A stretch of DNA of 64,000 bases from Nemertoderma westbladi. Taxonomy: Eukaryota; Animalia; Xenacoelomorpha. Positions within the stretch are counted from its first letter, which is position 1; every line of letters begins with the position of its first letter. The position numbers and the translations under genes were made by a program. Shown here one piece after another: positions 1 through 64,000 of the stretch. The notes under the pieces were generated by a model. That model worked only from the letters and a program-made list of their open reading frames with translations. It was not told the origin of the DNA and did no database searches. Where the stretch lies: positions 62,001-126,000 of the forward strand of contig JAUCBJ010002429.1 in the NCBI GenBank assembly GCA_032718475.1, read 5' to 3'.

Positions 1-519
1 CGAGGGACTCCATACAATGAATTGGTCGAAACACTTATATGTTGGCCGGGGTTTTCTAATGCAGACTATGAAGAAGCCAGATCGGTTCTGATCGAGGTTC
101 TGGGATCCGACCGCGAAGTAAAAAAGTGGTTTGGTCAGAAACACACAGGTGATTTAAAGCGCCGTCGATAAGTCATCGACATTCTGGGTATTCTTGAAAC
201 GCCGGATTTCTGTGGCCTAGATCCAATGCCAAAATTCGTTGTGGAGGACTTTACCCGACTCCCTCCAGTGACCACCGCAGGTTCGATTCTAACAACCCTG
301 TCAGCGGATGTAAACTCCCTAAAGGAGCGCCTGGCGGTTCTCAAATCGCGACCGCCTCCTCTGCCTTCACGTGGGGCTGCTCCTGTTCCATCCCTGGTAT
401 GAATTACGCGGTGCCGGTATATGTACTGGTAAACAGGCCGAACCCGAGTAACCAGTCGGTTCCAGTTCAGCTTGTCGACCTCAGTAGGGAGGATGCTGCT
501 CACAACAAGGTAGCCAGCT

Positions 520-1170
520 GTGTGGCTAATCCACAGCTTGCGCATTCAGCTCAGGAATCAGACCACGACTCCGTCACTTTGGGCATCAGTTGTGGGTGCG
601 GCTTCGGCGCAACACCAGACGCTGCAAGGTGCCAGCCTCGTCGATGGGATGACAACAATTGGGAATCGAGGCCGTCCAGTAAAGGCTGTCAATAAATTGC
701 CCAATAGTAGCACCGGTAGTACAAGACAACCACGGCAGCCGCAAGTCGTTGGGACTGGCAACGGATTGGCCCAACACGACGGAGCGAGTTCGATCTGCAA
801 GTTGTACATATCCCATATCGACATGGAGGAGACAGCGGATAGGTTGGTTGCCTATATAAAGGGGACCTTCAAATACCAGGTCAAATGTGAAGAAGTTAAT
901 AATAAGAATACTATCTACAAATCATTTGTTATCACCTGCAAAGGCGCAGAAGCTGATGCAATTAAAGCAGAAGGCGCAGCCGCCTACTGGCCGCCACGTG
1001 TTCAAGTTCGTGACTGGTTCGAGCGGAGGGGATACTCGGGTCTGGGCATGGTGACACAGGCGCCGCTCGGACCTCCACAGCCACAGGGATCTCTACGAGG
1101 ATCGACGGAAAGTGAAACACAAAGCAATAATGATGGCGACAACAAAACATCTGAAACTGTCGTCGTATAA
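520..1170 (+). pseudogene. LINE ORF1 C-terminal part (RRM-like domain)
   Basis: CKLYISHIDMEETADRLVAYIK...YKSFVITC...YWPPRVQVRDW is the typical ORF1 end overlapping the ORF2 start; upstream part is frameshifted. Confidence 0.75.
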
Positions 1171-4071
1171 TGCAAACTCAATACGAACGGCAAAGAGTCA
1201 ATACGTGATGAATAAACTGTTTGAAGGTTTGGATATAATCTTTGTCCAGGAGCATCTTCTTCCCAAACAGGATATCCCCTTCTTAGATTTTCTTTCTAAG
1301 GACTTTGGTGTACGCGGAACCTCGCCGGTGGATCTCTCTAATGGTCCACTCCTTGGTAGACCCTATGGAGGACTTGCTGTGTTCTGGAAGAATGAACTGG
1401 TGAAATCGATCGAAGTAATCGACTCATCAGATCCTCGGTACCTCGCCATTAAGATATCCGATGAATTCGGAGATGATATAGTGCTAATTAATGTATACCT
1501 CCCTTATGAATGCCAAGGGAACTATGACGAGTACATCGAGTTTCTGGGTAAACTCCAAGCTCTTATCGACACACTTCCTTTTAGTAAAATTTTTATAAGC
1601 GTTTAAGCGTTTATAGGCGACCTTAATGCCGACCCGTCAAGGGCATTTTATACTTAATTAATGGATTGGTTCATTGAGAATGGATTTGAGGTTCTGGATA
1701 TATCATCATTGCCCTCCAACATGTTCACGTACGTAAACCCGCTGTACAAGTGCACTTCCTGGTTGGACCACTGCATTGCATCCCTGTTGCTGAAGCCATT
1801 AATTGGCGACATAACTGTTAGCTACGACGCGTCTTTTTCAGACCATATGCCAATTTCATTGGAACTGGATATTAAGTGCGACACTTCTACAGGTCCAGAA
1901 TGTGGGACCCACACAAATCCAACACATAAACCTATCTGGGAAAAGGCGTCCAGCGCTGACTTGGCGAACTACAACTGGGTTGCTGCTGAGAAAATCGCGG
2001 GAATTAACTTGGACGGGACTGTTTAAGTTGTAAAAACGCAACGTGTACGGTTCACCGGGATAACTTAGAACAATCTTATTTCGATGTAGTGTCGGCTCTA
2101 AGGGAGGCGGCGTCGGAGACGTTTCCATGTACCGGTAATGGTAAACAAACCAGCCCTCCATCGATACCGGGATGGAATGATTCAGTCAAGGATCTTTATC
2201 GTGAATCGCAAGAAGCCTTTCTACAGTGGAAAGAAGTGAACAGCCCCCACTCAGGCCCGCAGCACGATAACATGGTTCAGGCTAGGGCGCGTTTCAAGTC
2301 TGCGTTTAGGCGCTGCAAACGCGAGGAAGAATCTTTTCACTCAGACAAACACGTAGAAGCACTCGCGACTGGCGATACGTATACTTTTTGGGCGAATATT
2401 AAGCGAGAATCTCAGTACCATAGCTCACCCCCATCTTAGGTTGGAAGGGGCTGTTGGATTTGGTAATATAGTAATAGTAATATATTAGTAATTTTTTTTA
2501 ATTAGTAATATATTTACTTCGGTGCCTAGTAAAATGGGTATATTTGAAACAGATCCATTTATTGGCGACTTTTTTAGAATAACGTTTAGAGGGACGTTAC
2601 ACGTTAAGCAGGAGTTTGGTCAGCTAAACCACAAATTCAGTAGATTATTTTTTAATAATGAAATGATTTTTAATGTTGATGAAATATCAACTGCTACAAG
2701 GTTTTTAAAACAGCATAAGTCCACAGGTGATGACGGTATTTTTGCCGAACACATTGTTCATGGTCCTCAGGTTTTAGTTATATTTTTATCACTACTTTTC
2801 ACTTCATTTAACGTGCATGGTTTTTTACCTAAATGGATGATTTCCACAATTGTGGTTCCAATCGTGAAAGATAAGACTGGTGACAAATCTGATAATAATA
2901 ACTACAGGCCTGCTATTAGCACTACTTAGCTAGTATTATCAGTAAATTGTATGAAATCATAATACTATCTAGGATTGAACACTATTTATTTACAACTGAT
3001 TACCAATTTGGTTTTAAGCAAAAACTGGGTACCGAAACGTGTACATACTCCCTTAAGGAGGTTATTACTTACTATTTGCTTAATGGGTCTAATGTTTACG
3101 TAGCGTTTTTGGACGCCACTAAGGCATTCAACACCGTTGATTTGACTATTCTTTTTACCCGCCTTTTTGAACGCGGCATTCCGTTGTTTATACTTAGAGT
3201 TCTTTTGTTCTGGTATCAAAATCAGGTTATGTTCGTTAGATGGGATGGTGCTTTTTCGAAACAGTTTAATCGAACAAACGGCGTATTGCAAGGCAGTATT
3301 TTGTCACCAAAATTATTTACTGTTTTCATTGATGGGTTTAGTAGAGAGTTAGCTAATTCGGAGTTAGGCTGCCATATTGATATTTGTTTGAATCATTTGC
3401 TTTATGCTGACGATCTTAGCTTGATGAGTACATCGCCAGTTGCACTTCAGCAGTTATTAGATATTTGTGTAAATTTTGCAAACCGTAATAACATTAAGTT
3501 CAATCCTAAGAAGTCTAAATGTATAATTAAGTATAGTGGTTATAGGAAACATTCTAGAACATGTACGAATTTCACATTAGGCGGTAAAAAACTTGAAATA
3601 GTGAACAAGTTTAAATATTTGGGGTATTATATCACATCAGATTTTTCTCATGACGTAGATATTAAAGCCCAAACCAGGTCACTGTATTCACGTGCTAATA
3701 TTATAATTCGTAAATTTAATAAGTGCAGTAAATCGGTTGAACTTAAACTGTTCAATAGCTACTGTTGTAATATTTATTGCAATGCATTATGGGCCGATGT
3801 TTACTACAGTCAACAAATATTTAATAGCCTCAGGGTGGCCTTAACTAAATCTGTTAGGAAACTGTTTGGATATAGCAGCTATTGTAGTGCTAGTGAAATG
3901 CTAGTCACTCTAGGAATACGATCGGTTGTCCATACACCGTTTTGCTTTACACCGTTTATTCTCACGAGTATCCACATCAACGAACGTCGTTATTCGTGCT
4001 GTCCGAGATAACTGTTTGTCTCAATCTGAGATGTTTAAGTCGTATCGCCGTTTACAGGTAGAGCCGAATTA
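1112..4071 (+). pseudogene. LINE ORF2 (APE endonuclease + reverse transcriptase), several stops and frameshifts
   Basis: APE: SYNANS, FVQEH, GRPYGGLA, INVYLP, GDLNAD, SWLDH, SDHMPI. RT: NNYRP, QFGF, FLDATKAF, GVLQGSILSPKLF, YADD, FKYLG. Confidence 0.93.
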
Positions 4072-4399
4072 ATTTAATTATATTTTATTAGTTATATATA
4101 TTTATCATGCTATAGTAATAAATTCTGACATATTTTTATATTTTTATATTAATATAATTATTTATTGTGCACGTATATTTTAATATGTTCAACTGTGAAT
4201 GAAATAAAATTGATATTATTATTATTATTATAAACCAGTACAATTTTATAAATATTTTATTTATGTCTGTATATTAATATTTTATCATTAAAACAAGTTT
4301 CTTATTAATTATTTCTTACATCTCATAACACTTATATCAATGATTTGCATTATGAATTATAGGCCATGCAGCCATAAGTGCAAAATTACTAATAATTTG

Positions 4400-7300
4400 G
4401 TTAGTCATGGTTAGTCAGGTCAGGTCTCCAGATCCTGCTACCACTATGGCAGTAATGTGGTACTACCTGTAGCTGTCAGCCCAGTAGGGCAGGCCCGATA
4501 AGCATAGCCTACTCATTAATTAGTTGATCAAGAGTGGGTTGGTTTAGCCCCGTCAACTAAATAAGTAAGGGCTATAGATGAGGCTAAATCCTCATCGAGT
4601 AAGGGCTAAATAAGGGCTATAGCGCCTAGGGCACCATTGAAGGCAAAGGCTTGAGTACGCATCTGCAATAGAGATGATACACGCCCCGCTCTGTCTATAC
4701 TGGATGCTCCTCTACCAGTGTTAGGTAACCTAACCCAGGAGGCACACTTGGTTCAAGGTGTAACAAATAGACCCCTACAGTCGGCAGCAGGGCTGTAGGC
4801 CATGGATAGGCGGAAGGTAATCAACCAACGGCTAGACATGCTGACAAGGTCAGCGGAAGGTAATCAACCAACAGCGACCTACTGCAAAGACGCTTGTAGG
4901 AGTTGCGACCACAAGTGGTTTACTCTCGCAACTGAAAGATATGAGCATGAGAAGCCTCCAGGAGAAATACCGGCTCGGTCGTCGCCTGGGTCAACAAGGA
5001 CCGCGTCCCTCAGTGGTACACCAGGCTGGGGTCGATAAATCGGCTACTGGAACAGAAGAAAGAGAAGAAAGAAGAACCAACCTGCTGGAATGTAAAAAGA
5101 CACTAAAGATTGCTGCAATGAACACATGCACACTGAAAGCACATAACAAACAGGGTGACATGGTCGCTCTAGCAATGGAATATAACATCGACATCATCTG
5201 CATCCAAGAACATCGGATTTGTCATGAAGACACTGCCATGAAGTACAATGACATTGGAAACGGATGGACGTTAGTAACAAGCTCAGCAGTAAGAAACTTG
5301 GCCAATGCATCAATTGGAGGAGTAGGAATTCTGCTAAGTCCATTTGCACTTAAGACCCTAAACAACATCGAATGTATAATTTCCAGGGTTATGATAGCAA
5401 CATTTGAGGGGAATCCCAATACAACAGTAATATGTTGCTACAGTCCAACCAATGCCTCAGCGCCAGAACAAGCAGTCAAGTTTTATGAAGATCTGACTGG
5501 ACTTATAAAGCACATACCGAACTACTACTACTAGGATCGGCATGGTGCATTGCAGCTGCATTTTTAAGAATGCTGTGCCGGCTTGTCAACAAAATTGCAC
5601 CGCCACAACTCCCTATCACCCATGACATTTGCATACGCATCTTTAAGGCCAGTGTCCTTTAAGATGCGTCTCAAGACTGTCATGGGCTGTCCACCATGCT
5701 TATTCACTCCATGAGGCTGCCAAAGTACAAGATTATGCACTGGCTGGTCCTCACGGCGAAAGCAATGTCCTGCAAAGCGGAGGCGATTTTGTTCTAGTGT
5801 CAAGCTTGGGGGAACCAATGAGACACCTCCAATGTTATATAGTGTCTGGTTGGAGATGTGTGCATTGTACTTGACACAATGAACCCAGCGTAGCATTCTT
5901 GTGAATGTGCCATCCAGAGACTTTGTGTCCTCAGCAGTTAGAGCCCAGCATGGACTCCCGTAGAGGAGTACTGGAACTACTGCTACTCTAAATAATCGGA
6001 CCTTAAGTTTCCGATTAATTCTCGGTGACTTCCAAATCCTGGAAAGTCTATTCAAGGCTGCCCATTCCTTTCCCTTACGTATTCGAAGTTCCTCACCTGA
6101 CTTCCGGATCCATGATCCCAGGTAACAGAAGTCGTCCACATGCTCAAGCATACCATCCTTTGAGCTTATGCTCATCCGATCAGAGACTTGCTGAGGACTT
6201 TCAAAGTTAACTGTCAGTTATTACATACCGAAACACAATGTTAAAGTCATTGCTGGTGACCTGAATGCTCAAATTGGCCCAGAAGACATCAATGGTTACA
6301 CATATAACACCCGTTCTAATAGAAATTGGTACTTACTTTTAGACCTAATGGAAGAATGTGAATTGATACCGACAAACACCACATTCGAAAAGAGTAAGGG
6401 GAAGCTATGGACCTTTCAATACCCTAATGGAACCAAAGCACAACTGGATTACATCCTTTTAAACAAAAAGTGGAGAAACAGCATGATCAACTGCGAGGCA
6501 TACAGCTCGTTCAACCTAATTTGTTCTGACCACAGAATTGTGACTGCAGAGATCAGACTCAGTTTGATAGCCAGCAAACCCAGGACAAGCATGCAAATCA
6601 ACTATGACTGGGAGAAACTCAGAACTGACAATGCAGTAAAGTAGAAAGTAAAGTAAAGTAGAAGTTCAAAACCGCTTTGAAGCACTTCAGTCAATGGATG
6701 AAGACCAGTCCACCGATTCAATATTCCAGAATATAATAAAAGCCCACAATGAATCAGCTAAGAGGCATATCCCCCAGGAACCCAAACGAAAACAGTATGT
6801 GCCATGGCAAAACTCTGAGGATACTTGTAAGAGAGAAGATAAGATAAAATTGAAGCAATTACAACTGCTCACATACAGCAACAATCAAGACTTACCTGGC
6901 AAACTGTAAATGAGGTATCTGGTCGGAAAAGTTGTGCAAAGGGGCGCCTCAAAGCCGATAGTCCCAAAGAACATGTGGGGAAGTGGAAAAATCACTTCAG
7001 CAACTTGCTTGGGCTGCCACCAAACATCGAGGTACAAGGAAAATATTTGACAAGACACTACCTATAGAGACAGGGGACTTCACACCTGCCGAACTCCAAA
7101 GAAGAATTAAAAGCATGTCCAATCATAAAGCAAGTGGATTAAATGAAATCCCAGCGGAGGTATGGAAAACAGGAGTGCTAAACAAACCATTATTGAATGT
7201 TTGCAACCGGATGTTAAAATGGGAAAAGCCTCCATCAATTTGGACTAAAGGTCATCTAAAGCCTCTCCCTTAGAAAGGAGACCTCGGTATACCAAACAAA

Positions 7301-7490
7301 CTATCGTGGGATCTGTCTGCTTGTTGTAGCTGCCAAAATATACAATGAAATGATTCTAAATAGGATTAGGCCTCACATAGAGAAACTACTGCGTAAGAGC
7401 CAAAACGGATTTCAACCAAGTAGATCAACAATAGCTCAGATACTTGCACTACGGAGACTGATTGAAGGAATTAAGTCAAAGAATCTCCGG
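4400..7490 (+). mobile_element. Decayed RTE-clade LINE (APE + N-terminal RT), 3'-truncated, interrupted by an antisense RTE fragment
   Basis: AMNTCTL, ICIQEHR, GGVGILL, CYSPT, GDLNAQIG, QLDYIL, SDHRIV, KASGLNEIPAEVWK, NYRGI, QNGFQPSRST. 5' boundary approximate. Confidence 0.88.
5522..6222 (-). mobile_element. 5'-truncated RTE LINE copy inserted antisense, with 10-bp TSD ACATACCGAA
   Basis: ORF 5564-6175(-) has VDDFCYLGS, LLYGS..W, RLRFAGHCFRR. (TAG)n tail at 5522-5533. TSD at 5512-5521 and 6223-6232; removing the insert restores KHIPKHNVKVIAGDLNAQ. Confidence 0.92.
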
Positions 7491-7809
7491 TACTGCAGTA
7501 CTGCGGTTATGCGTTACTGCAGTTGGAGTACTCAATCCAGTACTGTAATACAGTAATGCCCATGTACAGTACTGCAGTTAACATAAGTCCTGAAATCCCA
7601 GCTCAAGTAATTCCCCCTCACCCTCTATCTGAGTCTATGACTATTATATTATAATAACAACAAAAGTTGTTGTGCAGTGGCTATAAATGACAAAAATGAA
7701 AACAACATCATTAGTAAAATGGGATTTCTTAAACAATTTTGAATTCCAAATGATCATCTAAAGAGGTTGAAATTTTGAAAGAAGTATGTTGGGAATTTTC
7801 GGATATATT

Positions 7810-8170
7810 TGCAAAGGATTCTTCAGATTTAGGACATCATGTTGAAGCTAATGGAAAAATAGCAAACTAATGATCCGATATATATTAGATCATATAGAAA
7901 GAGCCCAGCCGAGACCAAGGAAATGCTGGAACATGTGAATAAAATGCTGAAAATGGATGTCATAGAGCACAGTAGTTCTCCTCTCCCTGGGCATTTCCTT
8001 GCCTTTTAGTAAATCGTCCGAATGGAGGTGAAAAACTTTTCGCTGTTAATTATAAAAAGTTAAATGATATTAGTATACGTGACCAATTTCCATTACCTCG
8101 AATTGATGATATCCTTGATGAGTTAGCTAATGCCAATATGATTTCTACCTTAGATTTACAATCTGCATCC
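7810..8170 (+). pseudogene. Ty3/Gypsy reverse transcriptase fragment
   Basis: Translates across frameshifts to KMLKMDVIEHSSSP..WAFP and FAVNYKKLNDISIRDQFPLPRIDDILDELANANMISTLDL. Confidence 0.85.
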
Positions 8171-9192
8171 TGATCCTGTACCAGCTGATTTACAGCCTCA
8201 GTACGAACCGTTTGCCTCCTTGGAGGCAAACACACATGTAAGTTAGTCGCACATAGCCAAGTTAGTAGCCACTTCTTCATCAGTTGTAGCGAAAGCTAAA
8301 AAGGAGGACGTTTACGACCAATTAAGTTCTGAACAACATAATTTGGTTATACTAACAACCGAAAAAGATGTGTCTGTGTGGTTAAACACCAAACCACTCA
8401 CACTGCACGACACTCACCTATCCAAAGGAGAGTTTAGGGATGCTGTTTGTCTCTGCTATGGTTGGTCACCAAAGAACTTTCCATCTCATTGTGTTTGTGG
8501 GTCCCGATTTTCTGCAACACACATTCTGTCGTGTCCCACTGGAGGTTTCCCCTCCATCTAGTCCATCAGACACAATGAGACTGCAATTTCGTCGCCGACA
8601 CCCTAACCGAGGAGGCCCACAATGTGGCAGTCGAGCCGAAGCTCCAACCGCTAACGAGGGAGTCCTTCTCCCTCCGCTCCACCTCGACTGACCAGCTGGC
8701 GTGTCTCAATGTGTTGGTGAGCGGATTCTGGGGCAATCGCAACCAGAAAATGTTCATCAAAGTGTCAGTGTTCAACCCGTTGGTGGACAACAACGCGGTT
8801 ATGTCGATTGACACCACTCATCGAACCATGAGGCGAGAAAGTGCTGGAAATACAAGGAGAGATTACGCGAGGTGGAACACTCCATGTTCACTCCCTTATA
8901 TTATCTGCGTTCGGCGGAATGGCACCAGCTGCCCACCAATTTATCAAACGACTGGCAGTGAAGTCGTCCGACAAACAGCAGGTTCCCTATCCGGAGTGCG
9001 TCTCATGGATATGTCAGCGAATCAGATTCTCCCTCCTCAGGTCATCCTTAATGTGTTTGCGCGGGAACCGTTCAGCTGCTAGGCAACTGGTGCTGGAGGC
9101 AGTCACCGACTCATCGATCCGGTTGGCTAACATGGACTCAGACCTTGGGGTGTTGGCGCAGTTCGGGTTCGGCAGTGGGGTAGTACAGTAGT
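8170..9192 (+). mobile_element. CRE-clade non-LTR retrotransposon 3' fragment (zinc knuckle + restriction-like endonuclease)
   Basis: SVWLNTKP, LSKGEFRDAVCLCYG, CVCG...H..SCPTGG..RHN, VEPKLQPL, GFWG....MF..V.VFNP, LILSAFGGM. Confidence 0.85.
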
Positions 9193-9685
9193 ATGCTCCA
9201 TACACCTTAGAGACTGTTTCTGTATGACAGGATTTCATTTTAAATTTCCCTCTTACATTTGTTGCCTTGTAATGTCAGCGGGTGGTGGGTATTGTTTAAC
9301 ATTATCTGAATTTTGTAAAGTTTTTATTAACTATTTAAATAAATGAGACTTATGAGGTTATTTAAAAAAAAAGAATTTCGCTAAAGAAAATGAGTAGCAA
9401 AGGGTACGTACAAAAATCGGAAACATCGAAACACCTACATTTATCAAGAATGAGGCAGAAACCCATAGTTCGCTATTTTTTTTCAGCGAAAATTCAAAAT
9501 TAAACATTTTAATTAACTACATTCTGTATTATACTCGCAGATAAGTTGCCAATCCCTTAAATTGGTTTTGAGTACAATATTATTGATTTTTAGGGCCTGG
9601 ATAGATGAAAATGATGACGATACTCTTTATGAAATATCTCAGTTGACAAGAGATGCGACAGGATTGGATACTAAACGAAGTGAAC

Positions 9686-9788
9686 TGTACCAGGTTAGAC
9701 GTTAGAGATACCGTACAATGAATTGTACCAGGTTAGACGTTGGAGATACCGTACAATGAATTGTACCAGGTTAGACGTTGGAGATACC
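9686..9788. repeat. 38-bp tandem repeat, ~2.7 copies
   Basis: TGTACCAGGTTAGACGTTRGAGATACCGTACAATGAAT starts at 9686, 9724 and 9762. Confidence 0.9.
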
Positions 9789-9789
9789 A

Positions 9790-11245
9790 TATCCCAAATA
9801 TGTTGTTTGTGTCCCATATTAGGTGTTTGTGTCCCAGGGTGTTTGTGTCCCATATAGCGTGTGACTTTCTCAAAATGATTTTAAATAGTTTCTAAATCTC
9901 ATGGAATACTCAAAAGAATATAGAATTCACTACCATAGCTTTTTTTTCAATTTGTCCGAAATAGGTTGTTTTTGTCCCATATAGGGTGTTTGTGTGCAAA
10001 ATAGTGTGTGACTTTCTCAAAAGGATTTTACATAGTTTATAAATATAATGGAACACACAAAAGAAAATATAATTCACTACTATAGCTTTAATTTCAATTT
10101 GTCCCAAATAGGTTGTTTTTGTCCCATATAGGGTGTTTGTGTCACGTATAGGGTGTGAATTGCTTATAATGATTTCAAATATTTTCTAAATGTAATGGAA
10201 TACTCAAAAGAATATAGAATTCACTATCATAGCTTTAATTCAAATTTGTTGTCCCAAATAGGTAGTTTAAGTCCCATATAGGGTGTTTGTGTCCCATATA
10301 GGGTGTTTGTGCCCCGTATAGGGTGTGTATTGCTTATAATGATTTCAAATAGTTTCTAAATGTAATGAAATACTCAAAAGAATATAGAATTCACTATCAG
10401 AGCGTTAATTTAAATTTGTCCCAAATATGTTGTTTGTGTCCCATATTAGGTGTTTGTGTCCCATATAGCGTGTGACTTTCTCAAAATGATTTTAAATAGT
10501 TTCTAAATCTCATGGAATACTCAAAAGAATATAGAATTCACTACCATAGCTTTTTTTTCAATTTGTCCGAAATAGGTTGTTTTTGTCCCATATAGGGTGT
10601 TTGTGTGCAAAATAGTGTGTGACTTTCTCAAAAGGATTTTACATAGTTTATAAATATAATGGAACACACAAAAGAAAATATAATTCACTATCATAGCTTT
10701 AATTTAATTTTGTCACAAATAGGTTGTTTATGTCCCATATAGGGTGTTTGTGTCCCATATAGGGTGTTTGTGTCCCAAATAGCGTGTGACTTTCTCAAAA
10801 TGATTTTACATAGTTTAGAAAGGGAAAAATATTCTTTTTTTTATTCCATTATATTTATAAACTATGTAAAATCATTTTGAGAAAGTCATACGCTATTTGG
10901 CACACAAACACCCTATATTGGACAAAAACAACCTATTTGGGACAAATTTAATTTAGCTATGATAGTGAATTATATTTTCTTTTGAGTATTCCATTATATT
11001 TATAAACTATGTAAAATCATTTTGAGAAAGTCATACGCTATTTGGCACAAAAACACCCTATATGGGACAAAAACAACCTGTTTCGGACAAATTTAAATTA
11101 AAGTTATGATAGTGAATTATATTTTCTTTTGAGTATTCCATTATATTTATAAACTATGTAAAATCATTTTGAGAAATTCACACGCAATTTTGGACACAAA
11201 CACCCTATATGGGACACAAACACCCTATATGGGACATAAACAACC
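9790..11245. repeat. ~150-bp satellite array that switches orientation at ~10820
   Basis: Units contain TGTCCCATATAGGGTGTTTG...GACTTTCTCAAAATGATTTT...GAATTCACTA; after ~10825 the same unit is reverse-complemented. Confidence 0.9.
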
Positions 11246-11249
11246 ATAA

Positions 11250-11495
11250 ACAATCGGATGCATTCTACCCTGGAGAGTTTACTGACGACGACGAATGCTG
11301 TAACCATGTTAGTGTCTATGAAGCCTTTACCTATGAGGAACCCGTATCAGAAGATTGTCTCATAAGTGAGAACAATCCCAACACCCGGTCATTTCAGGAT
11401 GCCGGAGTCAGAGAGTTTCCGGTTCTCCAAGTCCGGCTCCACGCGGGAAGTAGCAGCGTCGTGGTAAATGCCTTAATGGACACAGGAAGTGGAAG
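11250..11495 (+). pseudogene. BEL/Pao protease-region fragment related to element A
   Basis: AFYPGEFTDDDE...GVREFPVLQVRLH...VVNALMDTGS aligns to A's GFYTDEFSDENE...GIREFPVVQVRVH...VVNALLDSGS. Confidence 0.85.
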
Positions 11496-12306
11496 GTACA
11501 CTAGCGCAAATACCGTTTAGTGTTTCAGACTAGGCTTTTTACTCGCATTCCTACATGGTTTATCAAATAATCGTAAAAAGTCAAAATATATAAAAATACA
11601 GATTAAAAACGTCTTTTTTGTCAAATGCGCTAACAATTGTGCATCTGCTAGCGTATTAGAAATTAGGGCTAGATCAGCCCCAAGTCGGTGTATCCGTATG
11701 TATGAGCCGGATATCTGCTGCCTCTACGTTCTTGCAATGTGATTACTATGAACGATTACTAGTCTGGTTCCAAATCCTGAAAATACGCCTAGAAAGTGAT
11801 GGCGAAAGCAAATTCGGGTAATGGCTGGCATCCAACGGTTTTAAGCTAAATCGAGTGTGCTGATTCCGAATCCGTCTGATGCGAAGATCCATTGTGAATT
11901 TTTGGGTCCCGTTTCACCATGGCAACAGGAGGTCATTTGCAAAACACCACTTTCTATAGACTCTACGAATTCTAACCTTGACCTACCCCCCCTCCCCAAA
12001 ACCGGCATCAGAGAATCAATTGAGGTGCATTTTAAAACCCAGTTACCATGGCAACTGTTTGATATACATCTTCAAATGTCGTTTTTACTGCAAATTTAGG
12101 TGAATTTTTGCAAATTCAATAGTTTTCTAAACCATTGCCAAATACGTGTTCCCTTTGGGCTAAAATCATGAAACATTCCAAATATATTTTAAATGGATGG
12201 TGGCGCCATAAAAATGGATTAGCAGTTGCCATGTATCCATGGAATCTAGCAAAAAATTACCTTGTGCAATGTTTTATCACTTTACATATAGTTACTATCA
12301 GTTTAA

Positions 12307-13180
12307 GGGGGGGGTATACCCCCCCTCAGGTAAAATTTTCAAATTGTTGTTTCTTTATTTCACCTAGAGCAGAATTTAATGAGGATTACAAATCTGAAAA
12401 CCGCTTAGTGAGACCTCTTTCAGTTCTCGAGTTATCACTGTTTTTCCGTATGACGGTCTGTCCGTCAAATTGTAAGAAAGACAGAAGACCGACAGTCAGA
12501 CAGATAAACTAGATTCCACCAAAAATTAAAACTGACATCGGAAATGAAATCAGCGACCCCGAAAACCCCCGTAATGAACATTTTAGCTCGTTGGTGTGCA
12601 TCATTCGTGCCAGAAATAATTAACCAACCAGAACGCAGACAGCCAGTTTTGGCGGGACGGTTTAAACTTTGAAGGGCATTTTCTCGGAATGACATTTTTC
12701 ATTTTCAAATTACTACTCCTCCGTTATTTTTCAACCAATTTTCTTCATTTATGGCTCATTCGAACGAGCTTTGGAAGCTCTTTAAAAGTTATCTTATGGA
12801 ATTTTGATAAATATTACCATTTTTTATAATTAGCCAATTTTAATTAAAAATATGATAATTAATTAATTAAATTAATTAATTAAAATAAAAATGGCTAATT
12901 AAAAATTCTATAAGATAACTTTTATAGAGTCGATCACGCTGAGTCCAAAAAAGTTGGTTTCAAGAAATTTGGATCAAAATTGAGGGACTAGTAGCAATTT
13001 TAGTGAAATCTTTAATTCCGCCGCCAGCCGCTAGGGGGAGGCTACAAATTTTCAAATTTTACTATAAAAGCTATTTGGCCTTCCATACAGTTGTTGACCA
13101 TGACAAAATAGCAATATTATCATTTAACACTATTTGACAGCTATTTTAAAAAAAGGTTCATGGGGGGGTATACCCCCCCC
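12307..13180. mobile_element. Non-autonomous DNA transposon with TTAA TSD (Kolobok-like MITE)
   Basis: Termini GGGGGGGGTATACCCCCCC...GGGGGGGTATACCCCCCCC flanked by TTAA (12303-12306, 13181-13184). An empty-site paralog lies inverted at ~47085-47207. Confidence 0.85.
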
Positions 13181-13328
13181 TTAAAAATAAATCCATTTAG
13201 GGTCAATTACCTTACATGTTCATAATCCAAGACAACTACTTACCGACGCAGCAGGTCTTTTCTTATTACCATAGTAATGGGAAACATTTTGTTATATGTA
13301 GAATATCCGTCAGAAACATTCAATTAAC

Positions 13329-14468
13329 CGTAATTAACCGGTTATTTTCCCTTAAAGTACTCTGTAGTTGGTTTACCAGGCATAAAAAGGCCGTGTCCTT
13401 ACTGTACTGGTGTTTTAGAGGACATAAAAGTCATTTCTTCTGTATTTGTACTTTAGAGGACATAATCCGCAATCTCGTGACGCGATAAGCTAGATACTCT
13501 TGAAAACAGTGTCGCTACCATGACGACGGCTAACAGCTGATATTGCCACGTCGACATTTCTTTGTTTCTTTGTTCTCTCGTTGTTCGGTTGACCAATCAG
13601 AGCGTTTTTTGACTCTGTGTTGGAGTTGGATACAGAAACTCAGTAGTTCAGTGTTATTTTTTTGCCCAGAGCCTAAGAACATCGGCTTTTGGCACCTCCG
13701 TGTTTCAGTCTTTAGTTTAACATTAGTAGGCTTAATTATACAACGTATATCTGTTAACAAATCATACCAAACTTATCTTACTCAACAAACCTAATCATAC
13801 CTTAACTTTACTGCTTTTACTGTCGGTTATTCATTATATTGGTTGATGAAATATTATATCGGAATACTGATCAATAGTCAGATACCCCACCTTCTTGATA
13901 TACTAAAGGTTAGAGAGACCGGTTACAGATAAACGATTGCGACCTATGTTAAGTGGTTTGAAGTGAATCTAATGCTATTTCATATGCCCGACATAAATTG
14001 TATGTTGCTCTCTTTATACGTGACCAAATTTAATGAAGGTCGGCAGATTAGTGTGCAGTATTGTGCAGCATTGTGTATGATTGTAACTGATAACAAAGCA
14101 TCTCCTAAAGAATGCGCCATATACGTGAATCTATAGCCTTTTCGTTGTGTCTAGTTTAAGTCATAACTCTGTTTACATATTTAGAGCGCCACGTCCTAAA
14201 GGAACTGTTAATATTTCCCGAAAGTGAATAATATTTGTCAGAGATTATATATTACGATCAGTCGAATAATACGGTAGGCTTACACCATCAATCATTAAGC
14301 TTCCGAATTCAGTCTCCCGGGTATATCCAGCGGGTGAATGATTGCGCATAGACTGGCTTCGGCTAATGTAGTGTATCAAATACTCGTCATAAGCTAAAGA
14401 ATATATATCATCTAAAAGACATCCTAATTTGGCAGGTTAAACTGTCAAAGGTCTTAAAAGCGCAAACA
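13329..14468 (+). repeat. 5' LTR of element A (first 14 bp missing)
   Basis: Matches 44589-45728 at offset 31260 with about 3 substitutions seen by eye; ends ...GCGCAAACA. Confidence 0.95.
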
Positions 14469-14645
14469 ATAACAGATATTTGGTTCTGATTGCGGTGTAG
14501 GCAATAAATACAGTTTAATATTGTTTTGGTAAAAACAATAACAGATATTTAGTTCTGATTGCGGTGTAGGCAATAAATACAGTTTAATATTGTTTTGGTA
14601 AAAACAATAACAGATATTGCTTCTGGATTGCGGTGTAAGCAATCT
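14464..14645 (+). repeat. Three ~70-bp tandem copies of the LTR-end/PBS segment of A
   Basis: AAACAATAACAGATATT(tgg/tag/gct)TTCTG..ATTGCGGTGTA repeated three times. Confidence 0.85.
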
Positions 14646-14885
14646 AGTCGAAAGTACCGGTCGACCGGTAACCAGTAGGCCTGACAGCCTGATCATCCGG
14701 ACCGGTACCTACAGTAGTACAGGTACAGCAGTATTATTCGATTGTGGTATTGTATACCGGTAGGCTGTTTAAGAGATTAGGGACTGTACACCCCTTGTTT
14801 CTTTTGGAGCTTACTTATTTCTGTCAGTTTTATTTATTTGTAGGCCAGTATTGAGCAGAAGGCATGTAAGCCTGCTCAGATTGTA

Positions 14886-15463
14886 CAGATAATTTGTAGG
14901 CTTGACTGTTGTCTAACTGTTGTTAAGTCTGAACGGATTGCAGTGTGTGTAGAGCATCTGTCCGATGAAGTGCTAGTTAGGAAAGTAGGGGCTTCAAGTG
15001 CTGTGAGGTAAACCCCCTGTGAAAGAATAAGTCGTACTACTGGGTTAGAACGCATACTAACTAATCATTTCGGAGTCTGCATATACTGTAGTGTATTTAG
15101 GCTTGATAGTAGTCTGCCATCGTTTGGTCTGTACTTTGTTTGTGTAGTCTGTACGGGTAGCGTATAATTTTATTTAGATAATTTGTAGGCTGGATAGTTG
15201 TCTGGCTGTTGTTGGGTTTGAGGAAATTTCGGTGTGTGTAGAGCATCTGTAGATAAAGTGCTAAGTTAGGAAAGTAGGGGCTTCAAGTGCTGTGAGGTAA
15301 ACCCCCTGTGAAAGAATAAGTCGTACTACTGGGTTAGAACGCATACTAACTAATCATTTCGGAGTCTGCATATACCGTAGTTTGTTTAGGCTTGATAGTA
15401 GTCTGTCAGTATTTGGTCTGCATTTTGTTTGAGTAGTTTGTACGCGTAGCGTAATATTTATTA
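14886..15463 (+). repeat. ~290-bp tandem duplication in the 5' leader of A
   Basis: AGATAATTTGTAGGCT...GTAGCGTA occurs twice; central ~110 bp identical. Confidence 0.9.
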
Positions 15464-16044
15464 TTCAGAGTTTATGCTATTATTCGCAACATTCATATCC
15501 CCAAGTTTATTCCTACAGTAATTGTGTTTGTTATACATACCGTTATAGTTAAACTAACCCCGGTACTACATCAGGGCTGCTCGGCGTAGGTAAAGACTGG
15601 TGATTTTGTGCACTGGTCACTCCAGCAGATGCCGTGGTTCTTTTAGCTGTTCAAGTATTTTTAACTACTGATTATTTGTTATACAAGTACTTGTACCTGA
15701 TTTAGGGTTTAGTGTACAGTGCTTTCCGAAGGTGATTAGTGTGTAGGCAGTATATTTGTGTTGTAAAGTGGTTAATAGGCACGTTGGTTCTGGTAGACCG
15801 CGGTAATTAATCTCTGGGTAGGAACACTCCGTGATACATAACGTAGTACCTATAGCGATACGGTTATAGGTCGTCAGGCGGTGGTATTTTCCTATCTGGA
15901 CAACGCAGTATATTTACTACTACTTATTATTTTCAAAAACCGTAGTAACCTGTCCGTTGTAATAACCAGATATTCTAACCCTTTGTTAGGCTGGTTAGTA
16001 GACTTATTGTAAAATTACCCTAAAAATTTGTATTTGTGTATTTG

Positions 16045-16582
16045 TGTGACGGGATCCAAGAGGGATCCCGATTTATCCGGTTGTGGTAATTTAGTCCACG
16101 CGTCCCCGCCGTGTATAAGGATGAAATAAAGTGACTGAGTTCTGAAGTTCGGTGTATAATAGGAGGTTATAAGATATAGATATGTTGTGAATGTGTACAA
16201 GGCGGGATACGGTAACTAAAGTCCCGTGATCCCCTAACTAAACTAATTGGCTGTACCCTACGCTAGCACTGCTGCACTGGTATAACTGAATCACTGATTA
16301 ATAGGTTATTGGTTATATTGCACGGTGGCCTTACTGCTACTCAATCGATGCCATTCCCCCCTCTGATTGGTTAATACCCTTGTTGGCGCCCCGTGGAGTA
16401 TTCCCGTTCACTCCACCTGTTCTCCTTGGGTTAGGGGTTTGGCCCCTGACCCTCTATTGTGTGCTTCCTTCCCATTCTTATTGGGATGGCGCGAGTTGGT
16501 TAATTACCCAATCTCGCGGCTCCCAATATTGCTTATCGGCTAATAACTTTATGGGGTGTTGGCGGGATTGAATAAGCTAACA
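16045..16582 (-). repeat. 3' LTR of element B
   Basis: Direct repeat of 29186-29723. Confidence 0.97.
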
Positions 16583-17240
16583 CTCCCCCCCATGCTATCT
16601 TCCCGGTAAGAAGATAGCATCAACCAAAAAAGTGCGCTACAATCCCGCTGGATCCCGATCTAGCATCGGGTGTGGGGTGGAATTCTTTTCTCTCGGAGCC
16701 GGCTTTCCAGGCCGCCCCCTATGGGTATGATAACGCTACCCTTTACGCCTGGCGTCTCATGTCGGGCCGATCGCGCTCACCTCTTCACGCGATTTTTGTT
16801 TCCCCAACACTTACGCCCTATCTAGCCTTCACTCTCACCCTAACTCTCTCATACCCCCGGACCTCCTCGTCCCTTACTCAGCCTCTCATTCTCCCCCCCC
16901 CCACACTAGAATTGCGCTCGCACTCTCTCCGCACTTCACACTCTTATTCCGATTCTCAAGTCCACTTTGACTGTTTTTATCTCTCCTGACGAACCTCCCC
17001 CCCCTCTCGTGCCGCCGCACTCAAGAAGTGTGAAATTTTAATAAATAATCTAACAATAAGCTAACACTCCCCCCCATGCTATCTTCCCGGTAAGAAGATA
17101 GCATCAACCAAAAAAGTGCGCTACAATCCCGCTGGATCCCGATCTAGCATCGGGTGTGGGGTGGAATTCTTTTCTCTCGGAGCCGGCTTTCCAGGCCGCC
17201 CCCTATGGGTATGATATCGCTACCCTGTGTGCCTGGCGTT

Positions 17241-19094
17241 TCATGTCGGGCCGATCGCGCTCACCTCGTCCTTCGTCCCAAGCGATCTCCGCGGTCTATG
17301 GAGTCGCTGGTAGGCGAACTTCTCTACGTTGCTCTCCCTGTTTACGTCGATCTCTCCGCCCCTCTCGGGCATCGTCTCCCCGAATACTATCCGTGGTGCC
17401 GTCCCCGGTTGCTCGCCCAACCTGATGGTGCTCCCCGCGAAATCCATCGCCGGCTCCTCGTGCACCCAGGTCCGCTTGCCGGATCTGTTCCAGAAGGCCC
17501 TCGCCCCACTGGCCGTCACCACCCTTCCGCCAACCCAGTCCGTGTCCGAGTGGCCTATCCTTTCGATGGGCGGCATCTCTCCGAACTCGTCGTCGTCGTC
17601 CTCCTCTTCTGGTAGTGTCTCCAACCCCGGTATCCCGATGGATCCACTATGTCCCTTTCCGCCTTGGCTCTCGCCCGTAGCTCTCCATCCCTCTAGCTCC
17701 CTTAACTTCCTTGGCGGTTGGTCGCCCTCGGCGCCCGCTGGTATGGGCATCGTTTGCAACCCCGACGTCGACTGTTTCGGCGATCCCACCGTCCATCCCA
17801 ATTCTCGCCCTAGAGACTCCCCCGAACTCCCCGACGAAGTCCAATGAAGTTCGTCTAGGCCCGCCTGTTCCTCAAAGCCGTAACTCTGTGCCCTGGCCTC
17901 CTCTTCCCTCTCCTCTGCTTCTATCCTCTCCCGTCTAGCGACTTCTTCCAGTCGCTTTGCTTCCCGTCTATCCATCTCTAGCTGCTCCCATCTCTGATAC
18001 GGTGTATCTGTCTCCCCATCTACCAGATGTCGGCTGTTGTAGTACACCGACTCGCCCTTCAGCCCCGGGTGGTCTACCAGACCGTCAAAGGCCGTCTTAA
18101 AGGCTCTCCTGTAGCTTAGGGGTGATCCCGATAACAGAAATGCCCCTGGTTCTCTTTCGATAACTACGGTCATGAATAAGTTAAGTAAACTTATCATCAT
18201 CCAGTCCTCCTGCAGGATATATCGCTTCTGATATACCTTTATCGCTCCTCTGCGAAACTGATATACCTCCTGCTTTCCCGGTCTCGCTCCCCACTTCAGC
18301 GAGTTCGCTAGTTCTGCTCCGTATTCTTCCCTAAACTTCCCCCAATCCATTGGCTTGTGGCATACGAGCCCCAATAATTGGCCCATCGCCACCGCCCCGC
18401 ATTGGCCTAAGTTCTCGACCACCCCCAATCCATCTGGTGCCGTCATAGCCATAAAGACTTTCTGCATATCCAGGAGGTTGGTGGCGTCCGGACCGATGAT
18501 CCTCTCCGCGTCCTCGCGAATCGCCGATCCCACTTTCGTCGTCGACTTCTCTCTTACTAAGACCTGTACCGCTTTCGGCAGTCGGTCTAATTTCGGCCCG
18601 TCCTTCTTCCCATACGTCCCTAAGTCGAATAAGAAGATGTCCCCATTTGGCGCTGCCAAATGTAAGAGTATGGTCCTGGCCGACCCTGCCGTTCCTCGTC
18701 TCGAACCCGCTTCGTCTTCCACGGTTCCCTCGTCATCTAGGATCATATATCCTCCTCTGTTGACGGACTCTATGAATCTTTTCCAGTCCTTCCTCGGCGA
18801 TTCCCTCGGATACTTCGGAATCCCGAACTTCGCCTCGTCTCCTTTCACTACGTAGTGGAAGTGTTGGAAGATCGCGTTGTCCAGCGACGGCGTCCCGTAG
18901 GTCCCGACCAACCGCTGTTCGTGCGCTTCCCGGAAGTGATCCTGCAGCGCTCGTGCCGCGTGACCCCTTTCCAACCTCTCGTAGTATCCTCTCGTCTTCT
19001 CCTCCGGGTGTCTTTCGGTGAAATCCACCAATATTTCTTTTCCTCCTGACTCCGCCTTTCTCTTCCTGATCAGCTTACTCGCCATTCCGAACAC
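17241..19094 (-). CDS. ORF3 of B: DEDDy-fold (WRN/EXD2/RNase D-like) 3'-5' exonuclease with acidic low-complexity tail, 617 aa
   Basis: ExoI YMILDDEG; ILLHLAAPNGDIFLFDL; LPKAVQVLVREKSTTKVGSAIRED (ExoII); NLLDMQ; YQKRYILQED (ExoIII). First ATG likely gives MASKL (~19085). Confidence 0.8.
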   Translation of the reverse strand: MFGMASKLIRKRKAESGGKEILVDFTERHPEEKTRGYYERLERGHAARALQDHFREAHEQRLVGTYGTPSLDNAIFQHFHYVVKGDEAKFGIPKYPRESPRKDWKRFIESVNRGGYMILDDEGTVEDEAGSRRGTAGSARTILLHLAAPNGDIFLFDLGTYGKKDGPKLDRLPKAVQVLVREKSTTKVGSAIREDAERIIGPDATNLLDMQKVFMAMTAPDGLGVVENLGQCGAVAMGQLLGLVCHKPMDWGKFREEYGAELANSLKWGARPGKQEVYQFRRGAIKVYQKRYILQEDWMMISLLNLFMTVVIEREPGAFLLSGSPLSYRRAFKTAFDGLVDHPGLKGESVYYNSRHLVDGETDTPYQRWEQLEMDRREAKRLEEVARRERIEAEEREEEARAQSYGFEEQAGLDELHWTSSGSSGESLGRELGWTVGSPKQSTSGLQTMPIPAGAEGDQPPRKLRELEGWRATGESQGGKGHSGSIGIPGLETLPEEEDDDDEFGEMPPIERIGHSDTDWVGGRVVTASGARAFWNRSGKRTWVHEEPAMDFAGSTIRLGEQPGTAPRIVFGETMPERGGEIDVNRESNVEKFAYQRLHRPRRSLGTKDEVSAIGPT

Positions 19095-19589
19095 TACACT
19101 CGCTCACCTGCAGGGTGGTGCCTTACCAAGGCGCAATACAGATGAGTGATGTATTGAGATGTTTCCTACAGTTCGATAATGGCCTACTTTTCTACTTAAC
19201 TGCGCCTTTCAAGCTTAATTTAATCTAATTAATTTCGGAGCTAGTAAATCAACCTAATTTACGATTTCCGTCCGTTACTTTTATTATGTTCTAGAACGAC
19301 TTTCCTTGTGTTACCACTATTTTCGATTTTTTTTTAGCCCTATTCTATTTACTTATTTATTTTGCTTTGATTCTACTGTCCTACTACTTACTACTGCCTA
19401 TGGATTTATTCTATTCTCTGATCCATATTCTGGCCTACTCAGTGGGCCTATGCAGTACAGCAGTATGTGTCGTGTGGCCACACGATTTATCCAGCTGCAC
19501 TCATATGCCCCCCTCTCACTACTAACTTTACTTACTGCTATCTAATATCTATATCTTATTTTTACCCCTTTTACCTCTTGCTCTCTCTC

Positions 19590-20461
19590 TCTAACTAATG
19601 GTACTACATACCCTCTAACTCTAACTCTGACTAGGTACCACGTACCTACTAACTCTAACTCTATCGGTACTACCTACCCTCTAACTCTAACTCTAACTAG
19701 GCATTACGCACCCTCTAACTCTAACTCTAACTAGGTACTACGTACCTACTAACTCTAACTCTAACTAGGTACTACGTACCTACTAACTCTAACTCTAACT
19801 AGGTACTACGTACCTACTAACTCTAACTCTATCGGTACTACCTACCCTCTAACTCTAACTCTAACTAGGCATTACGCACCCTCTAACTCTAACTAGGTAC
19901 TACGTACCTACTAACTCTAACTCTAACTAGGTACTACGTACCTACTAACTCTAACTCTAACTAGGTACTACGTACCTACTAACTCTAACTCTATCGGTAC
20001 TACCTACCCTCTGACTCTAGCTCTAACTAGGCATTACGTACCCTCTAACTCTAACTAGGTACTACGTACCTACTAACTCTAACTCTAGGTACTACGTACC
20101 TACTAACTCTAACTCTAACTAGGTACTACGTACCTACTAACTCTAACTCTATCGGTACTACCTACCCTCTGACTCTAGCTCTAACTAGGCATTACGTACC
20201 CTCTAACTCTAACTAGGTACTACGTACCTACTAACTCTAACTCTAGGTACTACGTACCTACTAACTAACTCTAGGTACTACGTACCTACTAACTAACTAA
20301 CTCTAGGTACTACGTACCTACTAACTAACTAACTCTAGGTACTACGTACCTACTAACTAACTAACTCTAGGTACTACGTACCTACTAACTAACTAACTCT
20401 AGGTACTACGTACCTACTAACTAACTAACTCTAGGTACTACGTACCTACTAACTAACTAAC
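19590..20461. repeat. Tandem hairpin array between pol and ORF3 of B
   Basis: Roughly 18 copies of TAGGTAC-TAC-GTACCTA plus variants, separated by (CTAACT)n or (CTAA)n. Confidence 0.92.
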
Positions 20462-20573
20462 TTTTATTTATTTTATTTTTATTTTATTTATTTGTGTGGG
20501 AAGGGCGTCTCGCCCTCAATCCCACCCCCCTCAGTCCAAAACTTGGACGACTAAACTTCACACTAACTCTAAT

Positions 20574-23500
20574 TTAAGGTGCCCCTTCTAGAAGACAGCA
20601 TTTACCTACTGCTCTCCTGTAGGTTTTTCTGTCTTTCGCACCTATCTTTCCACCTATCCGCACTTCTACCGAACGGACTCTTCCGTCCTCATCTGAGTAG
20701 GTGCCTACAACTCTCGCCAACCGCCATTGGTTGTTGATGATAGTATCATCCGTGACGATTACGAGATCTCCCTCTCTCAACTCCCTGTTTGGCTTCCTCC
20801 ACTTGCTTCGCTTATGGAGCGTTGGTAGGTATTCTTCTACCCACCTCCTCCAATACTCTGCGCTAATTGCTTTAGCTACTTTCCAACTTTGGCGGGAGTG
20901 TATATCATCTGGGTCTACACCCCGCATATCTATGGTCGCTGGCCTTTCCATCAGGAAATGGCTAGGCGTCAACACGTCTAATGACTCAGGGTCATCATTC
21001 TCCGGGTATAGCGGTCTGCTATTAATGATCCCCTCGCACTTTGCAAGTACCGTCCGTAAGACGTCTTCAGTGACCATGTGGGTGTTCATCAGCTTCGTCA
21101 TTAGACGTTTCGAACTGCCCACCAGTCTTTCGACGCATCCTAGTGTATGTGGTGCGTACGGCGTCCGTCTCTCCCACTTCACTTGTCGTCTTCTCATGGC
21201 CGCCCTGACTTCTTCTCCCTCCAAGATGTCTAAGGCCTCTGCCATCTCACTCTCTGCGCCCACAAAGTTGGTGCCGTTGTCGCTGTATATCACTGCGATC
21301 GTCCCACCTTTGCGGTCCCTAAACCTTTCTAAGGCGTTAATGAAGGCTGATGCGGTTGCATCTTGGGCGAGTTCTATCCCTACCGCCCGCGTATTGTTGC
21401 ATACGAAGATAATACCGTAGCGTTTCTCCGTGTGTCGCATCACCTTGATCTTTATCGGCCCGAACATGTCCACACCGCAATGCGTAAATGGCGGGTCGTG
21501 CTGTCTTACCCTACTCGCCGGTAGTGGCGCCATCTCCTGTACGGCTCGCTCCTTCTTCGCTCGTCGGCAGGTCTGACACTGTCCCACTACCGCTTTCACC
21601 TTCTTCCTTAATTGTTTGACCCAATAGGTCCTCCTTATCTCTGTGAGGGTTCGGTTGGTGCCCCCATGCAGTATCGATTTGTGGGAGTCCCATATGATCT
21701 GGTGGACTATAGGCGATCCTGTGGGAATGATGATGGGTTTCGGTGGCACGACTATACTGTTGTTATATCCCACCCTAGAATTCATTACTAGGATCCCATC
21801 CTCGTTGAGTTGTGGCGACAGCGTGATCAACTCGCTATCCCGTCGGAGGTGCTGTTGGTTACCGACACGTTCCACCTCGTCGCCGTAGTTCTTGCGTTGT
21901 TCATAGCGGATCACTGCCTTGGCCGCTCCTTCCAGATCTATGGTTGTCCTGGTCTTCTTGTCCTTGCCGACTCCCGCAAGGAAATTCCCAAAGGCTCTCC
22001 AGTACGCCACTAGTTTCTTGGTCTTATACCAACTAGAACTGTAGCTGAGGAGTTTATCCGTCGGGTTATCGCACAGTTCCCTTCCTGGTTGCACGTCCCT
22101 GATCTCCCTCACCATCTGGGAGTATATCTCTTCTCCCTCTGAATCTCCCTCTTCTCCTTCTGATACTACTTCCGAGCCCGGGTCCACCTTCCTCATCGGC
22201 GGCCAGGCCTCCCTATCGCTCAGAAATTGTGGCCCGTGTTGCCACAATGCTTCTTTCTTTAAGAAAGTGTGGCGTTCCACGCCCCTCGACAGCAAGTCCG
22301 CTGGGTTCTCGTCTGTTGGGCAGTAGTGCCACCTTTCCAGTTCTGTGCTCGCCCTTATTTCGTCCACTCTATTCGCGACGAATATCGGGTACCTCGTCTT
22401 TTCGTTGTGTAGCCAACCAAGCACTACCATGGAGTCCGTCCAGTAGTGTGTCTCCACTATGTTGGGAATTGTATCCACTAGGTAGGCTGTGGCTCTAACT
22501 CCTAGTCTCGCGGCTGTCAATTCTAACTTGGGAACAGATGCTGAATCTGGCGGCGTTGACTTAGCTTTGCTAAAGGCTAGTCTGGGCTTGTGAGGCCCCT
22601 CTCGTTGTACTAAATAGAGTGCCGCTCCGTATGCCTCTAACGACGCGTCGGAGAACATATGTAGGTCCAGATTCGTCATGTTCCCGTCCGGGAAATACAC
22701 TCGCGGCATGTTGTATGTTCCCATCCTCTCCAAGTCTCCTGTCCATTTGCTCCACTGTTTCTTGATGTCTTCTGGTACCTCTACGTCCCACTCATCCTTC
22801 AACTTATATACTCTCTTGAGTATCTGTTTCCCCGTGACTAGTAATGGGGATGCTAGGCCTAAGGGATCGTATATCCTTGCTATATACGATACGTAACCCC
22901 TCTTCGTATGGGTGTCTGCGCCCTCCTGGCTCAGCTGATACTTCAGTTCGTCTGTTTTTCTATCCCACACGATTCCCAACGCCTTCTGCTGGGATTCCGT
23001 TCTCTTAATCGCCATGTCCTGTCCTTTGGCTGTTGTAGGGTTGTCCATGGTCGATTCTGGTTTCTTGTCTTCTATTTCCCTGATAAATTCTTCTGAACTG
23101 GATTGGAATTTGGTCAGGTTGAAGCCGGATCCTTTCAGGATGTCGCGAACCTCGCGCCCTGTTTCCAGTATCTCCTCAACCGTATTTCCAGACTCCATGC
23201 CGTCGTCTACGTAGAAACCGCGTCTGATCATGTCGACGGCCCTACTGCTATATCTATCTTCCTTGCCCTTTACCGTGTCTCTCACTGCCATAGTCGTCGT
23301 AAATGAGGACGACTTGGCCCCCATATTTTGTACTACCATCTTATACGCTGGTATTACCGGCGGTTCTTCTTCGCCGTTATACCATAAGAAGCGTTGACTG
23401 TCACTATCTTCTTCTGTTACTCGGACTTGGTTGAACATGCCTTCTATGTCACACGTGAAGGCGTGTTTCCCATTCCTAAATCTAAGTAGTACTTCTATGC

Positions 23501-25784
23501 CCGAATTGTATATGTTTGGGCCCTCTAGTAGGTAATCGTTTAAGCACTTTCCGTCGGTCTTTGCCGATGCATCGACTACCATCCTAAGTTTACCTTTCTT
23601 TGGGTCTAAAGCTACGTGGAGTGGCAGGTAGTATGTCCTGTCCGTGTTCGGTTCGTCGACCGGTAACTCCACGGCCCATCCTTTCTCGACGTACTTCTTA
23701 ATGGTTTTGTGAATGTACTCGTTCTTCTCGGGGCTCCGTTGTAGTGTTTGTTTCAGCTTGCGGAGTCTCGTGAGTACCATCCCTCTATTATCGGGTAGCG
23801 GTATCTTCGGTAGTTTCCACACCATTCCTATTGTATACCGCCCCTCATCACACGTCATCGTTTCCTCCACACTTTGTAAAGCCTGCTTGTCTTCTACCGA
23901 GGTCCCGACTCCGGTCTCTTTCAGTCCCTCGAAGTCCTGCCTGAGCAGTCTTTTAAGCTGCTCCTCTGCTCCCTCGTCACCCATTTCCTGCATTGTTCCC
24001 GCGAACATGCATCCTGATGTCTCCGACATCCTGAATGGTATCTTGCTCTTAATTGGACCACTCAGCGTCCACCCGAATGGCGTTAATATGGCCACCGGGT
24101 CGCTCTGCTTGTCTTCGCCGAAGACCGTTTGCATTCTCTCGTGGGCCGTTGGGCAGTCCATGCCTACTATGATGGATACCTTCCTAACGTCCACGTTTGG
24201 GATTGAGAAGTCAATGTTATCCAGGAATTTGTATTGCTCGACCTCGATGTTGGTTGGCCGCCTGGCATTGATGTTAATTGACTCTATTACTTGGATGGGG
24301 TCGATGGTTGCCCCATAATCGCATCCTGGTGCCACTGCTGCAATTGCGCACCGTCCTGTCCTCATCTCTAGGATCTCGTCTTTACTAGAGATGGTTGTCA
24401 CCGCCATCCTGCTTGGCCTCGTTCTCAACCCTATTTCTTCGGCTACCCATTCCTCAACTAATGTGAAGGCAGCTCCACTATCAACCAGCATTAGTGTTGT
24501 TACTGATCGATTGCCTTCCCCGATCACTCGTACTGGTACTACTCCAAGTAGCACTGTTCCTCTCTTCTTCGCCCCTATTGTGCTTGTTGCCATCGTCTGG
24601 CCTCTCCTTTGGCCAAACTTGACCGGCTTCTCTTGGCATTCCCTGGCCTTGTGTCCACTCTTCACACATCGCGAGCAGATTTTATTGCTCGACGCGTAAT
24701 CTATCTGGTCTTGCCTCGGTAGCGCCTGCCAGTACCTGCAGTTCATGGTTTTATGAAGCGCATTTGCGTGTAACTGGCATTTGCTCTTTGGGTCATAGCC
24801 CTCTTTATACAATGCATTGCGTATCGCAGTTATATTCGTACCAAAGTCCCTACTATTCTTATTGACTGGGTTTGACCTACTGGACGTACTGGGGTTATGT
24901 TTATTCATGTTGTTATTGTTCCCCTGTCCGTCCCTTGATGTTGTCTTATCTTCGCTTGTCTGTGGACTTGCAGTCCCCTGCGTCGCTGCATATGGCAATG
25001 ATTGCCTGAGTCTCGGTAACGCGTTCGATGTATTGTGCTCTGGTTTGGGCCTGTAATGATCTGTCTTTGGTCCCTTTCCCAGGCTATCTTCACTATAAAC
25101 TGGGTCCGTTATTAGTTCAGCCTCGTAATTTAAGAAGTTTGACATTTCTTCTAAACCTGGTTCCGCACCCTTCTTGTCTCGGGTGGAGAAAGCGACCTTC
25201 CTCCATTTGTTGCGCAGCCAGCTCGGTAGTGCCTGCGCTATCGTGGTGATGTTATTGGACGCGTTGAGTTCGTATGGCGCGTCTAACGTCTTCAGCACGA
25301 TCAGCGCCTTCTCGACTTTGTTAGCAAACGTCTTAATGCTAACGGGATTATCCTGTAGGCCACCCGATGTTATGCCTCTCAGCGTCTGCCTGATGATCTT
25401 GGCCGGGTGCCCGTATTCCCTATCCAGTGCCCGCCATGCTGTCGTGAAGCCGCCCTCTATTCCTTGGTATTGCCTCACGATATCGTATGCTGGGCCTCCC
25501 GTGTACACTTGTAGATACTTTAGGCACTCCGCCTGCGTCAAGTTTTTTGTTAGTATTTCGTTACTATACATTCGCCGAAACTGTAAGTATTCTTCCGGCC
25601 TGCTCCCATCGAATTTGAACGGTTCCACGGGTGGTAATTCGATCCTCGTTTTCAACGCATCGATCAACGTGGCCATCCCCATTGCCTGCGCTTCTAATGG
25701 ATTCGACGGGTGCTGTATAGTTTCCCTTGTCTGGTGCGGTTCGTCCGTCCTATTTCTTGATCTTCTCTGACTCGGATATGTCAT
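20574..25784 (-). CDS. BEL/Pao gag core-protease-RT-RNase H-integrase of B, 1736 aa
   Basis: FKFDG..EY..F gag core; CSRCVKSGHKAREC; LVDSGA; FYVDDG; HMFSDAS; NPADLLSRG; H..H..CQTC; GVDMFGP; SDNGTNF; ERLVG. Confidence 0.96.
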   Translation of the reverse strand: MTYPSQRRSRNRTDEPHQTRETIQHPSNPLEAQAMGMATLIDALKTRIELPPVEPFKFDGSRPEEYLQFRRMYSNEILTKNLTQAECLKYLQVYTGGPAYDIVRQYQGIEGGFTTAWRALDREYGHPAKIIRQTLRGITSGGLQDNPVSIKTFANKVEKALIVLKTLDAPYELNASNNITTIAQALPSWLRNKWRKVAFSTRDKKGAEPGLEEMSNFLNYEAELITDPVYSEDSLGKGPKTDHYRPKPEHNTSNALPRLRQSLPYAATQGTASPQTSEDKTTSRDGQGNNNNMNKHNPSTSSRSNPVNKNSRDFGTNITAIRNALYKEGYDPKSKCQLHANALHKTMNCRYWQALPRQDQIDYASSNKICSRCVKSGHKARECQEKPVKFGQRRGQTMATSTIGAKKRGTVLLGVVPVRVIGEGNRSVTTLMLVDSGAAFTLVEEWVAEEIGLRTRPSRMAVTTISSKDEILEMRTGRCAIAAVAPGCDYGATIDPIQVIESININARRPTNIEVEQYKFLDNIDFSIPNVDVRKVSIIVGMDCPTAHERMQTVFGEDKQSDPVAILTPFGWTLSGPIKSKIPFRMSETSGCMFAGTMQEMGDEGAEEQLKRLLRQDFEGLKETGVGTSVEDKQALQSVEETMTCDEGRYTIGMVWKLPKIPLPDNRGMVLTRLRKLKQTLQRSPEKNEYIHKTIKKYVEKGWAVELPVDEPNTDRTYYLPLHVALDPKKGKLRMVVDASAKTDGKCLNDYLLEGPNIYNSGIEVLLRFRNGKHAFTCDIEGMFNQVRVTEEDSDSQRFLWYNGEEEPPVIPAYKMVVQNMGAKSSSFTTTMAVRDTVKGKEDRYSSRAVDMIRRGFYVDDGMESGNTVEEILETGREVRDILKGSGFNLTKFQSSSEEFIREIEDKKPESTMDNPTTAKGQDMAIKRTESQQKALGIVWDRKTDELKYQLSQEGADTHTKRGYVSYIARIYDPLGLASPLLVTGKQILKRVYKLKDEWDVEVPEDIKKQWSKWTGDLERMGTYNMPRVYFPDGNMTNLDLHMFSDASLEAYGAALYLVQREGPHKPRLAFSKAKSTPPDSASVPKLELTAARLGVRATAYLVDTIPNIVETHYWTDSMVVLGWLHNEKTRYPIFVANRVDEIRASTELERWHYCPTDENPADLLSRGVERHTFLKKEALWQHGPQFLSDREAWPPMRKVDPGSEVVSEGEEGDSEGEEIYSQMVREIRDVQPGRELCDNPTDKLLSYSSSWYKTKKLVAYWRAFGNFLAGVGKDKKTRTTIDLEGAAKAVIRYEQRKNYGDEVERVGNQQHLRRDSELITLSPQLNEDGILVMNSRVGYNNSIVVPPKPIIIPTGSPIVHQIIWDSHKSILHGGTNRTLTEIRRTYWVKQLRKKVKAVVGQCQTCRRAKKERAVQEMAPLPASRVRQHDPPFTHCGVDMFGPIKIKVMRHTEKRYGIIFVCNNTRAVGIELAQDATASAFINALERFRDRKGGTIAVIYSDNGTNFVGAESEMAEALDILEGEEVRAAMRRRQVKWERRTPYAPHTLGCVERLVGSSKRLMTKLMNTHMVTEDVLRTVLAKCEGIINSRPLYPENDDPESLDVLTPSHFLMERPATIDMRGVDPDDIHSRQSWKVAKAISAEYWRRWVEEYLPTLHKRSKWRKPNRELREGDLVIVTDDTIINNQWRLARVVGTYSDEDGRVRSVEVRIGGKIGAKDRKTYRRAVGKCCLLEGAP

Positions 25785-25896
25785 CGGGGGTAGCGGCCCC
25801 CTCCATATGTCTGTATCACACGACCTGTTTTCATCTAGGGGTCTCGTTGTTCTTGTTCCTGTCGGGGTATATTGTTGATATTGTGATGGGGGAATG

Positions 25897-28800
25897 TCAC
25901 CCTGTCCCCCCCCCCACCGGTATGTCTGGTACTGGGGTTGATGTTAATATGTTGGGGCCCATACACCTATCCGCAATAATTCCCCCCTCCCCTGGGTATA
26001 TGTTATGTCCCTGCATGCTGTAGTCATACTGCTGTGCTGGTACCGGTATAGGCCTATCAGCTTCTGGCCTACTCGCCGGTATGTATTCCGCGACTTCCGG
26101 GTTTAATCCCGTTGTCCGCGCTATCCTATCGCCTACATTGCCTCTCTCAGTATGGCCTACGGTATGTGCAGTAAGACCTACAGTATGCCCTACAGTCTGC
26201 ATGTGTTGCTCGGGATCGAAGTTTATTCTTCTCGAATAATCCTCCCCGCGGCTACCGTATTCTCGATCGGTAGGTATATTCCGTCGGAAAGTTTCTCTAC
26301 GACCCCCCTCTCCACTGTTTTCATCTTCGTACCGGTACATCGCGTACCCCTCTCTCGGCGTGTAATGCGTCTCACCGGATCGTATCCCTCCGGGGCGACG
26401 GCAATCTCCCGGAGTCCGACCCCATTGACTCTCCGTTCTCATCTCGACTACCGACGGCTCGCTGTCCGTCCTCGCTCTTCTATCGTTTGCGGCGATACTT
26501 CTACTACTGTCTTCCTCTCTTCTCCTATCAGTGGAATATTCCCGCTCACGAGATCTCTCGTCGACCTCCCGGTTAAACCCCACTGTTCTTCTTTCCTCCT
26601 CTGATCGGGCTCGACGCTCCGTCTGCCCTCCCGCGACGTCAACCTGTCCTTCTCTGCTCGATCGCACGTCGCCGGGGATACTCGCAGTCCCCCCATTACT
26701 CTCCGTCGCCGGTTGTTGCGGTTTACCTTGTTCGGCCCTCGCATTGTCCGCTGACGGCTGTGGGACACTCTCTGCCCCCCCCCTCTCGCCGCTAACTTTC
26801 TGTTGTGGGGTGCTCGTAGCCCCCCCCCACTCGCTACATCTAACTTCGCTACCTCTCTCCCCACTATTATATACCTCTCTAGTCGACACATCAACCCTAC
26901 CACGGTCGGGTCTGTTCACCCCCGCCTCTCCCTCTGCTATTGCGTGGCCTTCCAGGCCCTCTGCTCCCTGCCTACCAACTACGCGGCCTACCAGGCCCTC
27001 TGCTCCCTGTCTACTAACTACGTGGCCTACCAGGCCCTCTGCTCCCTGTCTACTAACTACGTGGCCTACCAGGCCCTCTGCTCCCTGGTTACGTAGGCCC
27101 GACGTGTCTACACTAATAGCACCCATATTGGAAACGGAATTAATTTGCTCATTTGAAACAAAATCATTTGTATTATTCTGCGCGACTACGTTATCTGAAT
27201 TATTTTGTAAATTCGGGCTAAAATCATTATTTGAATTATTCGAATTATTCTGTGTAATTGCGTTATTTAAGTTATTTTGTAGGTCCGAATTCGAGTTATT
27301 ATTTTGATTATTTGAATTATTTTGCGTAACTACATCAATATTAGGATTATTTTCTACATTAACACTGGGGTTGTTCTGATTTAAATTTAAATTACTGCCA
27401 CCAGGCAAAGTATTTCCTGTAATAAAGGTTTGATTAGCGTTATCCCATACGGTACTATTAATATCAACAACGTCTACTGTACCATTATTATTATTATTAC
27501 CCCCCCCGCTCGTACGGTCGCACCAGTCTTGAGTCTGTCGTGCGGTCCCTGTCAGTGGAGTATTAACAAATACGTCTACGGCCCTTGGCTCCTCAAAAAT
27601 ACTCGAGCCGGCCCCCCTTTCAGACGGCGGTCCCACTTGCACGTATTCCAACTCGTGCGTCCCTCTAATTATATCTTTCGCATACTCACTCTGCCGTTCC
27701 TTTAATTCCCTATGCTCCCTTTCACCCTTTGCCACTATCCCCTCACGCTCCTGGGTGTCCTTGATGGCCGAGTCTGCGGCACTCTTAATGCTCTCCCTTC
27801 GTCTCGCCCCACGCTCCTTACGTTCCTCTTCCTTCCTCGCCTCACGCTCCTTGCGTTCCTTTTCCTTCCTCGCCTCACGTTCCTTGCGTTCCTTTTCCAT
27901 TTTCGCCTCACGCTCCTCGCGTTCCTTTTCCTCTCTCGCTTCACGCTCCTCGCGTTCCTTTTCCTCTCTCGCTTCACGCTCCCTACACTCCCTTTCCTCT
28001 ATCTCATCATACTCCCTTAGGCTTTTCAAAGCCCTTTCGGCCCTTTCTCCGGTTTCTCTAAGCAATACCGTTTCCCTCTCTAACCGCACTCTTCCCTCCT
28101 CTAGCCGTTCCTTCATTTCTCTCTGACCTTGCTCTGCCATGCTGAGACGGTATGTGACTCCTATTTTTCTCACCGCTCTTTCTTTCGCGGAGGATGTAGC
28201 AGACTTATCGGTTACGACGGACTTCCCTCGCCTTCCCGACCTACTAGCTTTCTCCCCCTTTTCGGAGCTTTCTCCGACCGACGAGGCCGAATCCTCGGTG
28301 TTAGCCTCGGATTCGCCCTCCTCAGGTCCCTTCCAACCCACTGGTTTCACTCCCCGGGCATCGACCAAGTATGGCCCTATGTACACTGGCGCTACGCTAG
28401 GTCCCATACTCCCACACTCCCATAGTTCAAACAGTTCGCCGGCTATCCTTTTTGCTCTCTCCCCGGCCAGTTTTCTCTGCTCAAAACGTATTAGGTAATT
28501 TAAGTGTTTATCCGACTCACCTAGTCGCTTTCTCAGTCTCACCTCGTCTACCTTCGCCCCTTCCTTCTTGGCGTCGTTTATCAGCTTCCGGGTCGCGTTG
28601 TAGGCCCGTCGAAGTCGCTCAGAAACCCCGACGTCCTCGTCGCCGACCTCTCCTCCGTCCCTCCGGGTTCGACGTCGTACCGGCGGCTCCACCGTCGCCG
28701 TTCCGGTGGGCCGTCCGTCGCCCTCGGCCTGTAGCTGGCCGGCGACATCGGTACCGATCTCTCCTCCGTCTCTTCGCGTCCGGCGTCGCACCGTCGGCCC

Positions 28801-29106
28801 CACCGTCGCCGTTTCGGTGGGCCGCCCGTCGCCCTCGGCCGGTAGCTGGCCGGCGACATCGGCGCGCCGTTCTCCCTCTCGTGTCGACTCGCCTCCATCT
28901 CCCTCCATCTCGCTCTCTTTATCCTCCGGCTCGAGTCCCTCTCCTCTCAACTCGGGTTCTGATTCCAGACGGTCCCCCTCGTCTTGGACTTCCGGGTCGC
29001 CCGTTACCGATGGCTCCGGCGTCGTGGGCCTATACCGCCTGGTCGCGGCCTCGCGGATCGTTTGATCTTCGTCCGGGGTCCGCGGTGTCTCGCCCGATTC
29101 ACTCAT
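25897..29106 (-). CDS. N-terminal gag extension of B (charged, coiled-coil and Asn-rich), 1069 aa; probably continuous with the downstream ORF
   Basis: Long ORF just after the 5' LTR. Removing one G from the G10 run at 25906-25915 puts it in frame with 25784..20574 with no stop. Confidence 0.85.
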   Translation of the reverse strand: MSESGETPRTPDEDQTIREAATRRYRPTTPEPSVTGDPEVQDEGDRLESEPELRGEGLEPEDKESEMEGDGGESTREGERRADVAGQLPAEGDGRPTETATVGPTVRRRTRRDGGEIGTDVAGQLQAEGDGRPTGTATVEPPVRRRTRRDGGEVGDEDVGVSERLRRAYNATRKLINDAKKEGAKVDEVRLRKRLGESDKHLNYLIRFEQRKLAGERAKRIAGELFELWECGSMGPSVAPVYIGPYLVDARGVKPVGWKGPEEGESEANTEDSASSVGESSEKGEKASRSGRRGKSVVTDKSATSSAKERAVRKIGVTYRLSMAEQGQREMKERLEEGRVRLERETVLLRETGERAERALKSLREYDEIEERECREREAREEKEREEREAREEKEREEREAKMEKERKEREARKEKERKEREARKEEERKERGARRRESIKSAADSAIKDTQEREGIVAKGEREHRELKERQSEYAKDIIRGTHELEYVQVGPPSERGAGSSIFEEPRAVDVFVNTPLTGTARQTQDWCDRTSGGGNNNNNGTVDVVDINSTVWDNANQTFITGNTLPGGSNLNLNQNNPSVNVENNPNIDVVTQNNSNNQNNNSNSDLQNNLNNAITQNNSNNSNNDFSPNLQNNSDNVVAQNNTNDFVSNEQINSVSNMGAISVDTSGLRNQGAEGLVGHVVSRQGAEGLVGHVVSRQGAEGLVGRVVGRQGAEGLEGHAIAEGEAGVNRPDRGRVDVSTREVYNSGERGSEVRCSEWGGATSTPQQKVSGERGGAESVPQPSADNARAEQGKPQQPATESNGGTASIPGDVRSSREGQVDVAGGQTERRARSEEERRTVGFNREVDERSREREYSTDRRREEDSSRSIAANDRRARTDSEPSVVEMRTESQWGRTPGDCRRPGGIRSGETHYTPREGYAMYRYEDENSGEGGRRETFRRNIPTDREYGSRGEDYSRRINFDPEQHMQTVGHTVGLTAHTVGHTERGNVGDRIARTTGLNPEVAEYIPASRPEADRPIPVPAQQYDYSMQGHNIYPGEGGIIADRCMGPNILTSTPVPDIPVGGGTG

Positions 29107-29185
29107 CTCGTCTGCTCGGTGGAGTTCGACTAGCTAGGGTGGAGTTCTTTGAGTTTAACTAGGGCGGCAGCTCGGTTTTAGTTAC

Positions 29186-29723
29186 TGTGACGGGATCCAA
29201 GAGGGATCCCGATTTATCCGGTTGTGGTAATTTAGTCCACGCGTCCCCGCCGTGTATAAGGATGAAATAAAGTGACTGAGTTCTGAAGTTCGGTGTATAA
29301 TAGGAGGTTATAAGATATAGATATGTTGTGAATGTGTACAAGGCGGGATACGGTAACTAAAGTCCCGTGATCCCCTAACTAAACTAATTGGCTGTACCCT
29401 ACGCTAGCACTGCTGCACTGGTATAACTGAATCACTGATTAATAGGTTATTGGTTATATTGCACGGTGGCCTTACTGCTACTCAATCGATGCCATTCCCC
29501 CCTCTGATTGGTTAATACCCTTGTTGGCGCCCCGTGGAGTATTCCCGTTCACTCCACCTGTTCTCCTTGGGTTAGGGGTTTGGCCCCTGACCCTCTATTG
29601 TGTGCTTCCTTCCCATTCTTATTGGGATGGCGCGAGTTGGTTAATTACCCAATCTCGCGGCTCCCAATATTGCTTATCGGCTAATAACTTTATGGGGTGT
29701 TGGCGGGATTGAATAAGCTAACA
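29186..29723 (-). repeat. 5' LTR of element B
   Basis: Direct repeat of 16045-16582; several CCAAT boxes on the minus strand. Confidence 0.97.
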
Positions 29724-30482
29724 ATTTGTAATTAAATTTTTGTGTTTATTTAGAGATTGTAATCTCAACCAGAATTGTACGTAATTTGTAGTATTAAGTA
29801 ACTTAGTTAAATTAGAATTATTTGTTTTAGTGTCCAACAAGTAGCACTCCACTGAGAGCGCACAGCTTATGTGTAGTGACTCCCCCAGAAATAATAACAT
29901 TTATTTCAACATTGACAAAAACCCATTTCAACGGGTATATATATATTATAAATCAACTCAAACGATTTATAAATAGTAGGCCTGCCATACAACAATTAGG
30001 TCTCAATATCAGTTGGACTACTGCTTAAATAACGGTAATAAAGTAAGTTAAAGTAACCAAGTAACCCTTAAAATTCAGAAATTCAATTATTTAAAATAAT
30101 TGATATACCGGTATTTACAATAGGCTTATTATCTTTATTTTCATAAACTTAGGCTGAAATCATACCGGTATTCTGTAATTAATTTTAGTTAATAATTATA
30201 CTTATATATACTATAAGTGTAAACTGCATACCGGTATCCACGATAGGCCTATTATATATTTATATATTTGTGCTGAAATCATACCGGTATTCTGTAATGA
30301 ATTCTAGTTACTAATAATACTTATATATACTATAAGCATACCGGTATTCTAATATTATATATATATCACGCTACACTGAGTAGCAGTATCGGTAATTAAT
30401 TACTAGGTTAGCAGTTAATGCTGAATTACTAGACTTGCTTAGACTGTAATATAGCAGTAGGCATTCAACTGTGTAAACAAAC

Positions 30483-33400
30483 ATGTCTGATACTAAGCAG
30501 AACCTGTCAGACAGTTTATTAGATGCAACTATTTGCGACTCAGATAAGGGTGTAGAACCGTCTACACCTAAGTTCAGTTCACCTCCCACTGTGAGGAAGG
30601 TCATCCCTCCAGTAGTAATAACAGAACCTAGGCTGGTCCAACACCATAGGTCTATCATAGGCACTCGAGCCCAGGTCAAGCGGGACCAAGAAGCAGCGGA
30701 ACAGCAACAACCCGCGAGCCAAGAACTTATTTCTCAGCGGCCCAACAGCTCCAGTAGTGAGGATACTGTAGAGCTGACACCCGAGCGCGGAGCAAAGATG
30801 ACGGATGCGGTTTATTCGGATCCCCTTCTCATCCTTCCTGCAGCCGTACTCACTAGGATATTGATCGCGGTGGAAGAACACCAGATCGATTGGGCGAGAA
30901 GTAAGCGATCGACTAAAGATAGTTATGCGGGATACACAAAGGAAGAACTGAAATCTATTGTCGAGTCGCAATGGAACTTCCCCGGACCCGGACTCCCGTT
31001 TGATTTATCAGAAGCTGCCTGGGAAGACATACACCGGATGGGAGTAGCCAAGGAAACCATCGATCCAGCTGTGTGGAAGAGGTCCGCAGCCGGATACGCA
31101 CAGGGATTCTTCAGCTCTATGGAGCGAGTAAAAGAACAACTGTTTCAACAACCTCAAGGACCTCAAGAGCAGGGACAACTGCTTTATCAAGTTAGAGAAA
31201 GAATTCTGCGAATTAGGCTAATCTTATCGGCCTTTGAGGAGGCTTCTAAAAGAAGACAAGACACGTCGTTGCAAGTTGCCGTAAAGACTTGGTTTCAACG
31301 GGTGAGTCTCCAAGTTCAAGGAACGGCTCAGTGGAAAGCTCAGCTGGAGGAGCGCTCAACCCATGGAGAATCAACAGACGCTACTTTTTCCCAAGTGGAA
31401 AGTGAAGCGACGGCAGAGAACCCGCATAAGAGGGATGCCATTGATATCTATCTGTCAGACTATCAACGTTTCTTAGGTGATGAAGAGTTGAGGAGAAGGT
31501 TGGATGGACTTAACCCTAATAGTGAAGGAGCACAGCGTGTGCTTGACGCCATCGACGTGGATAGGTTAGCGGCGAACCAAGCTAAATTCGATGAACGACT
31601 CCGCATCGCTAGAGACCAAGAAGAAAAGGTGAAGAAAAAACGCATAGAAGACAGAAAGAAAGCAGCAGTAGCAGCTGCAGAAGCCGAAAGGAAAGCAGCC
31701 GAAGAGGAAAGTAAAGCAGCCGAAATGGAAAGAAAAGCGGCCGCGGCAGAGGCAGAAGCGAAAAGAAAAGCGGCAGCGGCAGAGGCAGAAGCGAAAAGAA
31801 AAGCAGCCGAAATGGAAAGAAAAGCGACAATGGCAGCGGCAGAAGCAGAGCGGATAGCGGCTGAAGAGATCGCCCAATTAGAATTGGAAAATATTCAGGA
31901 GAATCAAGACTGCATAAATAAACAGTTAACAGCTAGTAATATGCAGATGATGAATCGATCTACTCCCAAAAGACAGGGATATACATCATCTGAGGAAGGC
32001 GATACCACCGATACTGAAGGCAAAGGAAATAGATCTCACCTAAGCAGACGTAAAAGAACATCCCACCGTCAGAAATTGCCTGATTTGCCTCCAGCTGTTA
32101 GAAGGCAACTAAATAACACCAACTTAGGTAGTACAGAACCCACAGACCAAATAATTACAATAGAGAGACTCCCTACTATAGTAGATGAGCCTGAAATAAT
32201 TAGGCCTGTTCCCGAAGCCACCCTTTCGGTGGTAGAGACACCTGTACTCCCTGAACCTACCTCTAAATTCCCTTTGCACAGTACCAAGCTACCTGTGCCC
32301 AGCAGAACAGCCCATGAGACAGTTCATGCCCTGGACTCCGAGCGAAATATTCATGATTTGTCGCCCGTTGTCCCTCGTCCGCCCGCTACAACGTTGGCGA
32401 ATCCCGCTTCGGCGGTCGAATGGGTGGATGAGAGACGACGGGGGATGGATCTCCTGCTCGGACAGATGCAGGAGACCGTTCAGCAATTCAAGGGCACAGT
32501 AAGGGAAAGTAGGCTAGAGTTGCAAGAAGTGCAGCAAAGTATCGCGCTAGAACGCGATAAATTAGTAAATACACAAAAGGGTATACCACCACCCCCTGTA
32601 ACAATGTGTCAACCTGTTAGGTCTGAAGTATCTCATGCGCAAGGTGTGGAGCCTACACGCATCTATACTGCTAGCGAAGTAGAAACTCCTATAGTGAACC
32701 CTATTAAGGGTAATTATAGACCTGTTGATAATGATATTCCCTATAGACCGGATCATAATCCGAGAAATTTATATACCGATAACTCGATATTAAATAACAC
32801 GATGGCCCAAGAAAGTTTTACGCGTCAAATGGCTAGAACCGAAGCCCGGCAAGCGGTAAAGGTGGGAGAGATCGTCAAGTTCAATGGAGATGAGATGAAA
32901 TGGTTACCTTTTAATGAATATTACAAAGATAACATACAGAACTCTGTGCTATCTAATGGAGAGAAACTTAGATTCCTCATCGAGTGCTTGGAAGGATCTC
33001 CCAAGTTAATGGCGTTAAAGTTTATTGGACATCCAGACGGATTAAGACAAGTTTGGGATACACTAAACATCAGGTATGGTAATAGGAATAACATAGCTGG
33101 GTATTTGTATGCAAAGTTGGTAGCGCCCCGAAAGTTTATTAGCAGCGGAATTATAGAGTTTTCCGATGAGATTCAGGAGATCTGCAGACAATTAGATTGG
33201 CTAGGTAAGTCTCATGAGTATCAGAATGCTATGGTTATTAGAGCAGTGGCTTCTACTTTACCGAAGGGTGGAGTAGGTACACGCTGGGATAAGAAAGTGT
33301 TATATATGATGGAACAACAACGACGAGACCCTACCATGGCTGATCTCATGTCATTCCTAGATGGAGAAGTGAAATTACAGCTCCTAAAATTGTCCAGAGA

Positions 33401-36400
33401 GAAGACACCGGAAAACAAGGTAAGTGAAAAACCCGTCTCTAGGAGAAAGGTAACACCAGTGTGTTATACAGACGACGGCGAAAGCCAGACTTCTCAAGGA
33501 GAAGATAGCGGGAAAGACACTGACAGATCTTATTATGTCAATAAAATGCCTAAAGATCAGGTAAGTAAATTCAAGTCTCGAACCAATGACAGGAGAGAAC
33601 AGGTAAGAAAAACTCCTCCTACGTCTCCCAAGAGAATTCAGGTGAGAAAGCCCGAAGAAAAAACAAGTGTGCACAATGTTACGCAAAATAAGGTAAGTAA
33701 CATCAAACCGAAATGTGCGCTATGTGATGGGACCCATCGCTTGAATATGTGTGATGAATTCCTAAAGAAATCATTAACTGAGAGACGTGAAGTCATGTGG
33801 GATAAGCGGTTGTGTTATAATTGCCTCAGACAAGGACACCAACGGCGAACCTGTTACTCTGACACAAGATGTGCCAAGTGCGGTGCGAAACATCATATCT
33901 TGTTGCACACTGAATTCGAGCGAAATAGTCCGAGTCAGGTAAGTGATTCCGAATTACATGTCCAATTCAGTGATGTGAACGACACTGATCAATCTGAGAT
34001 GGAAGGATTCTATACGGACGAGTTCTCCGACGAAAACGAATCCTGTTACACAATAAATACCACAGTGTATCGAGCACTCACGTATGAAAAGGATACGGAC
34101 AGCGACCTTACCCTAACTACTTCTGATCAACAACCATTTTGGAAAGCGCCAACTTCCAATGTAGGGATTAGAGAATTTCCTGTGGTACAGGTAAGGGTCC
34201 ACGGACCAAAAAGGAGTTATGTAGTGAACGCCCTCCTTGACTCCGGTAGTACAGGAACATTCATCGACAAAGAGCTAGCCGAGGACATATTCGCTGGACA
34301 ACCCAAGTTCCGAACTAAGCTAAACATGTCAGGAATTATGCAGGTTTGGAAATCTACAGTAACAGCGGATTATTATGTAGGTGCGTTGTCCACCCCCCAG
34401 GACGAACTAGGAGAACATAGCATAAGGTCAGTGAAAATGGTGGCTATAAAGAACTTCGCTACTACTCAAGCAGACCTTTATAATTGGGACGAGGATGAGA
34501 GCATCCAACATCTTAAGATACCTCGATTCCAGACTGATTATCCTGGAGTGCAAATACTCATCGGCCAAAACGCGCATGAGGCGCTCGAAACATTGGAGAA
34601 ACGGCCTGCTCAACCGCAGCCACTACAAACCTATGCGGTAAGAACTAGAGTAGGTTGGTACTTTACTGGCCCTTCCCGTAGAACTCTCATGGAAAGATTA
34701 CCGAAAGATCAGGTATATCAAGTGCGAGAATGGGAAGTTGAGAACAGTGAGTTCGACGATCCAACTGAGGGAACTCCATACTCCTCAGACAACGACGATA
34801 TATATCAACTTTTCGATGAGGAGAATGCCATCGATCTCCTTAAGGAAAGCGAGACTTGGCAAAATCAAGTGAACTTATGTCAACTCCTTCTCCCATCCGA
34901 GCGAGACGACTATAACGACGAGCTTAATGACGTCATTGAACGTTATAATGCCAAGACTCGGGATGAACACGCCGTAAGATTCTTTACTCAAGAGGTTGTA
35001 GAGCCCAACTCCTACGATAAGGCCCTATCGGTGGAGGAAGAAAGAGCCAAGCAGATCCAAGCGACAACTACTCGTTTTCTTAAAGATCAAGGTAGGTATG
35101 AGATCGGACTTCCTTTCCGAAAGCGAGAACCAAAGTTCATTAACAACAGACCTTTGGCGGAGAAAAGAATTGCGCAACTACATCGACGCCTTACGGCAAA
35201 TTCTTCAGCTAAAGAAATGTATCAAACGCAGTTGAAGAAGTTTATTAGCAAGGGATATGCGGAGCTAGTACCGGAAGAAACACCTATAACTGAGAGAACG
35301 TATTATTTAACTCACCATTACGTTCCCAAACCCGGTAAACCCCATGAAGTACGAGTGGTGTTTGACGGTTCCGCCCTTTATATGGGCCAATCTCTTAATT
35401 CTGAATTGTTACCCGGACCCAACTTACTCCAATCCTTGTTGGGAATACTATTAAGATTAAGACAATATTCCATTGCTTTCGCCTCAGATATAGAAGGCAT
35501 GTTCTTACAAGTCAAAGCGCTGGATAGGGATCGAGATAGTCTACGATTTTTGTGGTGGCCCGAAGGAGACCTCAATAAGAAACCGGTGGAGTACTGGATG
35601 ACCATCCAAGCTTTTGGGATAATCTCGAGCCCTTCAAACGCCTGTTCCGTGGTGCGCACTACTGCGGATGACAACAGAGACGCCTTCTCTAAAGAGGTGA
35701 TCGACAATATCAAACGAGACATCTACATGGACGATAATCTGAAGTCCCTTCCATCAGTCGAAGAAGCCATTGAGGTCGCTAAAGGAACGGTAGAATGCTT
35801 AAAGAAAGGTGGATTTCGATTAACTAAATTCACTAGCAACTCCCGTGAGTTTCTTGAGTCGATCCCGGTAGAAGATCGAGGAACAAAAGACCTAGATCTA
35901 ATAAAGGATGATCTCCCAGAAACTAAGACCCTTGGTTTGAAATGGGACACAGAAAGAGATATCCTGTTTTTCCAATTAAAACAGCGAGATAATCCAGTTC
36001 GGACTAAACGGATTTGTTTAAGTATCCTGAGCACTTATTTCGATCCATTGGGATTTATTAGCCCAGTTATATTGATTGCTCGGAGTTTAGTACAACAAAT
36101 GTGGCTTGAAAACCACTCATGGGACGATCCACTTAAGGGAGAGTTATTAAAGAAGTGGATGAAATGGGAAGATTCTCTACCAGCCATCGAAAACTTCATA
36201 ATTTCCCGTTCATATTTTGGTCATGTTCTCCCTACGTATTCATATCAACTCCATGTGTTTGGAGACGCCAGCGATATGGGAATAGGTATAGTAGCCTACC
36301 TAAGGGTGGAAACTCCGGACGGAATCAAGGTCGCCTTGGTTACCTCTAAGGCGTTGATAAACAACAAGTTGAAAGTTCCTCGAGCGGAGTTAAAAGCGGC

Positions 36401-38609
36401 TCTATACGCTACAGCCATCGGCCGGAATGTAACAGAACAGATCGACTATCCCCTGGAGAAAACTGTCTATTGGACCGACGCTTTACTCGTGTTGGAGTAT
36501 ATAACCAATGAAGTCTGTCAGTTCAGCGTCTTCGTTACCAACAGAGTAGCTATTATACTCAGTCGCACGACGATGGATCAATGGAGACATTGCCCCGGAA
36601 CGATTAATCCAGCAGACATCGCTTCCAGGGGAGCAACTCCACAAGAACTGGTAGATACTCCAGACTGGTTAGGTGGACCCGACTTCCTCTACCAAGAAGA
36701 AGAAGAATGGCCTCCTCATCTTACTACAGCAGAAATTAGACAGGCCAAGGGAGCGGAGAAAGTCAAACCTAAAACTCAGGCGAGTAAATCGTAGTTATTC
36801 AAACCCACAGTAGATCTGTCTGTACTACATACTTCCGGAGACGACGCTTTGGATCAGAAACCCACAGCCACAAATAAACCCATTGTGGAAATCCGTGATA
36901 AAGATTGGAAATCTGGCATACCAGACGTCTCGCAAGGACTCTCACCTCTTCTGCAGAGAGCGATGCATCACTACAGTTCCTGGAATCGGCTTTGTAAGGC
37001 CGTTACATATTTAAAGAGATGTTTTCACCATCACTACTCTGGGATGAAAACAAAGGGTGATACCGCTCCAATCACATCAGTGCAGGTCCATGTTATTAAA
37101 GACCTTCCCAAATATAAGGTACCCGACAAGTTTCTGAAGGAGAAGATCAGTTATCAGGAGCATGAAGAAACCAACAAACAGATGCTGAGACTCTTACAAT
37201 GCTATGAAGATTCCGATAAGTATTTCCTGTTGTTGAGAAATCCACAGATGCGCTTAAGGGATCGCTTCTCTAGCACAATGATAGATGGGTTGATACGTGT
37301 TGGAGGAAGATTAACGAACGCCCCAGTATCCTTTGACACTAAGTTCCCCATACTCATTAGAAATCTTGAAATACAAGTCAAGATGATTGTAGATGTTCAC
37401 AGCAAACTTTATCATGCTGGTAGAGAACGAGTTCTTAGCGAAATTCGAACTCGCTATTATTTTTATAAACCCCGTAGAGCTCTGAACCAAGTTCTTAGGA
37501 ACTGTATACCCTGTAGGAAATCATTCAGTAGGCCTTTAACACAGAGAGAGGCATAATTACCTAGGGAACGAGTAAGCTTTTATGAACCACCCTTTACTAA
37601 TACCGGTGTGGATTTATTTGGCCCTATTGAAGTATATCGTGCTAGGACTATAGTCAAGAGATGGTGTGTAATCTTTGTTTGTATGACTTGTAGAGCCATC
37701 CATCTCGATATGGTGAACGATTTATCTACCAACAGCTTTCTATTAAGCTTATGACGACAGATCGCTCGCTTTGGCACTAGTAACACGATGAGATCTGATA
37801 AGGGAACAAACTTCATTGGTGCCAACAATGAAATCAAAGCTTACGTCAAAGATTGGAACCAAAGACAGGTGGACGACCAACTACGAGTAACAGCGTCTAG
37901 TTGGACCTTCAACGCCGCCGACACCCCTTGGTGGGGAGGAAGTTGGGAGAGATTAATAAGAAGTGTGAAGACAGCATTTCATTTTATAGTGCCTTGCCGC
38001 GCTTATCTCACCGACGAACTTTTGCGGACGTTGATGGAAGAAATCGCCGCCTATCTCAACGAGAGACCGCTTATGCCAGTCTCATCGAGTCCCGATTCCC
38101 TGGAAGCGCTAACACCCGCGCACTTCCTACTGAAGAAACCTGTAGCCATGCTCCCACAATCGGAAATCACAGACGGAGACGAATACTGCCGACAAACTTG
38201 GCAACTCATGCAGTTGTTATCCCGTCGTTTCGCTGACCATTTCGAAAAACATTATCTGCCCACGCTACAACTTCGAACTAAGTGGTTTGCGCAGCAAGAA
38301 AACGTCAGCGCTGGAGACATGGTTCTTATTGTGGATGTGGATCTTCCACGTAAGCGGTGGCAGACAGGTCGTATAATCGAGACGCACATCTCGGATGACG
38401 GTTTGGTGCGATCGGTAGAACTCGTCGTCATGCGACGTAACTTCAAGAAACCGGGAATTGTCTTCGAGACGCAGCAGCTCAATCGCCCAGTCGGTCGTTT
38501 ATGTTTACTGGAAAGAGACAGAGAACTCTCCGGAAACTATGGGAGACAAGATACTCTTCCCACGACCATCTCCCTAATCCAACAAATATCTAGGGACTCC
38601 CCAACTTAA
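30483..38609 (+). pseudogene. BEL/Pao gag-pol polyprotein of A, single frame with three in-frame stops (36792, 37554, 37752)
   Basis: VKFNGDEMKWLPF; three knuckles CALCDGTHRLNMC, CYNCLRQGHQRRTC, CAKCGAKHHILLH; LLDSGS; IYMDD; HVFGDAS; NPADIASRG; GVDLFGP; SDKGTNF; WERLIR. ORFs at 30483, 36849 and 37788 share one frame. Confidence 0.95.
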
Positions 38610-40052
38610 CAACGGCTGGAGTGGGTGTGTGACCATATTATTTATATTTGTATTTGTTTTATTTTTATATTTATGTATGTATTATTATGTAATTTTATTT
38701 TAATCGTTTTATTTAATTTTATTTAGTAACATGTTATTTTAGCGAGTATTTAGTAGATTAGTGCAATATATATTCGCGTTTATTATTTAATTATGTATAT
38801 ATTATATATTTAGTGCGACGGCGAGAAATAATTCTTTTTCTCCTTCCTTACTGTCCGTATTATATTATAAATACGTGGCTACAGTAAGAGGAAATGTCCG
38901 TACTTATTAAAGTACAATAAAGCCACTACTATATTCAAGTATTATTGGTAGGCAGAGTATTAGGAATGCAAAGTTCAGATCCTCGTGTCTCGGCTAAACC
39001 AAGCTCTGGGTAGACCTTGGAAACGACTTGCCTCTTCACACTGACATTGCTTCGTGCGATATTGCTCTCATACCGTATATTAAATAATACATATAGTAGC
39101 GTGATGTCCCTTTAACAGTAGCGTATAACGCAAAATAAATCTGTTAAACCCTTTGACCATATGTAATTCTAGTCGATTAAGATATCGCGGCACCCACCGA
39201 TATACTTGAAAGACAAATTTCTAGAATCAATGGTTAACGTCCCCAGACAAGTTCTGGAATAAACTGGTGCCCATCCTAAATATTAATTATTAATATTTAC
39301 AAAATCTGTCAAATATCAGATCCTTTAAAATTCTAGTCGATTAAGATATCGTAGCACTTACCGATACTCTTAAAAGGACAAAATTCCTAGAATCAAGGAT
39401 CCCAGTCCCCAGACACGTTCTGGAATAAAATTGTGTCTATTTTAATATTAAATAATAAAATTTACGGGAATAAATTTAAATTCATATATTTCAATGAATT
39501 TAATAAATTGTCATTTTATACAATTTATAACATTCCCAAAATTCCATTAATTAATAGATCATGGGAGCGGAGATTCACTCTATTAAGTGTATTTGTGTGC
39601 GAGAATCTCCAATGTATAGTCAATAGCCAATAAAATTCATAGAATCATGTATAAAGGGGATATTGACCATTAAAGAATTACTATTAAATAGCATCCCAGA
39701 TCTGTATGCATGAGAATTACCCTAATTCTACCGCTAGCTTTCCATAATGTCACCATGGCAACAACCACGCTAGAATTAGAAGTGAGTTAAAAGAACAATA
39801 GAAAGCATGCCCCATTGAATAGCATAGGGAATAAATAGCGCACTGCTAGTATCCAAGGATACATAATAAATACAGTGACATTCTGGAAGGTACTGACTAA
39901 CGGACAAATGGCCCGAATGTGTGCAGTTTGTTGCAGTTGTGTTGAATTTGTGTGTTTGTAGGTGAATGTTACTACTAAGGTGTGTTTACAGTAGCGAGTC
40001 GCAATTGTGAAAGTAACCCTAACTCTCCAAGAAGAACCTGCAGTACATCTAA

Positions 40053-40209
40053 GCCTTTGGGACGGACAGTTAAGTGACTTGTGCCGGTTATCGTTGTCGT
40101 TGTGTAGCTACATCGTTGGCGAAAGCACAGCGACGACGGTACATCGGCGCTGAGGATCTTACACTGTCCGGGGGCAAAAGAGGGGTAGGCAGCGACGCCC
40201 GCTAGCCTA
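40053..40209 (+). promoter_or_regulatory. Predicted multi-stem RNA structure just upstream of ORF3 of A
   Basis: CGGACAGT(40063)/ACTGTCCG(40163-40170); 16-bp stem TATCGTTGTCGTTGTG/CACAGCGACGACGGTA with three G-U pairs; TAGGC-AGCG/CGCT-AGCCTA hairpin. Confidence 0.6.
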
Positions 40210-40252
40210 ATATATATAGACTCATTATAATATTGATAAACTCATAGCAGAT

Positions 40253-43200
40253 ATGACTGAGTTGATAGAAGATGATCTTGGCATCAGGGAGCGATATACT
40301 CTACCTTTACAAGCGTTTGTCGATAGCTTGATACGCGGCGACGCTGGTCCAACTACTACGGAGGATGATGGTCGTTATATCGAACCGCCAATGTCCCCGG
40401 AGCAACTTACGCGTGAATTGGACTATAGAAAGTTCACCGCTCGCTATACGCATCGTAATGGTACGTATATGGACTTCTTAACTACCGGCCACCCTATCGA
40501 TTTACACGATACGGACGATGTGGATACCGAAAGGGAAATGGTTTTATTTAAATATCATACCCAACGGAATCGGAACGATAAGCCAAGAATAGAACACGAG
40601 AACTCTATTCGAAACCGACTCGAAAGAGAAGACGTTGAAGAACCGGATAAACGCAACGACTTCAACGATTATCTGGAATTCTTGAGAGAAACATACCTCA
40701 ATATTGCCAGTCAACAAAATCTCGAAACTCGATATCCTCAAGGTATACATCATGATCCTATGATAGAACTCAAACGACTCTATTTCACTATGATGTATCT
40801 TACCGCCGATCGACCGCTACCTGTTGTCCCAGATAGCTTCGAACAGATGGAGGAATATTGTAAAACTGGAGAACGATCACCCGCGTTTCCTCTGCAGGAC
40901 ATGCGTCTTTGGTATTACTGTGACGAATGCCCTAGACCCAATCAGCAAACGGAAAGACATAAACATCCGCGGAGACGTTGCGCTAAACACAGTTTTACAC
41001 GATATACTTACGGGAGTTTCGAGCGAAACCTGTTCGACGTGTCCCCTGCGGTCGCTCGACTCAAGCGATCCTTGAACAAACCGATGATCAGAGTTCCGGA
41101 ATACTCGGTCAGACCTCCGCATTCCTTAGTCAGACCTCAAACTCTTGACCCTAATAGTATCACGGATCCTCCCGAACTGTACTCACTGTTCAAAGATCTA
41201 GTGTTACCCGAACAGTTGATCGGTGGCACTCCAGTAGTAGGCTCACGGGACATTCGCCAACCCTACCTAGCTGGATTGGGACGTGGTCATCTAATATCGC
41301 CGTTTAACCCATACAACCGTCCCGGCTTCACCTCTATCCAACCCGTTACGGAAGTCGAAGAGAGCGTCGTACGAAACGCATTAGACGCTATTCGGCAGAA
41401 AATCGGAAAGGGAACGTACGATTGTTTGGAGAAGCGTAAATTGCAGCAACAAGTCCAAGCGGTGAAGGAATTAGCTTTACCCCAGTTCGATAGAGAAATA
41501 CAAAATCTCGAGGAGGACATCGAACGTGGACGAACCTACTCTTTACAAGAGTTTCTAGATGAGCGTCTACAACAACAAGCGGAGGAGAATCAGCTCGAGG
41601 AGAGACATATAGAACTGGATGAGAGAGAAGAAGCGGCTTTAGCTCAACCCGAAGCGCAAATCCTTATGACGGATCTCTACTCTAAAACCATTCTTCATCC
41701 CTCGATGGTTCCCCATTTCGGAGACAAACTTTTTGCGACGGCACAACCCCAACCGGTTGATATCAACCTAAGATCTCGCGATCTTATCGCCGACGCTCCT
41801 CTGTTGCAGCGTCCGCCCATCGAATCCGCTCGTGTCGATGGTATACTCGTTGAACCTCCGGACAATAGAGCAGATCTTGTCCGTCGCATGGTACACGATG
41901 TAAACATACGCGCTAGACCTTTACCGGACTCGTTTTATGGGATCAAAGATCACCCTTATTACGTCAATCTAAAACAATATTACATGGTAAAACCGGAAGA
42001 TCCTACACATAGTCTGAAGTTTCTACCGTTAATAAATCCTCTCGATCTTGTCGAACTCGAACAACTGCAGAAACATCTGGATCAGTTAGTTAAAGTAAAC
42101 TCGTTTCGAAAACCATATAATGTTTCCAGAATAGAGAAAGAAACAATACCTCCGTATAATCTTGATGGATTCATCAAAACTCGTTTAGTGCACTGGAATC
42201 TTGATGTGTTATTCGAGGAGGAAAGAATACAACGATATGGAGATGTGGAAACATATACCACACAATATTTAAAGTATAAAGACCTGCCTAATGCTAGCGA
42301 ATGCGCTACCTTGTGGCATCCTGTGGGAATGACACTAGAAAACGCCACAAAAGAGTGGAACGAAACTCTTAACGTTATCGAGATGTATGGAGTTGTCACT
42401 TACGATAACGAAGGTAGCGTTCCGGTTGGAGAACTTGGAACTACGCGGATGATACACATACGAGGACTCGCTGGTTCTACCCACGTATTTACTCGAGCGT
42501 GTTCCGACGTTATTGATTATTCTTTTGAAACTCTTACTGAGACACAAAAGAAACTCCGACATGGACAATTTGAACTCGCGCAGCGTTACGTCACCGACAC
42601 CGAGCGCAAGCCGGCCATGGGTATCGATGGATCGATCTTACCCCAACCCGTGCTCGAGATGCTGTTTAACGAAGGAATCCTTAAAATCGGCTCAGCTGTT
42701 TATGGAGACCTACAGAACGACTTTCGGAATATGGAGAACATTCCATACCCCTTCGTTGATACTCAGCTGATTGCTCCTTGGGCAGAAGGCCAAGGTTTCT
42801 TCCGCACTATGTATGCCAATACACCCAGCGGAATTACTAAAGTACAACGAACCTCCATCGGACATCTTGCCTTTCAAGAATACGGATGGAATTTCAAGGT
42901 TGGAAATCCTATAAATTACCAACAAGTATACGGAGATCATTATTCTCGTTTATACTTTGATGGACCATTGACCGCACCTGGCGCCGTGTATAGCTTTATG
43001 AGTGTTCCACTTCGTCCCTCCTTAGCTATATACACGATCTTTGAAAACGCAGCACTTGCCGGTTGGCTAGCCGATGTGTGCAGTCGTACCATACGCGCCC
43101 ATCCCTTAATACTCGGAACCAAACTCGCCAAGTTAGATGAACACAATAAATTCATCCGCTTTGAATGTTTCAGGCGCTTTCTGACTCCGTTCCGTAACGT

Positions 43201-43921
43201 TGATAGTCAGTTCAAGGACCGCGCTCTGACCAAACTCAGCCTGAGAGACTCAGCGGCGGAGAAGCTAAACAGCGCGGGATTTGCCCTTTTTCAGGACGTT
43301 TGTATACAGAACTTGCATTCATCTGTTATACAAAGACCCCGAATACCCACGGGTTATTCTGTCGTCGAAGTTCAGACAATGGGTCCGCTTGCGGAGACCG
43401 CCGCACCTACCTCAGCTATGCAATTGGAAGACGAACCAATATGCTTAGAAGCTGAAGCGATTCAACCTACAGCGCCCCGGAGCAGCGATAATGACTACGT
43501 CTTAGAGTGGTTTCAAGGTCCACAATGTCTCACCGCATACGATTATCGACACGCTAACTATGTTTCTCGAAAACTTTGTCGATTATGCGCATCGAGAGAC
43601 CATTTCACCCCTATGGACTCAGACATACCCTGCTCCTATTTCCACGAACAACCAATGATGGAGATATATTGTGCGTATTGCAGACTTAATAACTCTCATA
43701 TTTTTGCAGTCTGCCCCCAATTTATGACTCAATGCCACCACTGTCAACTTAAAGGACATGCCAGTTATAATTGCCCCTTTAATCACGATTTAGAGAGCGT
43801 AGATGAAATGATTACCCTGCGCTACATCCGAGCTTGGGAAGCTAACGCGGATTTACATTGTGAGTCCCGTCATCGATACTACCCTGGACGCTCTTACGAG
43901 GGAGGGATCCTTATTTATTAG
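40253..43921 (+). CDS. ORF3 of A: large protein with DEDDy-fold 3'-5' exonuclease and three C-terminal CCHC zinc knuckles, 1222 aa
   Basis: VVTYDNEG; LPQPVLEMLFNEGILKIGSAVYGDL; PFVDTQ; PLRPSLAIYTIFEN; knuckles CRLCASRDH..C, CAYCRLNNSHIFAVC, CHHCQLKGHASYNC. Confidence 0.8.
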   Translation: MTELIEDDLGIRERYTLPLQAFVDSLIRGDAGPTTTEDDGRYIEPPMSPEQLTRELDYRKFTARYTHRNGTYMDFLTTGHPIDLHDTDDVDTEREMVLFKYHTQRNRNDKPRIEHENSIRNRLEREDVEEPDKRNDFNDYLEFLRETYLNIASQQNLETRYPQGIHHDPMIELKRLYFTMMYLTADRPLPVVPDSFEQMEEYCKTGERSPAFPLQDMRLWYYCDECPRPNQQTERHKHPRRRCAKHSFTRYTYGSFERNLFDVSPAVARLKRSLNKPMIRVPEYSVRPPHSLVRPQTLDPNSITDPPELYSLFKDLVLPEQLIGGTPVVGSRDIRQPYLAGLGRGHLISPFNPYNRPGFTSIQPVTEVEESVVRNALDAIRQKIGKGTYDCLEKRKLQQQVQAVKELALPQFDREIQNLEEDIERGRTYSLQEFLDERLQQQAEENQLEERHIELDEREEAALAQPEAQILMTDLYSKTILHPSMVPHFGDKLFATAQPQPVDINLRSRDLIADAPLLQRPPIESARVDGILVEPPDNRADLVRRMVHDVNIRARPLPDSFYGIKDHPYYVNLKQYYMVKPEDPTHSLKFLPLINPLDLVELEQLQKHLDQLVKVNSFRKPYNVSRIEKETIPPYNLDGFIKTRLVHWNLDVLFEEERIQRYGDVETYTTQYLKYKDLPNASECATLWHPVGMTLENATKEWNETLNVIEMYGVVTYDNEGSVPVGELGTTRMIHIRGLAGSTHVFTRACSDVIDYSFETLTETQKKLRHGQFELAQRYVTDTERKPAMGIDGSILPQPVLEMLFNEGILKIGSAVYGDLQNDFRNMENIPYPFVDTQLIAPWAEGQGFFRTMYANTPSGITKVQRTSIGHLAFQEYGWNFKVGNPINYQQVYGDHYSRLYFDGPLTAPGAVYSFMSVPLRPSLAIYTIFENAALAGWLADVCSRTIRAHPLILGTKLAKLDEHNKFIRFECFRRFLTPFRNVDSQFKDRALTKLSLRDSAAEKLNSAGFALFQDVCIQNLHSSVIQRPRIPTGYSVVEVQTMGPLAETAAPTSAMQLEDEPICLEAEAIQPTAPRSSDNDYVLEWFQGPQCLTAYDYRHANYVSRKLCRLCASRDHFTPMDSDIPCSYFHEQPMMEIYCAYCRLNNSHIFAVCPQFMTQCHHCQLKGHASYNCPFNHDLESVDEMITLRYIRAWEANADLHCESRHRYYPGRSYEGGILIY

Positions 43922-43926
43922 CGTCT

Positions 43927-44496
43927 GTGGAACAAAAAACACGCATACCGAGTTACGAGCTAATGAAGCGTGTTGGTGAGTGTATTTCCACCAAATTTGT
44001 TCGAAGATATCTTAGGAACGTCAATCCTAACGATATTACTTCATACCATTTGATCAATTATATCCGTCAAGACCCTGAGTATGGCGATTTATTTATCAAC
44101 TCGCACCCTGAGTTACAGGAAGTATCTCGACGGCCCTACGAATATCGAGCCCGAGAACGCGAGCTGGAAAGAACTATTAAACCAAGGAAGTTTCTCACCA
44201 CTCACGGTCCACCTACCGCCGTTGTCCAGACGACCCGTCAAGGACCAGTAGGAGCTGCTGTCCTAAGACGCGCCTTAAAGGCCGTTAGACCTCGCTCCGC
44301 TGAAGTTGATATCGATCAACCAGGTACCTCGACCGGCGGATACACCGATCGCAATCCGAAACCTTCTGATGCAATTGTATTGCACCCTTCACTCAGGAGT
44401 TACAGCCCTCCTAGTAAAGTGGCTCGCCCCAAAGAGAAAAGGACTCTTACTAGCCTCAAAAAACTGCGTAAACGCCGTCCACGTAAGAAAGACTAA
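43927..44496 (+). CDS. Frameshifted C-terminal continuation of A ORF3, ending in a basic NLS-like tail
   Basis: The homolog at 53936-54421 reads through this junction in one frame (RSWEGCADL...LPSYELLNRVASC). Ends KKLRKRRPRKKD. Confidence 0.75.
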   Translation: MEQKTRIPSYELMKRVGECISTKFVRRYLRNVNPNDITSYHLINYIRQDPEYGDLFINSHPELQEVSRRPYEYRARERELERTIKPRKFLTTHGPPTAVVQTTRQGPVGAAVLRRALKAVRPRSAEVDIDQPGTSTGGYTDRNPKPSDAIVLHPSLRSYSPPSKVARPKEKRTLTSLKKLRKRRPRKKD

Positions 44497-44574
44497 CTGT
44501 TTAGAGTATTTTTATATTTTAGAAACTGTGATTTGTTATATTTTATAGACTTAAATCCCATTTTCTGGGAGCGG

Positions 44575-45728
44575 TGTAAAAGCTTTTGCGTAATTAACCG
44601 GTTATTTTCCCTTAAAGTACTCTGTAGTTGGTTTACCAGGCATAAAAAGGCCGTGTCCTTACTGTACTGGTGTTTTAGAGGACATAAAAGTCATTTCTTC
44701 TGTATTTGTACTTTAGAGGACATAATCCGCAATCTCGTGACGCGATAAGCTAGATACTCTTGAAAACAGTGTCGCTACCATGACGACGGCTAACAGCTGA
44801 TATTGCCACGTCGACATTTCTTTGTTTCTTTGTTCTCTCGTTGTTCGGTTGACCAATCAGAGCGTTTTTTGACTCTGTGTTGGAGTTGGATACAGAAACT
44901 CAGTAGTTCAGTGTTATTTTTTTGCCCAGAGCCTAAGAACATCGGCTTTTGGCACCTCCGTGTTTCAGTCTTTAGTTTAACATTAGTAGGCTTAATTATA
45001 GAACGTATATCTGTTAACAAATCATACCAAACTTATCTTACTCAACAAACCTAATCATACCTTAACTTTACTGCTTTTACTGTCGGTTATTCATTATATT
45101 GGTTGATGAAATATTATATCGGAATACTGATCAATAGTCAGATACCCCACCTTCTTGATATACTAAAGGTTAGAGAGACCGGTTACAGATAAATGATTGC
45201 GACCTATGTTAAGTGGTTTGAAGTGAATCTAATGCTATTTCATATGCCCGACATAAATTGTATGTTGCTCTCTTTATACGTGACCAAATTTAGTGAAGGT
45301 CGGCAGATTAGTGTGCAGTATTGTGCAGCATTGTGTATGATTGTAACTGATAACAAAGCATCTCCTAAAGAATGCGCCATATACGTGAATCTATAGCCTT
45401 TTCGTTGTGTCTAGTTTAAGTCATAACTCTGTTTACATATTTAGAGCGCCACGTCCTAAAGGAACTGTTAATATTTCCCGAAAGTGAATAATATTTGTCA
45501 GAGATTATATATTACGATCAGTCGAATAATACGGTAGGCTTACACCATCAATCATTAAGCTTCCGAATTCAGTCTCCCGGGTATATCCAGCGGGTGAATG
45601 ATTGCGCATAGACTGGCTTCGGCTAATGTAGTGTATCAAATACTCGTCATAAGCTAAAGAATATATATCATCTAAAAGACATCCTAATTTGGCAGGTTAA
45701 ACTGTCAAAGGTCTTAAAAGCGCAAACA
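44575..45728 (+). repeat. 3' LTR of element A (TGT...ACA, 1154 bp)
   Basis: Follows the purine tract; repeats 13329-14468. Confidence 0.95.
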
Positions 45729-46028
45729 AACGGGCATATTTTATTATTTTTATATTTCCAAAATCGTTTTGGTATTATATTCGCCATAGAGGTTAATAAT
45801 TTAAGGATTTTTGATAATTAAAATTATATGGGGTCTTCTGTAGTTATTCTACTGTATTTGACAAAGTCATGTTTTATGGTCATAGCAACGGGAGTTTTCC
45901 TCCTAATACGGGAATAACTCTTGGGTTTCCCAAATTTTTTTAAATTGCGCAGTTCAGTCAAATTTTAAAATATGGGACGTATACCAAATCACTAAAATAT
46001 ATTTGAATTTACTTTATGTCGACTTTAT

Positions 46029-46981
46029 TTTATACAGTACATAAAAGGTGAGTTTTACAGTGGCAATCAACTATGTTTATGTTTTTTCCATAGCAACGGT
46101 AAGTTTATCCTTAGCAACGGCGACGATTGTATAGTAATGACGAGTTTACCTTAGCAACGGATTGTTTTTATATGGTAAAAACTTCAAGATATCACTACCA
46201 TAAGATCATCTGATAGAGATTTAGATGTATCTGCATTACAAGGAAATCGTGAAGAGGCAGACACTCGTATAATATTGCACTGCCTGAACATTGATGCAGA
46301 TTCTATAGTGGTATCGTCTAGAGATACAGATGTTCTTGTGTTACTCATAGCCCACTACAGTGAAATGAAATGTGCCCAGGTATGGCTGAAGTCAGGGACT
46401 TCAAAGAAACCACGTTATATTCCAGTGCACAAAATTCATGAAAGATTATCTAGTGATATCATAATCACATTGCTGGCGTTCCACATATCACAGGATGTGA
46501 TAGTGTATCACAACTGTTAGGACATAGCAATAAGACAGCTTGGAAAGTTTTTCTGGAAACCATCATCTGCTACAAAATATTGGAATCTCATGCACAGATG
46601 CCTGAAAATGCATTGTTTCATCAATACCTTGCGAAAACATAGCATAGCATAGCGTAAGCAGTATAAATAAAATTGCAAAAAATCTAGCTGTAATAGTTGG
46701 GGGGGGGGGGGGGGGGGGTTACAATATGCCTCATCTGTGATAAACTTACTGTTACTATGCACTAAACTCATTGTTGCTTTAGAAAACTCGTCACAAGGTG
46801 GTGTTACTGTACTGCTTGGGATTCCTTGAAAACTAGTTGTTACAATGTAAAAACAATCCGTTGCTAAGGTAAACTCGTCATTACTATACAATGTTGCTAA
46901 GGATAAACTTACCGTTGCTATGGAATAAACAAACATAGTTGTTTGCCACTGTAAAACTCACCTTTTATGTACTGTATAAAA
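46029..46981 (+). mobile_element. Academ-like DNA transposon remnant: XPG/FEN1-type nuclease fragment between inverted repeats
   Basis: ~46200-46600 encodes NREEADTRIILH...VVSSRDTDVLVLL...LAFH..GCDSVS...KTAWK. 46029-46170 is an inverted copy of 46848-46981, with repeated TAGCAACGG motifs. Confidence 0.65.
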
Positions 46982-47768
46982 TATGTCTTTGTTGTGAAAA
47001 GACCGCTGTTACAATGAAAACACGTCGTTTCTAAGCTAAAGTAGCCGATGCTATGCAAAAATTATCATTGTTATTCAAAACATTCGGTAAATAATTGTCT
47101 TGGGTTATGAACATGTAAGGTAATTGACCCTAAATGGATTTCTTTTTAAACTGATAGTAACTATATGTAAAGTGATGAAACACTACACAAGGTTATTTTT
47201 TGCTAGTTTCCTTGCTAGTTGCTAGTTGGATAAATGTATTTGTTACTATAATAATTCCATGTTCTAGAACCGTTTATTTGTAGCAGTCCAGTTTTAAAAT
47301 AATACAGTCTGCATTTTGATTTATGGTCATTCTTATGGTATTACTACCGTCGTATGTGTACACCAAACGTTGGAAAACACTGCCGGTGTTTCACTGTGGA
47401 ACATAAACTTTTCTTTTAACACAAGCTACAATATCTATTACTGGCAGGTAGTGTTTTTAATTTCACCGGTAGCTAAAATTTTCAAAATAACATTTAAACC
47501 AATTCTTATAATTTTTAAGCGTTTTTCCTCACTTCTATATGGTGGCCCTTAGTGGCCAGTTTTGACATCTTTTTTTGCTTCCAAAAAAATAGATTAGGCC
47601 TACCAAAAAACAAACTTTTGTTTTCCCGTGTTTTGTAAAGTCGTTCGAACGAGTTTGCAATAGTTGGGGTAACAACAAAAAAGATGCTTCATACTTATCC
47701 ATTCATCATTATACAATATCCAAGCCTTCAAGATGTTGTTTGTTTTGTTTTGAATGTATTACACATAG

Positions 47769-48046
47769 GTTCCACCTTGGTGTAGTGGTTGCATTGAATT
47801 CACATCTCCTGTAGGTCGTGGGTTCGATCCTCACATGGGCCAGGGCAGTTTTCGTTTCGGCACGAATGCTTTAAAGGGACCAGCCAGGGCGCATCTCTGC
47901 CTTGCATCCTTAAGTGGTAGCTAAATGAGTACTAGAGTTTCCTCTGGGGAGTAAAGTTCTGGGGGGACCGCACTGGAAATAAGTCGTCAGACTTTGTGTG
48001 TAATCCCTGGCCTAGTTGCCGAAGAAAATTTACTTTACTTTACTTT
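47769..48046 (+). mobile_element. tRNA-derived SINE
   Basis: A box TGGTGTAGTGG, B box GGTTCGATCC, central GCCTTGCATCCT...TAAATGAGTAC (resembles a conserved SINE central domain), (TTTAC)n tail. Confidence 0.8.
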
Positions 48047-48496
48047 ATATTGTTATTGCTTAATATCCTTTTTATTAATTGTTTTTCTAGCTAATAAATA
48101 ATTACTGCATATTTATCACGACTCCGTAATTATTCCCGGATATTTACTGTATATTCAAAAACAATTTAAATATTTTTTAAAATATAATTGATTAATGTTT
48201 CTTATTATCTAGTAAAAAGTAAGTACATTCTATAATACAAATTTAATATTATCATTTGCTTCTTACTAACGTCTTACTGTTAGAAGGACAACTATGTTCT
48301 AAAAAAAACACTGGCATAATAAGGATTTTTGAAATTGTCAAATTTTGGTGTACACATGCAGCAGACATGATAGGGTAGTGATAAAATACTAATCACAACC
48401 CATTGTTTGGTGACATAGTTCAAGATATAGATATCGATCTAACAATATCCATCAATATTCACTAGACTAATTGACACAAAATATCTCGACATCAAG

Positions 48497-49582
48497 GTGA
48501 TCATGACGTCTTTGTTAAGTGGAACCAGTCGTTCTTCTTCAAAGTATTCTTATGCAACGACTGCGGAAGAAATCGAATTGGGCGAGGTTGAGCGGCCGGA
48601 GAAAATACAAGCAGAAAATGTTGAGGGGGACATTACGAACGAACCACCGCAGAACTATTCAGAACAAAGGAACTGGTTGTGCCGAATCCTGACTGCTCCT
48701 GAACATCAGATAAAAGTTTCCTTCGCAATAATCACATCTCTTCTGGCATTTATTATCACTGTGATATTACTTATGGCACTGTTACGACCTGGACCAACCG
48801 TGTCGACCACTATCAGCTCAATAAGGGAAGGTCATGGTGGAACAACATCTACAATCGCCATGACTACAATTGGTACTACCACAACTACAAACATCACTTC
48901 TATATTAGGTCCCACCGCAACTACAAACTCGAAGACTATCATTACTTCAACCACCATCTCCAATAAAGAAGAATTTTATCACTCGTTTATCGCATGTTAT
49001 AGAATTGCGTCACTATGCGATCTCTACGCTCATTCTGATATATGCCATAACGCTACACAATCCTGGACCCAATATACCGTCGATTACCGTCATCCCATTG
49101 GTTTTCTATATACCTCCAACAATCAATCCAGATGCGACGGAGGTTGGATTATCTTCTATAGACAAATCGATAACGACATTGACTTATGGTATAGGCCAAA
49201 AGGTAGTCATGATGAATACTGGGACTGGGGATTCGGAGATCCCAACGGATCGTACTTCCTAGGCTTGTATAATATCTATCTGCTGACTAACGGGAAGGAT
49301 TGTTACGTAAAGGTCGACTTGGGTAACTCGACGAAAAACTACCGTAACTTTACGGTAGATTGGCAGGCTTATGATTATGTGCTAAAGATTTCTAGTTATA
49401 CCCATTCAGGTCCTGCTGGGACCGCTGCTACCGGTGTATTGGATAATGAAATATACGATCTGACTGGCCTGGATAACAAGAAGTTTGACACCAGTATTGG
49501 ATGGTGGACTGGTGGAACTCATCCAAAGCATTGGGTACCGCGGAAGAACACATTAGAGATGAAACTTAAATGTAAGCCGTAA
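48497..49582 (+). CDS. Type II membrane fibrinogen-related domain protein (FIBCD1/FREP-like), intronless
   Basis: N-terminal tail; hydrophobic TM FAIITSLLAFIITVILLMALL; Thr-rich stalk; FReD motifs DGGWIIFYRQ, GFGDPNGSYFLGL.NIYLLT, YVLKISSY, GWW. AATAAA at ~49614. First ATG at 48503. Confidence 0.85.
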   Translation: MIMTSLLSGTSRSSSKYSYATTAEEIELGEVERPEKIQAENVEGDITNEPPQNYSEQRNWLCRILTAPEHQIKVSFAIITSLLAFIITVILLMALLRPGPTVSTTISSIREGHGGTTSTIAMTTIGTTTTTNITSILGPTATTNSKTIITSTTISNKEEFYHSFIACYRIASLCDLYAHSDICHNATQSWTQYTVDYRHPIGFLYTSNNQSRCDGGWIIFYRQIDNDIDLWYRPKGSHDEYWDWGFGDPNGSYFLGLYNIYLLTNGKDCYVKVDLGNSTKNYRNFTVDWQAYDYVLKISSYTHSGPAGTAATGVLDNEIYDLTGLDNKKFDTSIGWWTGGTHPKHWVPRKNTLEMKLKCKP

Positions 49583-50204
49583 CGAACCTAAGAGTTCAAG
49601 TTCAAGTTCCAGAAATAAACAAACTGCACCGTAGCCCGTACAGCCGTAGCAATAGGTTACTTATTGTGTTTGTGTAACAAAAACAAACCAATATAATATT
49701 CCACAAATAGTAAGCAACAATAATAGAAACAGAAATAGTTCGACCAACATGTTTTATTAATAATAGGCCTATCCTCTGAGTTACAATAAACAAATGAACG
49801 GCACAGCCGTAGCTCGTGTGCCCTCTGTTGGGAACGTCGGTTACAGGAACCGCGGTATGAATCCCATAAAGGATAGATGGAACCCGTAGACCCAACAGGT
49901 GACGTAGATTGTAACAGCGGTCTTTTCACAACAAACTATTTGTTATTATTAACAAGCTATTTGTTTGCTTTATTATAACACAAGTTGCTTGGTAACTGCT
50001 CAATAGAACAATTTCCTATTGTTAATGATATACAGTTAGCTAGCTACTTTTTATAGACAAATCACTACAACCACTTTAATATTATGTAGTATATTATCGT
50101 ATTATATTGTATTAGCAAGGTGACTTTATTGAACGTTCAGTGCTGTTTAGAAAATAAATTGAAGGTACTTTAAAAGATATCCTAACAATAACAATCATAT
50201 TGCT

Positions 50205-51842
50205 CTATCAGAATCTCTTACAAACTTTGTAAAATGGTGTTATACATGGCAAATGACAATCGCTATCGAAAAATGTACAGTATTAAATATTGGAACTAAG
50301 AATTTTGAACGCGTTGACTACAATATTGATTCCACCATATTGACACGAGTTGATCATTGCCGCGACCTGGGTGTAATTATTGACTCATCATTGTCATTTC
50401 AAAACCACATTAATGCTATTTGTAAAAAGGCATACTATGTTATTAGCGTGATTTTTAAAATGTTCTGTACCAATAACCGCCAAGCACTATTGAGAGCCTA
50501 TACGACCTTTGCGAGACCTCTTGTGGAATATGCTACTACTGTTTGGAATCCGTTCCTATCAACTACTTGTAAAGAGGGTTATCTCGGTTCCATCGATAAA
50601 CTCGAAAAAGTTCAAAGATTGTTTACACGAAGGTTGTTTTATCGATGTTCGCTTGATCCAAAGACACCATACTTTGAACGACTTCGTATTCTATGTCTCG
50701 AATCACTCGAACTGCGCCGTCTCCGACTTGATCTAACTATGACCTTCAAAATAATTCGTGAAGATCTTGGTCTGGTGGATGTCCCTAACTTAATCAACCG
50801 CTTTAACATTAGTAACAATTGTAGAACACGTGGACATAAGTACAAGTTATTTAAACCAAATGTGGCATCATGCTTAATACAAAATAGCTTTTTCTTTAGA
50901 GTAATCAACCCTTGGAACGGATTACCGGCCAATGTAGTTGAGGCTACATCACTAGGTTCCTTTAAAACTCTATTACGTGATGTTGATTTGACCTCATACT
51001 TGAAAGCATTCCGTAATCTACCATAATAATAGTCCAAAAGAACATAAACTTTTATATTTTTATTTCAATATTTCATTACTTTAAATACATTATTTCTACA
51101 TTATTTTAATTCAATAAACCTACATTACATAATATACTTATTTTATTAAACATTGCTTATTTTAAGAATAAAACTACTAACTTGAAACATTTTATTTTAT
51201 TAATTTTTAAGTATTTTAATATTTTAATGTGTTGTTTGTTGCTATTTTAAGATCACTATCGTACAGACTTATTTTAATTTATTTTATGTATTTTAAAAAT
51301 AATTCACTACATACTTATTTTATATTGTATATCGCATATTCTAACATACGTCCATTATTTTAAATACATTATTTTAATTCAATAAACCTACATTACATAA
51401 TATCCTTATTTTATTAAACACGGCTTATTTTAAGAATAAAACTACTAACTTTAACTTAAAATAATTAAATCTTAAATCATTTTATTTTATTAAATTTTAA
51501 GTATTTTAATGTGCTGTTTGTTTCTATTTTAAGATCACTATCCTACAGACTTATTTTAATTTATTTTATGTATTTTAAAAAAAATATCTTACATACTTAT
51601 TTTATATTGTATATCGCATACACCAACATACTTACCAATAGTAATAAATTTGTTTTTATATCGGTGTATTGTATAGTATACTATATGTATATTAATATTT
51701 GATTATTTAGATACGGCCTCTATCAGTCACTCAGTGAATGTTTAAAAAAATGATTGATCTTGTTTTATTGTGTTGTGCATGTTGGTGCGTTTTTACTTAT
51801 AGAAGTAAATAAAAACTTTCCATTTCCATTTCCATTTCCATC
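50205..51842 (+). mobile_element. 5'-truncated CR1-clade LINE with AT-rich 3' UTR
   Basis: ORF 50253-51026: KCTVL, DLGVIIDSSLSF, RPLVEYA..VWNP, LEKVQR.FTR, RTRGH.YKL, RVINPWNGLP. Internal UTR duplication; AATAAA then (TTTCCA)n tail at ~51817-51842. Confidence 0.9.
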
Positions 51843-52356
51843 CTAATCTTTTGTGATTGCTTTACAATTTTACAATATGGGTTGTGGGTGTGTTAGGTAC
51901 TACTGTAGTGTGTTTTGTGAAATTTTTTTATAGCTAGTTTTTTTTTTATTTAATACTGTAAAGCTATATAAAAAGATAATTGATAACTAATCGTATAATC
52001 TGCCATGAAAGAATCATGCAATTTGTGATATTGTTGACCGAAGCCCTCACATTGTCGAAAGAAACATTGTTGTCTCCATAATCACCACATATTACGTATA
52101 ATATAATAAATAATCCTAAATATCCTAAAATACAATTATAACTTTCTGCACAAATTACTCACAGTTCTCACAACCGTGAGTCTGTGCCAATATTGAAGAC
52201 TGAGCTCACAATTCCGGGTTGTCTCAAACTATAATTACTACATTATCATTAAGCTGAATAGCACTGCTGATATACTGTATTTATCGCCTGACTTTGTGTT
52301 ACATCAAATTGTACTGTATCTCATAAATTGTACTGAACACCGGAATTGTTTGCTTG

Positions 52357-52362
<6 letters not shown>

Positions 52363-52388
<26 letters not shown>

Positions 52389-53041
52389 TACACCATTTTC
52401 GGACAACTCTTCGATTTATCACGCTCAGCGTTTCAAAATTGTTTGGTTTTGGCTAAAATTTGTCATATAGGTGCCTAAGATGCTATTCCACATGACAGGT
52501 CAGAAAAGTATTTTTTTCGCTATTTAATATTAGTTAATACTAGTTAACAATAAAAAAAAACTTGGTTGCGCTTAAAACCCTAAGGCTTTTACAGTTTTGA
52601 ATCTAATCACATGAAAGTTTTTTATATGATAGATCAAAGATGGGGCAACATAACTATCAGGCGAAATTTTGTGAAAAAAAATTCTGCACCGCTAGGTGGC
52701 GCTGCAAATTTATGCTAATTTTTAGGTTTGTTATAAATAGTATTTAAATTTTATTAACAAAAAATTTCGAAAAGTTGTCTAATACTTTTATGCAGGGTGG
52801 CTATCTAGACACCCACTTTTTTGAAGTTGACAATTTCATAAAAAAATATTTGGAGATAATCGACCTTTCATTATACATAGTAAAAGTAATTTCAATAGGA
52901 ATCCCTAAATGGAAATTTATATAACTTGAGAACTAGAAGAGCTATTAAATAGCGGTTTTCAGATTTTGAAACATCATTCAATGGTTCAATAGACGATAAA
53001 AGAAAAATCGACATACTTTGGACCAAAATGGTGTACCCCCC
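52363..53041. mobile_element. Kolobok-like MITE
   Basis: TIRs GGGGTACACCATTTT / AAAATGGTGTACCCC with TTAA at the right end. Shares GCGGTTTTCAGATTT with the 12.3-13.2 kb MITE in inverted orientation. Confidence 0.75.
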
Positions 53042-53159
53042 TTAACTAATTATTATTGAAACAATAATGGCGATAAATAAATGACATAAATTGCACATAC
53101 ATAATAAAAACGGGTATTGCCAATGAAGCTTACTCAAATTCCGATTACAATTTATGACA

Positions 53160-54841
53160 CTAACATCAAAATGGTCGTCATCCGGAATTTCCCAAAAGTC
53201 AGGCCAAGGCCTATGACTGGGATGATGACGCCCTAGTACATAATCATAATATTCCCCGTTTCACCCCAGACTACCCAGGCGTACAGATGTTGATAGGCCA
53301 AAATGTACCCGAGGCCTGAGAAATTCTGGAGAAACGACCCAGACATACAGCACCAATGTCAGCCTACGCCTGTCGGACGAGAGTGGGATGGTTCTGTACC
53401 GGGCCTTCCCGGAAAACTCTATTAGAACGAAAAGGGCCGACAAGTACAGACGCCAACACTTGCAATTTAGTGACCCACCTTTGCAATGAGATCATAGAGA
53501 CAGAAGAGGACGTCTTGACTACCCCTGACCAAACCGACAGCGATAGTGACGCACCCCTGTCCTCAGACCAAGACTGTTTCCTTACTAGGTACAGTGAACC
53601 CGACATCATGTCCCCAATGACCGACCAAGAATTGCTTAGCATCCAGCTGGAGCTGTGTAATTTACTACACGCACCTCCCACCTGCAGCAAGAACTGAGTG
53701 AGCTCGAGGAAGCCATGCGTCTTTTAAAGTTAGAAGAGCATACCGTCACCTGGATGCAGCAGGATATACTTGAGCAAAACTCCAATGACAAGGCATTATC
53801 AGTGGAAGAGGAGCAAGCAAAGCAGATTCAGAGAACCACCACCAGGTTTTTGCCGGAACAAGGCAAATACGAAGTGGGGCTTCTCTGGCGGTCCCCCCAA
53901 ACCCAAACTCTTCTTTGTAAGCGCCTCACCAATTATTGAGTCGTATCAAACTTTATTGTCCCTACTGCCGTATTAACGACGATCACATCTTCTTCTCCTG
54001 TTTAGTCTTTGCCACCCAGTGCAAGCGTTGCCAACTCAAGGGACACAGTAGTCCAAACTGCCCCTTTGGCCCCAACATCGAGGTAGAAGATGAAACAAGC
54101 ATCACCCAATATACTCGATCGTGGGAAGGATGCGCAGATCTCAACGCGACCACCACGTCCCGATATGCCGCAGCAAAAGCTTACCTCAGTGTATACGCAG
54201 TTGTCCCCTTCACCTGCACAATGAATGTTCGGCGTGCTTGGCTACCGAGTTACGAGCTCCTCAACCGTGTAGCTTCCTGCACAAACACCCGCTTCGTCCG
54301 ACGCTTCCTTCGCGAGATACACCCTGAGCGTGCGACGTCCTATGATATAATAAAGTTTGTTAGTGACTCCACATTTTATGGTCCACAGTTCCCGGAAGGA
54401 CATCCCAAGCTGCTCCCATAGCATCGAGTTTTTAGCGAATACGCTCAATGTGAAATACCAGTTCTCCACACTGTGCCTCCGAGAATTTTCCTCAGCAAGC
54501 AACCCCTGTTTGGTGTCGTTACCCAAACCGTCCCCTCCGGACCAGTGCAAGCTGCTGTGTGGAAGCGCTTAGCTGCTCCTCCGGGATTAGAGATCCATCG
54601 ACCGGCTGTCAACTCGGGCGTAACGAGACAGGTTGAGTTCCTGTCCTTGCCCAGTACCTCCACCGGGACATACACCGACCATCCGACTTCACCGACACCA
54701 GATGCGGTAGATATACACCCGGGTCCCAATGAGACGCTTGCAAGTGACGACATGACGTTACCCGCGCCCCAAACGCCTGCGAAGACGAGGAAACGACTCT
54801 TTATGCGAAGTACACCCAAGCATCCTAAGCGAAATCTATGA
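53160..54841 (+). mobile_element. Decayed, internally deleted relative of element A (post-protease pol fused to ORF3 C-terminus)
   Basis: IPRFTPDYPG, YACRTRVGWFCTGPSR, DKALSVEEEQAKQIQRTTTRFL..QGKYEVGL match A pol. CPYCRINDDHIF..C, CKRCQLKGHSSPNCPF, LPSYEL and PSTSTGTYTD match A ORF3. Confidence 0.9.
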
Positions 54842-55377
54842 TATAAGATTACTATCAGTTAGCCTGTCAATCTTTATAAAATCACTACTCGTTCGTCAAC
54901 CGTTAAGTACATTATAAAACTATAATATTTGTAAATAATAAACAATATGTACTTCCCATTATAAGAGTGAAACTTGATATATTAGTCAAATTTATGTATT
55001 TTTATATTTGAAGGATAATATGACTCAATACTTACCTACTTACGTCGATTAATTTACAGACCTACCATATTTGTAAATATATCAAACTTTAATATTTGTT
55101 TGAGAGGTCGTTTAATACTTATTTAGTCCTACTGAAAGTGACTCAACGAACTTTATTATTTTATATGAGGAATTTGATCTACCTTAATTAATTTCATTTA
55201 ATTATTTAGTTAGATTGTTTATCGCATTTAATCGTATGTAGTAAGTATCCAATATCGACGTTGCCTTTAACCGTTGAAAGATTGTATATACCCCTTTCCA
55301 TGCAAATTTCCGATAAAACTCCATATTGTGTTATTCATAGAATGATTGTTGAACTTGTACGAAATTTTAGGGAATGG

Positions 55378-56248
55378 TTTTGCTGCACACGCTAACTGCA
55401 TGTCGAAATCTTATATTTTTATCAGAGAATTATTCAACTTCTGTGCACATAATATTCACCTCAAATCCGTGTTGTATATCACTGTTAAGATTGTTTGTCC
55501 GTTGCCCAGCATCGGTTTCCGTAACTCTAAAGCTCCTATTGGTTGCCATATTTTACGATGTCCTTGCGCCCTATTGGCTGTTTCATTTCTTACAGTGCTA
55601 TAATAATCGATGTTTATCCTGCTATTTTAGGCATAACCTTATAACTTCTTAATCCTGTTACGAGTCATGAAACTAGCACGACCTATGAAATTTCACCTTA
55701 CTGTATCGCATCATAGCTTACTGTACATATTATTGTAACTTGCTGTGTTGCATTATTATCTTATTGCATTGCATCAATAACTTGCTGTGCGTATTAAATC
55801 TTATCGTTATAGTTATTGTGCTTATTGTGCTTTACGTTGTTAGCCTGACTGTGTATATTCTGTTTGTTTGTATATGTATTAGTACAGTATTTTTATGGGC
55901 CAACTGGGCCTGAAATAAAGCCAATAATAATAATAATAATAATAGTTATTATTATTGATGAATATATAATACCAGAGATCACACCAACTTGATTTCCATA
56001 CGGTTAGTGCTGACTGTGCCCTGTCTGTAATATATTCGGTTCATTTAGTGCGAGTGTGTGCGTCCATAGTACTGCAATATTATTCCCCAACTAGTAACTA
56101 TGATCTATTGATACTATGATGCGTGCAGTACGAGTGAACTGTGCGCTTACCACGCACTAGGTCCAACATAGTGTCCTACCTGTAATATATATAAGTCACA
56201 CGTACATTTACCCGCCAACAACACAACATAACGGAACGGTTTACACAT
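55378..56248 (+). repeat. Dispersed repeat, possibly an LTR (copy 1)
   Basis: Homologous to 60022-61103 (TTTTTGCTGCAC...CGGAACGGTTTACAC). Preceded by a purine tract, ends ...ACA; contains a short LINE-like (AAT)n tail insertion at ~55850-55945. Confidence 0.6.
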
Positions 56249-56534
56249 AAATATTACTTTATTAGCTTGAAGCAGTTTATAGTGCCGAAGCTATATACTT
56301 ACAGTGAAAGTGTATTTTTAAACGGTGTGAGGAGACCTGGACACTGACGAAATCACTTGAACAACGAATTGATGGTTGTTACACAAACCTAATAAGTTCA
56401 GACTTCCAGTCTGAAGGTCACCAGTTCGAGCCAATCTGGACAGGGCCCGATTAAGCAATGGTGAGGCCCTAGACCAAAGAAAAATTTGAGGCCCCCAAAA
56501 AGGCACTAGTGTGCCTTGCAAGCAAAGGCACAGT

Positions 56535-56912
56535 ACCGCTGGGTGAGTACAAAACAAAGACCCAATTAAGTAACCTGCATAATCTTGTAACATGTGATAA
56601 CATTCGTTTTTTGTTTTGGTTCCCCCAATACACCTCTGTTACCTGCTCCTTTAAATGGCAATGGATTGGGACTTAAAGCTCTTTAAGACCCTTACTCGTC
56701 ATAAATATTTATAAAGCTCTTTGGGACCTGTACAAAACAAAGAGGTAAAGTCGCGTTATGTCCCATTGCCATTTATAGGAGCAGGATAGTAGGGAGCAGG
56801 TTATAGAGGCGTGTTGACGGAACAAAAATAATAAACGAAAGTTAACACATGTGAATTGTAGAGGTCCTTAGTCTTTAGTCTTTGGCTCTTTGTTTTGTAC
56901 TCACCCCAGTAG
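56535..56912. mobile_element. Foldback MITE-like inverted repeat
   Basis: GGGTGAGTACAAAACAAAGA...CCTGCTCCT.TAAATGGCAATGG is inverted relative to CCATTGCCATTTA.AGGAGCAGG...TCTTTGTTTTGTACTCACCC. Confidence 0.7.
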
Positions 56913-57049
56913 CCTACTGGTAGTGCAGCTCAAATAAATCGCATATTTTTCAACCTTCAATTTTCTTTGAGGAATAATAAATAAATATGCAATTTATATT
57001 TTTTTCTTCACAAATTCTTCTTCACAAAATCACTTCACAGAGAGAGCCG

Positions 57050-58910
57050 ACAAAGACCTGGAGAGGGGCCACCGATCCAACAACGATCCGGAGGGGGATG
57101 CCGAGCCGACAACGACCCGGAGAGGGGCCGCCGAGCTGACGACGATCCGGAGAGGGGCCGCCGAGCCAACGACGATCCGGAGTGGGGATGCCGAGCCGAC
57201 TACGATCCGGAGTGGGGATGTTGAGCTGACAACGATCCGGAGTGAGGATGCCGAGGCGACGACGATCCGGAGTGGGGAGGCTGAGCCAACAACGACCCGG
57301 AGATGGGCACTGAGCCAACGACGATCCGGAGTGGGGATGCCAAGCCGACAACGATCTGGAGTGGGGATGCCAAGCCGACGACGATCCGGAGAGGGGCCGC
57401 CGAGCCGACGATGATAGATGCAGAGCCGACGACGATCCGGAGTGGGGATGCCAAGCCAAAAAACGATCCAGAGAGGGGCCGCCGAGCCGGCGACGACCCA
57501 GAGAGGGTCCGCCGAGCCGGCGACGACCCAGAGAGGGGCCGCCGAGCCGATGACGATCCGGAGCGGGGATGCCGAACCGACAACAACCCGGAGAGGGGCC
57601 GCAGAGCCGACGACTATCCAGAGTTGGGATGGCGAGCTGACGACGATCTGGAGTGGGGAAGCCGAGCCGACGACGATCCGGAGAGGGGCTGCTGAGCCGA
57701 CGACGATCCGGAGTGGGGAGGCCGAGCCGACAATGACCCAGAGAGGGGCCACTGAGCCAACGACGATCCAGAGGGGGATGCCAAGCCGACATCAACCCGG
57801 AGAGGGGCTGCCGAGCTGACGATGATCAGGAGAGGGGCTGCCAAGCCGACGACGATCCAGAGTGGGGATGCCGAGCTGACAACGACCCAGAGTGGGGATG
57901 CCGAGCCGACTACAACCCGGAGAGGGGCCGCCAAGCCGACGATGACCCAGAGAGGGGCTGTCGAGCCAATGACGATCCGTAGTGGGGATGCCAAGCCGAC
58001 AATGATCTGGAGTGGGGATACCGAGCCGACGACGATCCGGAGAGGGGCCGCCAGGCCGACGACGATCTGGAGTGGGGATGCCGAGCCGACGACGATCCGG
58101 AGTGGGGATGCTGAGCTTACAACGATCTGGAGTGAGGATGCCGAGCCGATGATGATCCAGAGTGGGGATGCCACGCCGGCGACGATCCAGAGTGGGGATG
58201 CCGAGCCGACGACGACCCAGAGAGGGGCCACCGAGCCGACAACGATCCGGAGTCGGGATACTGAGCCGACGACGATCCGGAGTGGGGATGCCGAGCTGAC
58301 AACGACCTGGAGAGGGGCCGTTGAGCGACGACGATCCGGAGCAGAGATGCAGAGCCGACAACGATCCGGAGTGGGGATGCAGAGCCGACAACGATCCGGA
58401 GAGGGGCCGCCGAGCCGACAACGACCCAGAGAGGGGTCGCTGAGCCGACGACAATCCGGAGTGGGGATGCCAAGCTGATGGCGATCTGGAGAGGGGCTGC
58501 CGAGCTAACGACGACCTGGAGAGGGGCCGTCGAGCCAACGACGATCCGGAGTGGGGATGCCGAGCCGACGATGATCTGGGATGGGGATGCCGAGCTGACG
58601 ACGATGCGGAGAGGGGCTGCCAAGTTGACAACGATCCAGAGAGGGGCCGCCGAGCCGACGACGACCCGGAGAGGGGCTGCAGAGCCGACGACGATCCAGA
58701 GTGGGGATGGCGAGCTGACGACGATCCGGAGTGGGGATGCCGAGCCGACAATGACCCGGAGAGGGGCCGCCGAGCCGATAACGATCCGGAGTGGGGATGC
58801 TGAGCCGACGACGATCCAGAGTGGGGATGCCAACCCAACGACGATCCGGAGTGCGGATGCCGGCCGACGACGATCCGGAGAGGGGCCACCGAGCCGACGA
58901 TGATCCGGAG
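57050..58910. repeat. GC-rich 30-bp minisatellite, ~60 copies, two unit variants
   Basis: GAGCCGACGACGATCCGGAG followed by TGGGGATGCC or AGGGGCCGCC. Confidence 0.95.
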
Positions 58911-60021
58911 TATCAACTCGATACAGACCACCACTATGCAGACCCTGGACTGGGTAGGCCTGGGTATCCATACAGCCTATGACCCAGTCCGGGGAAGCTC
59001 AGAGATTAGAAAAATCACAGACTTCTTTCATAAAGAAATATTAACACCAAGCCCGGATATTGAATTAATCAATTTATCTGGTAGTCTGCCAAATAAACAT
59101 TCAAATATCATAACAAACACTAGACTAATTAGTGAATCTTTAATCCCAAATATTAACTTAGGTGCAATTGCAACTTCCCCTAATGTTTGAAATATGCCAA
59201 CCATAGAGGATCTCGAAAGATGATGGGTCTTGGAACATTAGAGGAAAAGTTATATCGGATCTAAAACCCAAACACCATACATCCATACCACATCCACCTG
59301 TGTATGAAGTAGAAGACATATTATCTCCTGCCAAGAAGCATACATCGCATAACATATCTCCCAACAAACTTGCTAAAGATTATCTGTCTTCAGATAGAGT
59401 GACAAGCAGTGGTGATGTTATTCAATTTCCCTCTGACACTGAAATTAACTATGTTTCACTTGATGTGGGGAAATGTCTTGAATCATCAGCTATAGAAGAT
59501 AGTTTCTTTAGGTGAGTCCAAAGATCTTCCAAGTCTCACGTAGGAGCTATCGACTCAGCCCTCCCAGTTAAACTCTCTAAACCTTACAGCATAGACACTG
59601 CTGTCAAATTTATAGCAAACTGTTATTTGAACACAGATACTACCTAATCATCCCGGAATGCTCTAACAACCACTGGGTATTATATGTCGCCAATATTAAG
59701 GACAGGGAGGTGTTATATTGGTAATTTTACAACAATAATAATAATAGGCTCGCGATATCACAACAACATATAATGATCAGTAATCATGTAATCAGCTACA
59801 ACGGTACTCTGTACTGTCTGCAAACAGCAGTACAGCATGCACGGCACATGCACATATATATATATCTAGGCCATGGCCTACTACACACTGTTGTAGGGCA
59901 TGATCTAGGCCTAAGTACAACACTGTAGTACAGTCCGGGATACAGTCAGTCCTGAGTTGTAGTTTTTTATATGAGTAATATGTCGTTAGGTCCTATATGA
60001 GTTATGCTCCTAACACAGGAG

Positions 60022-61103
60022 GTTTTTGCTGCACGGGCTAACTGCATATCGAAATCTTATATTTTTATCAGATAATCATTCAATTCCTGTGCGTATAACA
60101 TTTATGCCTATGGGGCCGTGCAAGTATGACGTCTGCACTTTTCCCCAAAATGTTGACCCCCTCCCTCCCCTAAAACAGATGTCATCAGATAGGCGTTGAC
60201 CCCCCCCCCCCCCCCTCCCCTAAATCAGATTAAAAATAATTTTTGCGTCCTAATCACTGAAACATGGTGACTGGTAACTGAAACAGAAGGTCCTGCTACG
60301 GGCCTTCGGGGGCTTCGAACAATTAAAATAGGCAAGCTATTTACTCTTCTGCTATATCTCTACTAGCACCTATAAATGAACATTGGCTTACCCCCTCCCC
60401 TCCCCTCATCAGCACGTCATCAGATTTGCCAACCCCCCCCCCCCCCCCCCCCCCTAAAGTGCTGACGTCATACTTGGACGGCCCCTAACTCGTGTTGTAT
60501 AACACCATGAACCTTGTTTATATGTTGCCTAGCAGCAGTTGTGGTAGTGCGGAACTCTCATTGGTAACTACCGGTGCAGGTATTCTTGCGTCCTATTGGC
60601 TGTTCTATTTTTGCAGTATTTACTTGTTTATATAGTCAATGTTCATCCCATTATTTCCAGGCGTAACCTAACATCATATTAGCCTGTTGCGAGTCATTGT
60701 AACTACCGGACTCGTAATATTTCACCTTGCTGTGTGCATAGTAACTTGCTGCATGCATTTTAACATCTTGTTGTATTGCATTATTATTAATTACTATTAT
60801 TGCATTGCTGTTGTTGATGAATATACGAGACCAGAGATCAAACCAACTCGATTTCTACACGGTTAGTGCTGACTGCGCCCTGTTTGTAATAGATTCGGTT
60901 CATTTTAGTGCGAGTGTGTGCGTCCATAGTACTGCAATATTATTCCCCAACTAGTAAATATCATCTACTAATATTATGCATGCAGCACGCGTGAACTGTG
61001 CGCTTACCCCGCACTGAGTCAAACATAGTGTCCTACCGATAATATATGTAAGTCACACGTACATTTACTCGCCAACAACACAATAAAACGGAACGGTTTA
61101 CAC
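60022..61103 (+). repeat. Dispersed repeat, possibly an LTR (copy 2), interrupted by a MITE
   Basis: Homologous to 55378-56248. Confidence 0.6.
60112..60485. mobile_element. MITE, PIF/Harbinger-like
   Basis: TIRs GGGGCCGTGCAAGTATGACGTC / GACGTCATACTTGGACGGCCCC flanked by TAT/TAA; absent from copy 1 of the host repeat. Confidence 0.8.
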
Positions 61104-61119
61104 GTGACTATCATGTAAC

Positions 61120-64000
61120 TATCTGTGAGAAGCTGAACTTTGCCTGGTCAGAACAACCTAACTGACTGCGGCGCTTATCTCAGTCTCTATGCAATGGCAA
61201 CTGCGCTAGATAAAAATTATTCTACAAGTTCATGATAATACAATGAAGCTGCGACATTGGCTAAGAGAGTGTATCGACAACATAAAGATAATCTTCATGG
61301 AATATGATCCATTTCCTACTAAGGAACCATGCAAATCACACTACAGCCAGGCTTCACCGAGTCAGAGTCCTAGCTTACATGTGTTAGAATTAATGTCTAC
61401 TCTTTTATTGGACTCAAGGAAAACTACAATAAAACAATTGAACTCACATTCGGTTACAAAGATGTTGGAAATTAGAGACCACCTATTCGAGGAAGTCAAA
61501 AAGTTTATGGCCCCGACACAAAGACTCACTCGCTCCGGTAACGGGGATCATCAAATGAAGTCTCAACTGATATTTATGAACTACTCCGCTCTATACAGGT
61601 TGGAGACCTTACAGAAGCTGCACGAAAACGACTCAAAAAGAGAGAACCTGCTGAAGCTACTCCTTATAAAATTTCATTAGAACAGCTACAATCGGATGTC
61701 ATATCCTCAGTCGCTGCACTCCAAGCACGTATTTGCAGTCTGGAGAATGGTCAAGACTTGTTGAAGAAAGAAAATATGAGGATAAAGGATGACTTGAACC
61801 AGGAGCGGTGCGCTCAAATTCTGGCAGAGGCAAATGCAAACAACGTGGGGAAAAATTTAAAAGAGCTTGAAGAGCTGGTCGAAAAATTTCCAATAATGTA
61901 CCCTGAGTCCTTTAGACGACGAGTTTTACATCATAGATTCGGTGGATAATACTACTCTAACTCAACCGATGACTAAAACATCAAACTCCATGGATCCCAA
62001 CAACTCAAACAAGGAATTAGTGCCTAACACTAACAATTATTCTCAACTAAGACCTCATTGGGGACACGTACTCCATGATTGTGGTAACAGTCACATGTGG
62101 AAACAACATGGAAAACACAAGGAAACAACAACACACTATCTTTTTTCTGTATTGGTGGATGAGGAAGAGGTAAATAATGAGCAGTATGCAAACAGTGGGC
62201 AGAACATTAATCCCAACCACCAAATAGGTAAAAAGTTTGAAACAAGAAAGAATGAAAGGCATGATGGTGCTTCTAATAATAGTCTATATCAAGGCCCTAC
62301 CAACCAAATAACCAGACCCACTCACCAACCCTACATCCATCTAGGAACTGGCATTATAAGAGGGCCCCTAGAAGACCTGATAACAGAGACAATTTCGAAC
62401 ATTATACTCCCCTGGAATTAAAGTCTCAGGTCAAAGAGCAAATCGCTGATATTCAAGCTAATAAGTCTGTACCTCTGGAAATGATATCTCAGGTAATCGA
62501 CCCAGCTGTAGTCTACATCTATGAAGAATTCAAACCTCATCATAGCGAAGAGGAACTACTGTCTTATCTGGCCAAACATAACATATGTGTTCATAAGATA
62601 ACTACAAGTATAAACCATTGTGGTCAGCTCATAAGACGTCTAACTGTTGACAAATTAGATAAAATGTATATTCTTACAGCTAACCTCTGGCCAGAGGGAG
62701 TGAGCTGTTAGGAGAGATCTTTTACAATCCCAACTCGAACTCGCAATCACAATCACTATAGATCAATACCGTATCTACCTAGGCCTAACAACAGTAATTC
62801 ATACCCATTAACGTCAATCTCGCAGCAGCGGGTTTGACAATAAGATTGATACTGAGCAGTTGGGACACAGTGGCAGAAGGAGAACAGATGATGTGGGAGA
62901 TAAAGGATCTTTTCTCAAAATTGCTACTTTTAACTGCCACGGTTTCAACTCTAATATGGATTTTATAAATTATTTACTATCAGACCTTGATATCTTAGCT
63001 ATTCAGGAAACATGGTTGGATGACATGGAATCCCGTTTTCGTCTTAGTAAACTAAGCAGTGATTTTACTTGTATTTATGCCATCAGTAGTTTAAGGCAGA
63101 ATCCTTCTATGAAACGTAGAGCAGGTGGGGTTGCACTCTGGTTTAAAACTAATAAATTTCATGGTGTCGCAAATATCGAATCCGGCGACGATATAGTTGG
63201 AATTAAAGCAAATATTTCAGGATATTCAACTCCTTTTCTTTTTCTATCCTGCTACACCCCGGATGCTAGTAAACATAGTAACTGCTACGATATGTTTTAG
63301 GAAGGTTGGAGTCGCTGCTGTTGATGTATCAAGACTGTATTCCCATTATCATGGCTTATACCAATGCAGATGTAGGGCCTCTACAAGGCCCAAGGTACCA
63401 TCGCCCTGTCCCACCTCCTAGAGGCTCTAGGATTAAAAACTTCCTAAAAGAAGTGGGTCTCAGAGTGGCAGATGTCCAGAAGAACTTCACTGGGCCAATA
63501 ACAACGTTTATAGGACACAGGCAATCTTACATCGACCACATATACTGACCTCAACTTTTGGATTGTCAGTAATAAGTCGTGGGTGTGTGTTGGCAGACAG
63601 TGGAGGCCCTCTTAACATGTCGGATCACAGACCAATTCTTGCCAGATTATTATTGCCCGTTACAACCTCCACTACTAGAGGAGACAATCCTTAGCACGTC
63701 ATTCCTAGAGACAAGAACTCCCCAAAGAAGGTTCCGCCTTTCCGGTGTACGGACAGACTGACATGTTTCAATTGGCAGCAGGCGTCTGCAAATCAACTCG
63801 GCGACTATGGAAAGCTCATAACCGCAAGCTCTCTACACTCTTAGCCTCTATCACAACTAATAGTACAGAGTGGACAATGGAACAGCTTGATCTTGTAACA
63901 ACCCAACTCCAAGATATAATCTTTTCTGCAGCAATGGATACAATCCCTACAGTGAAGCACTCCAAACATTCGAAAAATATAAGAATCCGATCAGCTGCAC
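61120..64000 (+). mobile_element. 5' part of a decayed LINE (ORF1 + APE endonuclease); continues off the window
   Basis: ORF1 pieces ending in an RRM-like segment (HSEEELLSYL...NLWPEGVSC). APE: IATFNCHG, LAIQETWL, AGGVALW, SYIDHI, SDHRPI. 5' boundary approximate. Confidence 0.85.

Follow-up and report, generated by a model that had tools for sequence, protein, structure and literature searches.

Self-priming, the use of an element's own RNA to start reverse transcription, has been reported for the Tf1/sushi group of LTR retrotransposons and predicted for Tcn1 and TAR (PMC6317226). With Tf1, Tf2 and Tj1, and the Tf1/sushi Ty3/gypsy chromoviruses generally, the primer binding site (PBS) lies just past the 5′ LTR and is complementary to RNA of that same LTR, a site for tRNA is absent, and the core of the pairing is about 9-11 nt (PMC7175516, PMC10085805 and PMC4600332). 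In Tf1 the first 11 nt of the mRNA serve as primer, within a three-duplex pretzel structure. For Tcn1 of plants and for TAR (Houba/Osr-1, Ty1/copia), the prediction was from sequence alone, by a rule of at least 10 bp of complementarity starting 0-5 bp from the LTR (PMC6317226). Pertinent from another perspective are the gypsy-like Juno and Vesta elements of bdelloids, which have, between pol and the 3′ LTR, a third ORF that resembles RNase D-type 3′-5′ exonucleases and is a putative nuclease; the main text of their description (PMC5408684) mentions neither PBS nor tRNA. Neither do primer, PBS or tRNA occur in the main text of a survey of the BEL/Pao superfamily (PMC3118150). The literature searched, to which subscription papers mostly do not belong, yielded no report of self-priming in BEL/Pao. 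However, some of the Cer BEL/Pao elements of C. elegans reportedly have an RNase D-like exonuclease, and Cer7 is said to encode a primer-like RNA of its own; if these accounts are right, the novelty of both the exonuclease-like gene and tRNA-independent priming described below is lower.

The window considered here, the whole stretch of DNA analysed, is 64,000 nucleotides of contig JAUCBJ010002429.1 from the xenacoelomorph Nemertoderma westbladi. It contains an element, A, on the + strand, within whose leader a second element, B, is nested on the - strand. For A, the first-pass annotation was right about the LTR end at 14468, and in need of correction about the extent of the repeat: the full-length copy is the 3′ one (44575-45728, 1154 bp, TG...CA, with a short purine tract directly 5′ of it), and the 5′ copy (13329-14468) is without the first 14 nt. 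Alignment of 13329-14469 with 44589-45729 gives 99.7% identity (3 differences), the LTR end reading ...GCGCAAACA at 14468/45728 and the one further base in common being the A at 14469/45729. Inspection of the flanks of the A LTRs revealed no target duplication. The LTRs of B (5′ copy 29186-29723, 3′ copy 16045-16582, both - strand; 538 bp, TG...CA) are without differences, and the element is flanked by a target duplication of 5 bp (ATTTG, + strand). Just inside the 3′ end of the B LTR there is a GGGATCC...GGATCCC hairpin (29190-29210) that is reminiscent of a U5 stem-loop.

Both elements have DUF1759, Peptidase_A17, Integrase_H2C2 and DUF5641 above the Pfam cut-off, the gag-PR-RT-RH-IN order that defines BEL/Pao, and BEL/Pao polyproteins as their best database matches; the chromodomain, by which the Ty3/gypsy chromoviruses of the Tf1/sushi group are recognized, has no Pfam match in either. 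The gag-pol of A (30477-38609, + strand) is of BEL/Pao type, with in-frame stops at approximately 36794, 37556 and 37754. The pol ORF of B (20574-25943, - strand), encompassing DUF1759, protease, Peptidase_A17, integrase and DUF5641, is uninterrupted, and its ORF1 (25897-29133, - strand) includes a low-complexity N-terminal gag region. Between pol and the 3′ LTR each element also carries a third ORF, an addition relative to the Tf1/sushi group. Despite these likenesses A and B are distant, with 35% RT/RNase H identity, and a tree that unites the two is rejected, at p-AU 0.028 with a simple model and long branches.

In A the 5′ LTR end is followed by a single A and then by the 10-mer TAACAGATAT (14470-14479, + strand), a putative PBS at offset 1, the exact 10-nt complement of which, ATATCTGTTA, is a putative self-primer core at 13747-13756 in the same LTR, with its 3′ LTR counterpart at 45007-45016. 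In B the putative PBS GTAACTAAA (29177-29185, - strand) is at offset 0 and has an exact 9-nt match to the putative core TTTAGTTAC (29353-29361, - strand). Both the A pairing and its likeness in arrangement, with unlike letters, to that in B had been pointed out in the first-pass annotation, and both were borne out. A site adjoining the LTR end and complementary to the element's own LTR is what characterizes Tf1/sushi elements, from which A and B differ in superfamily. Compared to the plant elements, where superfamily and host kingdom also differ, A has the duplex length and offset of the self-primer rule and B, with 9 nt, is one base short of it. That so similar an arrangement is found despite the distance between A and B counts in favor of self-priming. 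On the basis of their sequence A and B are both assigned to a contiguous self-complementary type: no splice junction in A yields a match longer than the contiguous one, the only candidate in B is a 10-nt match with a GC donor found under relaxed rules, and a primer built by splicing was rejected for both.

Chance matches in the AT-rich LTRs of A and B deserve consideration, and the comparison with dinucleotide-shuffled LTRs that had been proposed for A was informative. In 5000 shuffles A reached p 0.006-0.019 and B 0.005-0.010, the spread reflecting the offsets permitted, and in 400 shuffles that scored spliced matches as well the values were 0.025 and 0.0225, respectively. Individual values of about 0.01-0.025 leave room for chance, as do equally good antisense matches at 25 of 16,410 internal positions in A and 20 of 12,594 in B, and a duplex in A whose energy, with the 5′ LTR allele, is no lower than that of shuffles. 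However, while individually modest the two matches are jointly unlikely by chance since the product of their p-values, by simple arithmetic, is approximately 2e-4 to 6e-4. No more than 6-7 nt was obtained in cross-controls, where each site was set against the LTR of the other element, or in sense-strand controls. Further against coincidence, the 10-mer is retained in all three of the tandem copies present in A (at 14470, 14539 and 14608), and, as described below, the arrangement recurs in 11 relatives and is absent from the five tRNA-type ones. Chance as the source of both matches is very unlikely.

The tandem copies just mentioned comprise the LTR end and PBS region of A (14460-14642, + strand; 69-bp period), and the triplication could be a scar of mis-priming or strand transfer. 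Each copy is preceded by AAACA, which resembles the LTR end. They are also pertinent to the TGG at 14481. It was correctly said not to be kept, the corresponding triplets in the other two copies being TAG and TGC. Its offset of 12 compares with 1-7 in TGG-bearing relatives, and no GAT comes after it, unlike in the five tRNA-type sites of those relatives. In B there is no TGG near the LTR end. Neither element, then, has a TGG-initiated PBS near its LTR end of the sort used in tRNA priming, and no tRNA or Rfam RNA encoded within A or B was found.

One scan of metagenome contigs provided 80 BEL/Pao loci with which to compare A and B; no BEL/Pao relative turned up when viral contigs were scanned. 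A 5′ LTR end could be delimited in 16 distinct relatives, the loci not scored being 59 without a delimitable LTR end and five near-duplicates of scored families (L003, L009, L010, L062 and L070). Five of the 16 (L022, L035, L037, L047 and L063) have a TGG-type site, TGGTCC..., 1-7 nt after the LTR. They share the pol domain order of A, with 32-41% RT/RNase H identity, and differ from A and B in that none has a self-complement (p 0.19-0.93, 400 shuffles). All 11 of those without TGG have pairing with their own LTR (9-15 nt, offsets 0-5, p 0-0.02, 400 shuffles), in a set that includes the close kin L030/L071 and L004/L008, and where LTR boundaries were from LTR-pair alignments in eight of the 16 and partly by scan or by eye in L001, L012, L014, L024, L035, L037, L040 and L047, with the ends of L024 and L040, and in part those of L001, L012 and L014, fixed by eye once the match was known. 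In two of the 11, L001 and L024, the complement is contiguous as in A and B. In the other nine (L004, L008, L012, L014, L016, L030, L040, L044 and L071, the donor motif of L040 having been added post hoc) a complement of 9-15 nt exists only across a GT-AG junction within the LTR, which points to pairing at the RNA level. On the tree the contiguous and spliced types are interleaved. Two of the relatives with the spliced type, L014 and L016, have LTRs that end in TATA instead of CA.

Pairing with the own LTR and a tRNA-type site are, accordingly, mutually exclusive among the relatives, and from this comparison the sequence signature that suggests self-priming is well supported. The part of the first-pass interpretation that saw such a signature in the self-complementarity is strengthened thereby (11 of 11 relatives without TGG versus none of five with it), and the part that invoked an exonuclease is not. 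That A and B self-prime in one way or another, be it as Tf1 does or with trimming by an exonuclease, is quite likely. Priming from their own RNA in the style of Tf1, with the ORF3 exonuclease probably not assisting, is the account favored here, though with some reservation. On such an account, the transcript would begin at the core or somewhat upstream of it, its 5′ part would fold back to pair with the PBS, and cleavage within the RNA, immediately 3′ of the core, would free a 3′-OH for the RT to extend into U5; the equivalent cut in Tf1 requires the RNase H of RT. Because the primer would be copied in plus-strand synthesis, it and the PBS would stay matched while their sequence drifts. ORF3 would be an accessory gene, as with the DEDDy ORF3 of bdelloid gypsy elements.

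Is the duplex instead real but structural, with a role in leader folding, dimerization or packaging, and does a host RNA prime at a non-canonical site? In favor of this, A retains the TGG at 14481, and in B the pairing reaches a second helix, beyond what a primer needs (below). Against it, pairing always starts 0-5 nt from the LTR end and segregates from TGG sites (11 of 11 versus none of five), and the features of the A triplet given above, like the absence of a TGG from B, also speak against a host primer. A structural duplex combined with priming by a host RNA is considered unlikely.

Relevant to where transcripts may start, the CCAAT box that had been noted near 13593 in the A LTR is indeed there (13593-13597, + strand), and its context, ACCAATCAGAG, is also in the B LTR. 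The LTRs of A and B are otherwise unalignable apart from one other shared feature, a double initiator-like motif, TCAGT-NN-TTCAGT, with the same spacing in both (13640-13652, + strand, in A, where it is a candidate start site; 29425-29438, - strand, in B). It fits the initiator consensus quoted in PMC3601003. The first-pass annotation had instead predicted a start at about 13747, which is where the A core begins. Its position about 100 nt upstream of the core in A and about 70 nt upstream in B counts against a simple Tf1 model, as in Tf1 the start is at the core itself.

Folding of B in cis from four assumed starts gives the core helix a predicted pair probability of about 0.8-0.95, with 0.6-0.7 for the terminal pair. 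A second, upstream helix of 13 bp, two of them G-U, is predicted between the LTR (29373-29385, - strand) and the leader (29164-29152 in pairing order; 29152-29164, - strand), and both helices have probabilities near 0.9 in cis. The extension of the B duplex beyond the core beats 96% of other LTR windows, which is marginal (0.04), and the layout of core plus second helix differs from the three duplexes of Tf1. For A, 713 nt separate core and PBS, a distance over which folding is unreliable, and the first PBS copy has a predicted probability of pairing with the core of 0.07 at most in cis. This too counts against the simple model, though the core is predicted to prefer PBS copy 2 or 3, with values of up to 0.92-0.94 when the start is placed at 13738-13747. 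The A duplex gains 5-6 bp if position 13741/45001 carries the 3′ LTR allele and not otherwise, and none of 60 shuffles is as stable as this longer form. An extended duplex in A was nonetheless discarded as a candidate feature: with the core held fixed it is not significant (0.11 for the 3′ LTR allele and 0.77 for the 5′ one). A U5/leader helix in A, at -24.9 kcal/mol, is also not below shuffles (0.40).

The ORF3 genes call for separate comment. That of B (17241-19103, - strand) has an RNase D/DEDDy-like 3′-5′ exonuclease domain near 18120-18830. In A, ORF3 (40220-44496, + strand) has an exonuclease-like domain near 42320-43114 and Cys/His motifs, and continues out of frame at 43864-44496. A third, internally deleted A-like remnant at 53188-54841, in which a protease region 39-55% identical to that of A is joined to the ORF3 end, has the A ORF3 tail and the 43864-44496 ORF in one frame, and so these are probably one gene that is broken in A. 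The ORF3 products of both elements look RNase D-like. Language-model features place the domains with PF01612 clusters (Atlas 0.94 for B and 0.92 for A), PF01612 being on 34% of the members of the B cluster, and the top-ranked unnamed cluster looks alike for the two (213 aa, 81 members). The A protein has weak RNase D matches (TIGR01388, E=0.018; another, E 0.046). Pfam gave no match for either domain, and neither PHROG nor NCBIfam gave one for B ORF3. The whole ORF3 proteins have no significant BLASTP similarity to each other (E 0.12), and their domains align at 25%. DEDDy exonucleases are defined by the motifs ExoI D-x-E, ExoII D and ExoIII Y-x-x-x-D; A and B both have D-x-E, D and, as the last, Y-x-x-x-E versus the Y-x-x-x-D of ExoIII. 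Single-sequence structure models were unusable (pLDDT 33 and 36). A protein search found no homologs of the B domain, and among the shorter proteins searched there were none of the A domain; a lone match from the homolog searches, in 50% representatives, was repetitive and set aside as spurious, and PDB sequence searches returned nothing relevant.

What might such an enzyme do? In an alternative form of self-priming the primer would again be the element's own RNA, with ORF3 producing its 3′ end. Either a short transcript of the LTR or the R region at the 3′ end of the genomic RNA would anneal to the PBS, and the exonuclease would shorten the unpaired tail as far as the duplex. Besides the motifs common to the two ORF3s, three LTR features would suit this scheme. 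Directly 3′ of the core A has a tract that is predicted to be unstructured and has 1 G in 60 nt (13757-13816, + strand), and that of B (29352-29293) is nearly unstructured with 3 G in 60 nt, the binomial p-values of 5e-5 and 3e-4 being for a feature picked out post hoc in two elements from a single host genome; the B tract ranks only among the lowest 10% within its own LTR, and one of the 11 ORF3-less relatives has a weaker counterpart (L040, p 0.026). AATAAA and ATTAAA are absent from the A and B LTRs, which was also noticed post hoc in the same two elements, and one or other is downstream of the core in 7 of the 11 self-complementary relatives. With initiation at the upstream initiator-like motifs, 70-100 nt of R would be available for strand transfer. 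A role in 3′-end processing has, moreover, been suggested for the bdelloid DEDDy ORF3s (PMC5408684), to which those of the BEL/Pao elements A and B are likened by description.

The relatives argue otherwise. Searched by tblastn, the 80 loci gave no match to the ORF3 of A or B, and in none of the 11 self-complementary ones is there an ORF3 or room for it between pol and the 3′ LTR (the gap, measured in all of the 16 scored relatives but L047, is 31-582 bp, and the longest stop-free stretch is 99 aa). An exonuclease is therefore not needed for the self-complementary arrangement in BEL/Pao generally, and whatever priming mechanism is involved works elsewhere without ORF3. Neither the proposed link through co-occurrence nor the trimming of the self-primer by the exonuclease is supported, no ORF3-bearing element with a 5′ LTR other than A and B was found, and the nuclease activity of ORF3 is itself putative. 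Maturation of a self-primer by ORF3 is accordingly unlikely for A and B. There is correspondingly little probability that they represent a BEL/Pao lineage in which a dedicated accessory enzyme forms the primer, ORF3 trimming the G-poor tail of an LTR RNA paired to the PBS, in which event BEL/Pao would, with the contiguous and splice-built primers of the relatives, have at least three tRNA-free priming designs.

If the self-priming signature is broad in BEL/Pao, it would carry self-priming to a third LTR superfamily and account for BEL/Pao elements in which no PBS is detectable, a point of importance to annotation tools that depend on a tRNA match. With A and B the contiguous type gains two deep-branching members, and as one of them, B, has intact ORFs and identical LTRs, its start site and primer junction are directly mappable. 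They offer, too, a concrete test of what a retrotransposon DEDDy ORF3 does, the comparative data arguing against a required role in priming.

Other features of the window are of lesser relevance. Two diverged copies of a repeat (55378-56254 and 60024-61111, 67-88% identical) flank a 30-bp tandem array and are a candidate LTR for the third remnant; considered as a third test case, the pair was put aside as it has no 5′ LTR-PBS junction. Upstream of that remnant an insertion at 52380-53045 with GGGGTACACCATTTT inverted ends is probably a non-autonomous DNA transposon. Pfam matches identify an ORF with a Fibrinogen_C domain at 48443-51026 and a separate RVT_1 ORF at 2920-4011.
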